Shown: positions 1 to 64,000 of the stretch, in pieces
Numbering within the stretch: position 1 is the first letter of the stretch
How the letters are laid out: every line of letters begins with the position of its first letter
Assembly (NCBI GenBank): GCA_964016885.1
Contig: OZ024743.1
Span: 264,492,001 to 264,556,000, forward strand
Source of the DNA: Eledone cirrhosa
Lineage: Eukaryota
Length of the DNA: 64,000 nt
Direction of reading: 5' to 3'
Notes under the pieces: generated by a model
Told to the model about the DNA's origin: nothing
The model's database searches: none
The model's input: the letters and a program-made list of their open reading frames with translations, nothing else
Position numbers and translations under genes: made by a program

Positions 1-901
1 TCAACATTATCCCGCATAAATGTTAATGGCGTAATTCGTGGACGCATGTGCTACAATCTCAAACATCTCCTTCAAGATGTATTAACAAAAATATTAGATA
101 TCTGGTCGAACAATTATAATCGACGAAGTGATAAGTCATGCACGAATATTCCGAGAAGAGATACATCCCTATCTGTTCGAGCAATGAATACATACGCAGT
201 ACGACGGTGGTATTTCCATGAAAACCCTATTTATAAGTGCATCTGAAGCAGTACGATCACTCACTCTACCTCGCATTGGAGCGAGCACGTCGAAAACGCT
301 ATACTGCATCCGCAACCATCAAAGACAAAAGAAATACACACACACACATAATACATGTTTGAGGAAAGAGTGCAACGAGTTTCCAGCCACGTCTGATACT
401 TACTTATTCTACAGTGGGCATAATGAAGTTTCCCAAGATATTCAATTCAAATTACCCAGTCGATCGAGAGTAACGTGAAGACAATCTAATAGTGTTGAGA
501 GAAGACAATTACAAGATGTTGTCTCCTTTAGCTACAACGACAGCGAAGAACCGTGAAAATAATTAACCCCATTCCTAACACAGATACAAAATAATTGATG
601 TGATCAGTTCAATATGTCACATTCGAGGTGTGGTATGTAATTAAAACTGCTATTGAAATTCTAGATGTGGAAATATTAGGTTAATTTCATATCAGTTTGC
701 AAGATCAGCTGTTTTAGAAAAACGCTCTGATGTAATCAATGTAATTTTACTATAACGTTTCAGTTACTTATTCGACTTAATATATTTAAAACATGTTTAG
801 AATTACTTAGCAAATACACATAAATTCGTACGCAAAAACTCACACATCCAGAGACTCACACACATACCCAGACACGCACACACATATATATGTAATATAC
901 C

Positions 902-902
<1 letters not shown>

Positions 903-979
<77 letters not shown>

Positions 980-1145
980 CATATGTATATATATATACAA
1001 TATACAAAGAATCGCTGCTTTCACCCTTAACGGGATCTTCTGAAACGGCGGTTCTTTGCTCAAACTTTAATCTATATACAATATACCTATATATATATAT
1101 AATATACATAAATAAATATATATATATGTATATGTATATATGTAC

Positions 1146-1178
<33 letters not shown>

Positions 1179-1435
1179 ATACACACACATACACGTATAC
1201 ATATATATATATGTATATACATATATATGTGTATATATATGTATATATATGTATATATATATATGTATATATATGTATATATATATATATGTATATAAAT
1301 GTATATGTATATACATTTATATATATATATATATTTGTATATATATATTTATATATATATATATATATATTTATATGTATATAAATGTATATGTATATAC
1401 ATTTATATATATATATATATTTGTATATATATACT

Positions 1436-1467
<32 letters not shown>

Positions 1468-1519
1468 AATGTATATGTATATACATTTATATATATATAT
1501 ATATTTGTATATATATATT

Positions 1520-1550
<31 letters not shown>

Positions 1551-1557
1551 TTATATA

Positions 1558-1615
<58 letters not shown>

Positions 1616-1642
1616 TTATATATATATATATATATTTATATA

Positions 1643-1706
<64 letters not shown>

Positions 1707-1715
1707 TAATATATA
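903..1715. repeat. (TA)n-rich microsatellite block
   Basis: Direct reading. It accounts for the IYIYIY ORFs. The Helitron 3' end abuts it. Confidence 0.95.
1006..1057 (-). ncRNA. Decayed hammerhead ribozyme remnant
   Basis: Minus strand AAAGAACCGCCGTTT-CAGAAGA-TCCC gttaa GGGT-GAAA-GC-AGCGATTCTTT. The core has U>A, stem III and the cleavage triplet are largely missing, and the flanks still pair. Confidence 0.4.
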
Positions 1716-1822
1716 CTAGACCACCCGTGACCCGTTGTGTCATGTTCACTTTAAAATAATTTTTAAATAATTAAAATATACTCAAAATGTATATATACGT
1801 GTATGTGTGTGTGTATATGTAC

Positions 1823-1872
<50 letters not shown>

Positions 1873-2509
1873 TTGTGTGTGTGGGTGTCTGTGGCCTATA
1901 TACATTGATTACAGACACACGCACAAATACATCCTGTCCTAACACAAGTTATAAGATACATATAACTTAATATTTAGTCACTAAATTCCAGCTAGATACA
2001 GTAATGCTGTATTCAATTCTTTGAAGTCACCTTTCATAATTTCATTCAACAACACCAACAGCTCTCTCCCTCTCTCTCTCTCACAGCGACTATCTGCGTT
2101 TGTATTCACATTTCAATGGTACCTTACTTTCAAAGAATTTTCTCATTATGCGCTGATTTGGTTATTTATAAAGGTACCCGAAAAAACCCGCGTATCTCGG
2201 GATCCCCTGGTCCGATTTACGCGAAACTTGTTTTTCACTGTATTATTCACAAGTATTTTCACAAAGAAAATATCAAATCATTTTTCACTAATAGCTATCC
2301 AATCACTCCACTTCAACATTCTTTTTCTATATCTCTATGGATGATTGACTGTTTGTTATGAAAGATTCTTTTGCTTAGAAAGTTGCAATGTTAATGAAAA
2401 GCAGGTTTTATTTACAAACATTTGAAAGAAATTATTCTTACTTGTCTTAGTTTTTCCTTTTCCTTTCATTTTCTGACATCGGAATCAAGAATTTTGCATA
2501 CATACGCTG

Positions 2510-5500
2510 TTACAGTTTGTTCAAAAGAATGCTTTTGATGACAACATTCTTAGTTGACTGGGTAACCTTCAGAAACTCTCTGACATTTTCTTTTCGTTTT
2601 CCGCGGCTAAGGGCTACATACAGTTGACCGTCTTGGTATACAGGTCGTTCCAGATAAACCAAGACGTTCTCCATAGTTTGTCCTTGTGCTTTATGAATAG
2701 TCAGGGCGAAGCACGATTGAACTGGGAATTGGCTTCTTTGTAAAGGGATATCCTCACCTTCGGATAGATTAATTCTTATTCTAGTTATCATAACGATCTC
2801 ATTTCTGAAAGCAGCAGTGATGATTCTTGCTACTATGTGATTGTCGTGCAGTTCTTCCACGATCATGTGCGTTCCATTACAAAGCCTTGGAGGATTCAAG
2901 TTTCTCATAAGAATTATTGGCGATCCTTTTTTTCAATTCCAAGTTATGTGGTGGCAGTCCTGATAGTTCAACAGAATCAAGGAATTCAATCAGGAAATGA
3001 GTGGCATTGGCACCTTCACTCACAGAATTATAGGATCGGTACTCTTTTATGGTTCCAGGGAAGCGTCTGATAGAGGTGGAATTGATGCTTCTCATCATTT
3101 CATTGAGAGGTACTAAGATGCAATTGTTCGAAAACACTTCAGCTGGATTGTCGAATGAGGGGTAGATGAAATCAATACATTCTTCCATAGTTGTTGCTTC
3201 GAGAACCATTTCTTTTGGCAAAATAATTTCCTCATTTTGAGTTTGTTTAATCTTATCTTCTCCAATATCTAATAGGAACTGTGAATAGTCTCCTGCTCCC
3301 ACACCCAATCGCATGTTTGTCTTCAACTGAAATATTTAGAAGCTTCGCCATAAGTAGGATTGTTTAATGCATGCGTTTTCCACGTCCGCTTCATTTCCCC
3401 TTTTCACTACCGGAATAAGCTGACGGAAATCGCCACAGCAAATTGTCAAATTTCCACCGAATGCGTCATTGTTGTCGCATATGTCACGCAGAGTGAGGTC
3501 AACAGCTTCGAAGCTTTCCCTCCGAATTATAGGACACTCATCCCAAATAATCAGCCTTGTATGCTGGTTTGCCGTCTTTGAGTTTTTATCAATGCTGCAC
3601 AGACCATTTTCTTTCACTACTATCGGTATTTTGAACCTAGAATGCGCTGTTCTTCCACCAGGCATCAGTGTTGCAACAATGCCAGATGACGCAACAGCAA
3701 TAGCCACGTCACCGTTTCCCCTAACTTTTGAAAGAATGTAGTTAATCAGGAAGGTCTTTCCTGTTCCACCTGCAGCGTCAATGAAAATCAATGCAGATGT
3801 GTTCATCTCTAAACTGTTACAAACGAAGTCATACACGTGTTTTTGTTCACTAATCAATAGAGGCTCCGTCTCTTCTACAAATCGTCGCTGCTCTTTTCTG
3901 GTGTATTGCAATTCATGCAATAACTCCAAATTGCCAATATCCTGATTGGCAACAATATTATTTGGCCTTGGCAACTTAAAGTCAATAATACTTTTGCCCA
4001 GGTCGTTAAGTTTGTCTTCAAAATACAGAAGAAATTGATCATAATGTCTCTCGCTAATCAAAAGGCTAGAGTTTCTGGGAGCCCTTTTTTCTATTTGAAA
4101 GTAATCCTCAGACAGCGAATGCTCAAATCGAATCCATAAAGCACTGGAATTGTCAATTTCCGTATTTGTGAGGAGCATGATGAATAGATCTCTCACGGCT
4201 TTGGGAAGCCTTGTTCACTCAGCATCTTCCAAAGTCTGCTGCCAATGATCATCCGATTGAAGCAAACCTTTCTCTCTGCAGACGTCTTTGAATAATGGCA
4301 GGAGTTCTCCATCACACATTTTCAAAGATTTGAAGGATACTGGCCGTTTGACGTGATGCAGAAGGACTCTTAAATAATACAGGTCACCACTTCGTGGAGA
4401 AACAGTGTATACTCGTCCCAAAACGTTCGCCTCAAAAATCCCTGGATACTGCTCAACTGTTTTCCACACCTTTCTCCTTTCCCATCTCTTATTACTCCAA
4501 GTGTAAAACTTTGGGACATCGGCATAATACAATGTTTTTGCAAACGGATCGCGATCGCCAAGATCCATGAACTCAGTCAGAGTCGTCTTAGCCATGTTAT
4601 TGTTTACTTTAACAGCAGCATTGACCCGAAAGAATATTTGATTTTCCACAGGTAGATGAACTTGAGGGCGAACTACGGCCGGTTCTCTCATGAATTGGAA
4701 ATCCAAGTACCAAGGCAACATCTTCTGAAGAACCGATATATCTTCCTGTTAAATACTGTATTATCTCATCTTCCCTGTTCACTCCAAACATTGTCTGATC
4801 ACTGCCCTTCATCGTATATTTGATAACGTATTTGATCGATTTCATGGAAGAGCACATCTCTACGTTTAGGTGGTAATTGAACCACCCATTACGAAGTTAT
4901 ATTTCGGCTTCCCCTTCCTTCTTGGTGCCCCTCAAATCCTCCCATTCCTGGGGACCGTCTTCTGTACACGGGAAAATAGTCCTTTCCACAATGTATATTC
5001 ATTGAAAGGCTTAGGCTACCGCTTACTGCACGTTCCATCTTTCCAACACGGCGAATTGTTAGAGCAATTCGGACCGTGGATCATGAGCTTCAGCACCAAT
5101 TCATGACCCTCTGGATCTTTGTTTGGATCTGGTATTTCTGATTGAACAAATTTATCATATTCCTGCGGTCTGGGCTTGGAGGCTTCATTGAGCCATAGCA
5201 AACAGTGCACATGAGGAAGACCTCGCTTTTGATATTCGACAGTCAGCACGTAAGCAATGCACTTGCCAAATAGGCCATCTACTCCAGTAAGATACTTTCT
5301 TAACAGTTTTCGCTTCAGGTCAAATACGCTGGCAATTAAATCTGGCCTGTCATGTGGCTTCTGATTCAGGAATAGGTTTTGCCGGATTTCAGGCCAGTTT
5401 GGATTACATGTCATTGTGATGAAGAACGAAGGATTGCCGTACTTCCGTATGTACATCATGGCATCCTAGCATATCTCCATCATATATCTCGGTCCACCGA

Positions 5501-6870
5501 CAAATGTGGAGGAGAGTATGATTCGCCTGCCAATATTGCGAAAATCGTCATCATCATTCAATGCGTCAGTAGATCACAATGATGTTTGATTCATTCGCAT
5601 GTATTGCAGTCTATCTCCTTCAATATTCGCAGCTATGTCAACCAAATATTCCTGAAATAAACGGCCGCCTCTAAGAAGTTTGTTGAATTCATTGTCATGG
5701 TTCAGTATTCGACAGGCATAGTAGCGCATTGACGTCAACTTCTTGTTGTTGCTCATTAACAGCTCATGATGCCATCAGCCATCGCCAAAAGGAAAAAATA
5801 GAACATACTGCAAACTGTCATAGGACCGATGGGACTCTGAGATTATTTGCAATTGTCCGCCTTTTTCTTTCAACACAATGTGCCATGCTTTTGCTTGAAG
5901 TTCGGTGCTGTTTTGTATAATAATGGCAACTTCGTTTGCAGTTTTGCATTGAATCTTCTCTCATGTTCCATTGCTGCTCTCTTATCAAGATCAATAATAA
6001 TCGAAGCTTCGGGAATATTTTTAATTTGTTCTTTTGACATTTGAAATAAAGCAATGTCTGAGTATTGTTTCCAATAATTCAACTATGTCGCGCTAAATGC
6101 CATCGTTATGGAGTATCCTGATCCTCAAATAAACACTATCCTGAGGATCCAAGAAGTAAATTTGAAGAAATTGGGGTTCTTCGTTGGGATTAGAGGTTAA
6201 GGAACCGATGTAATGATGAATTTGACCATGAATAACGATAGAATGATTTCATCCTCTCCTTGTGGAACGAACTTCTTCAGCCCCAAAAGATGTCATTTGG
6301 AACAGGCAGTTGTATTGTCTGAGGTTCTCCCTGAACTCGTTTGTCCTAGGTTGATCAGTACTAAATAAACTGTGAAGTTCCTGGGGTAATGGCTGTAGAT
6401 TACCCAACCTGACTTTTCCATTCATACAGCAAAAGTTAGCAGTTTCACCATGAAAAAGCATTGTGTGACAACATACACATATCTTATTCATCTGTCCAAC
6501 ATCAGCTGATAGGTCACGTCGTTGAACTGTCCTTGCTCAATCCCTAATGGTTTGTTGGCAAATACGTTCAGTTCTCCGAGCGTCCGATTCACGATCTCTC
6601 CTTCTTCTGTCTCTTTCCCTCTGTTCCGCCAGACGCTCAAATCTCCAACCATCCGATTCATGATCTCTCCTGCTTCTGTCTCTTTACCTCTCTTCCGCCA
6701 GACGCGCAGCCCTTGCTTTATCAGTCTCATCGACTCTTCTATTCGCATGCCTGTCCCGATCTTGTTGGCGTTGACCACCATCTTGCTCACCTTCTTCGGC
6801 TCTCCTTAGCCGTGCTTTCTTTCCACTATCGATAGACCAACCAGATGTTTTCTTTCTTCCTATTACCTCA
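2510..6870 (-). pseudogene. Helitron Rep/PIF1-like helicase, broken by stops and frameshifts
   Basis: Zn-binding CVCC..CCMNGKV; Rep motifs FITMTCNP, VEYQKRGLPHVHCLL (HUH) and IKYVIKYTMKG; helicase motifs AAGGTGKTFL, IWDEC, CGDFRQL, LTIHKAQGQT and GQLYVALSR, spread over about 8 ORF pieces. Confidence 0.95.
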
Positions 6871-6889
6871 ACAAATATTTTCTTTAAAT

Positions 6890-7450
6890 CATCATTTAGA
6901 AATATTTCTAAATAATGAAAATATTGTCTGTTTAAACAACTCGTATTTTTCAAATCATATTCACTTAAAAAACACATATTAATAATTAAAATATTCATTT
7001 TAAAGAATGCTGAAATATATATACTCAATGTACAAATAATTTGTAATTTTTTAAAGTCATTTTCACTTAAGAATATTTTTTAAATATGCCAATAAATATT
7101 TTTTCCATCGTATTCCTTGAAAATAATAAAAAAAAAAAAAATGAACATATTGTCTATGTAAATAAAGTTATTTGTGAAATCAAATTCACTTTAAAATATT
7201 TCTAAATAATTGAAATATTCTTTTTAACAAAAGCCAAAATATAAACAGCTACTGTTTAACACCAACTGGTATTTTTCAGTGATATTCACTTAATGCTTTT
7301 CTGATAATTAAAATATCGTCTGTTTAAAGAAAGCTTGAATATAGATACTTGAAGTACAAACAACTTGTAGTTTTGAAATCATATTCACTGAGAAATCATT
7401 GAAATATTTAAAAAAAATAATTATTAAACTATTTTCATCATTCGAGAAAT
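6890..7450. repeat. Degenerate ~100-bp AT-rich tandem repeat inside the Helitron 5' region
   Basis: Recurring aaatcatattcactt...aataattaaaatatt motif near 6950, 7060, 7180, 7280 and 7380, with a related copy at ~1745. Confidence 0.6.
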
Positions 7451-7574
7451 ATTTTTATGTCGATTTACGTCAAAACTGTTTTATCCCCATTTCAGGGTTA
7501 TATCACTTACAGGGCTATTTTTCCATTATGCACCGTTTTGGCTATTTCCGAAGATATCCTACACACACACACAT

Positions 7575-7621
<47 letters not shown>

Positions 7622-8309
7622 TCTAACTTAAGTACTGTTACACACACATACACACACACATTATCTAAGTACGTAAACACATGCACTAGCACACATACAC
7701 ATACAGATACACACGGTGGCAGTATAAGAAAGGGAGAGAAAGAAATGACGTTATGGATAGGAGGGAGAGTTAAAATAAATAAAAGTTAAAGACGCTGTCT
7801 CTTTCCTTATCTGTCATCCCCTCTCTCTCTCTCATCCCCTCACTCTCTCTCTTTCTCTCTTTCACCCCGTCTCTCTTTCTCTCTTTCACCCCCTCTCTGT
7901 CTCTTTTACCTACAGAATGGACAACCAAAAAACAAACGGATTATTTCTTTCGATATTCATTATAAAATAAGTTAAATTGAATTTAGATGAATTCCTTGCT
8001 ATTTTTGGAAAATTGAAAATATTGTCCATGTGCGATTTACGGCAAACTTGTTTTATTCAGAGTATTTCCTCATTATGCAATGTTTTGGCTATTTACGAAG
8101 TTTTGCAGGTTTATGTTAATTTCGAGGTATTTTCCCAGTATGCACCGTTGTGGCTATTTACGAAGGTACCCCCAAAACCGCGAATCTCGGGAAACTGGGG
8201 TGAGATTTTCGCGAAACTTGTTTTATCACAATTTGTATTCCCATTTCAGAGGCAACTTGCTTTCAAAGTATTTACCCATTATGCGCCTTTTGGCTGTACT
8301 ACATAACAG

Positions 8310-8346
<37 letters not shown>

Positions 8347-8423
8347 ATCAGAGTGTTAGTAGTATATATATATATATATCACATAAACATAAATATATAA
8401 TTGGTGGTTCAGTAGATTCGTAG

Positions 8424-8474
8424 TCTACTGAGGATGGTACCAAATCAGAACTCTATACAACGGTAGAGTGTATA
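8424..8474 (+). ncRNA. Decayed hammerhead ribozyme interrupted by a SINE
   Basis: TCTA-CTGAGGA-TGGT accaa ATCA-GAA-CTCTA tacaacgg TAGAG-TG. One A of GAAA is missing and the triplet is GUG. Confidence 0.5.
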
Positions 8475-8478
8475 TAAT

Positions 8479-8664
8479 TGTTTCTACTTTAGGCACAAGG
8501 CCAGCAATTACCCAGTCCATTACTGGTACTTTATTTTATCGAACCCGTAATGATGAAAGGCAAAGTCAACCTCGGCGGGATTTGAACTCAGATTGTAAAG
8601 GGACGTAACTATGCTCGAAAGCATGGCGTCTGACCCTCTACGGATACTGCCAATCCACCGCCTT
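8479..8664 (-). mobile_element. tRNA-derived SINE (octopus OK-type), full length
   Basis: Minus strand A-box-like TGGCAGTATCCG and B box GAGTTCAAATCC. 12-bp TSD AGTGTATATAAT at 8467-8478 and 8665-8676. Homologous to 36055-36229. Confidence 0.9.
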
Positions 8665-8736
8665 AGTGTATATAATGAAGAGTGTATATAATGAAGTCAA
8701 AGCGAGGTTTCACATGAAGGTCATTATTTATTACAC

Positions 8737-8824
8737 ACATTTACGACCGATTCACAGATGGGTGTTCGGGATCTATGTAAATGTTATATAGCCAATTCTA
8801 TCCCGACCTGCTCATCAGACATGT
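8737..8824 (-). ncRNA. Hammerhead ribozyme with long stem II, one core mutation
   Basis: ACATGT-CTGATGA-GCAGGT..(TCGGGAT/ATCCCGA)..ATCTGT-GAAT-CGGTCG-TA-AATGT, then AATAAA. GAAA has become GAAT. Confidence 0.65.
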
Positions 8825-8886
8825 TAATCAAGCAAGGCCAAAATCTCATCGTATATATTTATATATATATATATATATATATATAG

Positions 8887-9060
<174 letters not shown>

Positions 9061-9284
9061 AGAATCGCGTACATGAAAGGTCAAGGAAAATCTGCTCAAT
9101 CTAATGCTAGAGAGCTTATTTAATAAAAAACAAGTTTCATACACTTAATATGCGGTGATGGCATAATTGAACCCAGAAAACCAATGGTCGCACATACATT
9201 TTAATGTTATGAAACTTTGTTTGTAGCACGTAAATATATATATATATATAGTGTGGGTCCATAACTCCTATGGATTAACTTGAG

Positions 9285-9555
9285 CCATATTTATTTTATT
9301 ATATATATTTCAAGGGTACCAAGACAACATTGGTACGCTTTTATAAAATAAAATACAAAGTTTGTTTTATAAATAGAGACGTGTCCATTAAAATCATACC
9401 TTATCGGTTGGAAATTCACAGTGAATTTCCAACCGATAAGGTATGATTTTCATGGGTACGTCACTATTTATGAAACAAACTTTGTAATTTATCTGATGAA
9501 AGTGTACCAATGTTGTCTTGGTACCCTTGAAATATATATAATAACATAAATATGG
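9285..9555. repeat. Fold-back palindrome of a PLE terminal repeat (135-bp arms)
   Basis: Symmetry centre at 9420 (GAAATTCAC-A-GTGAATTTC). The right arm is homologous to the PLE 3' end at ~43358-43480. Confidence 0.9.
9489..9544 (+). ncRNA. Type I hammerhead ribozyme
   Basis: TTAT-CTGATGA-AAG t GTACCAA tgttgtc TTGGTAC c CTT-GAAA-TATATA-TA-ATAA. The mirror copy in the left arm has lost CUGAUGA. Confidence 0.85.
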
Positions 9556-9677
9556 TTTTATAAATATAGTTTCTATTTATTTAATATCGTTGAATATTTA
9601 CTACAGTAACTTGTTGAATGCTCTAAATCAGTTATAAACATTTATATTTGTCGGCCTTCCAACAAATTAAATACCCC

Positions 9678-9727
<50 letters not shown>

Positions 9728-9746
9728 AGAGAGAGAGAGAGATAGA

Positions 9747-9875
9747 ATTGAGGACCGATTAAGTTAGATCGCAGATATAAAAGACAGCGAGAAGCGAAAA
9801 CCAACCAAACAGTGAGTGTGTTCTGTTATTAATTCTGGCAATATTACACAAATATGACCCTCCCCAAGTATAACA

Positions 9876-9878
<3 letters not shown>
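9747..9878 (+). repeat. Solo PLE 3'-terminal fragment
   Basis: Near-identical to 51113-51250 and to the reverse complement of 50231-50368. Ends in (TA)n. Confidence 0.85.
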
Positions 9879-9935
<57 letters not shown>

Positions 9936-9938
<3 letters not shown>

Positions 9939-12733
9939 GCCATGAACAGATCAAGCCTCACCAGAAAGGCGGTTGATATAATACTAGTAGCTAGGAAAAC
10001 TTTACTACAATTTGACGGTAAATTGTTGGAACGACAGAATAGACCAGATAGATTCGACATTACAATGGGGTCGACCGACTCCGCAGAGGTTACCGATATA
10101 GTAGGCCTATACCTCCTAAATATATTAACATATGAGATGCCCACCATGGGCGGTGGCTTGTACCGTGACGACGCCTTACTAATAGTCAGTGGACTCAATA
10201 ATAGCCAATAAGATAGACTACACAAACGGCTTAGATATATCTTTACGACCCAAGAATTATCGGTAGAAATAGAACCCAACAGTACGACAGTAAACTTCTT
10301 AGACCTCACTTTTGACACAGGTCTCTACCGCCCTTACCATAAAGCAAATGAACACCTCAAATATGTCAACAGACACTCCAACCACCCTATGAGCAAAATT
10401 AACGCAATAATTAAAAGCGTTTCTTATAGCGTGTCCACCCTGTCGGCAAATAGAACTATCTTCAACCAGCACGCGGAATACTATAACTGCACACTTGAAA
10501 AGGCTGGTTACATTGAGAAGATATGTTACAACGACCCAACTAGAACCGCAACCCCACTAAACATAATCAGACCCTTAGAAACGCACATAGACTAGGACAC
10601 CACACCTAGAACAAATACTAACCCAACACACTCCTTAGCCGGCAGGACAGGCAGCGTTACACACAATTGCCAACGAGATAAAGCTATAATCTCCAACACC
10701 AATAAGGACTCTGATTATCGCACGCGTATACGTAGTAATAGAGATCCAAGACATAACGCCAATAGAATATTTGGAACCCCTATGACATATACGCCTGACC
10801 AAAACGCACCCACTCAACCACCAAATCAAAACAACCACACTAAACACCATAAAGCCCGAAGTAGACCTGTGACATGGTACAACGCACCGTACTATAGCCA
10901 AGTTGCCACCAATATACCGGGGACCTTCTCCAGAGCTCTGGAACAATCATTCCCACACACATAAATACCACAAGCTCTTCGATAGACACACTGTCAAAAT
11001 CTCTTTCTCTACAGCACCAAATCTAGGCGCCACGATAGCACACACTAATAGGACAAAAATACGCAAACACATGGTAGCTCCACAACAAACCACTAGCAGA
11101 TCCCAGAACGAAACCACACACACAGCACAACACAACAACCCACATGCAGTTCCACACAGAATACGAAAAACCGACAACGTGCCATCAAACAGGTAATCCC
11201 CAACTGCAATTGCAAAAAGCGGGTAGATTGCCCACTAAATGAGGAGTGCCTCGTTGAAAACATTATTTACCGGTGCGATGTCACAGCTGGCAGAAAAGAG
11301 TATCCTATATAGGTGCGACCTTGATTACGTTTAAGGACCGTTGGTATAACCATAAAAGCTCATTTAAACACAGGATCAAACGATCCCAAAATAGACTGGC
11401 CGACTTGATCTGGGACCTCAAAGACAAGAACATCGAAATCCAGATCATATGGTCAGTTAAAAGACGCGTGACCCAACTCCCCAGCGACAGAAACCACTGC
11501 AGGCTATATCTGGCCGAGACGGCTGAGATCATTAAATTGAAATCTGCCATAAATTCTAGGTCTGACATAATTATAAATTGTAGACACACCACGTTGAACA
11601 CCTTCTCTGCACAAACATTCGGCCGAGGGCCAAACACTAACTCTGATTCAACATAATGATAAACACCTTGCCTTGCCACACCGTCCCTCATCTCAGTGCA
11701 TTTGTCTTATATAACATGTAACCCTTTGTAAGTTCAGATTTTGTAAATATCATGTCGCTTCCATCACCCCCAGCAACAGACACATTGCCATATATCCCTC
11801 ATCACAGTACCATTGTATTCTATCTGTCCTCTCTGTCAGGTTTTACCTTGTAAACCTTCGTAACATCCGATCTTGTAAATATAATGTCGAACATATCACT
11901 CCGTCGCCACCACCACCACCATCACCATACACGTCGCTATACGTCAACCATTCTTCATTCACAACCTTGTTTTCCCCGTGTTCCCTATGTCATTTTTTAA
12001 CCTGTAATCCATCGTACAATTCGATCCTGTAAATATTTTGTCGCTCCCACCACCACCGCCACCAACAGGCACATCTACATACTTCAACAATCATCAACAT
12101 CACCAACACATATCCCTCCCTAAACAACGCATGTGTGTGTGTCTGTGTGTAACTATATTTATTTGTACAACGCCATCTCCACTGGCTCTCTCTTTATATA
12201 TATATATATATATATACACATGTGTATGTATACAACCTATTTGTCAGAATAAGTGTGTCTATGTGTATCTCCTTATTGAAATTGACACCACCAACACTTT
12301 CATCACGCCACCATAAACACCATTACCACAAACAACAACACGACACTCACACCACGCACAAAAATCAGCCTCAGCTACATACCAATCAGTCTACCGATAA
12401 CCAGCACCGCCAACGCCGCCGCCCACTTCAGCCTGCGACCGTCACTACCATCTTATCACCACCCCACCCCCCATATACACTACAGGCAAAAACATCGCTA
12501 TGAATTAATCCACCAACAAAACAAAATGTATTGACCAACATATGAACTTGTGACTTTATCATAGAAAATGTATTCATGCTCTACTAGCATTACAAGGGGT
12601 CCGACGACGGCAGATTACAGAGTCGGGTAAGATCGATACAGATCGAACCTTGAGCTGATCAGTGGCGAAACGCGCGTCACGAATAAATAAATGTAATGAA
12701 GGAGTAACCAATCGTCCTTGTTATCTTTTCACT
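9936..12733 (+). mobile_element. 5'-truncated Penelope-like element (Naiad-like RT + GIY-YIG), decayed
   Basis: FDITMGSTDSAEVTDIVGLY, GLYRDD, VNFLDLT, WYNAPYYS, CNCKKRVDCPLNEECL, SYIGAT..FKDRWYNH, CRH. Contains stops and frameshifts, a long 3' UTR with decayed HHR and AATAAA, and (TA)n at both ends. Confidence 0.9.
12598..12680 (+). ncRNA. Decayed PLE hammerhead ribozyme
   Basis: GGT-CCGACGA-(long stem II)-GAAA-CGCGCG-TC-AC, then AATAAA at 12682. Core U>C. Confidence 0.55.
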
Positions 12734-12860
12734 ATATATATATACACACGGCACTGAACAGAATTGCTTCCACATCATTCATTCTCATCTCGGGAACAAT
12801 TTTGAATAGCGCCAGTTCGTAATTCGAACTCGGGAATTTTATATTCTCCGAGTGAAAAGA

Positions 12861-12947
12861 ACCTTCTGACGAGAGTTTATCTTTTCAATGGAGGCCCGCA
12901 AAGACTATCCATTTATTTTTGAGACTCGAAACCATTTCGGTAAAGGT
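12861..12947 (+). ncRNA. Type I hammerhead ribozyme, intact core, extended stem II
   Basis: ACCTT-CTGACGA-GAGTTT..(AATGGA/TCCATT)..AGACTC-GAAA-CC atttc GG-TA-AAGGT. GUA cleavage triplet. Lies in a short non-coding unit (~12745-13015) between TA tracts. Confidence 0.88.
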
Positions 12948-13011
12948 AACAATAGTAAGTACAGTGAATGTTTTGAAATTTATTTTGAAACTTTTTCATT
13001 TGCTAAACCTT

Positions 13012-13048
<37 letters not shown>

Positions 13049-13588
13049 TGTGTGTATATATATATATATGTGTGTGTGCGTGTGTGTGTGTCTGTGTATA
13101 GACAGACAGATGGATAGATAGCTGTGTGTGTTAGTATGAATATGTATGTCCTCCTTCAATTGCGTTTAGGATTTGATGCGTTAGAGCAAGTCCAATTTTA
13201 ATACCAAATTAAAAATAAGTGCAACTCTTTTCCGGCGAGGATTACCTATAATACACATACACGTGCATATGCGAGAACACACACTCACCTATATAAACAC
13301 ATACATACATACACATATATAAACATACACATATATAATCACCCATACATATGCATGTGTGGTCAAAAATCTGTGTTAGTTGATCTTCACATGCAATGAT
13401 GCAGCCATGCGTAAGTACTCCTAGTCTGCCGTGTAAACATTTGCATTACATGTATGTTATCCGACAGAATATTGTTATGTTATTAAAAACAATGAGAGGT
13501 TCTATATTTCCATACTTCAATGAGGATGTTATAAAATATAATAGAATAGTTTCGAACCATCGACATCCTTTTCAATAATAAATAGCTT

Positions 13589-13713
<125 letters not shown>

Positions 13714-14023
13714 ATATGCGTGTGTGTGTGCGTTTGAATGTGTGTGCGCGTGTGTGTGTTTGTCTGTGTGTGTGTGCGCGTGTCTATGCGTGTATGTTTG
13801 TATGTTTGTGTATATATACATATATATTTACTTTATAATTAGATTCAACAGTATCATTGGATAGACTATTTACAGTATTAGCCTTAATTAACCACATCAT
13901 TTGCTGTGTTACATTTGTTATTTCTTCTTCTTCTTTATGTTTTTCTTTAATGTGCACATTACTTCTCCCGTTGGTTCCTGAAGGCCATATAATCAGCTAG
14001 GTTGGGTATAGTACAGAAATAAT

Positions 14024-14070
14024 TGTTTCTACTTTTGGCACAAGGCCAGCAATTACCCAGTGCATTACTG
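14024..14070 (-). mobile_element. 5'-truncated SINE (3' tail only)
   Basis: Matches the 3' end of the SINE at 8479. 13-bp TSD GTACAGAAATAAT at 14011-14023 and 14071-14083. Confidence 0.8.
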
Positions 14071-14950
14071 GTACAGAAATAATGTCACCGTATTCCTTAG
14101 TACTCTTGATATTTATTATTAGGAGGGAATTACTTTATGACACCACAGAATATCTTCGGTATACTAAAAACTAGCTGGACTCCATACAGCCGGTTATATC
14201 AGGTATTATATCTTCAATTATTCTTCTTACTAAATAATCTTATTTAATGTTGAAAGGGTGTTCGCAATAATTGTTAATTTAGGAGTAAAATTATTAGTAT
14301 GGATCTCCTTAGAATAAAACCTCTCGAATTGAAAATTATATGCGATTTGTATGGAGTATATATATATGTGTAAGTAGGTATACGAATTTGTTTATGCGTA
14401 TCTGTAAGAATGCATAAGTGTATATGCATATATACAAATATATCTGTTAGACACGCAGTGACTAACACCAGAATATTTTAAGTCTGCGTGTCTGTCTTAC
14501 ATATATGCGCAGCTTGTGAATAAACATTCAAGGGGTATCGCTGACGTGGTGATCCCTGCCAAACATCTTTTGTAATGTATCGTCTTATTGGCTTATTTCA
14601 TCGTTTTGTTGGCTAATCAACCAACGAGCGTAATTGTTGCTCAAAAGCATCCGTCACTTTGTTTCCACGTTTATTTATCGTTTCGCTTTCGGATCTTCCT
14701 CCAGTATTTCGTCGTTTATCATCAAAATATTTTTCTCGTTTTGATAAGTTATATTGTTAATTTATATATGATTTTTTAAATTTATATTAACTATTAAAAG
14801 TCTGAAAATATTTTTATACATCTTACAATAATATTTATAAGATCATTTATAAAATAACAATTATATAATCTAATTACAAAGATAATGTATTATTAATATA
14901 TATCATGTTTAACTAGAGTTATTACAAGCGTTGCCTTAAAAAGATATTAA

Positions 14951-15394
14951 ACTAGACCTGAAAAATGCGCAAGTTCAAAAGAGCCAGAGAATGTTATAAT
15001 AAACCTTCAAAAGTGTGGGACTAAAGTTGTTGCTCAAAAATATTGTAATCATTATCTATCGTACACACAGTGGCATCCTTTTATAAAAAAGAGACTCATA
15101 ACGAACTCAAGACGACACGATAATTATTTAAGTGAATTTATAATACAAAATTCGGTTTAAATGCATTTCGTATTAATTATCTAAACATCTAAAAAGAGGT
15201 ATTGAACATTAGCTTAAATCATAATCGTGTCGTCGTGAGTTCGTTATGAGTCTCTTTTTTATAAAAGGATGCCACAGAGTGTACGATAGATAATGATTAC
15301 AATATTTTTTAGCAACAACTCTAGCCCCACACTTTTGAAGGTTTATTATAACATTCTGTGGCACTTTTGAGCTTGCGCATTTTTCAGGTCTAGT
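14951..15394. repeat. Long imperfect inverted repeat (~175-bp arms, ~80-bp spacer)
   Basis: ACTAGACCTGAAAAATGCGCAAG... pairs with ...CTTGCGCATTTTTCAGGTCTAGT. The right arm runs into (TA)n. Confidence 0.9.
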
Positions 15395-15418
15395 ATATAT
15401 ATATATATATATATATAA

Positions 15419-15529
<111 letters not shown>

Positions 15530-16013
15530 AATATATAAATTTCGTATTTACAAAGAAATATGATTTTAGGAAGCGAACACCAGGGGGCAAACGCACTCTA
15601 GTGTTGTGCAGCAAAAGCAAGGGGGACAACCGTCTATGCTTTTCAGGCTTGACTGGCCACCGTAAGGACGATCCCTCCCACCTCTCTGCGACTGCTGGAC
15701 TTGAAAACAGCCGCGAACATATAGTTTTCTCGTCTGTGTAAATGAGGTGATTAATCTTATTTGCATATGAATCTGCATAAGCTGGTTCAACTTATAATGG
15801 AAAAGAAATAGGATTTCGCTTCAAGCATAGCTTTAATACAATTCTGCTGGACACACCAGAGGGCACTAGCCCCCGGTTTTCGCATAGACACGGCTTTGTA
15901 AAATCGTATTTCTTTCGAAATACGAAATTCTTATACATATTGTATAAAGCTATGCTTGAAGCGAAATCCTATTTCTTTTCTACTATAAGTTGAGCCAACT
16001 TATGTAGCTTCAT

Positions 16014-16021
16014 ATGCAAAT
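16014..16021 (+). promoter_or_regulatory. Octamer motif ATGCAAAT upstream of the HHR
   Basis: Exact match. Retained in the inverted copy (ATTTGCAT, 15759-15766). Function inferred only. Confidence 0.4.
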
Positions 16022-16101
16022 GAGATTAATCACCTCATTTACACAGACGAGAAAACTATATGTTCTCGGCTGTTTTCAAGTCCAGCAGTCGTAGAGCAGT
16101 G

Positions 16102-16158
16102 GGGTGCTCGTCCTGACGATGGCCAGTCAAGCCTGAAATGCATAGACGGTTGTCGCCC
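16102..16158 (+). ncRNA. Type I hammerhead ribozyme
   Basis: GGGTG ct CGTC-CTGACGA-tGGC cagtcaa GCCt-GAAA-TGCA-TA-GACG gttgt CGCCC. Palindromic stem III (ATGCAT) and an internal loop in stem I. Decayed mirror copy at 15631-15670. Confidence 0.9.
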
Positions 16159-16343
16159 TTGCTTCTGCTGGATAACAGTAGAGGGCGTTAAACCCCGGTG
16201 TTCGCATAGCTAAGGCTTCCTAAAATCGTATTTCGAAAGAAATACGAAATTTCTATACATATTGTATAAAGCTATACTTGAAGCGAAATCCTATTTCTTT
16301 TATATATAAATATATAAACACATACAATTATATATATAAATTC

Positions 16344-16378
<35 letters not shown>

Positions 16379-17154
16379 TGCCAGATATTTTCTCGAATAA
16401 TACATACAAGGAATATGTTTAATTTACTTTGCTTTTGTCTTTATTGACGTAAAAAAAATCATAATACATTACTTTAATATAGATACATCCTCCTTACTTC
16501 ATAATTCACGTTTATGTTTTCCCCATTCTGTTTCACATTATCACTAGCTTCTTACTTTCCTCCAACTTCATCTTTTCTGTACAGTTAAACCATTAACATA
16601 GATCTATTATCTTACCCTTCTCTTTTTCAACTCATCGCTCTCTCTCTTCTTGTCCTTTTTTCACCTCTCTCTATATCTGCTATAATCGATGAACTAACCG
16701 TCACTGTCTCTTTTATCTTCACTTTTCTTTACATTTCTTTCTCTATGTCTTAAATTGTAATAATTCAGTCTCATATATACTTCCATTTTTAAATTTATCA
16801 TTCCAATAACTTAAAATTAATGTTCTCGAGAGGAAACAATGTGACCTTCACAACACTCAGATCTCTTTAATTCTATATATGCTTATGTATTTTTAAGGCA
16901 TCTGATAATAAAATGAAATGAAATTAATTGTCGAAAACAATTCCTTTTAGCTGAAGCCTGACAGCTAGTATATGGGTGTAAATCCATATACTGGAATCTT
17001 ACTTAATAAGAATGTGTAACTAACTACAACTTAACATTTTATTTCTTTCATGGAAATGGGCGTAAGTCTAATAGAAATGTTGTGAACTAGATATACACAC
17101 ATATATATGTATATATATACATACACATATGCATGCTTATCTCTCTCTCTATCT

Positions 17155-17696
<542 letters not shown>

Positions 17697-19124
17697 AACC
17701 ACATGCAGTGTGCTAAGGGCCAGAACACTTGTAAATACCTCCTTAGACATACTTTTTATGAAATATGACGTCTGACATTTTTATTATTATTTCCTTGTTA
17801 TAATTTACCCAAAGAACTATTTTTATGTGACTGGAACAATAGCGCAGAATATAGCTTGAAAATAATATGCAACGATGGCGTATTGTCGTTAACCAATGGG
17901 ACTGGCTTAACGACACGAAAACATATGGAGGATATATGAAATATGGCTAAGTAATTTGATTAATTATCTGTACAACATGACTGTCTTTGGTTCTTCGAAT
18001 TGTAAAGAATAGCATCAAATTTGCCTTTAAATCACATTATATCTTGTATTAAAAATAGAAAGAAAATATATCATCTCAATCCACAGCGTCTGAAGAAACT
18101 GTTTACTGAAGCTTTAGGTTTGCACACATTTTGATCGGAGGTTTTCTAGTTCAGATTCAAATTGGATGCCAGTATATGGTAGCCATATCAAAAATAGCAT
18201 AGACATTTTCTACAAATCATACCATACTTTTCATTAAAAATTGTTTCGTTGGTATCATAGATACTCCTAGATGTATTAGATTTTTGAGAAAAATTCTACG
18301 AGATGGTTCTGTCTAAAACGAATTTTAATCATAGATTTTCACTATGGGAAATGACCTCATGTATAACAAGAAGTACAACTGTATCTAATAACCTGCACCG
18401 GTGATTCAGTAAAAGAAAAAAGAGAAAGAAAACAGTATGTCAGAAAGTGAGAAGAAAATGGGATTATAGGTTCAATAATCAGTGAATCTCAATGTTGATG
18501 ATTCATTTGATCAACTAATTGAAACACTTCCTTCTTATGGAATTAATATGTAAGCAGCTAAATATTCCTCATACGTATATATCCGTAATGCAATGCTAAG
18601 GCCAAATCAGCTTGACATGATGTTATATGGCTAAAACTTTGAATAGCGTGTATACTCCTGAGAGAAAGATAGAAATAATCAAACCTCAGTACTGCAATAA
18701 TTGAAATGTAACGTTGCCTTCGGCGAGGTTTGAACATTTGAACTCTTAGATTAATGATCCGGGCTTAATGTAGAAAGTTATTATATCAGACATAATGATT
18801 CTGTCGCCTTAAGTCTCATTTGCTGTTGTGTCTTATGAAGTAAGAACGTCTTATGATTTTGACTAGGCAGAGGAATTATATTTAACTAAGTAATTAATAA
18901 TTCATTTAGTTATTTCAAGAAGCAGTCCAAACTTTGGAGACATGATGAGTATATTTAGATAATTTGCTCATTATGTTATTCAAACTTACTTAATTTATAT
19001 AGTCATTAACTTATCAGATTGTCGTTAAGTTAATTAGGTACACACGCAATATTTTGAGTTCGACAATTAATTTAATATATTTATCAGTTTATCAGTTAGT
19101 AGTAGTTGTGTTGTTGTTGGTGTT

Positions 19125-19280
19125 AACAGGTCAGACACGATCGAGCAAACTATTGATGAATAGTGTTCCACATGAGACTATCTTGTATTTATTTTAGCGA
19201 ATGCCCTATCCAACTTATAATTCCAATTTTCCTTCAGATAAATTTATTTGAAGGAGATTTAAATGCTATTTCTAATGCTT
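19125..19280 (+). repeat. Old dispersed SINE-like repeat
   Basis: Diverged similarity to 54435-54600 (+) and 28965-29020 (-): ggtcag..gatc..ga(c)ctatgat.. and gaag(g/a)agatt..gctatt. Confidence 0.35.
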
Positions 19281-21832
19281 GAAACACCCTTCTCATTCTT
19301 TGGCTTGGGATTTACTAAATTTATATATTTTATTTATCTTCCACAAGGAAACTCTACATATTTGGTAAAAATGGAGGGGATTATATTTACAATTATAAAC
19401 TCTGTATTAATTGCACATATCTCATGCATATTTACCTCTGAATAATTCACTGCTTTATCTTTTGCTGGCTGCAATTATGAGACTGCGGTGAAACTGGAGT
19501 ACTAATGAAGGGCTATAGGCGACCATGTCGAATGCCCGATATTTGTATCATTCTGGTAGTCATTTGGCTACTGAGTGTAAGATTCTTTTAATTCACTATT
19601 TCATGTCATTAAGTTCATTTAATAAAGCATAATCGATTGAGTCCATGCTCTGGATTTTAACAAAACAAACAGCAGCAACACATCTTCACATCAATTTTGC
19701 TCACATATATATCTGTTCTATAATATTATAAATTAACTATACATCTGCGTTGTGTTTCAAATCAATTCTTAGCTATTTCATTGAATTGAAATCTATATTC
19801 CATTTATAGATTATATTATGTTATTAATTAACCAGTGTATATTAAAATGAATAGTCTATTTCATTCAATAATTAATATAATCCATTAATCGGCCAGTCTT
19901 TATCATTAATATATGCACACTAATACCCGTATCAAGACCGGGTTCCCTTAAAGTAAGTCGATATGAACGCAACTTAGAGACAAATATGTATGACATGAGG
20001 GCGTGTGGGACTTACATACGTTTCTCATATGTACCCTACTATGTAACGAATACATCTTATTTTTCTTGTATATATTTCACATCTTTTTTCTTTCAATGAG
20101 TTGCTTGCTAATATTTCATTTTATAACATAGCGCAATTGCAAATGTTAAGGACGTCGTTTGATTAATATCAAGAGAGGGGAAGGAGAGCCAAATAGCGGG
20201 CGAATCATAATGAAGATGATAAAGTGTAGAAAGATCGGGATGAATTGTACTGCTGATGCACTGTATATACCATGACAAAATGCGCGTGCGGGTTTATAAT
20301 TGGTCGTAACTGCGATTGATTGTAAATTATGTTGGTAGTATTTCGAGAAATGCTTCTAAATTTCATCGTCTGACTAATATAAAACATCGACTGACTACCA
20401 TTTTCTTTAAACGATAACATTCTAGAATAACCGAATATATTACAGTATCTCTGACAAATACTATTTTCAAATGGCCTCTATATTTCTTTGCGTAACCAGT
20501 TTTTTTACATCTACTAACCAATATCTTTCCTTAAATGATACAGATTTGTAACTATCCATTCTATTTCATAAAATGACCAATCTATGACCACTATATTTCA
20601 TTAAATGCCCAGTCTATGTCCAATGTATTTCATTAAAGGACAAATACATTTCATTTAATGACAAAATAATGTCGATGTATAACCAGTAGATGACAACCAA
20701 CTGACCGCTCTATTTCATTTAATGATAAGATAATTTCATTATATGACCACTCTATATCATTAACTAACCAGCTTGTTTCATTTGTTGTCAAGTTTGTTTA
20801 ATTAACTGATCATCATTTTCTCTTTTAAATGATTGATCAGATGAAGAAATTGTTGTATATATAGGAAAGAGATCATTTTCATCATTTCCAATGTTTACGA
20901 AATCAGAAATAACCAGTGTGATAAATTACATGGGTAGGCGACAATATTAGTCGTTAGAACACAGTAACAGTTTGCATAACAAGCAAACGAGATAACTCCA
21001 AATGTTTCTACATCAGGCGTTTCTACCATTCGACACTGCTTCCTAACAGTAGCAATTAGCTTATTCATTAATAAAAGAAGAATGAATACAATAATAGCTA
21101 AGACGATGAGTTAAGGACAGTCAAATAAAGATTTCAGATACTATTATCAACATCGTGTTTTGTCTTGGACTAATATATTTAATTATCAAATGGCGTATTT
21201 CATCTGATTGTAAACAGATACGAAAACAACTTGCAATTATACCGACCCAGAAACATCTGCACATTAGCAAATATTCTACTCATATTCTACTCTGCCGTAT
21301 TAAGGTTTACATTTGAGCAAGCAGTATATTATTTCTGTACACAAATGTACAAAACAATTTGAGATTAACAGAAATGTAACAATTTAAATCATATGTACCC
21401 ATTTGTATGATTTAAAAGGAATTAAACAGTAGGCTCTATGACGGACGACTGTTTTAAGTTGCAGTTTAGGAGGACTTAACATACAATATTTTAGTGCAAT
21501 ACGATATCATATTTTCAGTAATCACCTTAAAATTTAAATCAGTGAGAAAGTTTAGATTCTGGTCCCTGGATATTCTAGACAGAACAAAATAGACAAATCA
21601 TTTTAATATGATGCCTATCATCTTAGTTCTTGGAAGTAGACATTAGATCATATAATACCAGATGCATTAGACTTGAAAAAAAGAAAACCACAACATTATG
21701 ACGACCGGAAACATTTGATCTGTGTTAAACAACAGCTAAACATTTTTTTATTTCTTTCCCCGCCAGGTCACGTCTAATCGTCGGCAAATATGCCAGAAAC
21801 AATTATGACGTATGAGTGCATATTCATGTGTA

Positions 21833-23103
21833 CAGTGTTGTGCATAATTGAGAGACCACCTGCATTTTAGCTGTCATATTATTAGCAACCTTAGTATACA
21901 CACACTCAAGCACAATTTGCTTTTCAATCATTGTATATCAGTTGACTAATCACATTATTTGTGGCATTTTCGTACAAAAAGCACACCAAGAAAGCATTCT
22001 AATACAATTTTGAGTACTAATATGGCGGCTATTGCAAGCGAAAATCGTGCAAATCTCATTCTTCTTCTCAGGGAATGTTGTTCCCCGCGCAAAATATATG
22101 TATCATTGGGTATATCTAAGATTGATGTTAAAAAGGCTCTTGCCTCTAATGCAACAAAATGCACTCTTAACCCAAACAAGCGGCATGGGATAACACGCAT
22201 GTTAAACGTTTAAACAGATCAGATGATACAACGACGTGCAGTGTCAAATCCAACTATTTCCAGCTCATATATCCAAGCCTAGCAGAAATCTATCATCTTC
22301 TAATATCCAACGACGCTGTTCTAATGACTTCAACCAAAAGCATGAAGGATCATCTGATGTTCTGCAAGACCCATTTTCACTGGACTCCTGCTAAAAGGAG
22401 GGAGGTAACGTTTAGTGATGAAACATTAATGAGACAATTTGCACCTTATAACCACCATATAAGAAGACCACCTGGATAGCGTTATAATTCTCGTTATATA
22501 ACACAAACAGTTGAACATTCACAACCATTGCCAGTCAGGGAATCAATAAACATAAATGGAGGTGCTGCACTGGCCATACATCCAACAAGAAAGACTGTAA
22601 ATGCAAACATGTATATGGTAATCATAAGAGAAAATGTCCCATTATGAATGGAGAGACAGGGGTGCAAGATATATCAACAATATGCTGTTCCATGCCATAG
22701 GGCATCAATCATTAACCAGTATTTTGAAGAATCTGATATTGAGGTGCTGGCACCTTTGCCAGGTTCAAGTCCTGACTTAAAACCAATCGAAAACTTTGGA
22801 AATTGAAGAAAGACAAAGTTGCCAAGATAAATCCCAGCTCAGTTACAACGAAACATTCTTACTGTATGGACACAGCACATTACTCCCGAGTATTGTGACT
22901 CCTAGCTGGAATCAATGCCTCGCAGAATTGCTGCTAAAGGTCGTCAACCAAAGTAGTAATTTGGAATCGATAATGTCTGGCATAATTCTGTGTGTTGTAT
23001 GTTTTTAATAATATAATATTTTTATCTAATAACTGTACCATGTTCAAAATTAACCTAACATAATAAAAGTATTATGATAGTCTCTGCATTATGCACAGCA
23101 CTG
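21833..23103 (+). mobile_element. Decayed Tc1/mariner DNA transposon
   Basis: ~26-bp TIRs (CAGTGTTGTGCATAATTGAGAGACCA vs reverse complement CAGTGCTGTGCATAATGCAGAGACTA) with TA on the left. Transposase remnants VTFSDET and PGSSPDLKPIEN. Confidence 0.88.
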
Positions 23104-24813
23104 TGTGTTACCATCGTTCATAAACATATTTTCTAATACACAGAGACTCTGTAGCAAAGCATTATAATAAATTATTCCCCAATGTTATGGACTCGTTCCC
23201 CAACTAAATTGTTACACTGCTAAAATAATATATACATAGCACTTTTTTCTGTGCCAAGTTAGTTACTCAGAGGAGGAAGCATAGCACTAGTGATCCTCTT
23301 ATCTGAGATACCGTAGCTGGATAGAGGATGTCATGAAACTCAGCTGACAACAGATATGGCTTGAATGTTTTTAACAGAGGAAAATTACTAAAAGTCGCCT
23401 ACAATGGTGTTGATTTTGTTCAACCGTCCGAAGGTTAAAAATCAATTATCTAGACAGTATCTATGTTAGACAATTTTCTTACTTCCCTTACGAAAGTTTT
23501 TCTCGACTCTTTACAAAGTTATTTCATTCTAACGTCAATAACTCTATGTGTAGGATTGTATTTCTTTGTGTCATTCGGATATATTTGCCAGCTCGTAAAA
23601 TATTTAAAACGAGCACAGGCAAGATTCTATTTCGGAATATGAAACTATCTAAATCTTCGTTAAATGTCAGTCATGATAGCATCAATTTTCGGACATCAAA
23701 TGTCAGTCATGATAGCATTAATGGACGTATCTTGGTATTTAATTCTTGCGTACGTAGAGCTTAGAGAGTAAGTTATTTAAAATTTGGTAGAGAACATACA
23801 ACCTAAACGCTCAATAACGACGATTACCTTTAGATTGTGAGGTTTTCAAAATTCATATTAGCAAACATGTAGTATATATAAGCATAAATAATCTCACCTT
23901 TTAAATATTTGTTTGTGGAAATAACTTCAATCAAATGGGTGGGAGCTTTGAAAGTTTAACAAACATGATAGGCATAACACATCTTTTGTCTGTGTTGATC
24001 TTATTATTCGGGAACACTTTAAGACATTCCTGTGCGAGAGGTCATTTTTTTGTGCTACACTAGGAAATGCAACGGAAAGGTTTCTATCTTATTAGATCTG
24101 CTCAGCAAAGCCTGTTCACTTAGCAAGGTCGTTTGACTAGATTTTTCAATTATGTATAGTACACAGAAAAAAACAGTATACGCTGATTATGTGTATCGGC
24201 AGAAAGGAGACACAAATGTCTTGAGATGCGTTATGGACACGATTATACATTCACATTGTAAACAAGATGAGTCTAATAACTGAGAATATATTTGCAATTT
24301 CAAGATCAAAATTCCCTTTCCGGGTGTTCAACAACTAAGAAGTGAGCAATGCAACGGGAACTCCTATTGTTTGAATTGACACAAAATGTGTGAAACATTT
24401 ATAGACAAAGCAGTGAGGGTGGATCTAATCTAGAGACGGAACTGGTGAACATAACAGATATATGTTATTCATAAATGATATTATGAATCAGACATATATA
24501 CATGCATTGTCGAGAAGAATATCTACCCATTGTCTTCATCGATTCATCCAGGACCATTCATTTTGGAACATTGCTCACATCTGATAGCCCTTCTTCACTC
24601 TCACGATATTTCTTTTCTTTTACTGAACCCGAACAATATCCAGGTTTTGACCTATGGGTCCGTCTATCCGTCGTTAGAACGGGACATCCTTATTTACTTT
24701 CTAGACTTCTTCTATCTGAAGTATTGAGATAACATCAGGGAAACTCCGATTAACAGGCTACTGGATCAACATAAATGGACAAACATACTTTACTATGGTG
24801 CCATATTTTAAAA

Positions 24814-24912
<99 letters not shown>

Positions 24913-25548
24913 GTTAGTGTATATATATATATGCACACATGCATACATATACGTGAGTATGTGAGCGTGTGTGTATTTGATTTGTTATTTATGTAAATAT
25001 GAAGAAAGCCTCAAATCATGCCTTTATCGACTGGAAGTGCTGATGATTTCTTTACTAATAGGTGTGTTTAACTTAGTTTGTTCGCAGAGCAAATATGGCA
25101 GAAATACAACCAAGAAAAACTAAATTTGCTTGCTATCAAACTGACGTTTATTACTGCAAAATAGTGTGTGTTAAGAAGAGAGAGAGAGAGAGAAATATGA
25201 GAGTGGATGTTAGTGCTGGTATAATAATTATGGCACTAGAAAGAGAGAAACTTTGAAAGTCTTGGAAAATTTCCCTTCTGTCACAGAACGGATTCAACTC
25301 TTTCGAAATAAAATTGAACATGTGCCATGGAATGCATTAAATATAATTAATAACAAAACTGTATATGTTATAAAGTTATAAGTTATGTGAATTTATGCTT
25401 TTACATTAGTTTCAAATGGCATGGTTTCAAACTCTCCTTACTTAAAAATTATATTAGTACGCATAGGATAACCAACTTTTTTGTAACAATTTCTTTTTAC
25501 CATAATTTTGGTTCATATAGATATGTTTAATTTTTTTGTCTGTTTTTA

Positions 25549-25903
<355 letters not shown>

Positions 25904-26833
25904 AAATGTCCTAGTTAGTGAGTGGTGAGTTTCTGCTCCTTATCTTTCTGGAAAGAATACAATACTTACATAAATATGAATAATCATACATGAAAACATT
26001 AATACGTTGATGTGTGCATACTAGCAGACTTTTCAATCTGATATATATATATAGGGCCGAACTCAATCGGGTTGATCGTTAAAAATTAAAAGTATCCCTT
26101 AAACATTTGCTATTAAGTGTCGAGTAAAATAAATGCAACAAAATAAAAATTGTACTTTTTTGATAAATGCATTTGTTTGGTGGAGAAATTGAACTGATAA
26201 ATAATATGTGGGTATCCATCGTTAAACAATGGTTCAGCTCCTCCATTTTACGGAGTGTGTATTTGATCTTACTGGGACGTTTGTTTAAACATAACATATT
26301 AATCCTGAGAATTTTCTATATGTTTGTTACAAGAAGAGTTAATGGAATGTAAAAATCCTGATGTACTTACATTTCAGCACAACAACATTGTAGTTAATTA
26401 TATTTGATATGAAGAAATGTGCTGCCCTACTTTGCAAACTTCGCCAACAAAAAAATCTCTTTTCAATAAAATTACACATAACTTAATTCTCCAAAATAAT
26501 CTCCAAAGAAAAGCACCACGCAGATAAGGATATACATCCAGATACATGGAGACGCTTGTGAAAATTCCAAATAGCACAAAACACAATTCAAAGCAGTTAA
26601 CTATCAAATAACCACTAAATGAAAGAGCGATTATAACACGATTCGATAGAAAACCTACTGAATTCATGTTACCTTTGATCGAACAATTTTCTAACAGAGA
26701 TTAAATTTCCCAACGTGCGAATATTGAATACTTTAATGCATTCATTCGCCAATTTTTGGGGATATAAAAGGTCGATCGAAATACGAGCCTACAACATCAT
26801 TAGGTTATCTACAATAATATTCCAGTATGACAG

Positions 26834-27850
26834 CCTTCTTCTTCTTCTTCTTCTTCTTCTTCTTCTTCTTCTTCTTCTTCTAACCATGCATACGCTACAC
26901 TGGTACAGTGTATCCCCACCAAGAACGGAAATTACCAGGATCCGTTGCCAATCATTTAGGTATCCGCAATCCTTCTTATTCCTGAGAGGGTTGTTGGGGT
27001 AGAGTCATGCCAGCGGATCCTCTCAGAGACACCGTCTCCAATTGAACCGAATGTTATCCAACTATCTTGTTCGGGAGCCACCCGCAGGTTGTTTATATCC
27101 CATAACATTTTTTCAGTGTTTCTCTCCTTAGACATTCTAACACAATCCCTGTAGCGTCGGATGTGTGATCCCTCAATCTGGAGAAGTAGTAACTCTACGT
27201 GAAACATCTCTCTGATCTCCGACCTCAAAACTCTATCGAGTAATTTTACTCCAAAACCATTAAGAGGAACCCCATTTCGGCCGCTTGAATTTGCGATCGT
27301 ATTTTGTCGGTGATTATACAAGATTCGTGACCATATGTACTGGTTGGCATGAATACCGAATTGAAGAGAGTGAATTTAGCTTTTACACCTAAATCTCTCC
27401 TGCTGATTACCGATTGCTGAAGCTGGTGCATTACTGCAGAAGCTTCTGCAATTCTTACACTTAATTTAGCCTTGTATCTTCCATCACCCGTAAACACAAC
27501 ACATAGATACGTGAATTACTCCACCCGTTTCAGTGGAACTCCTCTCACATTTAAAATGTACTGCGCAAGTTTCCCTGAGAAGACGAGAGTCTCAGACTTT
27601 GTAGCACTCGGCATGAAACCTATCATGTGCAAATTGGAGATTTCCATCTGACGAGTAAGTAATACCATTTTTTCTGCAAATTATAGCCGACTGATCATAG
27701 ACCAGCCAGTCGTGATACCACTTCCAGCCAGTCTACGAATGTCAAACCGCAGCATGAAGATTATGAAGAGGAAAGGTGATAGTACGACCATGGCTTAGTC
27801 TGACTCCCACATTGAATGGTTTCGATGTAGCACCATTTATCAGCACATAT
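26834..27850 (-). mobile_element. 5'-truncated RTE-clade LINE remnant with (AAG)n tail
   Basis: NGATSKPFNVGV, LSPFLFIIFM, RIAEASAVMHQL, TYGHES, IQAAEMGFL, LDRVLRSEIRE. (CTT)n at 26834-26881. Confidence 0.85.
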
Positions 27851-29769
27851 ACTAGGGGATTCGTATAGAGATATCAGGGCAATAAAAATATGCCCATGGA
27901 GTCCATATCGCTACAGAATATAACATTTTTTGCGAAGCGGGGTATCCTAACAGGCATCCCAAATTCACACCAGAATGTATAATTCTATAGACAATGAATT
28001 TTGTTGTAAAAACAACACTCTGGTGAAGATACAACGGCCACCATGTTCTGAAGAGCAGGGAATGAAACCATGTCTTTCTGAGTTCAGCTGCTCGGAGAAT
28101 GTAGATACTTATCTACATTTGTGGATAAGAAAAAGATCTGTGTTTAACTGATACGGAACTCACAGATTATCTGTCCTTCCCATAGATTTCCATTTATACC
28201 TATTACCGTAGTTATGCTGACAATAGATTTCCATAGAAACCTAAAAATACTGGCTGTTTCGAACACAGAAGAAAGTAAATTGACTCGCATCCTCCAATAT
28301 CCAATCGATTAGTGGTACAGTGAAAATTTATGTAACATTGAAATAATTATTCACGTGAATTTCTTGAAATACAAATATGCACATAATTACATATATGCAT
28401 ACTACATATATACACAGGCATTGGTACAGCGTAATCACGTTCATTACTAATAATACGTACAGCTAATAAATTATTGCAACTAGAATTATATATATATACA
28501 TTATTTCAAAGTCACATGTCTCTTTAAGTGTCTTGTCCAAAATCTATTTAAATGTCTTGACTTTAGTAGTGACTTACAAATAGAATAGTAAAATACATAC
28601 ATATATACAAGTTTAATATAATACATGAACATACATATAAAGGTATAGAATAGCACTCGATTTGTCTTAAATCTATTCCAAAATGGGAAGAGCATGCGTT
28701 TAAATAATGATTATAAATTCATTGAGTTTCATTGTCGGGTTCTGGTTTGTATAATAAAATGCACTCCGACGACATACTCTTGTCTGAAAAGAAAATCACT
28801 ACATAGACTAGTGTAACCGACATTGTACAGAAATGAAAAAAAATATGCTTTTTAATCAGTCGGAGAGAAAACGAAAACAACATATTTATTGTAATGAATT
28901 AAATTGGGAACAATAGGCACTGTATTTCTCGATGCTTAATACGACAGAGACGAACGAACTGGTCATTACTTGAATGCCATTTATCATATGTCTATCAATC
29001 ATGGCTGATCTGCGGGCTAACCACAAATTGCATGTGAATAAAATGAACCAGTTAATAATGGTAGTAGACCCTGCGTTTGTGTATCCTAAATATTATCAAA
29101 TATTTTCTGTTGCACTATGTGACCAATTTTAGCAGTTAAAAAAAAAGCAAACAACACAAGGAATTCTAATTTGCATATGATAATATAGCCCATAGGTATT
29201 GAAGAGAGTTGATTTATTAAACATCGATTCAGGCAAATCAATGTCAGTTTTTAAGCCAACAATTGACATACATTTTAAACGTAGAGTTATTGATAAATTC
29301 AATGTCTGTGTATATCAAATACATTTGTGTAGCTCAACATCAGATTGAAGTACTTTTTAATATATAAACCAAGGAGACGTTAAACGCATGGGCTCACGCA
29401 TATTCACAGATAGACATATGCAATCATACAGATTGTTATAGATTTTTATATATATATATATGTGTACACACACACATACACATACACACATACACACACA
29501 CATATATAGCCGAATTACTCGCGCCATGCTGCATTTCACACATTTTGTTTGTAAGAAAGTGATGATTGATTTCAAATTCGTGTTATAAGTTATGGAGAAA
29601 AAATAAAGGGATAATGTTGAAAAAGTAGAGGCATTAACTAATAATTTTTCTTGTCATAATTCTAGTGATGTTTTGCCATAGATTTAATGTTTACTTTAGC
29701 CAAATTTTACTATAAAACTGAAGTGCTTTTTTTGTTGATTTACGTTTAATTAATAGAAAAACTGAATTT

Positions 29770-30075
29770 GTTTAGCAAGATTCTTTATCTGAAATCGTGT
29801 GTTGAAACCGATATTGTTATACTTTGGGAGGGTCATGTTGCCAATAAGAAACACACGCACCAGTTGCTTTCACTTCAATTTATTATATATTTATAAATTT
29901 ACAAAGTTATACATTTCTGGTTGGTTGGTTGGTTCCACAACCAGATAGTTGTTTATATATAGTCATAGTTCTTTCGTCACACACTCTGTGACCTCTTCAG
30001 TGACTGGGGATTCCTTTCTTTGTTTCTGTGACATTTATTCAAGCGGTACCATGTTGGTACCGCTTGAATAAATGT
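29770..30075 (-). mobile_element. Short non-coding HHR element with a terminal hairpin
   Basis: Hairpin at 30031-30075 (20-bp arms), then an HHR, AATAAA, and a 3' motif shared with 51224-51291. Confidence 0.7.
29961..30005 (-). ncRNA. Type I hammerhead ribozyme (minimal)
   Basis: AGTCA-CTGAAGA-g GTCACA gagtg TGTGAC-GAAA-GAAC-TA-TGACT. Confidence 0.88.
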
Positions 30076-30277
30076 TACTTATGAAATATTAATGGATTAA
30101 AAGAAAAAGCTGTCTGGCATATTCGACGGCTACTCTCACTCTGTATGCTTTGCTTTACGAAAAATGATTTATTCTTTGATACGTACCAATACGTTAATTT
30201 TATAAATAGACACATAATATATGCTTTCATATAGACTGTTATATATATATACGGAGAGAGAGAGAGAAAGGAAGAGG

Positions 30278-30372
<95 letters not shown>

Positions 30373-30415
30373 GGCGAGTGAAAGAGAATACGTAGTACGC
30401 TCAAGCGCAGAAAGT

Positions 30416-30967
30416 AGTTGCTATAAAATAACTTATAAAATCAGGTGAAGACACTAAGAGGCGGACAACGATTTTGCCAGCCGTCTAAAAGAAGGAGCTG
30501 AATGAAATACATTTTGACCATGTAAACAGACATTTCGAACTTACGAAATGCTGAGGGAATAGATTTTTATAAGCTATTTTATTATAACTAACTATAATTG
30601 CAGTTATTTTCAGATGAGTATCTTACAGCTTCTACAAATGTATTCCCTAACCGCATCGTCAGTTCAAAAGTTCGAGTTTCACACACAAAGTTTGTATACA
30701 TTATTTTCAAAAGGTATTTCATTCAGCTCCTTAATTTAGACGGTAAGATCTTGTTGGATGTCTCTTGGCTCAGTCATGAAAGCACTCAGCCGATAGTTAA
30801 TAGATAGAGAGTACGATTCCTCGTAGCATCCACTGACACTGTTGTTTTTCATCTCTAAACGTTTTTATCCGATTTTTATAAGCTATTTTATAGCAACTGA
30901 GTGCGGTTTAGTATCCTACACCCCGAATAAATTTATTCCCTCACAATTTCGTAAGTTCCAAAGTTAG

Positions 30968-30970
<3 letters not shown>
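30416..30970. repeat. ~300-bp unit with a partial tandem copy and a deleted inverted copy
   Basis: Direct pairs: 30562/30871 and 30641/30934. Inverted pairs: 30416-30469 vs 30841-30898, 30481-30516 vs 30708-30743, 30533-30561 vs 30934-30963. Confidence 0.75.
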
Positions 30971-31056
<86 letters not shown>

Positions 31057-31064
31057 GTGTGTGT

Positions 31065-31119
<55 letters not shown>

Positions 31120-31159
31120 TATGTATATATATGGAAGTGGTTACACAACAGTTAGTTCA

Positions 31160-31209
31160 CCATGCCGGGAACAATTGTTTCACCTTAGCGGATCTTCAGC
31201 TCGTAATGG
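31160..31209 (-). ncRNA. Type I hammerhead ribozyme (left arm)
   Basis: CGAG-CTGAAGA-tCC gctaa GGt-GAAA-CAATTG-TT-CCCG. One mismatch in stem I. Confidence 0.8.
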
Positions 31210-31321
31210 ACATGGTTATACGGAACAGGAAGGACAACCGTACGAACGCGCATGCGTAGAAATGATCATTTCTACGCATGCGCCTTCTTACTGTTGTCCT
31301 TCCTGTTCCGTATAACCATGT

Positions 31322-31371
31322 CCATTACGAGCTGAGGATCCGCTAAGGTGAAACAATTGTTCTCGGTATGG
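31322..31371 (+). ncRNA. Type I hammerhead ribozyme (right arm)
   Basis: CCAT ta CGAG-CTGAGGA-tCC gctaa GGt-GAAA-CAATTG-TT-CTCG gt ATGG. Confidence 0.85.
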
Positions 31372-31397
31372 TGAACTAACTGATGTGTAACCACTTC

Positions 31398-31429
<32 letters not shown>

Positions 31430-31430
31430 C

Positions 31431-32549
<1,119 letters not shown>

Positions 32550-35500
32550 ATATGTGTATTCGTATGTGGGGGCGGATGCAGGGGTTGAGAGTGTGTTGGA
32601 TTGTGATATGCTTTTGAATTTGACTGTTTCTGAATTTCTTGCTGTAATCGATAATAGACTGACTGGAGCCAATGATGATGTAACAGTTATTTCCGAGCAA
32701 TTCCTCTGCAATCCCCCGACAGATTTACTAACATTTGCATCAGAAATATTTTGTTTTGCAACGGAATAGTCTTGCTTTTGCCATGGATATTTCAGAGAAT
32801 TCAGCTTTTTACTGTAAGATTATAAATGGCTTTGTGGTGTACAAAAGAATTACTATAAAAGTACGTGTTATCTTTGAAGAAGCGAATATCCACTCAGATG
32901 AAGCAAGGAGAAAATATTTGAATATGGTTTAGATTTAACCAATAATGGCAATTTGCTTTCATTCTGACGCTTAGTTGTTTATATACTTTATATAGCCTGA
33001 ACTGAGGTAGGTGGGTAGCAAATGGGTGATGTAGAAAGCATCAGAAATTTTATAAAAAGCTGGATAGATTCTAAAGTGAAGAAATGATAGAATAGAATGT
33101 GTATTGCAAGAGCTCATAAGGAATTTTCCTTCAATCTCCTTCTGTTATGTTTCTGAACCGATTAATCCTTCTTCGCTCAAAACGTCTTTTCTCAATGTGC
33201 AAGTAATTCAATCTACTTTCTCTGCAAATTACCTTAAATCAATGAGAATTGTCTCCACCTGGAGAATGCATCACGTGCCTTTCGATAATTTTCTCCTTTA
33301 GACTTTAAGCTTGTGTTTCTTCTCCATAGTTTTCGACAGCTTATACATAGAATTATATAATTTTCCCTCCCTCACAAACAACGTAAAGCATGTAACATTC
33401 AAATGACAACATGTATATTTATAAAGCGGACAGAGACACTTTTCTTCCATAACAATGGAACCATAAGATGATACCGGTGACACTGCAGTTCCACTATAAT
33501 TACAATGTAGCACACCAAATATCAGAATTATTTACGGTGCACGTCTTCATTTCACAATGGTTAAACTACCTGCATTTTGTGTAGAAAAATAGATTTGATT
33601 TGTGATTAAGAGTAAGTGCGCACTGCGCAAATTGTCTTAAATATTTTGTTCTTAATTTCTACATATACTTTCTTTTCAAATGTCACATAACTGTTCGACA
33701 TATTTCAAATTTCCTGAAAACTCAATGGCTGAAACAGAGAACTTACATTTCCCAAGGTAATTTTCTAATCCAATTTGCTAAATAGCAGGTGAGATATGCA
33801 GCTTGTCTGAGTTATGAAACGAGAATTATTTATCTCTAATTAAACGACGGTTACATTAATTCGATACCTCATATAAAACGAGAAATCTCAATGGGATAAT
33901 GAGGTCATTTCCATCCACAAATATAACCGGTAATATTGGCTTTTGAAGGCATGCTGTTTTTATAACAAACTGTTTCTTGCAGTTAATTTTACTTTTCTCA
34001 TATTGGTATCTTAAATATTTTCGAAACGCAATTATGTTATATTCTATAATTGGCAATATTAAATTGCCCTTACACGACTCGAAACGTAATGCAAAATATA
34101 TCTGGAAAATATAAAAAGGAATGCACGAAACATTAACATTAACAGTTGTGAATATCATACATTTTAAGGAAAATTTATTTTGCCAAGTATTTCACAATTT
34201 CTGTCCCATGTGTAGAGTATATATGGCAGTAGTTTGCTTTTCATAGCATTACAGCCTTTTAATATCTTGTCTAATATCACACACAGGCTATATAAAAAAG
34301 ATGCCAACATGTTAAAAGAATACTTGTACATTCTAAAAGAAAGTATAAGGAAGAGAAATACATATGAGCACAGCAATATTAGAATTGCTCAATAAACAAT
34401 ACAAAATACACTCTAAAGACTACACCAACATCAAAAATAGAAACCCAGCGTCGACGCAGTCAAATGTTTACATAAAGTCAAATATCAAAGCATATACATA
34501 TAAGAAAATTAATTAATAGACAGTGAATTGATGAGTTGTCTTGCGGTAGTCGTTCCGGTTCTTTGCCTTCTGAGATTTTAAAATGCCATTATTTAATAGG
34601 GTGGTATATTCAATTCATCGGTTAAAATCTCCACATTGGTGATATGTGCCTTTAATGGATTCCACTCTGTTGCAATCATGTATGTCAAGTTTCCAGTAGA
34701 AACATACTTTTATCCGTTCCCCACTAAATTTAGCCGTTTTTCTTTCGCATTAAATGATAACAATATTGATATTAGTGATCAATGCAGCGATAATCAAGAT
34801 AATTGTGTCTTGTATTCTATTGTATTCCCCCAAACAGTTACATAGGCACCTACTTCTACCACCACCTGCAGTGTACAAATGATACACGGAATAACGTGAA
34901 AATCTCAATACAATCACAAGACCTGATACAAATATTATTAAAATATCACTTACACCATAAGCAATACTTTTTATAGTTGTTACATCAGTAATCATTCAAT
35001 CAAAGGTTTCGTGATCTAGTTTCACGTTGGGCTACACCATGGACAACGATAATAACAATTTCTGCAGAAGAAGAATTTCGTATCATGAGGTGAATCATAT
35101 ATTTTGCCCATTAAATGATCTGGAATATGAAATAAGACATAAATATATATGCCTGATAAAATACATGGATATTAACAGATGGGGGATCGCAACTGCATAT
35201 CTACACATTATCTGTTTTATAATGTGTTATGCTTGGATAATAAAAGGTCTCGGTCTATCAGTGTATGAAAGAGATCAGACAATTTTGAATGTGTTGATAA
35301 AATATTTCGGGAAAGCAATTGTGAACTATTTCAGTGAAGGAGGTCATTTGATTTCCGCAATTACATTTTTTTTCTGAGAACAAGAATTTCGTCACTAAAT
35401 CGAAGAGATCTGCGAAAACTTAAAAATAATATCTAATAGAAAATACGTTTCGTTTTATTTGAGCTCAATGGAAAGGGAGAGAATTTTGTTGTGGAGGTAT

Positions 35501-35683
35501 GAGTATTTATTTATGCAGAAAATTATTACACGACACATACACACTCACACACATACACACAAACACACATACACACACATATACACACATATACACACAA
35601 ACAAAGACACACAGGCACACACACACACACACATATGTATTAACAGAGCGAGAATAACCAAGTTATACATAAAACATATTTTT

Positions 35684-35749
35684 AATTCTACATATGTTTC
35701 AATGTTGAGCGAGGTATCTGTCCTTCACTCTACATATCTTCAGGAAGTT
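35684..35749 (-). ncRNA. Type I hammerhead ribozyme
   Basis: AACTTC-CTGAAGA-tATGT a GAGTGA..TCGCTC a ACATt-GAAA-CATATG-TA-GAATT. Palindromic stem III, GUA triplet. Confidence 0.85.
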
Positions 35750-36054
35750 ATATATACTTTAAAATGGAAAAGAAAATTTACAATTTCATGAAAATTCTAG
35801 TTTTAAAATATTTATCTCGACAAGTTGACTTCCATCTATATAAAGTATATCTAACAGGAATACACAAGTATGAATATAATTTATCATATAATACAATACA
35901 ATGAAACATAAATAATGAAAGTTAAATAATTAAAGAATTATTTTGCTGAATTTCATATTTATTATTTATATATTAGAATGCTCACAAATTGTATGTATAA
36001 AATTATACATATGAAAAGACAATGTTATAATTGCTATTATTAATTTAATTGAAT

Positions 36055-36229
36055 TGGCAGTATTGGTGGAGGGTCAGACATGCTTTCCAGCGTAGTTACG
36101 CCCCTTTACGATCTGAGTTCAAATCCCGCCGAGGTTAACTTTGCCTTTCATCCTTGCAGGGTCGATAAAATAAAGTACCAGTAATACACTGGGTAATTGC
36201 TGGCCTTGTGCCAAAAGTAGAAACAATTA
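36055..36229 (+). mobile_element. tRNA-derived SINE (same family as 8479-8664)
   Basis: A box TGGCAGTATTGG, B box GAGTTCAAATCC, and shared body and tail. Confidence 0.9.
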
Positions 36230-36849
36230 ATTTAATAAAACGGAACTGAAAATAGTTATTATAATGCCTAAGTAAATAATTAAATTACAATTTTACCCTG
36301 CATAAAAGGCAGTTGGTAATTACTTTTACTACCCTCCACTCCCATATTTTTGAAATTTACATATTTCCTAGTCAATATGCACACTCATATTATCATGTCA
36401 TTTTTTAAGCATATGTCTGTTAATGTCTGGATTTGCAGAAGCACTACATTTTGATATACTGTTTTTAATACCAATTCTGCTTTGCTATTGGATGTGAAAT
36501 GCGATGTATTAAATGGTATGGTATGAACCTATTCTATGGTATGGAATTATCTCTTGATGTAATATACTTGAGAATTCAAACTATATATAAATTCCTGAAG
36601 GTATGTTTAGCGAGGAACATATAACTCGTATGTATCGTGGTATGGCGCACAACTCTACATTGAAACACATGTAGAATTGAAATAATGTTTTAAGTATAGC
36701 TTTGTTATTCTCTCTATATAAAATAAATGTTGAGCTCTGCACCCGTAGCCTGAAACTCTACAACAAAATCTCCAGCGACAGGGAAAATCATCAGCCGAAT
36801 TTCATGATAACGTAACAAGGTAGTTTAATGTCATACCCAGGACAGAAAT

Positions 36850-39800
36850 ATGGAGAGTCGATCTAACAGTACTAGGGTTAGAGCCCCTAATTACAGAGCA
36901 GCCTGGTCGTTATGACTCTGCTGGCTTAGAGCCACAGAGAGGGCCAGTGGATGATGGATCAGCTGTCTCTGAGACAAATATAAAGAATGCAGTTTTGTCC
37001 TGCAGAAGAGCAATCACAATGGGCACTTTGAATGTGAGGACTATTCGGACGCTGGAGAAGAGAGAGGAGTTGGGACATCTGTTCGAGGAGAGTGGTATAC
37101 AGATACTTGCGATCCAAGAACACAGGATTCTACACGATGAGCCCGTGAGGAGTGTGATGATCGGGAAGAAGAGCCAGCTCATCACTACATCAGCAGTGAA
37201 GAACACAACAAATGCTGCAGTAAGAGGAGTGGGTTTTGTGTTCAGTGCAAAAACCAATCTGTTGGTGAGGGGAATAATGCCTATCTCCCCGCGAGTGTTG
37301 AGGGTGACCTTCAATGGAAAACCAAGACTGACAGTCATCTCAGCCTATAGAACAACCAAGGGGGACAGTGATGTGAATGCGGAAGAGTTCCACGAGGAGG
37401 TGTGTAGAGCTGTCAACACCACTCAGGCACACAATATCCTGCTTGTTTTGGGGGACTTCAATGCACATCTGAGTAAGGAGGGCAGTGAAGATCCTTGCTG
37501 GTACTTCCATAACATCACCAACCGAAAAGGAAGACTACTGAGAGACACCCTGCTGGAGGCGAACTTGATGGCGACCAACCTAAGGTTTAGGAAGAATCTG
37601 GGGAAGATGTGGACCTACATCTCAGATATGCAGCTGTCCAAGTCCCAGATTGATTTCATTCTGGTGAGGAAAAAGTGGCGGAATAGTGTTCTGAACACGG
37701 AACCATACAGCTATTTCAGTACACTGGGTAGTGACCACCGGCTTGTTATGAGTGAGGTCCGCGTGAGCTTAAGAAAGAGTAAGGCTCAGCCCTGGAGAAC
37801 AATCTAATACTGGGGAGCTTTCAAGGAAGATGATAAGCTACAGGAGAGGTTCACAGTGGAAGTGAGAAACAGGTTTAGTGCTCTGTGTGGAGAGTCAGAG
37901 GAGAGAGAGATTGGATGGACTGAGGAGAGTGTGACGAGGAGGTACGGGGACTTCACCAATGCAGTGGCGGAAGCAAGTGAAATCCTGGTGCCGGGGAAAA
38001 AGAACAAAGGGAAGCACGTCAGCTCTGCAAACCCAAAAGTGTGTGCAGCCAGAGAACACCTGAAAGCTGCCAGGGACCAATTCTATGCTGATTCTACGGA
38101 GGAGAGGATGGATACTGTGGAGGTGATGAGGGAAGAGCTCTGTGCCGCTTACACTGAGGTCAGAGAGGAGGCACTGATATAGAAGATCAGAAGCGTGGAG
38201 AGAGCGGTTGACAGATCTGGATGTAAGGAGAGCTGGATGATCATCAACGAGATCACAGGGAGGAAGAGAAGGTGTTCGAATCAGATCCAGGGAACGGGGC
38301 CCGAGGATAGGAAGAGGAAATGGCTAGACCATTTTAGGACCCTACTAGGAGAGCCACCCTCCACAGCCCAGAGCACTGGGGAGATCAGGCGGCTGTTTGA
38401 GGAACTGGATGTTGAGACAGAGCCCTTCACCAGAGAGGAGCTTCAGAGAGCCAAGAAGAAGATCAAGGAGGACAAGGCTCATGGAGAAGTTGGAGTGGCA
38501 TCAGAGGTGATGAAGAGGTGTGATTTTGATGATATCATCCTGGGGTTCTGTAACGGGGCACAGGAGAAAGGAGTTGCCCCGAATCAGTGGAGGATCAGTA
38601 ACATCGTCCCAGTGCCAAAGAAGGGAGATCTCTCTAACACCAACAACTACCGGGGGATCTCACTGACGTCACTTGTGGCAAAGAGCCTCAACAGGATGAT
38701 TCTTAACAGGATCCAGCCTGAGATGGAGGAGAAGCTCAGGGACAACCAGAACGGCTTCAGAGAGGGTAGATCAACCACCAGTCACATCCTGATGCTGAGG
38801 AGGATATTAGAGGGAGCTAGAGCAAAGTGCCTTCCTGCGGTCATGGTTTTCATTGACTTTAGGAAGGCCTTTGATTCTGTGGACCGTTACTGCCTGATGA
38901 AGATCTTACAGGCTTATGGAATCCCCAAGAGGATAGTGGACCTGATATTACTGCTCTAAACCAACACCAAAGCCCAAGTCATTACACCTGATGGGATGAC
39001 AGAGTTCTTTGTGATACTGGCTGGAGTACTCCAGCGAGATACATTGGCTCCCTACCTTTTTATCATCGTAGTGGACTATTGTATGCGCCTTGCACTGGAG
39101 AAACACCAGGACTTTGGCTTTACTGTAGCACCGGCTCAGAGCAGGAGAGTTAGGGCGAAAAAGGTATCGGATGCTGAATTTGCCGACGACATAGTTTTGG
39201 TGACAAATACAGTGAAGGAGGCAGAGGATTTGATGCGGGATGTTGAGACTGTGTCGATGAGTGTGGGGCTGATAATGAATGAGACTAAAACAAAATATCT
39301 GGTAGAGAATGTTGAGAAGCCACAGAGGATCACTAATGTAGGCGGGAAGCCGCTGGAATTGGTTGAGGACTTCCTGTATCTGGGAGCAAAGATTGGGAAT
39401 ACGGAAGATGATCTGGTTGAGAGGAAGAGCAAGGCCTGGGGGCGTGCCACAGCTTGAGATCGGTGTGGAAGTCGGACCTTCGTAGAGACCTGAAAATCCG
39501 CCTCTTCATTGCTGTAGTGGAGTCTGTGCTGCTGTATGGGTCTGAGACTTGGACAAAGACCAAGAAACTCACTCAGATGGTGGATGGGTGCTACACGAGA
39601 ATGCTGAGGATGGCTCTGAACATTAATCAGTATACACTGAGGATGAAAAACTCAGAGCTGTATGGGAGCATCCCAAAAGTCAGCTCAAAAGTGACACAGA
39701 GGAGACTGAGGTTAGCTGGATATGCTCACCGACATCCAGAGTTGACATTGCACTCAGTACTCCTTTGGGAGCCCCTACATGGACACACTAGAAGAGGAAG

Positions 39801-39934
39801 ACCAAGGTTAACGTATGTTGATGCCCTAAGGACAGACACTGGTCTGTTGGAGATGCAGGACATGGCAGCGATAATGAGGGACAGAGACCGCCGGAGAGAA
39901 CTCGTGTATGGATCTTGGGAATTTTACCCGCCTT

Positions 39935-39937
<3 letters not shown>
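36850..39937 (+). mobile_element. Near full-length RTE-type LINE (APE endonuclease + RT), inactivated
   Basis: GTLNVRT, LAIQEHR, LGDFNAH, SDH; PVPKKGDL..NYRGISL, QNGFREGRST, FIDFRKAFDS, GVLQRDTLAP, FADD, FLYLG. Stops at 37805, 38180 and 38957; frameshift near 39450. 5' boundary approximate. Confidence 0.93.
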
Positions 39938-40005
<68 letters not shown>

Positions 40006-40006
40006 T

Positions 40007-40171
<165 letters not shown>

Positions 40172-40187
40172 GTATATATATATATAA

Positions 40188-43100
40188 ACCAATAATAATA
40201 AAAACCAATAATAATAAAACCAATAATCTTTACGGAATACAAAAGGACATTTATAACGACCTTATATTGAAGGAACTAAGGAAGAAATACAAAGTACCAA
40301 ATAAGGACGAACTTGAAAAACTGAATACAGATGCCTCTTGTATAATGCATGAACTAGGCATTGAAAATAAAACACAACCCTTCATGCCAAGGAAACCTAA
40401 GATTAATATGAAGGATCAGAAAAGAAACTTTCAAAATGATTTACCTGTCAGATTAATTGCACCATCTAAATCTGACCTTGGCAGACTTAGAAAAAATATT
40501 CTAGACAGAATAATACAACAAATTAAGAATTTACCTAATTTATCTTACTTAAAATTATGGAAAGGGACTAGTGAGGTTATCGATTGGTTTAAAGAAATTA
40601 AATATAACTATAATAATAAGTTTATTCAGTTGGATATTGCTAACTACTACTCATCTATCACTCCTAATCTACTGAATAAGGCACTAACTTACGCATTTAA
40701 ACATACAGACCTAACTAGCAATGAAATGCACATTATATTATCGGCAGGGAAAACATTAATAGCATTTAATAACCAACTCTGGACTAGGGCAGATAGAAAT
40801 AATAATTTCGACATAACTATGGGATCTTAAGACTCAGCTCAGGTAACGGACCTTGTGGGCCTATTTATAATTAATTATCTACATAGAAAAATACCAGGTG
40901 TAACCGGAGGATTATATCGTGACGACATGCTTTTACTTATAGAAAATAATAGCTGTGAACTAAATAGAAAAAGAAAACAAATTATACAATTTTTTAATTA
41001 CCTTAATCTAAAAGTAGAAATAGAGAATAACCATAAAATAGTCAATTTTCTAGATGTAACACTAAATCTTAACACATGTCTTCATTATCCATTTCACAAA
41101 CTAAAAGAGAACTTAAATTATGTCAATTTTAACTATAATCACCCCAGATCCGTTAAAAATACTATTGTGAACTATGTACAAGAACGAATTTCAAGAATTT
41201 CATCTAATAAGAATATATTTGATAAAAAAGCACATTATTACAACGAAGGGTTAGGTAGAGCTTGGTATAGAAATAAAATTAAATACATCGATAATAATAA
41301 TAATATAAAAACTAACCAAAATAATAACAATTTTAACTATGGTAACAATTTTAACAACTATAATAGAAAACATTACAATAATTCCGAAAGCCGAAAAAGA
41401 AATAGAACTAGGAATATACTATGGTTCACTAAATATTAAAACCCCTATTGCTAAACTATTCTTTAAAGCTCTTGACAAACGCTCCCCTAGAACACATAGA
41501 TATTACTCAATTTTTAATAGACATACTATAAAATTTACTTACTCTTCCACCAAAATTTTAGCGCAAAATATTAATAGAATTAATAATAGAAATTTTAAAC
41601 CTAACCAAAATACCAATAATAACCCAAGCAATATTCAATCGAATAATTGTAACTGTAGAAATAAATCCAACTGTCCGTTAAATAACAACTGCTTAGCTAA
41701 ACATGTAGTTTATAATTGTAATGTTAAAACTAATTTAAATTCATTTAATTATGTCGGTTCTACCTCCACAGAGTTTAAATGCCGCTTCAATAATCATAAA
41801 AATTATTTTACAGATCCAAACAAAAAATCCTCGACTTCGCTATCTAGCCTATTATGGGACCTAAAACGAGATAATGTTGAATATTCGCTGATTTGGAATA
41901 TTATTTCAAAAGCTACTCCTTTTAATTCCTCTTCAGAAAATTGCGATCTTTGTATAGAGGAAATATTCTTTATATTAAAGACCAAAAATTCCCTTAATTT
42001 AAGGAATAATTTATTCAGTTGCTGCAGACATAGAATGAACTCAATGTTTAAATATAAATATAAATTTAAAATGTAGTATAATTAATTAAGTAATTTGGTT
42101 AATATATGAAATCTGTCGATAAATCATTAGATTCCTTCACCTTTTTCATTTTCTTTGGTTAAGTACTCAAGTATAAATACATTTTCTCAATAAATATAAA
42201 TATAAATATAATAAACTATTCTAGAAAAGTTTATCCTTTCAATATCTTGAATAAAATATACTAAATCTATTAAACATTATTTTAACTTAAAATATTCTAT
42301 AATATTTTAAAATATTTTAATATTTTGATATTTGTAGAATTCTTTTGTTTTTAAGTTATATTGATATAATTATATTTCCAAAATATAATCCTTTTGTATT
42401 TTATGTACTCAATTGTACTATGTAATATATTGATGTATACTTATCTCTATACGATTATGTATGTATGTGTGTGTATTAACATACATATACATGTGTTACT
42501 TGCATTTTTATGAATATATGTCTGTCTGTATATATGCATGAGTGACGCGTGTCTACGAATTGGGTGAAGACGCCCACACATGTTTATATATGTATATGTA
42601 AGAATTGTGTGTGTACATGTACATGTGTACCCATGAAATTTGATTGCAGATAGGCATAATTTAACAGCCATAAATGCATTAAAGTTAATCCTATATATTT
42701 ATATATATATACTAAATTTTTTTATTTAATAACACAAGGGATGTATAACATTAATAAAAAAAATCATTTATGCTTTGTATGTATATATTATATGCGGGAG
42801 TAGATATAATGTGTATTTTCTGAGTGTGTGTGTATATATATTTATATATTTTTGCGTATATGTACGTGCTATATGATAGGTAATTTCTCTAGCAATATAT
42901 ATATTTCGTAATGTTTAAATTCCAATTTTTAATATATTGATCTCAATTTTTAAACTAAATATCTAATCATAGTTAAACAATGATTAATTTCTCATATTAT
43001 ATATGTATATTCCATTCATGAATATTAATATTTCTAATTTTATTTATTCATTTCATCTCAATTGTTAACTTAACTTAATATGACATGACTTAAGGTTTTC

Positions 43101-43506
43101 GTTCTCTCCCCTCTCTCTATCTCTATATTTATCTCTCTTGATTTTTTCTCTCTGTCTGGTGGTTTGATATCTTTCTGTTGTTTTTCTCTGTTTTCTTTTT
43201 TTCTTTTTTTTTTCTTCTTTTTCTTTATTTATCTCTCCGTTTCTTTCTCCACTTTTCTCTCTCTCCGTCTTTTTCCTTCTCCTTAACACGACGACTTACT
43301 AAAATAAACAAACCCACTATACTGATGTCTTCCAAAAGTAACGGTTGCATTTTGAAAGGGTACGTCAATGTTTATTTATAAAACTGGTATATATTGTATT
43401 TTGTCTGATGAAGGCATACCATAATTTAACATGGTATCCTTGAAATATGTATAATAAAATAGATATGGTTTTATAAATATAAATATATTTTCCATTTGTT
43501 AATATC

Positions 43507-43510
<4 letters not shown>
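40188..43510 (+). mobile_element. 5'-truncated AT-rich Penelope-like element (Naiad-like)
   Basis: PVRLIAPSKSDLG, QLDIANYYSSI, FDITMGS*DSAQVTDLVG, GLYRDD, VNFLDVTLNL, CNCRNKSNCPLNNNCL, YVGSTSTEFKCRFNNH, CDLCIEE, CRH. The ORF ends at 42076 and the 3' UTR carries an HHR. Confidence 0.92.
43397..43461 (+). ncRNA. Type I hammerhead ribozyme in PLE terminal repeat
   Basis: TATTTTGT-CTGATGA-AGG c ATACCAT aatttaac ATGGTAT c CTT-GAAA-TATGTA-TA-ATAAAATA. Confidence 0.88.
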
Positions 43511-43540
<30 letters not shown>

Positions 43541-43542
<2 letters not shown>

Positions 43543-46500
43543 GAAAAATTTGAACAGGGACAAAACAGAGAGGCAGTACAATAAATGTTTATTAATTTCA
43601 CGCTCAGGAGAGTGGGGCGTAGGTGGGGTACGACGTTTCGGGCATAAGCCCTTCCTCAGGTGAGAAGTGTGTGGGAACAGAGTTCAAAAGGTGTGTGGGG
43701 GAGTGGTGGAGAGACATATAGCGAAAGGAAACGGTGCGAATGAAAAATTAACAAATAAAGATAAAAATAAAAATAAAGCATGATCAAAATACAAGGAATG
43801 AGAAAATTTAAAAATAAAGGCATGATCAAAATAAACTGAAATTAAAAGGGGGTTAAACAGGTGGTGGAAGGGTGTGGGGTGAGTAGGGGTGGTGGCGGGT
43901 GGAGTGGGGAGACGGAGACGGGGTGTCCGAGTGGGGAGGGCTGAAGGTGGTGTGTGTATGTAGGTGTGCGTGTGTGTGTGTGTATGTGAAAGTAAGGGTT
44001 GGGGGAAGAACAGGGTTGCATGTTCAGGAAGAGGTGTGTGTGGGGGTGTTTTTGTGGGTCAGAGTGTCTGTGCGTGTGTGGATAGGGGGTGGGGGGAGAG
44101 GAATCAGGAGGCTGAGGGTGTAAATATGTGGTGGGAAGCACGTGTGTGAGAGGTTTAAGCGTGTTGTGGGTGTGGGTGGCGTGCGGAGAAAAAGATTTGT
44201 TTGGGGTGTGTGTGTGGGTGAGTTATATAGGTGATGACGTAAGAGGATGGTTGAAAAGTTGGTAAGTTCCAAGGATGTTTGGAGGATTGGTTATAAGTCA
44301 ATTTCTGCGTGTGGGTAATCCATGAAGCGGTGGTCGGAAGAGGAGAGATGTGGGGTGCGCGCGCAACAGGAAGTGGTCAGCAGTGGGAGTGCTGTGGTCT
44401 TTTGGTGCTGGGAGGTGGTCAGAAGGGCATAGCAGCAGTCGGTGGAATGGTAAGGGGGCGAGAATGGGTAGGTGAGAAAGTTGGAGTGAGGAGGGTGTGT
44501 GTGTGTGTGTGTGTATTAGTAGGGGTGTTAGTGGGATGAGTGAGTGTGGAGCGGGGGTGTGGGTGGAGCGGGGAGAGAAGGGTGTGTGTGGTTCTATGGA
44601 GGGAGTGTTGTGTACTGGTGTGTGTGTAGTTTGGTGAAGAGGTGTTAGTGGGTGTTAGTATACGGGAGGTGAGGAGGGGTTGAATGCAGGTGTGAGTGGG
44701 GGTTAGTGGTGGTAGGGTGTGTAGAGTTGGTGGTGTACGAGGGTGTGTGGGTACGTGTGCGTGGGGTTGGGGGGTGTTAGTGATGTTAGTTGCGTGTGGG
44801 GTGGGTGGTGTAAGTGGGTGCGTGTGTGCGTGTGATGAGGGGGAGGAGGAGAAGAGGGGAGGGAAGGGATGTTAGTATGTTAGTTGGGGAAGGGTGGTCA
44901 GATGAGGGGTGGAGTGGAGGTGTTAGTATTGTTAGTGTAGGGTGGGCGGTGAAAAGGAGGGGTGTGTTAGTGGGGGATAAGTGTGGGTTGTCGAACGCTA
45001 AAGGAATAAGGGTGGGGAGTTCAGGCCGGGGGAAGTGTGGGTCTGTAAGATGAAGATAGTTCGTTGTTCGACCGTAAGGCGATGGGCGGGTGTTCCGTGG
45101 CACTGGAGTAGGCCACAGACTGTGAGATGGCGTGCGGAGTCTCCAGGGCCACCAAAGTGGCGGGCGATGGGGGAACTGCCCCCGAGACGAATATCCCGGA
45201 GGTGCTCCGTGACTCGGTCCGCCAGGCGACGTCCCGTCTGTCCGACATAAGTCCGTAGACTAGGTTGGAGGAGGTGCAGCGGAAGGCATGCCGGACCGAG
45301 AGAGAGTGGCCGTTGGGACCCTGGAAGGTGGTGGTGTTGGTGATGTGGGGACAGGTGTTGCAGTGGGGCCTTGAACAGGGAAAGGAACCGGGAGGGGGGA
45401 ACAGAGCGTGGGTTGGGGGGTAGGGAGCTGTGGACGAGGAGGGTGCGGAGATTGCGTGCGCGTTTGAAGGAGGGGAGTGGTGGGGTTGGGAAGATGTGGG
45501 AGGTGGAGGGGTCGGACTGGAGGCGTCGGAAGAGGCGGCGGATGGTGCGGTGGAGGAGTAAGGTGGAGGGGTGGTAGGTGATGGGGAAGGGTAGACGGTG
45601 GGTTGGTGTGCGGTGGCGTGGGGTGAGGGTGGTGGAGCGGGGGATAGCACGGGCGCGGGTGAGAGCGGTGTAGACGAGAGAGAGGGGTAACCTCTGCGGA
45701 TGAAATGGCTGACTAGGGAAAGGGCCTGGGACTCGAAGTCAGCATCACGGCTACAGAGGCGGCGGATCCTGAGAAGTTGGGAGTAGGGAATGGAGTGTTT
45801 AGTGTGGGTGGGTTGGGAAGAGGTGAAGTCGAGGTAAGAGTGGGAGTCGGTGGGTTTGAAGAAGGCGGAGGTGACGAGGGAGTGGTGGGAGGGGTCGAAG
45901 GCGACGGAGATGTCTAAGAAGTGGACGTGGGTGGTGGAGATAGTGGTGGTGAAGTGGAGGGAGGGGTGGAAGGAGCAGAAGAAGGAGAGAAAGGAGTCGA
46001 GCTGTTCTCGGGTGAGGGTCGTGGCTCTGATACAGTCGTCAATGTAACGACCGTAGAGTTCGAGCGTGGGGCCGGTGTACTGGGCAAAGATTTGGGCCTC
46101 AACATGGCCAACAAAAAGGTTGGCATAGTTCGGGCCCATTCTTGTGCCCATGGCTACCCCCGTAACCTGTTGGTAAAACTCACCCGAGAAGGAGAAACAA
46201 TTTAGGCTGAGGACCAGCTCGGCGAGGCGAAGGGGGGTGGGGGTGGAGGGAATGGGGGAGGGGAGAAGGTCGAGGTAGAGTTTGAGGGCGCGAAGGCCGT
46301 CGGCGTGGGGGATGACTGTATAGAGGGACTTGATGTCTAGGGTGATGAGGAAGGGCTGTGGGCCGGGTAGTTAGGTGAAGGAGTCGAAAAGGCGCAGGGC
46401 GTGGTTCGTGTCGGAGATGTGGGAGGGGAGGGTGGTGACAAGGGGGGCGAGGAGGGAGTCGAGAAAGGCGGAGATGAGTTCGGTGGGGCAGTTGCAAGCG

Positions 46501-47885
46501 GAGACGATGTGGTGGCCGGGGTTGTCGGGTTTGTGGAGTTTGGGGAGGAAGTAGATGGTGGGGATACGGGGGTGCGGACGATGAGGTGGGAAGTGATGGG
46601 GGAGAGGAGGGAGGAGGCGATAAGGTCTTTGATGGTGGAGGAGACTTGTTGTTGGTAGAGGGGGTGGGATCGGAGGGTAGAGGGCGGTAAAAGAGGGGGT
46701 TACAGAGCTGCCTGAGGGCTTCGGCCGTGTAGAGGTCCGCGCGCCATACCACTACGGCGCCTCCCTTGTCCGCCGGTTTGATGACGATGTCATCTCGGCT
46801 GCGGAGGGAGCGGAGAGCGAGGAGTTCGCCCCGTGAGATATTGTGCCGTTTGGAACGGTGGCGGAAGTCGAAACGATTTACTGCGCTACGGCTGGCATCG
46901 ACGAAGGCGTCCAGGGTGCTAAATTGCCCTGGGGCCGGCGTCCAAGAAGATGGTCGTCGGCCCAGGGCGAGAAACGGGTCTGGGGCGTCCGGAGCCGTTG
47001 GCGTTCGGCCGAAATGTGCTTGTAGCATAGTGCGTCGCACGAATCGCTCGACTTCCGTTCGGGTGCGGAACTCGTCGCTGTGCGGAGTGTGGGGTATGAA
47101 GCGAAGGCCTCTACTAAGGAGTGAGCACTCAGGTGAGGAGAGGGGGAGATCAGGGGGTACGGTGACACCAAGGGGGTTGGGGGGTTGGGGGTGGAGGGGG
47201 AGATCGGGTAGGGGGTCGAGGGAGAGGTGGAGAGTGGTGGGCGTATGGGGATGGGCGGGTGGTGGTGGATGGGGGTGGGTAGAAGTGAGTGTAGCTTGCG
47301 GGCTTTGGTGGAGCTGAGGAACGAGAAGAGGTTGTGGTTGAGGTTGTGGATGAAGGAGAGGATGGCTTGGGCGAGGAGGGGGTGGCAGGTGGAGTAAAGG
47401 CGGAAGGGGGTGGGGGTCAGTTGGTGGTCAAGTAGGCGGAGGGAGGAATGGGAGGCGCGGATGGAGTTGCGCTCCAGGGGGCGTGAGGATCGGGTGAGGA
47501 TACGTTGCGTGGAGGGGCAAGCGGCGGGGGAGGGGTAGAAGTGTAGACGGAAGCCGAGGGGGATAAGGTGGAGGCGGAGGCAGTGGCTGAGGAAATGGAT
47601 GTGGCTGTAGTGCCGGGTTTTGGCGAAGAGAAGGTAGGAGAGTTGAAGGGCGGAGGGGAGATAGCAGGGTGGGAGGAGGGGGTGAGGAAAAGTTCGAGGC
47701 GATTGTGTAGTTGGTGGAGAAAGGATCTCAGGTTGGGCATGATGGGCGTTGGGTGAAAGCAGGGGGAGGGATGAGACGGCAGGGGTGTGAAGCGGGGTGG
47801 AGTGAACGAAGGGGTGAGTACGAAGGATAGGCAGAGACGGGGAAGGGAAATGAAACAGAAAAACGTAGGGAGGGGGGAGTAAACA
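43541..47885 (-). mobile_element. Near full-length GC-rich Penelope-like element (RT + GIY-YIG), frameshifted
   Basis: Probable ATG at 47740; KPADKGGAVVVW, GVAMGTRMGPNYANLFVG, YGRYIDDC, FLDISV, KPTDSHSYL, CSRPHCNTC, NLVY..YVGQTGRRLADRVTEH. ~1.4-kb C/A-rich 3' UTR, HHR and AATAAA near the 3' end. Confidence 0.92.
43629..43662 (-). ncRNA. Minimal type I hammerhead ribozyme of PLE
   Basis: CAC-CTGAGGA-a GGGC ttat GCCC-GAAA-CG-TC-GTA. Palindromic ACGT stem III. Confidence 0.85.
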
Positions 47886-47914
47886 CACATATATATATAT
47901 GTATATATATATAT

Positions 47915-48941
47915 GGTATCAGACAAGAGGGACTAGATATCCAACTAGCCTACTCAGGACATTTTCTACGCAGACAGCTAACCAAAAGACACTCCACCAG
48001 ACACGACAGCCGCTGCAAACTAGCCAACTGCCCCATCAACGACACAGACCTATGCCACCAGGCTTACGTCGTATACAGATTAGAGTGCGACAAATGCAGC
48101 AATTTCTGCATAGGTAGCACCTCCAGACCTCTTCACATAAGAATAAAAGAACACCTGAATACAAACGCTTCCTCATTTAAGAAACAGCTAGTGAAATGCA
48201 AAAACACCGACAAAAGCATAATAGTTCGGATAGAAGCTAAGGAAAGAAACCTCGGCAATCTTAGAATTAAATAAGCACTGATTATAGACAAAACGCAACC
48301 ACCAATCAATAACAGACTAGAACTCAACACCCTATATTTAACATGATAGAGCACCTAGCCCCACACTTACACCTCCACATACACTCTCCCTGACACACAC
48401 ACGCACACGCACGCACATACACACAGACTTACACCTCCACTTATTCTCTCTCACACACACACATACACAGACAAAGACCAGTTTTAACATAACAGAGCAT
48501 CTAGCCCCCACATTCACATATAGACATATCCTCTCACACTCACACACACACGCACACGCACACATATGCTTACACCTTCACAAATTCTCCCACACACACT
48601 TAAACATACATGTCCAAATCCTTTTTAAAGGGAGACAACTCTTTATCCACCTAACCTTCATTTTTTTACATTAGAAATAGAATGGAATTTCTATACCATT
48701 TCCTGTCAGCATGATTTGGTAAGCTAATTAGAAACTGGATTAACCCTTTACTTCCCTCCGAAGAAGAGATATTATCTCTAAAATTAAGGATATTCAAATA
48801 AATTTAAGGTAAAATACTAATTTTCAGCAATATCTTTTGCATTTGTATTTATATTCTATATCCATACCTGCATTGTTTTGGCCTTCTAACTCCAAATGTT
48901 TATACCTCATTACGCAATGCTTCAAGTAAACTAGAATTTCC

Positions 48942-48945
<4 letters not shown>
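47915..48945 (+). mobile_element. PLE 3' fragment (GIY-YIG endonuclease + UTR with decayed HHR)
   Basis: CKLANCPIND..LCHQAYVVYRLECDKCSNFCIGSTSRPLHIRIKEH..ALII...PPINNR. Decayed HHR CCGAAGA-AGAGAT att ATCTCT-AAAA at ~48758-48783. Confidence 0.8.
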
Positions 48946-49009
<64 letters not shown>

Positions 49010-49100
49010 ATATATGATATATATATATATATATATATATGATATATATGATATATATATATATATGATATATATGATATATATATATATATGATATATA

Positions 49101-49188
<88 letters not shown>

Positions 49189-49294
49189 AATTAGTATATC
49201 TACCAACATATTTATACAGAGGTATACATATGCTAGCAAGATATAGGTTTTGTCTTAGTAACTTTGTTGTTCAATACAAAAATGTAGAAGAATT

Positions 49295-49394
49295 ATATGA
49301 AAAACGTAAAACAAGAAAATTATAATAATTAACTTACTTACTTTTAAGTAAGTAAGTTAATTATTATAATTTTCTTATTTTACGTCTTTCATAT
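49295..49394. repeat. ~100-bp AT-rich palindrome
   Basis: ATATGAAAAACGTAAAACAAGAAAATTATAATAATTAACTTACTTAC pairs with GTAAGTAAGTTAATTATTATAATTTTCTTATTTTACGTCTTTCATAT. Confidence 0.85.
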
Positions 49395-49406
49395 ATATAT
49401 ATATAT

Positions 49407-50083
49407 ATGCCGTTAGCTTCTTGCTAAAACAATCTCTATACCTCTCATTTATATTTATACTCGGATTCTTTTCCTAGAGTGCTTAGACTATCTGTGACTA
49501 ATCCCGGTTTTTTTCATAAAAACTGTGATAATTATTGCTATTTTGCTGAACTCCTTTTGTACAGTTTTTTTTCAGAATGTATTTGACTGCTATTTCTTGT
49601 AAATAAACATTCACTTCCATCCTGACGTCACTAGCCCCGTTTTTTCCTCATGTGCTTTTACATAATTACATATGAAGGCGAACTAGCCAGTTTTAGAATT
49701 CCCTTTTTCGGATTATATTACTGTGAGAGCCCTGGTTTTCCGTTGAGCTCTGCTGATGAATGAAATCCAACCGTGACCATCTCCACTGAAAGTTTTCATG
49801 AAATAGTCTTTTAAGACTATACAGAGCATTTGATGTTATTCCAAATTGAAGGATAAGTGTTTCAAACTTTATTTTATCATGAGTTAAAGGTCTATAGATT
49901 TTTCCCCGGATTTCACTAAATTCTGTGGATGAATTTATATCCTGATTCTCTTTTGAGATGAGTTTGAGTTATTTTTCCTAAATCTTTCGTTAACTACTTT
50001 TCCCATCTTGACGTTATAGTCGCATATATGTTATAGAATGCCGTTAGCTTCTTGCTAAAACAATCTCTATAACTCTCATTTAT
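49407..50083 (+). mobile_element. Retrozyme-like monomer (631 bp) with ~46-bp terminal direct redundancy
   Basis: ATGCCGTTAGCTTCTTGCTAAAACAATCTCTATA.CTCTCATTTAT at 49407 and 50038, with a central HHR and (TA)n flanks. No ORF. Confidence 0.8.
49747..49827 (+). ncRNA. Type I hammerhead ribozyme with three full stems
   Basis: GCTCTG-CTGATGA-ATGAAA..TTTCAT-GAAA-TAGTCT ttta AGACTA-TA-CAGAGC. Confidence 0.93.
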
Positions 50084-50172
50084 ATATATATGGTATATAT
50101 ATATATATATATATATAAATATATGGTATATATATATATATATATACCATATATATGGTATATATATATATA

Positions 50173-50230
<58 letters not shown>

Positions 50231-50236
<6 letters not shown>

Positions 50237-51288
50237 ATAGTTGGGGAGCGTCATATTTGAGTAATATTGCCAGAATTAATAACAGAACACACTCAATGTT
50301 TGGTTGGTTTTCGCTTCTCACTTCTGTGTCTTTTATATCGGTAGTCTAACTTACTCGGTCCTCAATGTAATAGGAAATTATCATATGTAAGGTGAACCAC
50401 CGGATAAACTGTAAAACTAGAAACGTAGTCTATAGCATAAGATGTACAGAGGGTACTTGCAGAAACATGACAACAACATACATAGGTGAGACAGCTCGTA
50501 GCATAGGTGAAAGGATAGACCAACACTGGGGGGAACTAAAAGGACGAAAAAACGGGTCAGTACTATACGAACATACTAGACAACAACATGACGGTAACAT
50601 AGACAACATAGAAATTAGAATAATATCTAAACATAGAAATGACCCAGCAGATAGGCAAATCAGAGAGGCCAGTGAAATAGAAATTAGATGACTAAGGCTA
50701 AACAGAAAGATTGAATGAAATAACAACAACACCCAAACAAACAACACTGACCTAAGAGAAGTATAAATAAGTAAATAAAATAAAATAAATAAATAAATAA
50801 ATACATACACAAGCACAATAACAACAAGCACATAAACACACACTAGTCACCCATCCCACAGCAAACAAAACGCTATACACACACGCAAACGCATGCGCAA
50901 AGAAGACAAAATAAAATAAACAAACAAGCAAATAAATAAATTAATATATAGACAGACTGAATAAAAATGGCGTAGAATACAACAGGAGGAAAATATAACA
51001 CCACTGACGATGTTGCAGATGTGCAACGAAAGATTTATGAAAAACTATATATATGTGTTTGTGTCTATATTGTATCTGTATTATTTTTGACCGTCGGTCT
51101 GTCAATGGCAACATTGAGGACCGAGTAAGTTAGACTACCGATATAAAAAACACAGAAGCGAGAAGCGAAATCCAACCAAACAGTGAGTGTGTTCTGTTAT
51201 TAATTCTGGCAATATTACACAAATATGACGCTCCCAGAGTATAACAATATTTGTTTCGACACACGATTTCATATAAAAAACCTCGCAA

Positions 51289-51291
<3 letters not shown>
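50231..51291 (+). mobile_element. PLE 3' fragment (GIY-YIG) with a 5' inverted terminal repeat
   Basis: CKTRNVVYSIRC..YIGETARSIGERIDQH..RQIREASEI. 50231-50368 is the reverse complement of 51111-51248. HHR at 51001. Confidence 0.88.
51001..51040 (+). ncRNA. Minimal type I hammerhead ribozyme (weakened stems I and III)
   Basis: CCA-CTGACGA-t GTTGCA gatg TGCAAC-GAAA-GATT-TA-TGA. Confidence 0.75.
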
Positions 51292-51322
<31 letters not shown>

Positions 51323-51339
51323 TACATATAAATATATGG

Positions 51340-51371
<32 letters not shown>

Positions 51372-51374
51372 AAT

Positions 51375-51459
<85 letters not shown>

Positions 51460-51485
51460 AGTTATATATACATATATATATATTT

Positions 51486-51522
<37 letters not shown>

Positions 51523-51542
51523 AGTTATATATACATATATAT

Positions 51543-51577
<35 letters not shown>

Positions 51578-51580
51578 AGT

Positions 51581-51622
<42 letters not shown>

Positions 51623-51623
51623 T

Positions 51624-51699
<76 letters not shown>

Positions 51700-51705
<6 letters not shown>

Positions 51706-52558
51706 ATTTGAACTAATACACTTTGGAAAAAAGGATGCCCTGAAACTACCATACTCTCTTCCTTCGAGTGAAACTCTAGTGGCTTCCAATAACATCAGAA
51801 ACTTGGGAGTAATTGTGGACAACAATATAAGCTGGGCCTCTCATATAAACAGCAAAGTTGATATGGCCCGCAGAATGTGTTCCTGGATTCTCAGAACTTT
51901 CCAGTTCAGAGATATCCACACTGTTGTACTTCTCTTCTCCACTTTTGCCCGACCCCATCTTGAATACTGTTGTCCACTGCGGTCAGCCCACACAAAACAA
52001 AGTATCATGGAAGTTGAGGCACCCCCAAATGTCAATTATAAAAAAGATAGTTAGCATGACAGGCCTTGATTATTGGGGTCTATTAGAAAAGCTCAAACTT
52101 TATTCTCTTCAACGTCGCTGTGAGCGCTATATTATCTGTATGATGTGGAAAATATTCCATCAGCTTAGCCCAAATGATGTTGGCATCACCTTTAGTGTAC
52201 ACCCAAGGCGTTGGCCCCGTGCTATCCGCCCACGACAAAAATCCCACTCGCATCACATAACAACAATACGGCACAATTATTTCACCTCAATTGGCCCTGC
52301 TCTCTTTAACATTACACCAAAACACATCAAAGCAGAGACAGACCCCATCAAGTTCAAGAAATCTTTGGATAAATTCCTTCAAGAAATCCCGGATATGCCT
52401 CCTACACCCGGATATGCCTCTGTAAACAATAACTCTCTGCTCGAGTGGGCCATGGTGCCCAAACACTGATTTGAAAGACTTCGCCAGGTGGTGTTTTTTA
52501 AGTTAGACATGGCCTGGGCTAATACTGGCCGAAACCTATCAAAGTTATCAAAGTAAAG

Positions 52559-52560
<2 letters not shown>
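51700..52560 (+). mobile_element. 5'-truncated CR1-group LINE (RT C-terminus + 3' UTR)
   Basis: [58 protein letters not shown]. Short AAAGT(T) tandem tail and (TA)n flanks. Confidence 0.88.
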
Positions 52561-52614
<54 letters not shown>

Positions 52615-52953
52615 AAAAAAAGATGAAATCGAAAATGCAACTGGAGTCTTATTTAAAAAAATATATATATATTTATTTGGTCCCTTTACCGGTTTTGCAG
52701 TTCTTGAATATGGTTCAGTGAATATTGCTAGTTCGCTGGGGTGTCAGAGTTCAGATTTTCTATTGAAATAAAGAAAGTAGACATATGTATGTTTATTTGT
52801 GTGTTTGTGTGTGTGTGTATGTATGTGTATAGGAAGATGATTATATTGGTAGAAATGAGGGAAGGGAGTTGTGTGTGTGTATATGGGTGTTATGTGTGTG
52901 TGTGGGGGGGGGGGAGTATGTTAAGATGGAGAGAAAGTGATTCTATTAGTAGA

Positions 52954-53107
52954 ATCGACGGCTAATTCTGGACAGAATTAGCCGTCGAAACGGCTTGAGC
53001 TCAGTCGTCGGGGTCGTACTCGTTCCTATTACCCACTCTACTACCCTAAGTATTGAGTACTTTGGTGCGTTATGGTCCATCTGGTTCCTTACCACATTTC
53101 CTTCGTT
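52954..53107 (+). mobile_element. Second copy of the 25605-25797 family (hairpin + GAAAC + tail)
   Basis: TCGACGGCTAATTCT ggac AGAATTAGCCGTCGAAAC... Highly similar to 25666-25797 and ends at the same base before (TA)n. Confidence 0.8.
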
Positions 53108-54617
53108 ATATATATATATATCGGGCAGAAGTTGGATTTAGAAATAGTAGTTAAAGAAGAAAGATAAAGAGTGAGATGAGGAAGGAATGAGGAGAAAAAC
53201 CACGTGTGTATTCAGTCAGACATTTTGTAGATTATATATATACTAAGAAAATATAGAATAGTTTCCTTAGATTAGTAAATACAAAATGGTATATAATTTG
53301 GGTTTTTCTTAAGGGTGTAGAATTTTAGCTTCTTTGCGTTGAAGTATTAATTAAAGGGAAATTCCTGCTGCTTATATTTGGCCGATATTTCACCTACATA
53401 ATAGAAATTAAGCATTTTGTTTTGAAGTCATGAATTGAAAGGGATTTCTACTATTGATGTTGGCCGACATTTGACCGAAATGCCATGATTGAACTTAGTA
53501 ACAGGGCTAAGAGCTATGGGTGAACGCATAGCGAAGATCATTGTTTTCTTTATTTCTTGTTTCGTTCTGTTTTTGTTTATTTGCTTCTTCACGTTCTTAA
53601 GAGATGGACGCTAATGTGACATATCTTGCTTTTGTTAAATAATTTTGCAAATTTGTTTGCACATTTGATCTTATTTATATATATTTATATAATTAAGGTG
53701 TTCGCTCTAACATAGCTGTATGCATATAAGTATGTGTATTTTTTATATCCAATTACATACGGAATGTTTGTGAATAAACTATTAAAAGCCCTCAGTTTTC
53801 AATTTTGAAAAGCAATAATGTAGAGCCTTCTAGTGGATTCCATATATATATATATATATATATATACTTGTATAAACACATACGCACTCATAAAATCGGT
53901 ACATTTCTATCATTTTCGTACAATCAATTTTGCAAAAGAGACAAAACGTTTAGCACCAGATATATATTCTCTGTATGCAATTGAGAAAGGAATGTAATTA
54001 CGGATGAAATGGAACATTTCAATTCATGAATATAACTTGATGTTGACATATATTTTGTCATGTATTTTGTCATTTGCGAAATCGGCTTGTCATATAGAAA
54101 CTTTTAATTAGGTAGTACATTGAGAAATGTGCCAGTAGTTGAATGATTAATTGAGATACACATGAGACCTCAATAAATATTTTGTTTTACGTTTCCTATC
54201 GATGTGTAGATCAAAATTATCCAATGAAATGTATTGTATGTCTCGTCAAGGATTGGGAATAAATATCTCAAAGTCTCAAGATCAGGAAGCGTCAATTTCC
54301 TACAGGATTTTCTGTTCGAAACGTTAGCCCTCTCTTTTTCATTTTACATTAAACTCTTCTACTTTTGAACAATTTGTGATATATATATATCGTGATATTC
54401 GTTGATACTGTTATATCCCGCATCGTACCTAGTCGGACACACCTATGATTAGAAGGACTTATCTTTACTCAAACTTCCTTTGGTTCATAGCAATGACTAC
54501 AATTATTCATTAACTCTTTCATCCTAAGGCAGTAGTGAGAAATCGAAGAAAGATTCGGCTGCTATTGTAACTGGTATAGAGATCGCATATAGGTGTTTAT
54601 TGCTTCCAACCTTTTCG

Positions 54618-54749
<132 letters not shown>

Positions 54750-55380
54750 TAATTCTATATATGATACTCTCACAATCATCTTTATTCCTAACGATGCATC
54801 CAATCCACTATACAATGATGTTATTGTGTGGATTCGTGCATGCTGCCGTGTCTCGATATAGTTTTAAAACAGTACAAACTCAAGAAAATTGAAATATTTA
54901 TTTGAATTTCGATTTCCAAACATAACTTCTTTCATGGATTTATCTCGCTACACATTCTGCGTAAAGGCCATTCGAAACAAACGAAATTGATCCATCATTG
55001 ATACGAAACAGGAACGTGTAGTATTAAAACACAACATATAGCGATTTCCTTACAAATTAATGTTTTAAACCACTTATATGAACACACATCTGCATTTTCT
55101 TTGATATTATTGGAAAAAATAATCAACAAATTGGAAGCCATTTTTTGTTGAATATCACGATCCTAATATTTTTCTAATTTAATTTTTTTTCTTTATTAGT
55201 ACGATTTTAAAAATGAAACTAGATACATATTATGGAACGGAATACGTAATATATATCTAACAGTAAAATAGTCGTAGGAATAGAATTAAATTGCTTCGTG
55301 ATTATATGTTCTAAGTAATGCTACCCTAAAAAAGTATCAGTATACGAACAATATAACTCCACACATATACATATATGTAA

Positions 55381-55447
<67 letters not shown>

Positions 55448-55706
55448 TACATAAAATGGCTTCGATAATTGCCTCTTTCTCATACATGGGTGGCATGAAC
55501 ATGATATTTTAGCCTTGACAAAAACTTAGATTCTTTTCTGCATATATAGTGCAGCAAGAAAAACGAAAGAAATGATATGCACACACAATTCACATGAAAG
55601 TTGTTTAGGTCAAAATCATTGGATACCATTAAATCGCAGGGTTTTCATCGGAGTTTTCCTTCTGGAATGATGTCCTAACAAGAACTAAGGTTTTCTCAAT
55701 CCCAGT

Positions 55707-55769
<63 letters not shown>

Positions 55770-55902
55770 GATCAAAATATGGTTAAAAGAGACCATCAAA
55801 GGTAAGGTATCCGATATAAGAGTTAGCGCTCAAACAGTCAAGGAGCAAGTTAATGTAGGAGGTGAGTTTTATTGCAGCACAATAAAGCAATGCAAATATC
55901 GG

Positions 55903-55973
<71 letters not shown>

Positions 55974-55977
<4 letters not shown>

Positions 55978-56566
55978 GGAATAGAATGAAACGAAATTAC
56001 GCCGTAAATGATCGGTAAACTGATACGTGCATATATATGTGTGCATGTATGTATATATATACATGCTACTGTACGTCTGTATACATATATGTATGTACGT
56101 ATACATACATACATACATACATACATACATACTTACATTTAAGTAACTGCCGTACTAAGAGTGAGAAATGAAATTTCGTTTCATTCTATTCCATTTATCG
56201 TTTTCGGTGCGCCCAGCCGTCTAAACTCACTCGATATGCAAATTAGGCTGCTCAGCCGTTAATATGCATAAAGAAAGTATATACTTTCAGATGATCAACC
56301 ATCTGGCAGGAAGGTATACGATGCTGACGATAGCTAATAAGCTTGAAACTAGTACATCGTTCCTGTGTCAGTGTTGAACAAAAAGGTGACGTGGCTGCCT
56401 AAACTCTGTACGGCATAATTCGGGCTGTTTGTTTGTTTACAAACAAACAAACCGCGCATTATAATAAATGTTCGGTAAAGCGATACGTGCTTATATATAT
56501 GTGTGCATGTATGTATATATATGCATACTACTCTACGTCTGTATACATATATGTATGTACGTATAC

Positions 56567-56580
<14 letters not shown>
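55974..56580 (+). mobile_element. Retrozyme-like monomer (460 bp) with ~110-bp terminal redundancy and a 25-bp 5' inversion
   Basis: Direct repeats start at 56006 and 56466. 55974-55998 is the reverse complement of 56172-56196. Contains an HHR and an octamer (56236-56243). Confidence 0.8.
56307..56365 (+). ncRNA. Type I hammerhead ribozyme
   Basis: CAGGA aggtat ACGATG-CTGACGA-tAGC taataa GCTt-GAAA-CTAG-TA-CATCGT TCCTG. Palindromic ACTAGT stem III and a bulged stem I. Confidence 0.92.
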
Positions 56581-56625
<45 letters not shown>

Positions 56626-56628
<3 letters not shown>

Positions 56629-57205
56629 TCCTTACGATTCGAACACATGCATGTTTATATTAGTGTTCATCTTTCTTGTTTATTCAATTATATTGTACGG
56701 CTCGGAAAAGCTTTTTCTTAGAGCTATTTAATTGTAAGAGACTACCCTGAGTTCTTAACTCAATATGTATTTGACGGCTCCATCATGTAGAGCTAATTTC
56801 TATTGTCCTGTCAGCCAGACTGCTATTTTTAGCGGCAGGGAATTTCGAGACAAGCTGGGTTACGAATGACACGGGCGATAATTCATATCATACACCATTC
56901 ATTCTCAAATATTTTTTAGAAGTGAAAAGATCACTAATTTATCAACAACTACTGATGAACAGAGAAACGTGAGAACTTCACTTAATAAGTCGTTGTGAAA
57001 GAGTCTCCAACACTGTCTAGTTGTTACCAGGCATTTTTGTCCAATATAGGTATGTTATTTTTCTTAATTTTTCTTAATTTAATATTTAAAGTTAAGGATA
57101 ACAAACTATATTGCTGTGATTAGTATTTTTTCACCCTAGTAAATTTGGTCCTTACGATTCGAACACATGTATGTTTATATTAGTGTTCATCTTTCTTGTT
57201 TATTC

Positions 57206-57213
<8 letters not shown>
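56626..57213 (+). mobile_element. Retrozyme-like monomer (520 bp) with 68-bp terminal direct redundancy
   Basis: TGGTCCTTACGATTCGAACACATG...TATTCAATTATAT at 56626 and 57146 (1 mismatch). Internal HHR, (TA)n flanks. Confidence 0.82.
56944..57025 (+). ncRNA. Type I hammerhead ribozyme
   Basis: AACAACTA-CTGATGA-ACAG..TTGT-GAAA-gAGT ctccaac ACTg-TC-TAGTTGTT. 8-bp stem I, GUC triplet, one G.G mismatch in stem III. Confidence 0.85.
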
Positions 57214-57266
<53 letters not shown>

Positions 57267-57307
57267 CGAAACATAAGTCAATTGCATGAACTCATAATCC
57301 TTTATTT

Positions 57308-57363
57308 ACTGCTATATATATTTCGATGATAGCTATTGAATGGCTATGACCTCATCAGGCAGT
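57308..57363 (-). ncRNA. Type I hammerhead ribozyme
   Basis: ACTGC-CTGATGA-GGTcATAGC cattcaata GCTATcATC-GAAA-TATATA-TA-GCAGT, followed by AATAAA. Confidence 0.88.
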
Positions 57364-57435
57364 TAGTCAGTTCTTAGATATGCCAGCTCTGTGCTTATAG
57401 TGTTCATGGTATCAGAGCCTTGGGACATATATATA

Positions 57436-59272
57436 CAGTATGTCCACGATATACGGTAGTTCTTTATCCGGTAAATTCGCAAATACGGTTTTGGGTAATT
57501 ACTAACATCAAGTCTATTTACGGTAAAAAAATATTCACAGATACATTTTTTATACGTGTTTTGTTTATATTGTACCGTAGCGCCACCTGTAGTAAGCAAT
57601 AAATTCCCCCTTGAATTCGTGGAAAGTGACTGCTATTCGAATTCTAGGAAAACTGGTTCGGCAATTCAGTTCGGCAAACTAGCATGTTCTCTCAGTGAGA
57701 GAATTTTTGCCGAACTGAAGTGACCAATTAAGAGTTATGATGTCATTCAAAGTAAGAGAAAACCCGACGGAGTGTTTCTGGAGCATAATTATCACGGCAT
57801 ATCTTATAACCCCATATCTCATGGCCCCAAAACGTCCTTCGAATATTGCTGATTCAGATGGAAAGGCCAAACGCATGAGGAAGAGCCTGAATTTGGAGAT
57901 AAAGCTGAGCATTTTGAAAAGGAAGGAACAGGGGCTAGGTTCGTCCGCCATAAGTCGTAACTTAGGCCTAGCCCAGTCTACAGCGTGGACTGTTTTAAAA
58001 AATAGTGAGGCTGTCAAAAAAGCTGAGTCTACAGAGTAAATTGTTGACCAAACATCGTGAGCCGATTTTGGATAGGATGGAAACGTTGCTCAAAGTTTGG
58101 ATCGACGACCAAAATCGTCAAAATATACCTCTGTCTTTAAATGTAATCTTGAGAAAGCATTGTCCATTATTGACAGCCTCAAGACTGAAATAAGGGTGGA
58201 GGACTTTGTATTCAAGGCAAGCAAAGGCTGGTTTGATAAGACTAATCAGAAAATATTGAGGTTTTGTTTCTCCCCCCAAACACCACATCTCTCATTCAGC
58301 CGATGAATCAAACAGTCATCAAAACATTTAAGGCATACTACCAGCGGGGAACCATGCAGCAGCTGATAAAGGGCACAGATGGGCCACGATCAGAGAATGG
58401 TGGAAATTGTACAATATCAAGCACGGCTTAGACAACATCAAGGCATCTTGGGAAGAAGTGAAGCACTTGGCCTGGAAGAAATTATGGCCAGCATGTGTGA
58501 ATATCTTCGAAGGCTTTGCTGAGGACATTGGTGCGATAAAAAAAGATATTATAAATCTCTGCCATAGAGCTGGCTTCGAAGGTGTTAATGATGATGATGT
58601 GCAAGACCTTTTGGAAAGCCATGCTGGACCACTCTCCAATGATGAACTCATAGAACTAAACAAGGCGCTACAGGAGACAGAAAATGAAGAGGAGGAAAAA
58701 GACTATACTGAGCGTGTCTTCGACATAAAAACTCTAAGAGAATGTCTCGGGAGTATCGAAACAATCTTAGAAACCCTGAAGGAGCGTCACCCCAACCCTG
58801 CTAGGAGCAGCAATGTGGCTCAAGATTCGAGAAAATCGTCAAGATTTACCAAGAAATGTATGAAGCCAAAAGAAACACCGCCAAACAGTCCTCCAGCAAC
58901 CCTTTCTTCAAGCCAGTCACTCCTGCCAACCGTGTTACAGATGGCCCTTCAACATCCACTGATGTCAACGAGTTTGTTGGTTTTGAGCCTCCCACATCAC
59001 TCTCATCCTCCCCTGCCAACTGAGCCCAAGAGGAGTAAGGGCTGAAACCCATACTGTCCCTTAGCCTCAGGAGGTACAAATGAAGAGGCACATCATCTGA
59101 TGGACTACACGGCATGTGTAAGGTACAATAAATTAAAAAAAAAACATTATTTCTTTTCTGTAGGGATAACTTTTTCGATGAACTGGAACACATCCCTATC
59201 TATTTCATGTTATAATTCGATATACGGTAAGGGTTTCAGGAATGGATATGTACCGTATATCGAGGATATATA
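57436..59272 (+). mobile_element. Tigger/pogo DNA transposon, internally deleted
   Basis: TA|CAGTATGTCCACGATATACGGTA left TIR and TACCGTATATCGAGGATATA right TIR. CENP-B-type HTH (MAPKR..RKSLNLEIKLSILKR), WIDDQ, FKASKGWF, then directly FLPPNTTSLIQPMNQ. Confidence 0.9.
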
Positions 59273-59473
59273 TATATCTTAATAATCTCCCAATTGGTTG
59301 AGATTAATTTTGGCGATATATGGCTGCGCTTTCTAGCAGCAAGCCTACCCGCCGCAAGCAACCAATCACACGCTTTCTCTCTGGCTGGTACACAGCTACA
59401 TAGCGATCTTAGCCATTTTTGAATCTAAATTTGGCGCGGTCGGTTTGAGAAACTTAATGTCTGATTCTGAGTT

Positions 59474-59553
59474 TATCTCCTGATGAAACCTAACTCAGGA
59501 CAATTCCATATTATTTGAATGTCCTAAATAAGGAAGAAACCACGGTAGAGATA
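59474..59553 (+). ncRNA. Type I hammerhead ribozyme with extended stem II
   Basis: TATCTC-CTGATGA-aaCCT..(AGGACA/TGTCCT)..AGGaa-GAAA-CC ac GG-TA-GAGATA. Two A.A mismatches at the base of stem II. Confidence 0.8.
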
Positions 59554-59864
59554 TAATTACGGTATGTGCGCATTTCTGCTAAGTTTAATTTTACTACTAA
59601 TTATGTGCGGTTGATGGTATATTTGATCGGATTCTGCATGTTGCCGAAATGTTTGATAAATAGTGGAACGGAGCTGCCGCGAAGAGGCTACAATCAATTG
59701 CTTGTCAGAGATTTCCCCGTAAGAAAATTTAATCTTAAAGCTTGCTAGATTTGATTTTGTATATGGTTAATTATGCTAATTAGAAGAAGAAATAGTATAT
59801 ATTTTAATATCTGATTGAATCTATAGACATGATTTATGATAAATATATATATATATATGTATAT

Positions 59865-61710
59865 TAAACTTTTACCCTTTTGCCTGTTCCAGCCATCCGG
59901 TTGAGGCCAAGCTGGGGCACCGCGCTTGTTGCTACACATTTTATCTCAAGCCTCTATTGGTTGGCCACTGGTGCAAGAGGGAGTTCGATGCTGCTGCCCT
60001 TAGGTTTCCCTCATGCCTTGCTGTGGGCTCAGCCGGGATCCTGAATAGCAAGGTGTCGAGGAGTTTTTTGAAGACATCCACATCCACACCATGCAGATCT
60101 CTCAGATCCCTCGGCAGCTTATTGATGAGTTGACAGCCCTTGAACCCCAGGCTATTGCAATATCTGCTCCTTATTCTAAATGTGGAAGACGGGACCTTTG
60201 GCACCAAACAGTGACGTCCTTTTCGGCAGTTGGTCCAGCTCCCAATGTCAAAGTTTGGTGCAAATAACAGCCTGTGTGTGAGGGCCAGCAGGGACTCCGT
60301 CTGTCTATGTTCTATTAATGTCATTCCAGGGACGAGGTGGCCCTCAGGTCATTTGACCTTTGGCAGGTTGAAGTATCCCAGCAGGAGAATATTGAAACCC
60401 TGGTCCAGTTTGTCAAGGACCTATTCTATCTTATTGAGCCTATCCTCAAATTTCCTCTTATGACTGGGGTCATCGGGCGGTCGATATGTGACACATATTC
60501 CTGTCTTTAGTTGCTTCATATGTACTATCAGTGTGTCACAGACTGAGTTTGAATGTTTCAACAGTACAATTGGTGTGACATCTTCACGGATATACAGAGC
60601 AACGGCACCATGAGTTCTCTCCTTCCTGCCCGAACGAAATACAGTTTATTTTGGTATATGTATTTCCGCATCTGCTATACTGCTTGTCAGGTGCGTTTCG
60701 ATTAGTGACATGCATGATGCTTGATTGTTTATGGCTAACTCTCCCAGGTAGGACATTTTACTCATGTTAGTGAGATTCACCAGGCCTCTGACATTCAGCA
60801 GCAGCACTGGTGTGACTTTTGGGGTACCAGCAATGGCTGTCGGTATGAGACCTGGCCTGGTATCAGCGGCGGCCACTCTGGGGGGTCCCTTAATTGTGGT
60901 CATCTCGAGTGCTGGTGGCTCTGAAAACGATGCAGCCAGGTCAGCTGTCCCACAATCTCCTCTGTCATCACTAAAAGATGTTTTGCTCTGCTGCTGCCAT
61001 CTGTATCTCGTCGGCATATGCGTGCCTTCTCCTTGTTGGAGCGGCACGCACGACATCAGCATACTTTTAGGGCAGCTTGATTGGGTTTTGGCTAGGGCAT
61101 ATTGTGCGAGAAGGATGGGCATAGTTCGCTTGGGCCTGGGGTGAGCGAATCTGCAGACTGTCTCTGTCTCTCCATGCCAGCAGGTCCCGTTCCTGAAGAA
61201 CTTGCACGTTAACTGTGTTTTCTTGCTCCCTGTGTCCCGGCGCTTTCTGTTGTTCCTTTGGACACTTGTCCACTGGTCCCTCTCTGTTTGGTTCTCCTTC
61301 GGAAGGTGATTTCGCTTCTCACCTTTACCGTTTGTTTGTTGGTTTCCCGACCTGCTCTCCCTGACTGTGGCGGCGGGTATCTCATTTTCTTTCAGGTCCG
61401 CGTTTGTGCCTTCTTCCTTTTCTTTTTTTATTTCCTCTCTCTTTCTCTCCGTTTTTCTCCTCCTTGAAGACACGGCTTAGCATCGCCATATGTGGTGCTA
61501 TGAGGACATAGGCCTTCTCGATTTCTTTTCTTTTTCTTTCTATCTGCACCAGAGTCTTCAGAAAGCCATGGTCTCCACAATCTTTTTGCTTAGTGGTGCC
61601 CCATCAGCCAGGCTCCACCCTTTGATCAAAACCGCTAGTTCCATCTTTAACCAGTTTCGCTGGCTTTTAATTTCACCTTTTCCCTGCATGCAGTCCATTT
61701 TGCTGTAGAT
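59865..61710 (-). mobile_element. CR1-group LINE with ORF1 (CCCH zinc finger), endonuclease start and 3' end, RT deleted
   Basis: CKFFRNGTCWHGETETVCRFAHP; LLNVRGL, LIETHL, LLGYFNLP; fused near 60262 to C-terminal GRHCLVP..YCNSLGFKGCQL..FKKLLD..AASNSLLHQ. Confidence 0.85.
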
Positions 61711-62814
61711 GAGAGAGAGAGAGAGAGAGAGAGGTTGAAGGTTAGGGAAAAGGTTAGAGAGGGAAAGAGAGAGGGAGAGAGAGATAAGTCCAGTGAGAAA
61801 TGTAAGAAGCGATTTAGAGGGAATGAGAGAGTGAGAGAGAGAGAGTGAGTGAGGGAGAGAGAGAGAAAGAAGAAGAAGAATAAAAAAGAGAAAGGGGAGA
61901 GATAGGAGAGAGACAGAAGAGAGGAGCGAGAGAGATAGTGGGAATAGTGGGGGGGGGTGAGAGAGAGAGGGAGATAAGTCCAGTGAGAAATTCAAGGTTC
62001 GATTTAGAGGAGAAGAGAGAGGGAGATAGGGAGAAAGAAAGAAGGAAAGAGACAGAGTGAAAGATAGCAGCGTATACTTGAAACGGTCAAATATTAATAA
62101 TTAATGTCGTTCGAAAAACAAAAAATATTTCGCGATTAAAACACCAAAACAAAGTGAAAACAAATGATATCAACATGAAATATAAAAGGAGACAAAATAA
62201 ATAAATAAAAATAAATTAATGAAACCCAAATAAACTAAAGATATAGAATCGCGAAAGATTTATATAAGTTGATTTTAACTGCAGGTATCGGCTTGTTTAC
62301 AAATATAAACAACGGATACCGTATATATATATCGTGAAACGTAGTTATCACAATATCAATATATCAAAAACATTAACAAATATATATGCTCACTGAGTTA
62401 AAAATGAAAATAAAATTATATTAAATCACGTTACGCAAAATAAAATAAAATTAGATTACGTTACGTTACGTAACTAGCTTTCTATATTATGTATGACAGA
62501 CCAAAGAAAGCACGTGTGTGTGTCTCGTTTTTTAGAATATAATCAAACAGCGAAAATAAACCCATTTAAAACGCTAGGATACGTAAAGTAATCGCGTCAA
62601 AATACAGATACTTATCTTTTACGAGGTTTTGTGTTAATTCTAGGGAATTAGCACAGCAAAATCTTCCTGATTTCTGTCGATTTAAATTTCAAATCTCGCG
62701 GTAAGGGAAAACACGACCAAACAACAAGTTGCCAAGCCTATATACCTATATATATATATGTGTATACAATTAGACATCAACCATTAGTAGAATTATATAT
62801 ATATATGTATATAT

Positions 62815-64000
62815 ACAACTAGACATCAACAATTACTACTCCTCTATCTCTCCCATAGTCCTGAACAAGGCACTCATATTCACGATCAATAGGACAGACT
62901 TAACATGCGACGAGGTCCGAATCATACACGCCGCCAGAAAGACCCTGATCCGATTCAGTGGGGACATATGGACCCGGAGCGACTGGTCAAGTAATTTTGG
63001 CATTACAATGGGCTCCAGTGACTCTGCGCAACTAACGGTGTTGGTTGGGATATACATACTCTACGAGATCAGGAGAGAAATACCCAACCTGGGTGGCGGG
63101 CTGTACCGAGACGACACACTCTTCACCGTAGTGGACAAGAGCACCACAATGGTCGAAAATATGAAGAGGAGAATTAGGCACTTCTTTACCAAGGTAGGAC
63201 TTAAAGTAGAGATGAAACCCAATAGAAAAGTAGTGAATTTCCTGGACACCACGCTCAACCTCAACACCAAGCTACACCACCCATATCATAAACCCAATGA
63301 CGAGCTGGTGTATATCAACGCTGGGTCCAAGCACCCTAGATCTATAGTTAAGGCCGTAGATAAGAGTGTCTCTGACAGGATCTCTAACTTGTCGGCCAAT
63401 AAAGAGATCTTCAATAGTAACGCTGATTACTATACCTCAGCGCTAGCTAAGGCATCCCACAGCCATAGGATCAGCTATAACCCTAAGGGACATGATCGAG
63501 ATGACCCAAGGGTACCCCGGACCAATAGCCTCAGGGGCATGAGTCGCCCACCTAATACCTCGGTGACCAGTAGTAACACTTCCAGACCCCTATCCGTCAC
63601 CACCCAAGATATAATGTCCCCCATACCGCACCGGTCTAATACCTACAACGCTGAAGACCACTGTGCTGCGGAGAATAGGCACCCCTGCACCGGCCCCAAC
63701 ACCCGCCGAACCCTAATTGAGCAGGGAGGCCGCACCTCGCAGGTTTATAGCCCTACGGTGGGTCCATAAAACCCTCATGATAGTGACCGCTCCGCACACA
63801 AGAGTGATACCAACCGAGCTCGACCTGAGCTGTGCACAACCAGGCGATGGACCACGGCAGACACCCAACAACCCCTCAGGAATAGGACCAGGAAGGTCAC
63901 ATGGTATAACCCTCCGTACTCGGTGGGTCTACGTACCAGCCTGGCTAGAACATTCTTTAGAGTACTGGATAAATGTTTCCCTAGGGCCCACAAGTACCAT
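62815..64000 (+). mobile_element. 5'-truncated Penelope-like element (Naiad-like RT), runs off the window
   Basis: QLDINNYYSSISP, ITMGSSDSAQLTVLVG, GGGLYRDD, VNFLDTTLNL, PYHKPN, WYNPPYS. Starts in (TA)n. Confidence 0.9.

Follow-up and report, generated by a model that had tools for sequence, protein, structure and literature searches.

A decaying hammerhead palindrome in Eledone cirrhosa, probably a head-to-head pseudo-LTR pair from one Penelope-like-element insertion

Results

A 270-bp palindrome between microsatellite tracts

The window, i.e. the whole stretch of 64,000 nt analysed here (Eledone cirrhosa, contig OZ024743.1), looks like repeat-rich animal DNA, and all positions refer to its first letter. 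At 31131-31400 it contains a palindrome of 270 bp, which has its centre between 31265 and 31266 and zero spacer (Table 1). Matching letters are found in 127 of 135 mirror pairs, and the eight mismatches lie at 31284, 31288, 31292, 31336, 31363, 31367, 31383 and 31398 in right-arm numbering. The longest perfect mirror run comprises 43 pairs, compared to at most 8 in shuffled sequences (n = 300). A near-perfect fold-back of this size in (TA)n had been described in an earlier note made from the sequence alone, and its coordinates, centre, pairing and the (TA)n on both sides all hold. No target-site duplication is readable at 31131-31400, since the insertion sits between (TA)n tracts. Immediately to the right, 68-bp inverted repeats (31431-31498 and 32482-32549) enclose a (TA)n tract of about 1 kb and represent a microsatellite-associated element.

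Table 1. Positions of the palindrome, its parts and related elements in the window (RT, reverse transcriptase; PLE, Penelope-like element).
Feature	Position	Strand	Basis or remark
Left target, (TA)n/(TG)n	30972..31132		Flank repeat content
Left arm: inverted 5'-truncated copy of element 3' end (inverted pseudo-LTR)	31133..31265	-	Mirror of 31266-31398; blastn 94.7% over 132 nt
Mirror hammerhead, left arm	31166..31203	-	Core CUGAAGA; A·C mismatch in helix I at 31168
Fold-back centre GAAATGA/TCATTTC	31259..31272		Longer family members probably have an imperfect inverted repeat there
Right arm: direct 5'-truncated copy of element 3' end, no tail	31266..31398	+	Family depth rising toward 3' end; stops at one of two family 3' ends
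Minimal type-I hammerhead, right arm	31328..31365	+	Descriptor match and published PLE consensus
Right target, (TA)n	31398..31429		Flank repeat content
Second hammerhead palindrome, unrelated family: 271 bp, 135-bp arms, 1-nt spacer	9285-9555	both	Hammerhead per arm, left core broken
Third fold-back family, two copies	25605-25796, 52955-53106		93% alike over 152 nt; both end in (TA)n
Broken PLE-type ORF: RT, CxxxCxxC linker, GIY-YIG-like end	43540-47920	-	Sequence reading
Inverted 136-bp repeats around 742-bp body, ~40 extra nt on one side before (TA)n	50233-51291 (repeats 50233-50368/51111-51246)		Self-comparison

Minimal hammerhead motifs in both arms

In the right-arm hammerhead, helix I is formed by 31328-31 and 31362-65 (4 bp), the core comprises CUGAGGA (31332-38) and GAAA (31350-53), and helix II consists of two C-G pairs only (31340-41 with 31347-48). 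Helix III has 2 bp around AAUU and lies within an 8-nt palindrome (31353-60), for which a self-duplex, i.e. a dimer, is predicted at -6.4 kcal/mol. The palindromic helix III/loop 3 is followed, as an NUH triplet, by GUU, and the cut is predicted after 31361. A CUGANGA and GAAA core with C3-G8 is present in both arms, and helix I has the shortness of type-I motifs (4-5 bp), with 4 bp in the right arm and three of four pairs remaining in the left arm, where the second pair, beside the cut site, is A·C. The extra H between positions 9 and 10.1 is provided by U31339, which may instead face U31349. A G10.1-C11.1 pair closing a long helix II is absent; in both arms, U and U flank the two C-G pairs. 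The published consensus of minimal PLE hammerheads reads CUGANGAH, G..C, GAAAN, palindrome and NUH (supplement of PMC4209133), and the right-arm motif fits it except at G10.1-C11.1, a pair described as highly conserved in PLE motifs.

Scanning of the window with a strict descriptor, which requires helix I to have 4 bp and helix III to be palindromic, returned 5 matches, while 60 block shuffles gave a mean of 0.05 and a maximum of 1. The right arm passes this descriptor, and the left arm fails owing to 31168, where the second pair of helix I has become A·C. Rfam at the gathering score yielded zero matches anywhere in the 64-kb window, and the hammerhead call therefore rests on the descriptor and the published consensus. 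In three of the five descriptor matches (cores at 16113, 31332 and 56324, + strand), the base of helix II is U/U; the respective hammerheads belong to apparently unrelated families, which would share a possible lineage-wide variant of helix II. The motif at 16113 lies between direct repeats of 148 bp (15842-15988 and 16163-16309, 84% alike), a possible remnant of a head-to-tail non-autonomous unit.

The earlier note had proposed intact-core hammerheads on both strands. The CUGANGA and GAAA letters are indeed kept in both arms, but helix I of the left arm carries the A·C mismatch. As also proposed, the cores differ only at N7 (G in the right arm, A in the left arm), all other core letters being identical. 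This difference is weak evidence of selection at the locus, since N7 is G/A polymorphic family-wide and a pair of the left helix I is broken.

Predicted folding and the ambisense idea

The full palindrome folded as RNA is a hairpin of -236 kcal/mol by prediction. In agreement with the earlier note, read-through in either direction would give one sense hammerhead inside this long hairpin, and the hairpin would mask it, as forcing the hammerhead fold costs 76.8 kcal/mol when computed for the + strand. For a single arm alone, the hammerhead fold is predicted at 10.5 kcal/mol above the minimum and hence would not be preferred. Any read-through RNA of the palindrome would be an inert long hairpin. 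Minimal PLE hammerheads are reported to be inactive in vitro as monomers and weak as dimers (PMC4209133), and a related PLE hammerhead required its protein for activity (PMC11167929).

The further possibility of an ambisense unit is not supported. According to PMC4209133, minimal motifs with a palindromic helix III need a same-strand partner, i.e. a dimer. A helix III of 2 bp with a palindromic loop would have this need here as well, but the two hammerheads of the locus are mutually antisense. Ambisense viroid-like circular RNAs carry a ribozyme, e.g. a hammerhead, in each polarity and adopt a rod-like fold. The two ribozymes of the palindrome, in contrast, are one sequence mirrored in chromosomal DNA, and its transcript would be cut at most once without giving a unit-length circle. 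Rather than a working ribozyme per polarity and unit-length monomers, folding predicts one masked hammerhead per strand, with a mismatched helix I in the left arm. Non-LTR retrozymes resemble the locus in being non-coding, in having type-I hammerheads and in being probably PLE-derived, but they consist of units arranged head to tail, and a monomer able to circularise is released by their hammerheads, which lie on the same strand (PMC7229834; bioRxiv 10.64898/2026.07.22.740005). The locus lacks such a tandem with at least two same-strand hammerheads; being head-to-head with one hammerhead per strand, it is not a retrozyme tandem and would not be an ambisense circle.

A high-copy, 5'-truncated repeat family

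Nine sequencing runs from three studies were considered, six of which contain part of the stretch. None of these six is an RNA run, which has no bearing on expression. The right arm was compared at 80% likeness with runs X1, X4, X7 and X8, leaving out X2, X3, X5, X6 (share 0.08) and X9. It matched 2606 contig records in X1, 11149 reads in X7 and 10471 reads in X8 and belongs to a high-copy repeat family. In X4, which carries another organism label, 5 contigs matched, 4 of them being 95-99% alike. Summed contig depth in X1, which is no copy number and to whose gradient sister subfamilies diverging upstream of 31344 contribute a part, was 771 in the first bin and climbed to 1.05 million around 31370. 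The last bin exceeded the first one 194-fold, and the peak exceeded the depth 35 nt in 10-fold. When the first eight bins were compared at equal distances from both edges, the 3' side had a 194- to 10-fold higher depth, and thus the slope is no edge effect. The sister subfamilies, detected by loose ends before 31344 and 31328, keep the hammerhead and have different sequences upstream. The family is accordingly 5'-truncated, high in copy number and fixed at its 3' end or ends, as in PLE insertions.

Common variants of the family, among 40 of 63 variant rows, concern loop 1, N7, loop 2, loop 3 and CpG sites in helix I, and none concern the other core letters or the two U's, which suggests that the hammerhead motif was conserved in the parent element. 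One G of helix II varied in less than 6% of reads. N7 was A in 1947 of 5710 first-mate-on-+ reads of X7, i.e. it is G/A polymorphic across the family. Elsewhere in the 64-kb window, no other copies of the arm, the upstream motif or the tail motif were found, and metagenome scans with the hammerhead motif and with the 3'-end motif gave 0 loci each. An RT/GIY-YIG ORF linked to the family was not found in the window, and the PLE-type ORF fragments present there are of other families.

Two family 3' ends were detected. At the first, (CT)n follows behind 31398 (11 contigs; 444 reads in X7 and 531 in X8), and at the second a constant extension of at least 30 nt follows behind 31399 (45 contigs; 3616 reads in X7 and 3911 in X8; agreement 0.86-0.89). 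Both arms of the palindrome stop at the proximal end, and neither has the constant extension, i.e. the putative tail. In PLEs, an optional tail of 30-40 bp lies between two RT start sites (PMC8557442, PMC11167929), and the two family 3' ends, one with constant extension, fit this arrangement. Microsatellite or AT-rich targets, typical of PLE insertions, are represented by (TA)n at the locus and by (CT)n and (TA)n loose ends in the family.

Upstream, 42 contigs of X1 extend before 31269 in non-mirror sequence, and the first record of X1 has 86 non-mirror upstream letters without a strand-change joint. The consensus of these loose ends (42 contigs, agreement only 0.6) ends in GAAGTGACCG, which is identical at 6 of 7 positions to the seven letters left of the centre (P ~0.001 at equal base frequencies). 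Because of this fit, longer members probably already have an imperfect inverted repeat at the fold-back site. Coverage of 31266-68 appears low: assuming 31269-70 to be as deep as 31274, the remainder is none in X1 and ~15 and ~21 read-places in X7 and X8, respectively; the hard upper bound in X1 is 771 versus about 2100. No strand-change joints were seen in X1, X4, X7 and X8, a result of little weight as these data types are largely blind to them. Graph contigs such as those of X1 end at palindromes and cannot count fold-backs, and the reads of X7 and X8 run from 31277 to 31355, with GCATGC and AATT sites at these boundaries; these two look like two-enzyme (reduced-representation) libraries, which would miss most fold-backs.

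Independent drift of the two arms

Compared with the family, it is the right arm that deviates at 31284, 31288, 31292 and 31383, where its letters are rare and those of the left arm are the majority ones. At 31363 and 31367, which have no common family variant, the left arm is the changed one. At five other common variable sites (31321, 31327, 31356, 31388 and 31392) the arms agree, and for this reason the letters point to arms of one subfamily, which would later have drifted independently by about 3% each. This drift includes the change damaging the left helix I. A two-template origin of the arms, prompted by the N7 polymorphism, was not supported, given the agreement at the five sites. The right-arm changes at 31284, 31288 and 31292 are transversions at the G of CpG with a spacing of 4 nt, where family decay usually is G to A; they represent either a clustered mutation event or a base-calling error.

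This odd clustering would also suit an assembly or library artefact, i.e. a fold-back chimera, and palindromes in long microsatellites are hard to assemble. However, the arms differ at eight places, the two flanks are different unique sequences and the symmetry ends at the element boundary. Moreover, X1 contains 0.72 of the sampled words, although X1 may be the source sample and hence not independent. We regard an artefact as extremely unlikely.

Other fold-backs in the window

Fold-backs are common in the window, belong to several unrelated families and are head-to-head in some cases. The palindrome at 9285-9555 has a tail of ~33 nt beyond the mirror on its right arm only (to 9589). A single-armed relative at 43330-43508 has the same ~33-nt tail before (TA)n, and its start is at most 7 nt away from the same centre position. 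The element at 50233-51291, a third copy of whose repeat lies at 9747-9875, looks like a textbook insertion of a PLE with inverted pseudo-LTRs (pLTRs), without a hammerhead; its body gave no useful match within the window. In the family at 25605-25796 and 52955-53106, the two copies fold back near the same site, but their centres differ and the mirrors extend over 54 versus 16 bp; no CUGANGA core was seen here by motif scan. Arms of ~131-136 bp recur in four unrelated elements (31131-31400, 9285-9555, 50233-50368/51111-51246 and 30481-30743), which may reflect chance or a length rule of the mechanism, the sample being small and including counter-examples of ~210 and 54 bp. An imperfect palindrome of 459 bp (14944-15402; 87%) has arms of ~210 bp and an asymmetric centre, and adjoins (TA)n.

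The window also contains remains of coding elements. The broken RT at 45240-46367, within the PLE-type ORF, resembles RT/HTH_animal/GIY-YIG clusters (best score 0.96) and has a weak Pfam RT match, and two GIY-YIG fragments have scores below the Pfam cut-off. A hammerhead-like motif at 43659 lies 1.3 kb downstream of the broken RT on the same strand, ~120 nt before (TA)n; a window search for its upstream pLTR partner gave low-complexity matches only. Other occupants are a decayed Helitron-like Rep/PIF1 helicase (2510-5465, - strand; PF05970, E 5e-57), a decayed endonuclease-RT LINE (36824-40002, + strand; PF00078, E 4e-17) and a microsatellite-associated element with 67-bp direct repeats ~520 bp apart, which abut (TA)n (56627-56693 and 57147-57213).

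Discussion

The palindrome at 31131-31400 is most probably a head-to-head pair of pLTRs made during one PLE-driven insertion and now decaying. Its arms meet by their 5' ends, and the 3' end of the element faces both flanks; an inverted copy joined head-to-head at a palindrome, as known from PLEs, is what the locus presents. It works like a PLE inverted-pLTR insertion, and its family, to which no ORF was linked and which departs from one pair of the hammerhead consensus, is a putative rather than a strict PLE member.

Alternatively, the palindrome could postdate the insertion and stem from template switching or DNA repair within the unstable (TA)n, by which a single-armed copy would have been duplicated in inverted orientation, or it could be what a deletion left of a longer insertion of the order inverted pLTR, body, pLTR. 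Long (TA)n tracts surround the locus, the centre coincides with a small inverted repeat, and the window contains a longer insertion with inverted repeats, body and tail at 50233-51291. A small inverted repeat favours fold-back at the DNA level. However, the mirror stops at the 3' boundary of the element on both sides without reaching the unique flank, the same layout occurs in several unrelated families within 64 kb, and the family tail on one arm only of the 9285-9555 palindrome is unexpected from simple mirror duplication. We consider such a later origin unlikely.

The earlier note had left it between a propagating unit and a one-off integration product. The data lean clearly to the latter, as the members of the high-copy family are mostly 5'-shorter, some of them continue upstream in non-mirror sequence, and there is little depth at 31266-68. 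Few copies appear to carry the same symmetry centre, the search proposed for this question, although the run data are largely blind to other fold-backs. The whole palindrome being the mobile unit, i.e. a MITE-like ambisense non-autonomous PLE derivative, in which the transcript of either strand would contain the PLE cis signals and give rise to a new palindromic insertion, is very unlikely in our judgement. Both arms do end at the same point, several palindromes of the window have arms of 131-136 bp, and near-full arms are not rare, as 3763 reads of X7 and 3264 of X8 begin at 31277, 11 nt from the centre; most fold-backs would also escape the run data. Against this stand the apparently low depth over 31266-68, the 42 contigs crossing the site in non-mirror sequence and, weakly in view of the blindness of the data, the lack of strand-change joints in the four runs. 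Furthermore, the predicted read-through hairpin would bury both the hammerhead and the 3' end, the arms drifted independently, and the third fold-back family of the window has different centres in its two copies. Equally little credit can be given to a variant in which a non-autonomous PLE lineage transposes the palindrome, transcribed from either side or outward from the centre, with a fixed centre upon re-insertion and an ultra-short U/U hammerhead working only when the PLE protein opens the hairpin. If this were true, the arms of 131-136 bp in unrelated families would be a size rule for such units. A literature search outside subscription journals and repeat databases found no self-propagating stand-alone hammerhead palindromes.

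For the favoured head-to-head pLTR pair, we envisage a stump-sized insertion of a high-copy PLE family, either autonomous or a non-autonomous rider on one. The GIY-YIG endonuclease of the PLE would have nicked (TA)n, and its RT would have begun at the proximal internal start site. The last ~133 template bases, i.e. the hammerhead-bearing pLTR end, would have been copied once per orientation, with the two copies joined head-to-head at a short inverted repeat pre-existing in the longer element. The mirror arm may have been made in the same insertion by fold-back self-priming at the small palindrome, or alternatively by reverse transcription that started from both target strands, the products then annealing at this palindrome. 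Two antisense cDNAs from opposite nicks could presumably meet only via an inverted repeat in the template (after PMC11167929), which would place the centre where it is observed. Self-priming and two-strand reverse transcription are inseparable on present data. Under both routes the second hammerhead would be a by-product of duplicating one, and the centre would be set by template sequence, so that a shared centre alone would be no proof of propagation; shared arm-specific variants would be.

Opposite-strand minimal hammerheads 100-700 bp apart are known from PLEs of Schistosoma mansoni and Cotesia bracovirus (PMC4209133, Cervera and de la Pena 2014), and the same paper describes most PLE hammerhead motifs as solitary remains of truncated PLEs. 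The present pair is alike in comprising minimal type-I motifs on opposite strands with an extra H after A9 and a palindromic helix III, and its cores are spaced by 133 bp. Unlike the hammerheads of that paper, which have a long helix II with G10.1-C11.1, those of the palindrome have a helix II of 2 bp with U and U at its base. The published pairs are not described as spacer-less palindromes, whereas 31131-31400 is one.

Head-to-head is the most frequent arrangement of inverted pLTRs, with palindromes at the junctions, and was attributed to self-priming on antisense template (PMC3846280, Arkhipova et al. 2013). Endonuclease-bearing PLEs further share with the locus the (TA)n target, the unreadable target-site duplication and perhaps, in the family, the optional one-sided tail of 30-40 bp, to which the constant extension would correspond (PMC3846280; PMC8557442, Craig et al. 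2021). The arms are of the order of a pLTR in length, measuring ~133 bp versus 181-218 bp. In those elements, the inverted pairs are followed by an ORF and a further pLTR, whereas the pair at 31131-31400 stands alone and its family has no tied ORF.

In vitro, both target strands are cut by the Poseidon-Ac protein, which also extends them, beginning at the same RT start sites (PMC11167929, Frangieh et al. 2024). This element resembles the family in its AT-rich targets and in having two 3' ends, which are set by a pair of internal RT start sites located downstream of the hammerhead. However, palindromic products are not reported in that work, and the Poseidon-Ac hammerhead overlaps the ORF start, whereas ATGs in the arm of the palindrome have no open frame behind them.

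The palindrome is real and ordinary for PLE-rich genomes, and its layout has already been described for this element class; taken alone, this decaying retroelement stump carries little weight. Such stumps are nevertheless the smallest complete record of a PLE insertion, with the outer ends less than 300 bp apart and the inner junction between them, and the Eledone cirrhosa genome seems rich in them. As a class, they bear on the origin of PLE inverted repeats, either by antisense self-priming (PMC3846280) or by two-target-strand reverse transcription (PMC11167929), a question which these papers call unresolved. Of interest as a small hammerhead variant is the family-wide helix II of 2 bp with its U/U base, which may already be in print. 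According to the review PMC6765202, small PLE hammerhead variants were treated by Lunse et al. in 2016.

Follow-up and report, generated by a model that had tools for sequence, protein, structure and literature searches.

A candidate retrozyme-type element with a predicted dimer-type hammerhead and Penelope-like insertion ends in Eledone cirrhosa

A 64-kb stretch of Eledone cirrhosa DNA (the window) carries, at positions 55974-56580, what is probably a non-autonomous retrozyme-type element, a 460-nt unit for which a Penelope-like RT/GIY-YIG protein would have done the copying in trans. A sequence-only reading of this element had implied a retrozyme-like class with a dimer-type hammerhead, a redundancy and an inversion. 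That assignment appears to stand, and it is strengthened by a sibling element found in the same window. What the present analysis adds is the comparison of the two, which would tie a retrozyme-type unit to ends of the type made by Penelope-like elements (PLEs). The enzyme moving animal retrozymes has so far been argued from co-occurrence and pseudo-LTR similarity, as set out in the cited passages of bioRxiv 10.64898/2026.07.22.740005 and PMC7229834. The two diverged units with PLE-type scars, whose 3' end is common within 0–5 nt and lies far from the ribozyme cut, are direct, testable evidence of a different kind.

Results

The element comprises 1.25 units of a 460-nt repeat, with a forward part of 576 nt and a direct-repeat period of 460–462 nt (Table 1). 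The redundancy of the 460-nt monomer claimed from the first reading is present, the copies at 56005-56118 and 56465-56580 being identical at 108 of 114 aligned bases, with 6 substitutions and one 2-nt indel. Similarly, the claimed 5' inversion is an exact reverse complement (27/27), and an inverted match of at least 13 nt arose in 0 of 500 shuffles; the inverted piece extends over about 25–27 nt, of which 2–3 nt are common to the left TA tract. The longest ATG-started ORF has 75 aa and is partly of low complexity, there is no RT-like ORF in the element, and the GC content is 35% in the 2-kb bin around it. The 460-nt unit has a stable fold (z −5.2), and the part without the internal microsatellite tract gives z −2.75. 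Within the 64-kb window, we found no close copy of the unit, no long tandem arrays of it and no tRNA; a blastn search of phages gave no match, as expected for animal DNA. Its relatives in the 64 kb are a diverged sibling and, possibly, a second, decayed one.

Table 1. Features of the element and of its sibling (positions are those of the window).
Feature	Position	Strand	Remarks
Left (TA)n tract	55907..55974	.	68 bp; probable insertion target; masks any target-site duplication
Inverted 5'-truncated copy	55972..55998	-	27/27 = reverse complement of 56172-56198
Junction filler	55995..56006	-	11/12 match to reverse complement of 56409-56420
Upstream partial unit, pseudo-LTR-like redundancy	56005..56118	+	108/114 vs 56465-56580
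Internal composite TA/TG/TACA microsatellite, copy 1	56031..56134	+	sibling without tract
Candidate "tail" between two observed 3' ends	56119..56196	+	inferred; 78 nt, ~62 without TACA run
Predicted hairpin, octamer in its 5' arm	56235..56270	+	
Octamer ATGCAAAT	56236..56243	+	88 nt upstream of ribozyme core
Canonical type I hammerhead	56307..56365	+	predicted cut after 56354
(GTTT)/(AAAC) hairpin	56424..56455	+	sibling: different-sequence hairpin at equivalent place
Downstream repeat copy	56465..56580	+	right end inside own microsatellite, after AC-rich stem-loop
Right (TA)n tract	56579..56626	.	48 bp
Sibling, long inverted copy	15537..15842	-	278/312 identical to direct copy; ribozyme core mutated
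Sibling, ~1.4 units of 322-nt repeat	15842..16301	+	octamer 16014, hammerhead core 16113, palindrome ATGCAT

The diverged sibling, absent from the earlier reading, lies at 15537-16301, and its parts follow the order seen in the element: a TA-rich tract, an inverted copy, a partial tandem, the octamer, the hammerhead and a second TA-rich tract. The two align colinearly with 182 of 305 positions identical, and their score of 157 compares with 86.6 ± 8.0 in shuffles (maximum 113, n = 300). Three segments outside the ribozyme and octamer scored 55, 29 and 30 against 37.5 ± 5.7, 21.4 ± 3.8 and 22.7 ± 4.3, that is, ~3.1, 2.0 and 1.7 SD above the shuffles, with each score exceeded by at least 1 of the 300. 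The family status of the element rests on this one relative, ~60% identical and located within the same 64-kb window.

A possible decayed relative was also noticed at 24330-23870 (minus strand). Among 254 scanned windows, self matches apart, it aligned best with the ribozyme region (48, median 19); its core is broken and it has no intact octamer.

The hammerhead of the element consists of the core CTGACGA (56324-56330), helix II (56332-56343), GAAA (56345-56348) and the palindrome ACTAGT (56348-56353), with cleavage predicted after 56354. Helix I has 6 bp, helix II has 4 bp over a U.U pair, and helix III is one pair with a palindromic tetraloop. The canonical metazoan type I form, as given in the cited part of PMC4209133, has a helix I of 6 bp, a helix II of 4 bp and a helix III of 1–2 bp with a palindromic loop, and the fit of the element to this form supports the retrozyme reading. 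In the cited passages of PMC7229834, the axolotl HHR_Amex1 has a helix III of this one-pair, palindromic-tetraloop kind and Amex2 has a U.U at the base of helix II; the element combines the two. Our own hammerhead descriptor, whose thresholds were chosen after the element had been seen, matched three times in the window and in 0 of 150 shuffled windows. Rfam gave zero matches in the window at the gathering level, and none of its 84 weak matches came from the hammerhead family; these were rejected, being mostly miRNA models on simple repeats. A degenerate ribozyme pattern found 0 loci in prokaryotic genome contigs, as expected for animal DNA.

Could this ribozyme be of the type that works as a dimer? 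When the unit was folded as a circle, the predicted pair probabilities were 0.5–0.99 for helices I and II and 0.0 for helix III, and pairing of the palindrome between two copies was predicted at about −4.7 to −4.8 kcal/mol in the element and sibling alike. The palindrome of helix III is kept with a different sequence (ATGCAT in the sibling vs. ACTAGT in the element), and the two differ by three compensatory pairs in helix I and one in helix II, counted in an alignment of three rows of which two come from one element. The kept palindromes, the compensatory pairs and the absence of helix III in the monomer support a dimer-type ribozyme that would be under selection. Against this reading, a recent in vitro test, in the portion cited here, saw cleavage in only 1 of 9 predicted retrozyme dimers (bioRxiv 10.64898/2026.07.22.740005).

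Only one hammerhead core occurs in 55974-56580. A single ribozyme means a single cut, so that no unit-length circle would be released here by double cleavage and any circles must originate at another locus. Furthermore, religation at 56354/56355 restores the genomic sequence, so junction reads cannot prove a circle; the circRNA junction after 56354, which had been suggested as a diagnostic, is therefore uninformative.

The octamer ATGCAAAT, noted in the first reading and located at 56236-56243, occurs in the window at a chance-level frequency (7 vs. 5.6 ± 2.3 expected; 34 of 100 shuffles reach 7). Its position is similar in the two units, 88 nt (element) and 99 nt (sibling) upstream of the hammerhead core and 40 nt and 35 nt, respectively, after the long end described below, and it is kept in all three aligned copies. 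In the element, the 5' arm of a predicted hairpin contains the octamer, and in the sibling the octamer overlaps a hairpin, so RNA structure could explain its retention. On the other hand, the 3' arms deviate from the perfect complement in different ways with the octamer unchanged, which leans slightly towards an octamer kept for sequence recognition rather than for structure. A position-matched octamer is a lead on the transcription of such units outside amphibians. We rejected the 5' edge of the repeat as a start site, since it lies 229 nt after the octamer and the sibling gives ~149 nt.

In newt satellite 2, the octamer belongs to an snRNA-type promoter, together with a proximal element. There, as in the element, the octamer lies upstream of the ribozyme. 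The snRNA-type promoter of satellite 2 is reported in the cited part of PMC2220036. The element differs in being dispersed rather than part of a long array and in that a hairpin may be the reason why its octamer is kept, and its host, unlike that of the amphibian retrozymes, appears to be an invertebrate. In the literature searched, we found no paper that combines the hammerhead and octamer motifs. The left flank contains a second ATGCAAAT (55890-55897); no ribozyme follows it at the spacing typical of the family, and it is probably there by chance.

The inverted and direct copies stop apart, by 78 nt in the element and by ~50 nt in the sibling. The outer end of the inverted piece is the "long" 3' end of the element (equal to 56196-56198). 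The long ends of the two units match at 11 of 14 ungapped positions, such a match occurring among 447 sibling positions at the two equivalent places and nowhere else, and in a MAFFT alignment they fall five columns apart and not at the same base; the long end is thus shared within 0–5 nt. Neither end coincides with the ribozyme cut. The short end of the sibling follows a hairpin and the right end of the element follows the AC-rich stem-loop; alternatively, this right end could have been produced by a deletion that later removed sequence between the TACA and TA tracts, and not by priming. Both elements are inserted between TA tracts without a visible target duplication. The 6 nt between the inversion and the repeat were probably templated from 56409-56420 in a second template switch, as suggested by the filler-like match (11/12), which arose in 13 of 2000 shuffles.

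Two templates or mechanisms did not account for these junctions. L1-type twin priming, the mechanism used for comparison, was rejected because the start of the inverted piece does not adjoin the forward 5' end but lies 193 nt downstream of it (or, measured in the tandem, 267 nt upstream). A linear monomer cut by the ribozyme was rejected as the template because the insert spans the cut site.

The TA/TACA microsatellite had been placed within the redundant segment, and it is indeed present in both repeat copies as the same tract (score 164; best elsewhere in the window 90). Consequently, either the template already contained the tract or a local duplication took place after the tract had formed. 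It is absent from the sibling, which makes it a derived insertion. The units differ in length by 138 nt, roughly the tract plus some 30 nt beside it, and a sibling-like ancestor probably acquired the microsatellite in its tail. The microsatellite predates the duplication at this locus; as a family trait it finds no support within the 64 kb, where the sibling is without it. Could each insertion nevertheless deposit a new target tract, as had been proposed? The pure TA runs in the internal tract are only 10 and 9 nt long compared with 68 TA runs of at least 20 bp in the window, neither copy of the internal tract contains a secondary insertion, and the only clear relative has no tract; the proposal is weak on these grounds. 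A role for the tract, if any, would more economically be priming by microhomology than service as a new target. Among the literature titles found, none described a retrozyme with its own microsatellite target or octamer.

Discussion

In the mechanism that we favor, a tandem source locus elsewhere would be transcribed. The template would be a circle or an uncleaved multimer, because the insert exceeds one unit in length and runs through an intact cleavage site; both templates agree equally well with the sequence. The endonuclease would nick both strands of a (TA)n tract. One strand would prime at the conserved tail-end site (56196) and yield the short inverted piece, while the other would prime inside the AC-rich tract, probably via 2–3 nt of TA microhomology, and copy 576 nt. 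The two cDNAs would then be joined head to head via a short templated filler. The resulting copy is probably a dead end unless it is cleaved in trans. From the shared long end, RT start sites can be predicted and used in an in vitro assay.

The PLE reading draws on features that match published hallmarks. According to the cited part of PMC8557442, PLE insertions show partial tandems, an adjacent inverted 5'-truncated copy, a 30–40-bp tail at one end and a (TA)n bias. A PLE protein studied in vitro extended both target strands; its RT began at two internal sites of an AC-rich stem-loop in the RNA, which was uncleaved (PMC11167929, cited passages). The element resembles the insertions of Neptune/Naiad and Chlamys, as covered in the cited parts of PMC8557442 and PMC11167929, in its partial tandem, its inverted 5'-truncated copy, its candidate one-sided tail, its (TA)n target without visible duplication and its ends unrelated to the ribozyme cut. 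The presence of RT and GIY-YIG-type ORFs in the window is a further argument for this reading. The element differs from PLEs in several respects: it has no RT–GIY-YIG ORF, such as an autonomous PLE would carry; its candidate tail of 78 nt, like that of the sibling (~50 nt), exceeds the 30–40 bp given in the source; and, in the cited text of PMC8557442, Naiads and most Chlamys elements are without canonical hammerheads.

The element has an intact type I hammerhead core and is short, non-coding and below 50% GC, the marks of non-LTR retrozymes. With the metazoan non-LTR retrozymes of PMC7229834 and bioRxiv 10.64898/2026.07.22.740005, as they appear in the cited sections, it has in common a non-coding AT-rich unit, a canonical type I hammerhead, a stable fold and co-occurrence with PLEs, and monomeric dispersed copies are described there. 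It differs from them in consisting of 1.25 units with one ribozyme, where at least two tandem units with a ribozyme each mark a copy as "active", and so it falls into the published "monomer" class of retrozyme copies (bioRxiv 10.64898/2026.07.22.740005, cited part). Unit sizes are given as 150–450 bp in the passages cited from PMC7229834 and as 51–972 bp in those from bioRxiv 10.64898/2026.07.22.740005; the latter also proposes a PLE origin of retrozymes from co-occurrence and a pseudo-LTR phylogeny. The metazoan retrozyme descriptions in these passages mention neither an inverted 5' copy nor a tail, and likewise no TA targeting, octamer or internal microsatellite.

Could the element be a composite made at this locus from a sibling-like insertion, a local microsatellite and a DNA-level duplication of ~460 bp, with no mobile unit involved? 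The sibling without the tract, the absence of a second tract-containing unit from the window and the abundance of unstable TA runs in the region would all agree with such an origin, which we nevertheless consider unlikely. The gap between the 5' edge of the repeat and the inverted piece is 6 nt and is bridged by templated filler. The same abutting arrangement is found in the sibling, which a random duplication need not produce, and the tract sits inside the tail, flanked by two anchors common to the sibling.

Another possibility is a family replicating through circles that brings its own insertion target along and seeds it, thereby creating target space for itself. The tract is in both copies and hence in the template, the unit folds stably with and without the tract (the z values given above), and more-than-unit copying from circles has already been proposed (PMC7229834 and PMC4209133, cited passages). 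This origin is improbable, given that the internal pure TA runs of 9–10 nt are short beside the 68 longer runs of the window, that neither internal copy has received an insertion, that the sibling spread without the tract, and that the same scar would result from an uncleaved multimer, without any circle. It is very unlikely that the element is an orphan pseudo-LTR remnant of an autonomous PLE that was never mobile as a short unit: type I hammerheads are indeed known from PLE pseudo-LTRs and the majority of genomic motifs stand alone (PMC4209133, cited part), and PLE-type ORFs and further hammerheads are common in the window, but the repeat closes after 460 nt without an RT-like ORF, the sibling closes after 322 nt, and the ribozyme is of the canonical retrozyme type and not of the minimal or long-helix-II PLE type.

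Returning to copying in trans by a PLE-type protein, one extension of this reading would be that an invertebrate retrozyme lineage has its own conserved octamer promoter, in the manner of newt satellite 2, and is PLE-mobilised from fixed internal starts, and that one branch primes from a captured piece of its microsatellite target and thereby spreads TA/TACA seeds, which later grow into new targets. We regard this extension as rather doubtful. Were the tract to prove common to the family, PLE activity and the spread of microsatellites would be connected.

Other Features of the Window

The animal DNA of the window is AT-rich and free of N, and it contains 80 tandem-repeat rows and many broken transposon ORFs. 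For the ORF at 45531-46370 (minus strand), 101 homologues were found, most with RVT_1 and several with PF01541, which we take to be GIY-YIG. An RT and GIY-YIG-type ORF at 45001-47918 (minus strand), frameshifted and GC-skewed, is a candidate for the partner class and is presumably Neptune-like by its motifs. A second PLE-like type, missed by Pfam, is represented by three broken ORFs (10212-11656, 40003-42076 and 62774-63769), which we assume from their motifs to be Hydra-like. The ORF at 40831-41280 has 19 homologues, two of them from cephalopods at 38–47% identity.

A relaxed hammerhead search gave no match in five regions, among them the two ends of the 45.0–47.9-kb ORF and the sequence 5' of the 62.8-kb ORF, and beside the two scanned PLE-type ORFs neither a hammerhead nor end homology was found. 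Across 17 window regions including the PLE flanks, no end or ribozyme homology to a partner was convincing; the ORF copies are broken and maybe truncated. Three weak flank alignments (z 2.7–3.4) were dismissed as chance among 68 comparisons.

Further repeat units and hammerheads occur in the window. A unit between TA tracts at 49294-50090 has an inverted repeat (49294-49395), a direct repeat of period ~633 and, at 49753, a hammerhead-like motif whose helix III is long. An adjoining partial tandem of period 520 (56620-57213) has the right TA tract in common with the element, and no hammerhead was found in it. Hammerheads with a long helix II and a TA-rich loop III occur at 57358 (minus strand) and at 43405 and 9493 (plus strand); the last lies inside a 271-bp inverted repeat (9285-9555), of which 9285-9375 resembles 43373-43468. 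A 338-bp inverted repeat between TA tracts at 31097-31432 contains a weak hammerhead-like motif at 31332. Since units of repeat plus inversion recur in the window, the architecture is ordinary for the Eledone cirrhosa genome.

The broken ORFs also include one at 2510-5465 (minus strand), presumably helicase-type (Helitron-like), and one at 58332-59045 (plus strand) that we take to be transposase-like. A broken LINE ORF at 36824-40002 (plus strand) has AP-endonuclease and RT domains, both confirmed by Pfam.

What the first reader, a model, noticed from the sequence alone, without database searches (positions are those of the whole stretch)
56626..57213. 520-nt monomer with 68-bp near-perfect terminal redundancy
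A third independent family with monomer-plus-overlap structure, directly beside the 460-nt unit and another minus-strand HHR (57308): three ribozyme elements within 1.4 kb, separated only by TA tracts. One mismatch in 68 bp implies a relatively recent insertion.
Basis: partly seen in the sequence, partly recalled or inferred. Interest (0 to 1): 0.7.

Follow-up and report, generated by a model that had tools for sequence, protein, structure and literature searches.

The report
Hammerhead retrozyme copy inside TA microsatellite
This is a small non-coding jumping element carrying a self-cutting hammerhead RNA, pasted into a TA repeat as one unit plus a short overrun, which is the ordinary footprint expected of the animal retrozymes thought to be spread by Penelope-type retrotransposons.

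Summary
The repeat is real: 56626-56693 recurs 520 bp later with 1 mismatch in 68. Only 62 bp are unique; 1 bp at the left and 5 bp (TATAT) at the right are shared with the flanking (TA)n tracts. The unit is non-coding and holds one type I hammerhead (56944-57025, cut after 57017; 0 of 5000 shuffles), outside the repeat. That hammerhead looks impaired: its 15.2-16.2 pair is G.G and the active fold lies 5.4 kcal/mol above the best fold. A sister 631-bp unit (49409-50080) has the same layout with an intact hammerhead, and 7 of 20 pairs co-vary. Three Hydra-clade-like Penelope ORFs lie in the window. Best reading: a non-LTR retrozyme (non-autonomous Penelope-like element), copied by reverse transcription primed on (TA)n at a TATAT word and run 1.12 times round its unit. 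With one ribozyme, this copy cannot cut out a circle itself. 'Recent' is weakly supported (divergence interval 0.04-8.7%). No other copy could be searched in animal genomes. New member of a known kind.

The parts
56579..56626 (.). Left (TA)n tract, 48 nt; half of the presumed target, shared with the 3' end of the 460-bp neighbour
56627..56688 (+). 5' partial copy (62 unique bp; pseudo-LTR-like overrun), 1-nt microhomology to the left tract
56689..57208 (+). One full 520-bp non-coding unit, 33% G+C, beginning with the TATAT word (56689-56693) that matches the right TA tract; longest internal stop-to-stop frame 65 aa
56944..57025 (+). Type I hammerhead: stem I 56944-56951 with 57018-57025 (8 bp); CUGAUGA 56952-56958; stem II with long insert 56959-56996; GAAA 56997-57000; G57001.G57015 mismatch at 15.2-16.2; stem III 57002-57004 with 57012-57014; cut after C57017
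57147..57208 (+). 3' copy of the 62-bp repeat; element's 3' end, 191 nt downstream of the cut site
57209..57262 (.). Right (TA)n tract, 54 nt; first 5 nt continue the repeat (priming microhomology, inferred)
55975..56578 (+). Neighbour: 460-bp unit plus about 129-bp overlap (91.5%), hammerhead core 56324, with a short inverted piece at its 5' end (55975-55998 is the reverse complement of sequence at 56172)
57263..57428 (-). Neighbour: short minus-strand fragment with a hammerhead (core 57358, cut after 57313, minimal palindromic stem III); left end set by the TA tract, right end approximate
49409..50080 (+). Sister element: 631-bp unit plus 41-bp unique overlap between TA tracts, intact hammerhead 49747-49827 of the same architecture, 3' end also at TATAT

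Best explanation
A dispersed copy of a non-LTR retrozyme, that is, a non-autonomous Penelope-like element (PLE). Shown: 520-bp non-coding unit plus 62-bp overrun, one type I hammerhead, TA tracts on both sides, right end at a TATAT word. Inferred: a tandem source locus elsewhere was transcribed and cut by its hammerheads into 520-nt monomers that were ligated to circles; a PLE endonuclease (most plausibly Hydra clade) nicked a (TA)n tract; the free TA end annealed to UAUAU in the RNA, 191 nt downstream of the cut site; the reverse transcriptase copied across the ribozyme site, once round the unit and 62 nt further, and the cDNA was joined at the left with 1 nt of microhomology. The repeat is thus a pseudo-LTR made by over-copying, not a target duplication. 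Each insertion splits a TA tract into two new targets, which explains the pile of three. This copy is a dead end: one ribozyme, probably impaired.
For: Repeat and tracts. Hammerhead beyond chance with 7 of 20 pairs changed on both sides against the sister unit (3 of 500 shuffles). Both the 520 and 631 units end at a 5-nt TA word, found at only 4 of 520 and 5 of 631 positions, with 1 and 2 nt at the left ends, which fits priming at the 3' side of the ribozyme-sense strand. Window has 8 hammerhead-like motifs against 0.16 in shuffles, 7 of 8 within 300 nt upstream of a TA run (background 32%, p 0.002). Three Hydra-like PLE ORFs in the window, two with the CxCX5C linker; Hydra PLEs target (TA)n and carry canonical hammerheads (PMC8557442). 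Sense-strand circle folds better than shuffles (z -2.6; antisense -0.7). More-than-unit cDNA from circles is the published model (PMC4209133; PMC7761336; PMC7229834).
Against: No second copy, tandem source or empty site was seen; nhmmer found nothing else in the window and no animal genome collection was available. No sequence link between the unit and any PLE end or protein in the window, so the helper is assigned by target and co-occurrence only. The structure cannot tell a circle from an uncut tandem transcript or a template jump. Relation to the 631 unit is weak outside the ribozyme (45 of 1000 and 567 of 1000 shuffles), the covariation rests on two sequences and a hand-drawn structure, and the hammerhead is not formed in the best fold of the 520 circle. 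The unit is longer than the 170-400 nt reported for invertebrates.
Confidence: 0.72

Rival explanations
1. Same kind of element, but the template was linear: an uncut head-to-tail transcript from a tandem locus, or the PLE reverse transcriptase jumped from one RNA to another, as is supposed for partial tandems of PLEs that lack ribozymes.
For: Naiad and most Chlamys PLEs make pseudo-LTRs without canonical hammerheads, and non-autonomous Chlamys elements do so too (PMC8557442). This copy's hammerhead is predicted to fold poorly, so its template may have gone uncut. The apparently fixed 3' end suits a defined PLE end.
Against: The sister unit has an intact, well-folding hammerhead yet was also copied through the cut site; both units fold better than shuffles as circles; circles dominate in mussel, a mollusc.
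Confidence: 0.3
2. The 62-68 bp is a target-site duplication, or a 62-bp stub that was already in the TA tract and into which the rest inserted.
For: Short stubs between TA tracts exist in this window (9747-9875). Retrozyme TSDs are said to be longer than 4 bp.
Against: PLE TSDs in the passages read are 8-10 bp (PMC3846280). The sister unit shows the same layout with a different overlap length (41 bp) and a 3' end at a seemingly homologous site, which a random target would not give.
Confidence: 0.05
3. A longer tandem array of 520-bp units collapsed by the assembler, or shrunk by recombination, to 1.12 units; then the locus could make circles.
For: Retrozymes commonly occur as tandem arrays. 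No reads were available.
Against: The window has no N and long TA-rich tracts of about 800 bp are spanned, which suggests long reads; the two copies differ at one base; four units in the window show 1.07-1.4 units at different overlap lengths.
Confidence: 0.08
4. An endogenised viroid-like or satellite circular RNA rather than a genome-born retrozyme.
For: Size, hammerhead and modest self-pairing fit small circular replicons; unusual long stem II insert.
Against: No hammerhead on the opposite strand of the unit; fold is branched with 63% pairing; 33% G+C; same target and layout as the PLE ends around it. Viral and metagenome contig collections stayed unchecked.
Confidence: 0.04

Closest known systems
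Metazoan non-LTR retrozymes (PMC7229834, results and discussion read; PMC7761336, passages; bioRxiv 10.64898/2026.07.22.740005, abstract to discussion read)
   Same: Non-coding, G+C below 50%, type I hammerhead, head-to-tail unit, no LTR, PBS or PPT seen, PLEs in the same genome, dispersed monomers known.
   Different: 520 nt is above the 170-400 nt given for invertebrates though inside the 51-972 bp range of the preprint; here 1.12 units with one ribozyme, so not 'active' by the preprint's two-ribozyme rule; long stem II insert and 7-nt loop III; insertion in (TA)n is not described for retrozymes in the parts read ('microsatellite' occurs 0 times in PMC7229834).
Hydra-clade Penelope-like elements, such as Hydra-1_Obim of Octopus bimaculoides (PMC8557442, section 11, passages, supplement part 2 and search hits)
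   Same: (TA)n target, canonical type I hammerhead near the 3' end with a real stem III, partial-tandem pseudo-LTR layout typical of PLEs.
   Different: No ORF; no sequence similarity found to PLE ends in the window; all 26 Hydra-clade rows of the paper's table have C-G at 15.2-16.2 and loop II of 3-10 nt, against G.G and a 38-nt stem II region here.
Non-autonomous Chlamys PLEs such as MRC1 (PMC8557442, passage)
   Same: Non-autonomous, pseudo-LTR from partial tandem, microsatellite targets.
   Different: Green algae, no canonical hammerhead, and 3' similarity to an autonomous partner, which was not found here.
Plant LTR retrozymes (passages in PMC7761336 and PMC6765202)
   Same: Non-coding, direct terminal repeats, hammerhead, circular intermediate.
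   Different: Those have type III hammerheads inside both about 350-bp LTRs, PBS, PPT and 4-bp TSD; here one type I hammerhead outside a 62-bp repeat.

Membership tests
Metazoan non-LTR retrozyme | Type I hammerhead in the unit | tested here: met
   Core and three helices present, 0 of 5000 shuffles; covariation with sister unit; G.G at 15.2-16.2 is a defect of this copy.
Metazoan non-LTR retrozyme | No protein coding, G+C below 50% | tested here: met
   Longest internal frame 65 aa; no hit from 150 PLE-like proteins; 33% G+C.
Metazoan non-LTR retrozyme | Head-to-tail repeat unit of a few hundred bp | tested here: met
   1.12 units of 520 bp.
Metazoan non-LTR retrozyme | Two or more consecutive units with complete ribozymes at some locus (active form) | not testable with these tools
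   This locus has one ribozyme; only 64 kb of the genome was available and holds no other copy.
Metazoan non-LTR retrozyme | Self-cleavage and circular RNA in vivo | not testable with these tools
   No RNA data; folding predicts poor activity for this copy.
Non-autonomous Penelope-like element | Partial tandem giving a pseudo-LTR, no ordinary TSD, microsatellite target | tested here: met
   62-bp overrun between two (TA)n tracts; the 460-bp neighbour also has the inverted 5' piece typical of PLEs.
Non-autonomous Penelope-like element | Shared 3' sequence with an autonomous PLE | tested here: inconclusive
   No similarity to the PLE copies in this window; the rest of the genome could not be searched.
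Plant-type LTR retrozyme | Type III hammerhead inside both LTRs, 4-bp TSD | tested here: not met
   One type I hammerhead, outside the repeat.
Viroid-like circular replicon | Ribozymes in both polarities, rod-like or highly paired fold | tested here: not met
   No hammerhead on the minus strand of the unit; no Rfam ribozyme; branched fold. Ribozyme classes absent from or divergent from Rfam would be missed.

The most novel reading that the evidence does not exclude
The 520 and 631 units belong to an undescribed, probably cephalopod, group of large retrozymes with an extended-stem hammerhead, whose copies record the mechanism directly: priming by (TA)n annealing at one conserved UAUAU site about 190-260 nt past the cut, then copying round a circle. 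Genome-wide counts of 3' ends and overlap lengths would then test, from DNA alone, the open proposal that PLE pseudo-LTRs and retrozyme tandems come from more-than-unit copying of circular RNA.
Probability: 0.4. Interest if true: 0.55.

Novelty: new member of a known kind. Interest (0 to 1): 0.33.

Why it matters
How retrozymes integrate and how Penelope elements form pseudo-LTRs is still open in the papers read. A microsatellite target makes the junctions easy to read, and a genome this dense in such units (8 motifs in 64 kb) would supply thousands of natural integration products. One copy with an impaired ribozyme does not settle anything alone; its value is as a pointer to that family-level test.

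Tried and rejected
Rfam: no match at gathering score; 82 weak matches, mostly TA-driven microRNA models, none a hammerhead. No relatives in phages, plasmids or, for a 30-nt exact pattern, bacterial and archaeal genomes; these are not the expected hosts, so the blanks say little. Viral and metagenome contig collections stayed unchecked, and no animal genome collection was offered. A covariance model from the two hammerheads found only its two sources; 5 further matches had E 0.2-0.9. No tRNA; the promoter scan is bacterial and gave fewer sites than shuffles. Pfam named only 3 of 14 window proteins and none of the Hydra-like pieces; a word-based protein search found nothing; the full search gave 2648 unnamed relatives, and the look-up of their names could not be made. 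An alternative hammerhead using the GAAA at about 56964 was rejected: stem II would be 5 nt. My first constrained fold was off by one base for the 520 ribozyme and was replaced. I first counted three broken pairs as lesions; two may be natural loops, and only the G.G is treated as a defect. Literature: searches for octopus with hammerhead returned no paper on octopus retrozymes; searches found no description of this layout in (TA)n and no direct test of a 15.2-16.2 mismatch. The supplement of PMC7229834 could not be read, the preprint's supplements are closed and PMC5785218 is not held; any of these might list this family.

Full report
Observation. The sequence 56626-56693 recurs at 57146-57213, 520 bp on, with one mismatch (C56650 against T57170). 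Both ends touch TA tracts (56579-56626 and 57209-57262). The first base and the last five (TATAT) of the 68 belong equally to those tracts, so the unique repeat is 62 bp (E 1.6e-23). There is no other copy in the window by blastn or nhmmer. One mismatch in 62 gives a 95% interval of 0.04-8.7%: the insertion is younger than the 460-bp neighbour (91.5%), but its age is not fixed.

The ribozyme. A type I hammerhead spans 56944-57025 on the plus strand: 8-bp stem I, CUGAUGA at 56952, a 38-nt stem II region with an inner hairpin, GAAA at 56997-57000, stem III and GUC ending at 57017. A motif of this quality arose in 0 of 5000 shuffles of the unit, with thresholds chosen after seeing it. Rfam misses it. 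The pair next to the core, 15.2-16.2, is G.G; it is C-G in all 26 Hydra-clade rows of the table in PMC8557442 and U-A in the sister unit. That this lowers activity is established knowledge of hammerheads that I recall; the search for a direct test found none. The active fold is -8.7 against -14.1 kcal/mol for the best fold, about 2e-5 of the ensemble, whereas the sister's is 5%. The ribozyme lies 191 nt from the 3' end and outside the repeat, so a transcript of this locus is cut once at most and cannot give a unit-length circle.

A sister element. At 49409-50080 a 631-bp unit with a 41-bp unique overlap (40 of 41 identical) sits between TA tracts, with an intact hammerhead of the same build. 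Between the two, 7 of 20 drawn pairs change on both sides (3 of 500 shuffles; slid controls 0-1). This rests on two sequences and a structure drawn from them. Whole-unit similarity beats 100 of 100 shuffles (z 3.0), but outside the ribozyme it is weak: 45 of 1000 shuffles match the 5' part and 567 of 1000 the 3' part. The 46 nt around the 520 terminus match best, of all 631 positions, at the 631 terminus (score 35, reverse strand best 31; 5 of 300 shuffles with the first 10 nt kept). So the two are probably distant relatives with homologous 3' ends; this is suggestive, not proven. The 520 unit shows no similarity to the 460, 321 or minus-strand units.

Junctions. Both units end on the right in a 5-nt TA word that continues into the tract; such words occur at 4 of 520 and 5 of 631 positions. 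Left junctions share 1 and 2 nt. This asymmetry is what target-primed reverse transcription of the ribozyme-sense RNA would leave if the nicked TA strand annealed to UAUAU (inference). Since priming is downstream of the cut site and the copy runs through it and past its own start, the template was a ligated circle, an uncut multimer, or two RNAs bridged by a jump. The DNA cannot separate these.

Surroundings. The window is animal DNA rich in microsatellites and retroelements. A relaxed scan gives 8 hammerhead-like motifs against a mean of 0.16 in 100 shuffles; 7 of 8 have a TA run within 300 nt downstream, against 32% of random positions (p 0.002; short internal TA runs count). Three degenerate reverse transcriptase ORFs at 9978-11620, 40228-42040 and 62810-63994 match one 759-aa unnamed protein at 27-49%, and two carry a CxCX5C linker, the mark of the Hydra clade, almost all of whose families insert in (TA)n and carry canonical hammerheads (PMC8557442). 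By eye their motifs follow Hydra-1_Obim of Octopus bimaculoides; this was not computed. A Neptune-like PLE at about 43540-47930 on the minus strand ends in a minimal hammerhead and a TA tract (clade label from recalled motifs). The host is probably an octopus, from a recalled SINE at 8474-8657; no call shows this. No part of the 520 unit matched a PLE end or protein.

Mechanism. Best reading (0.72): a retrozyme copy made by a PLE enzyme, primed in (TA)n, run 1.12 times round a 520-nt unit. Shown: layout, ribozyme, junction words, co-occurring PLEs. Inferred: source tandem, circle, helper. As a circle the sense strand folds at -109.8 against -98.3 +/- 4.5 kcal/mol in 40 shuffles (z -2.6), the antisense strand does not stand out (z -0.7), and the hammerhead is not formed in the best fold. 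The linear-template version is the main rival within this reading (0.3), since Naiads make pseudo-LTRs without hammerheads. A 62-bp target duplication (0.05) is far above the 8-10 bp in the passages of PMC3846280 and does not explain the sister. A collapsed array (0.08) cannot be excluded without reads. The three neighbours pile up because each insertion leaves two TA tracts.

Against what is known. Non-LTR retrozymes are tandem type I hammerhead repeats expressed as 170-400 nt circles, with PLEs proposed as helpers (PMC7229834, parts 2-4 of 6 read). A 2026 preprint reports units of 51-972 bp, dispersed monomers and links to PLE pseudo-LTRs (parts 1-3 of 5 read). More-than-unit copying of circles was proposed in PMC4209133 (part 1 and passages) and PMC7761336 (passages). 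PMC6765202 and PMC3846280 were seen as passages only. The element fits this class. What I did not find in print is a cephalopod family, the long-stem hammerhead, or TA-primed junctions for retrozymes; unread supplements may hold them.

Verdict. Real, correctly located, and explained by a known class. New member of a known kind; interest 0.33. The bolder case, that such copies let the circular-template model be tested from genome data, has probability 0.4 and would merit 0.55.

Noticed in passing
window 49409-50080 (+): 631-bp unit plus 41-bp overlap between TA tracts with an intact long-stem hammerhead (cut after 49821); a better candidate for activity tests than the finding itself.
   Followed up: yes
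window 9978-11620, 40228-42040, 62810-63994 (+): Three degenerate Hydra-clade-like Penelope ORFs; Pfam names none of them. Hammerhead-like motifs lie downstream at 12866 and 43405, each shortly before a TA tract; whether they belong to these elements was not settled.
   Followed up: partly
window 43540-47930 (-): Neptune-like Penelope element with a minimal hammerhead at 43659, ending in a TA tract back to back with the plus-strand hammerhead unit at 43405.
   Followed up: partly
window 9285-9555, 14952-15393, 15532-16300, 25608-25716, 31134-31397: Several head-to-head palindromic inserts next to TA runs, some with hammerhead cores (9493, 16113, 31199 and 31332); typical of Penelope inverted ends. 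15842-16300 also has a 321-bp offset direct repeat.
   Followed up: partly
window 30000 (-) and 35743 (-): Two more hammerhead-like motifs from the relaxed scan.
   Followed up: no
window 57436-59045 (+): Degenerate DNA transposon of Tigger/pogo look (recalled motifs, no Pfam hit) starting in a short TA run right after the third ribozyme element.
   Followed up: no
window 2510-5465 (-) and 36824-40002 (+): Helitron-like PIF1 helicase remnants (Pfam PF05970) and an RTE-like LINE with reverse transcriptase (PF00078).
   Followed up: no
window 8474-8657, 14017-14074, 36050-36232: Short interspersed repeat in three copies that I recall as an octopus SINE; the only hint used for the host.
   Followed up: no
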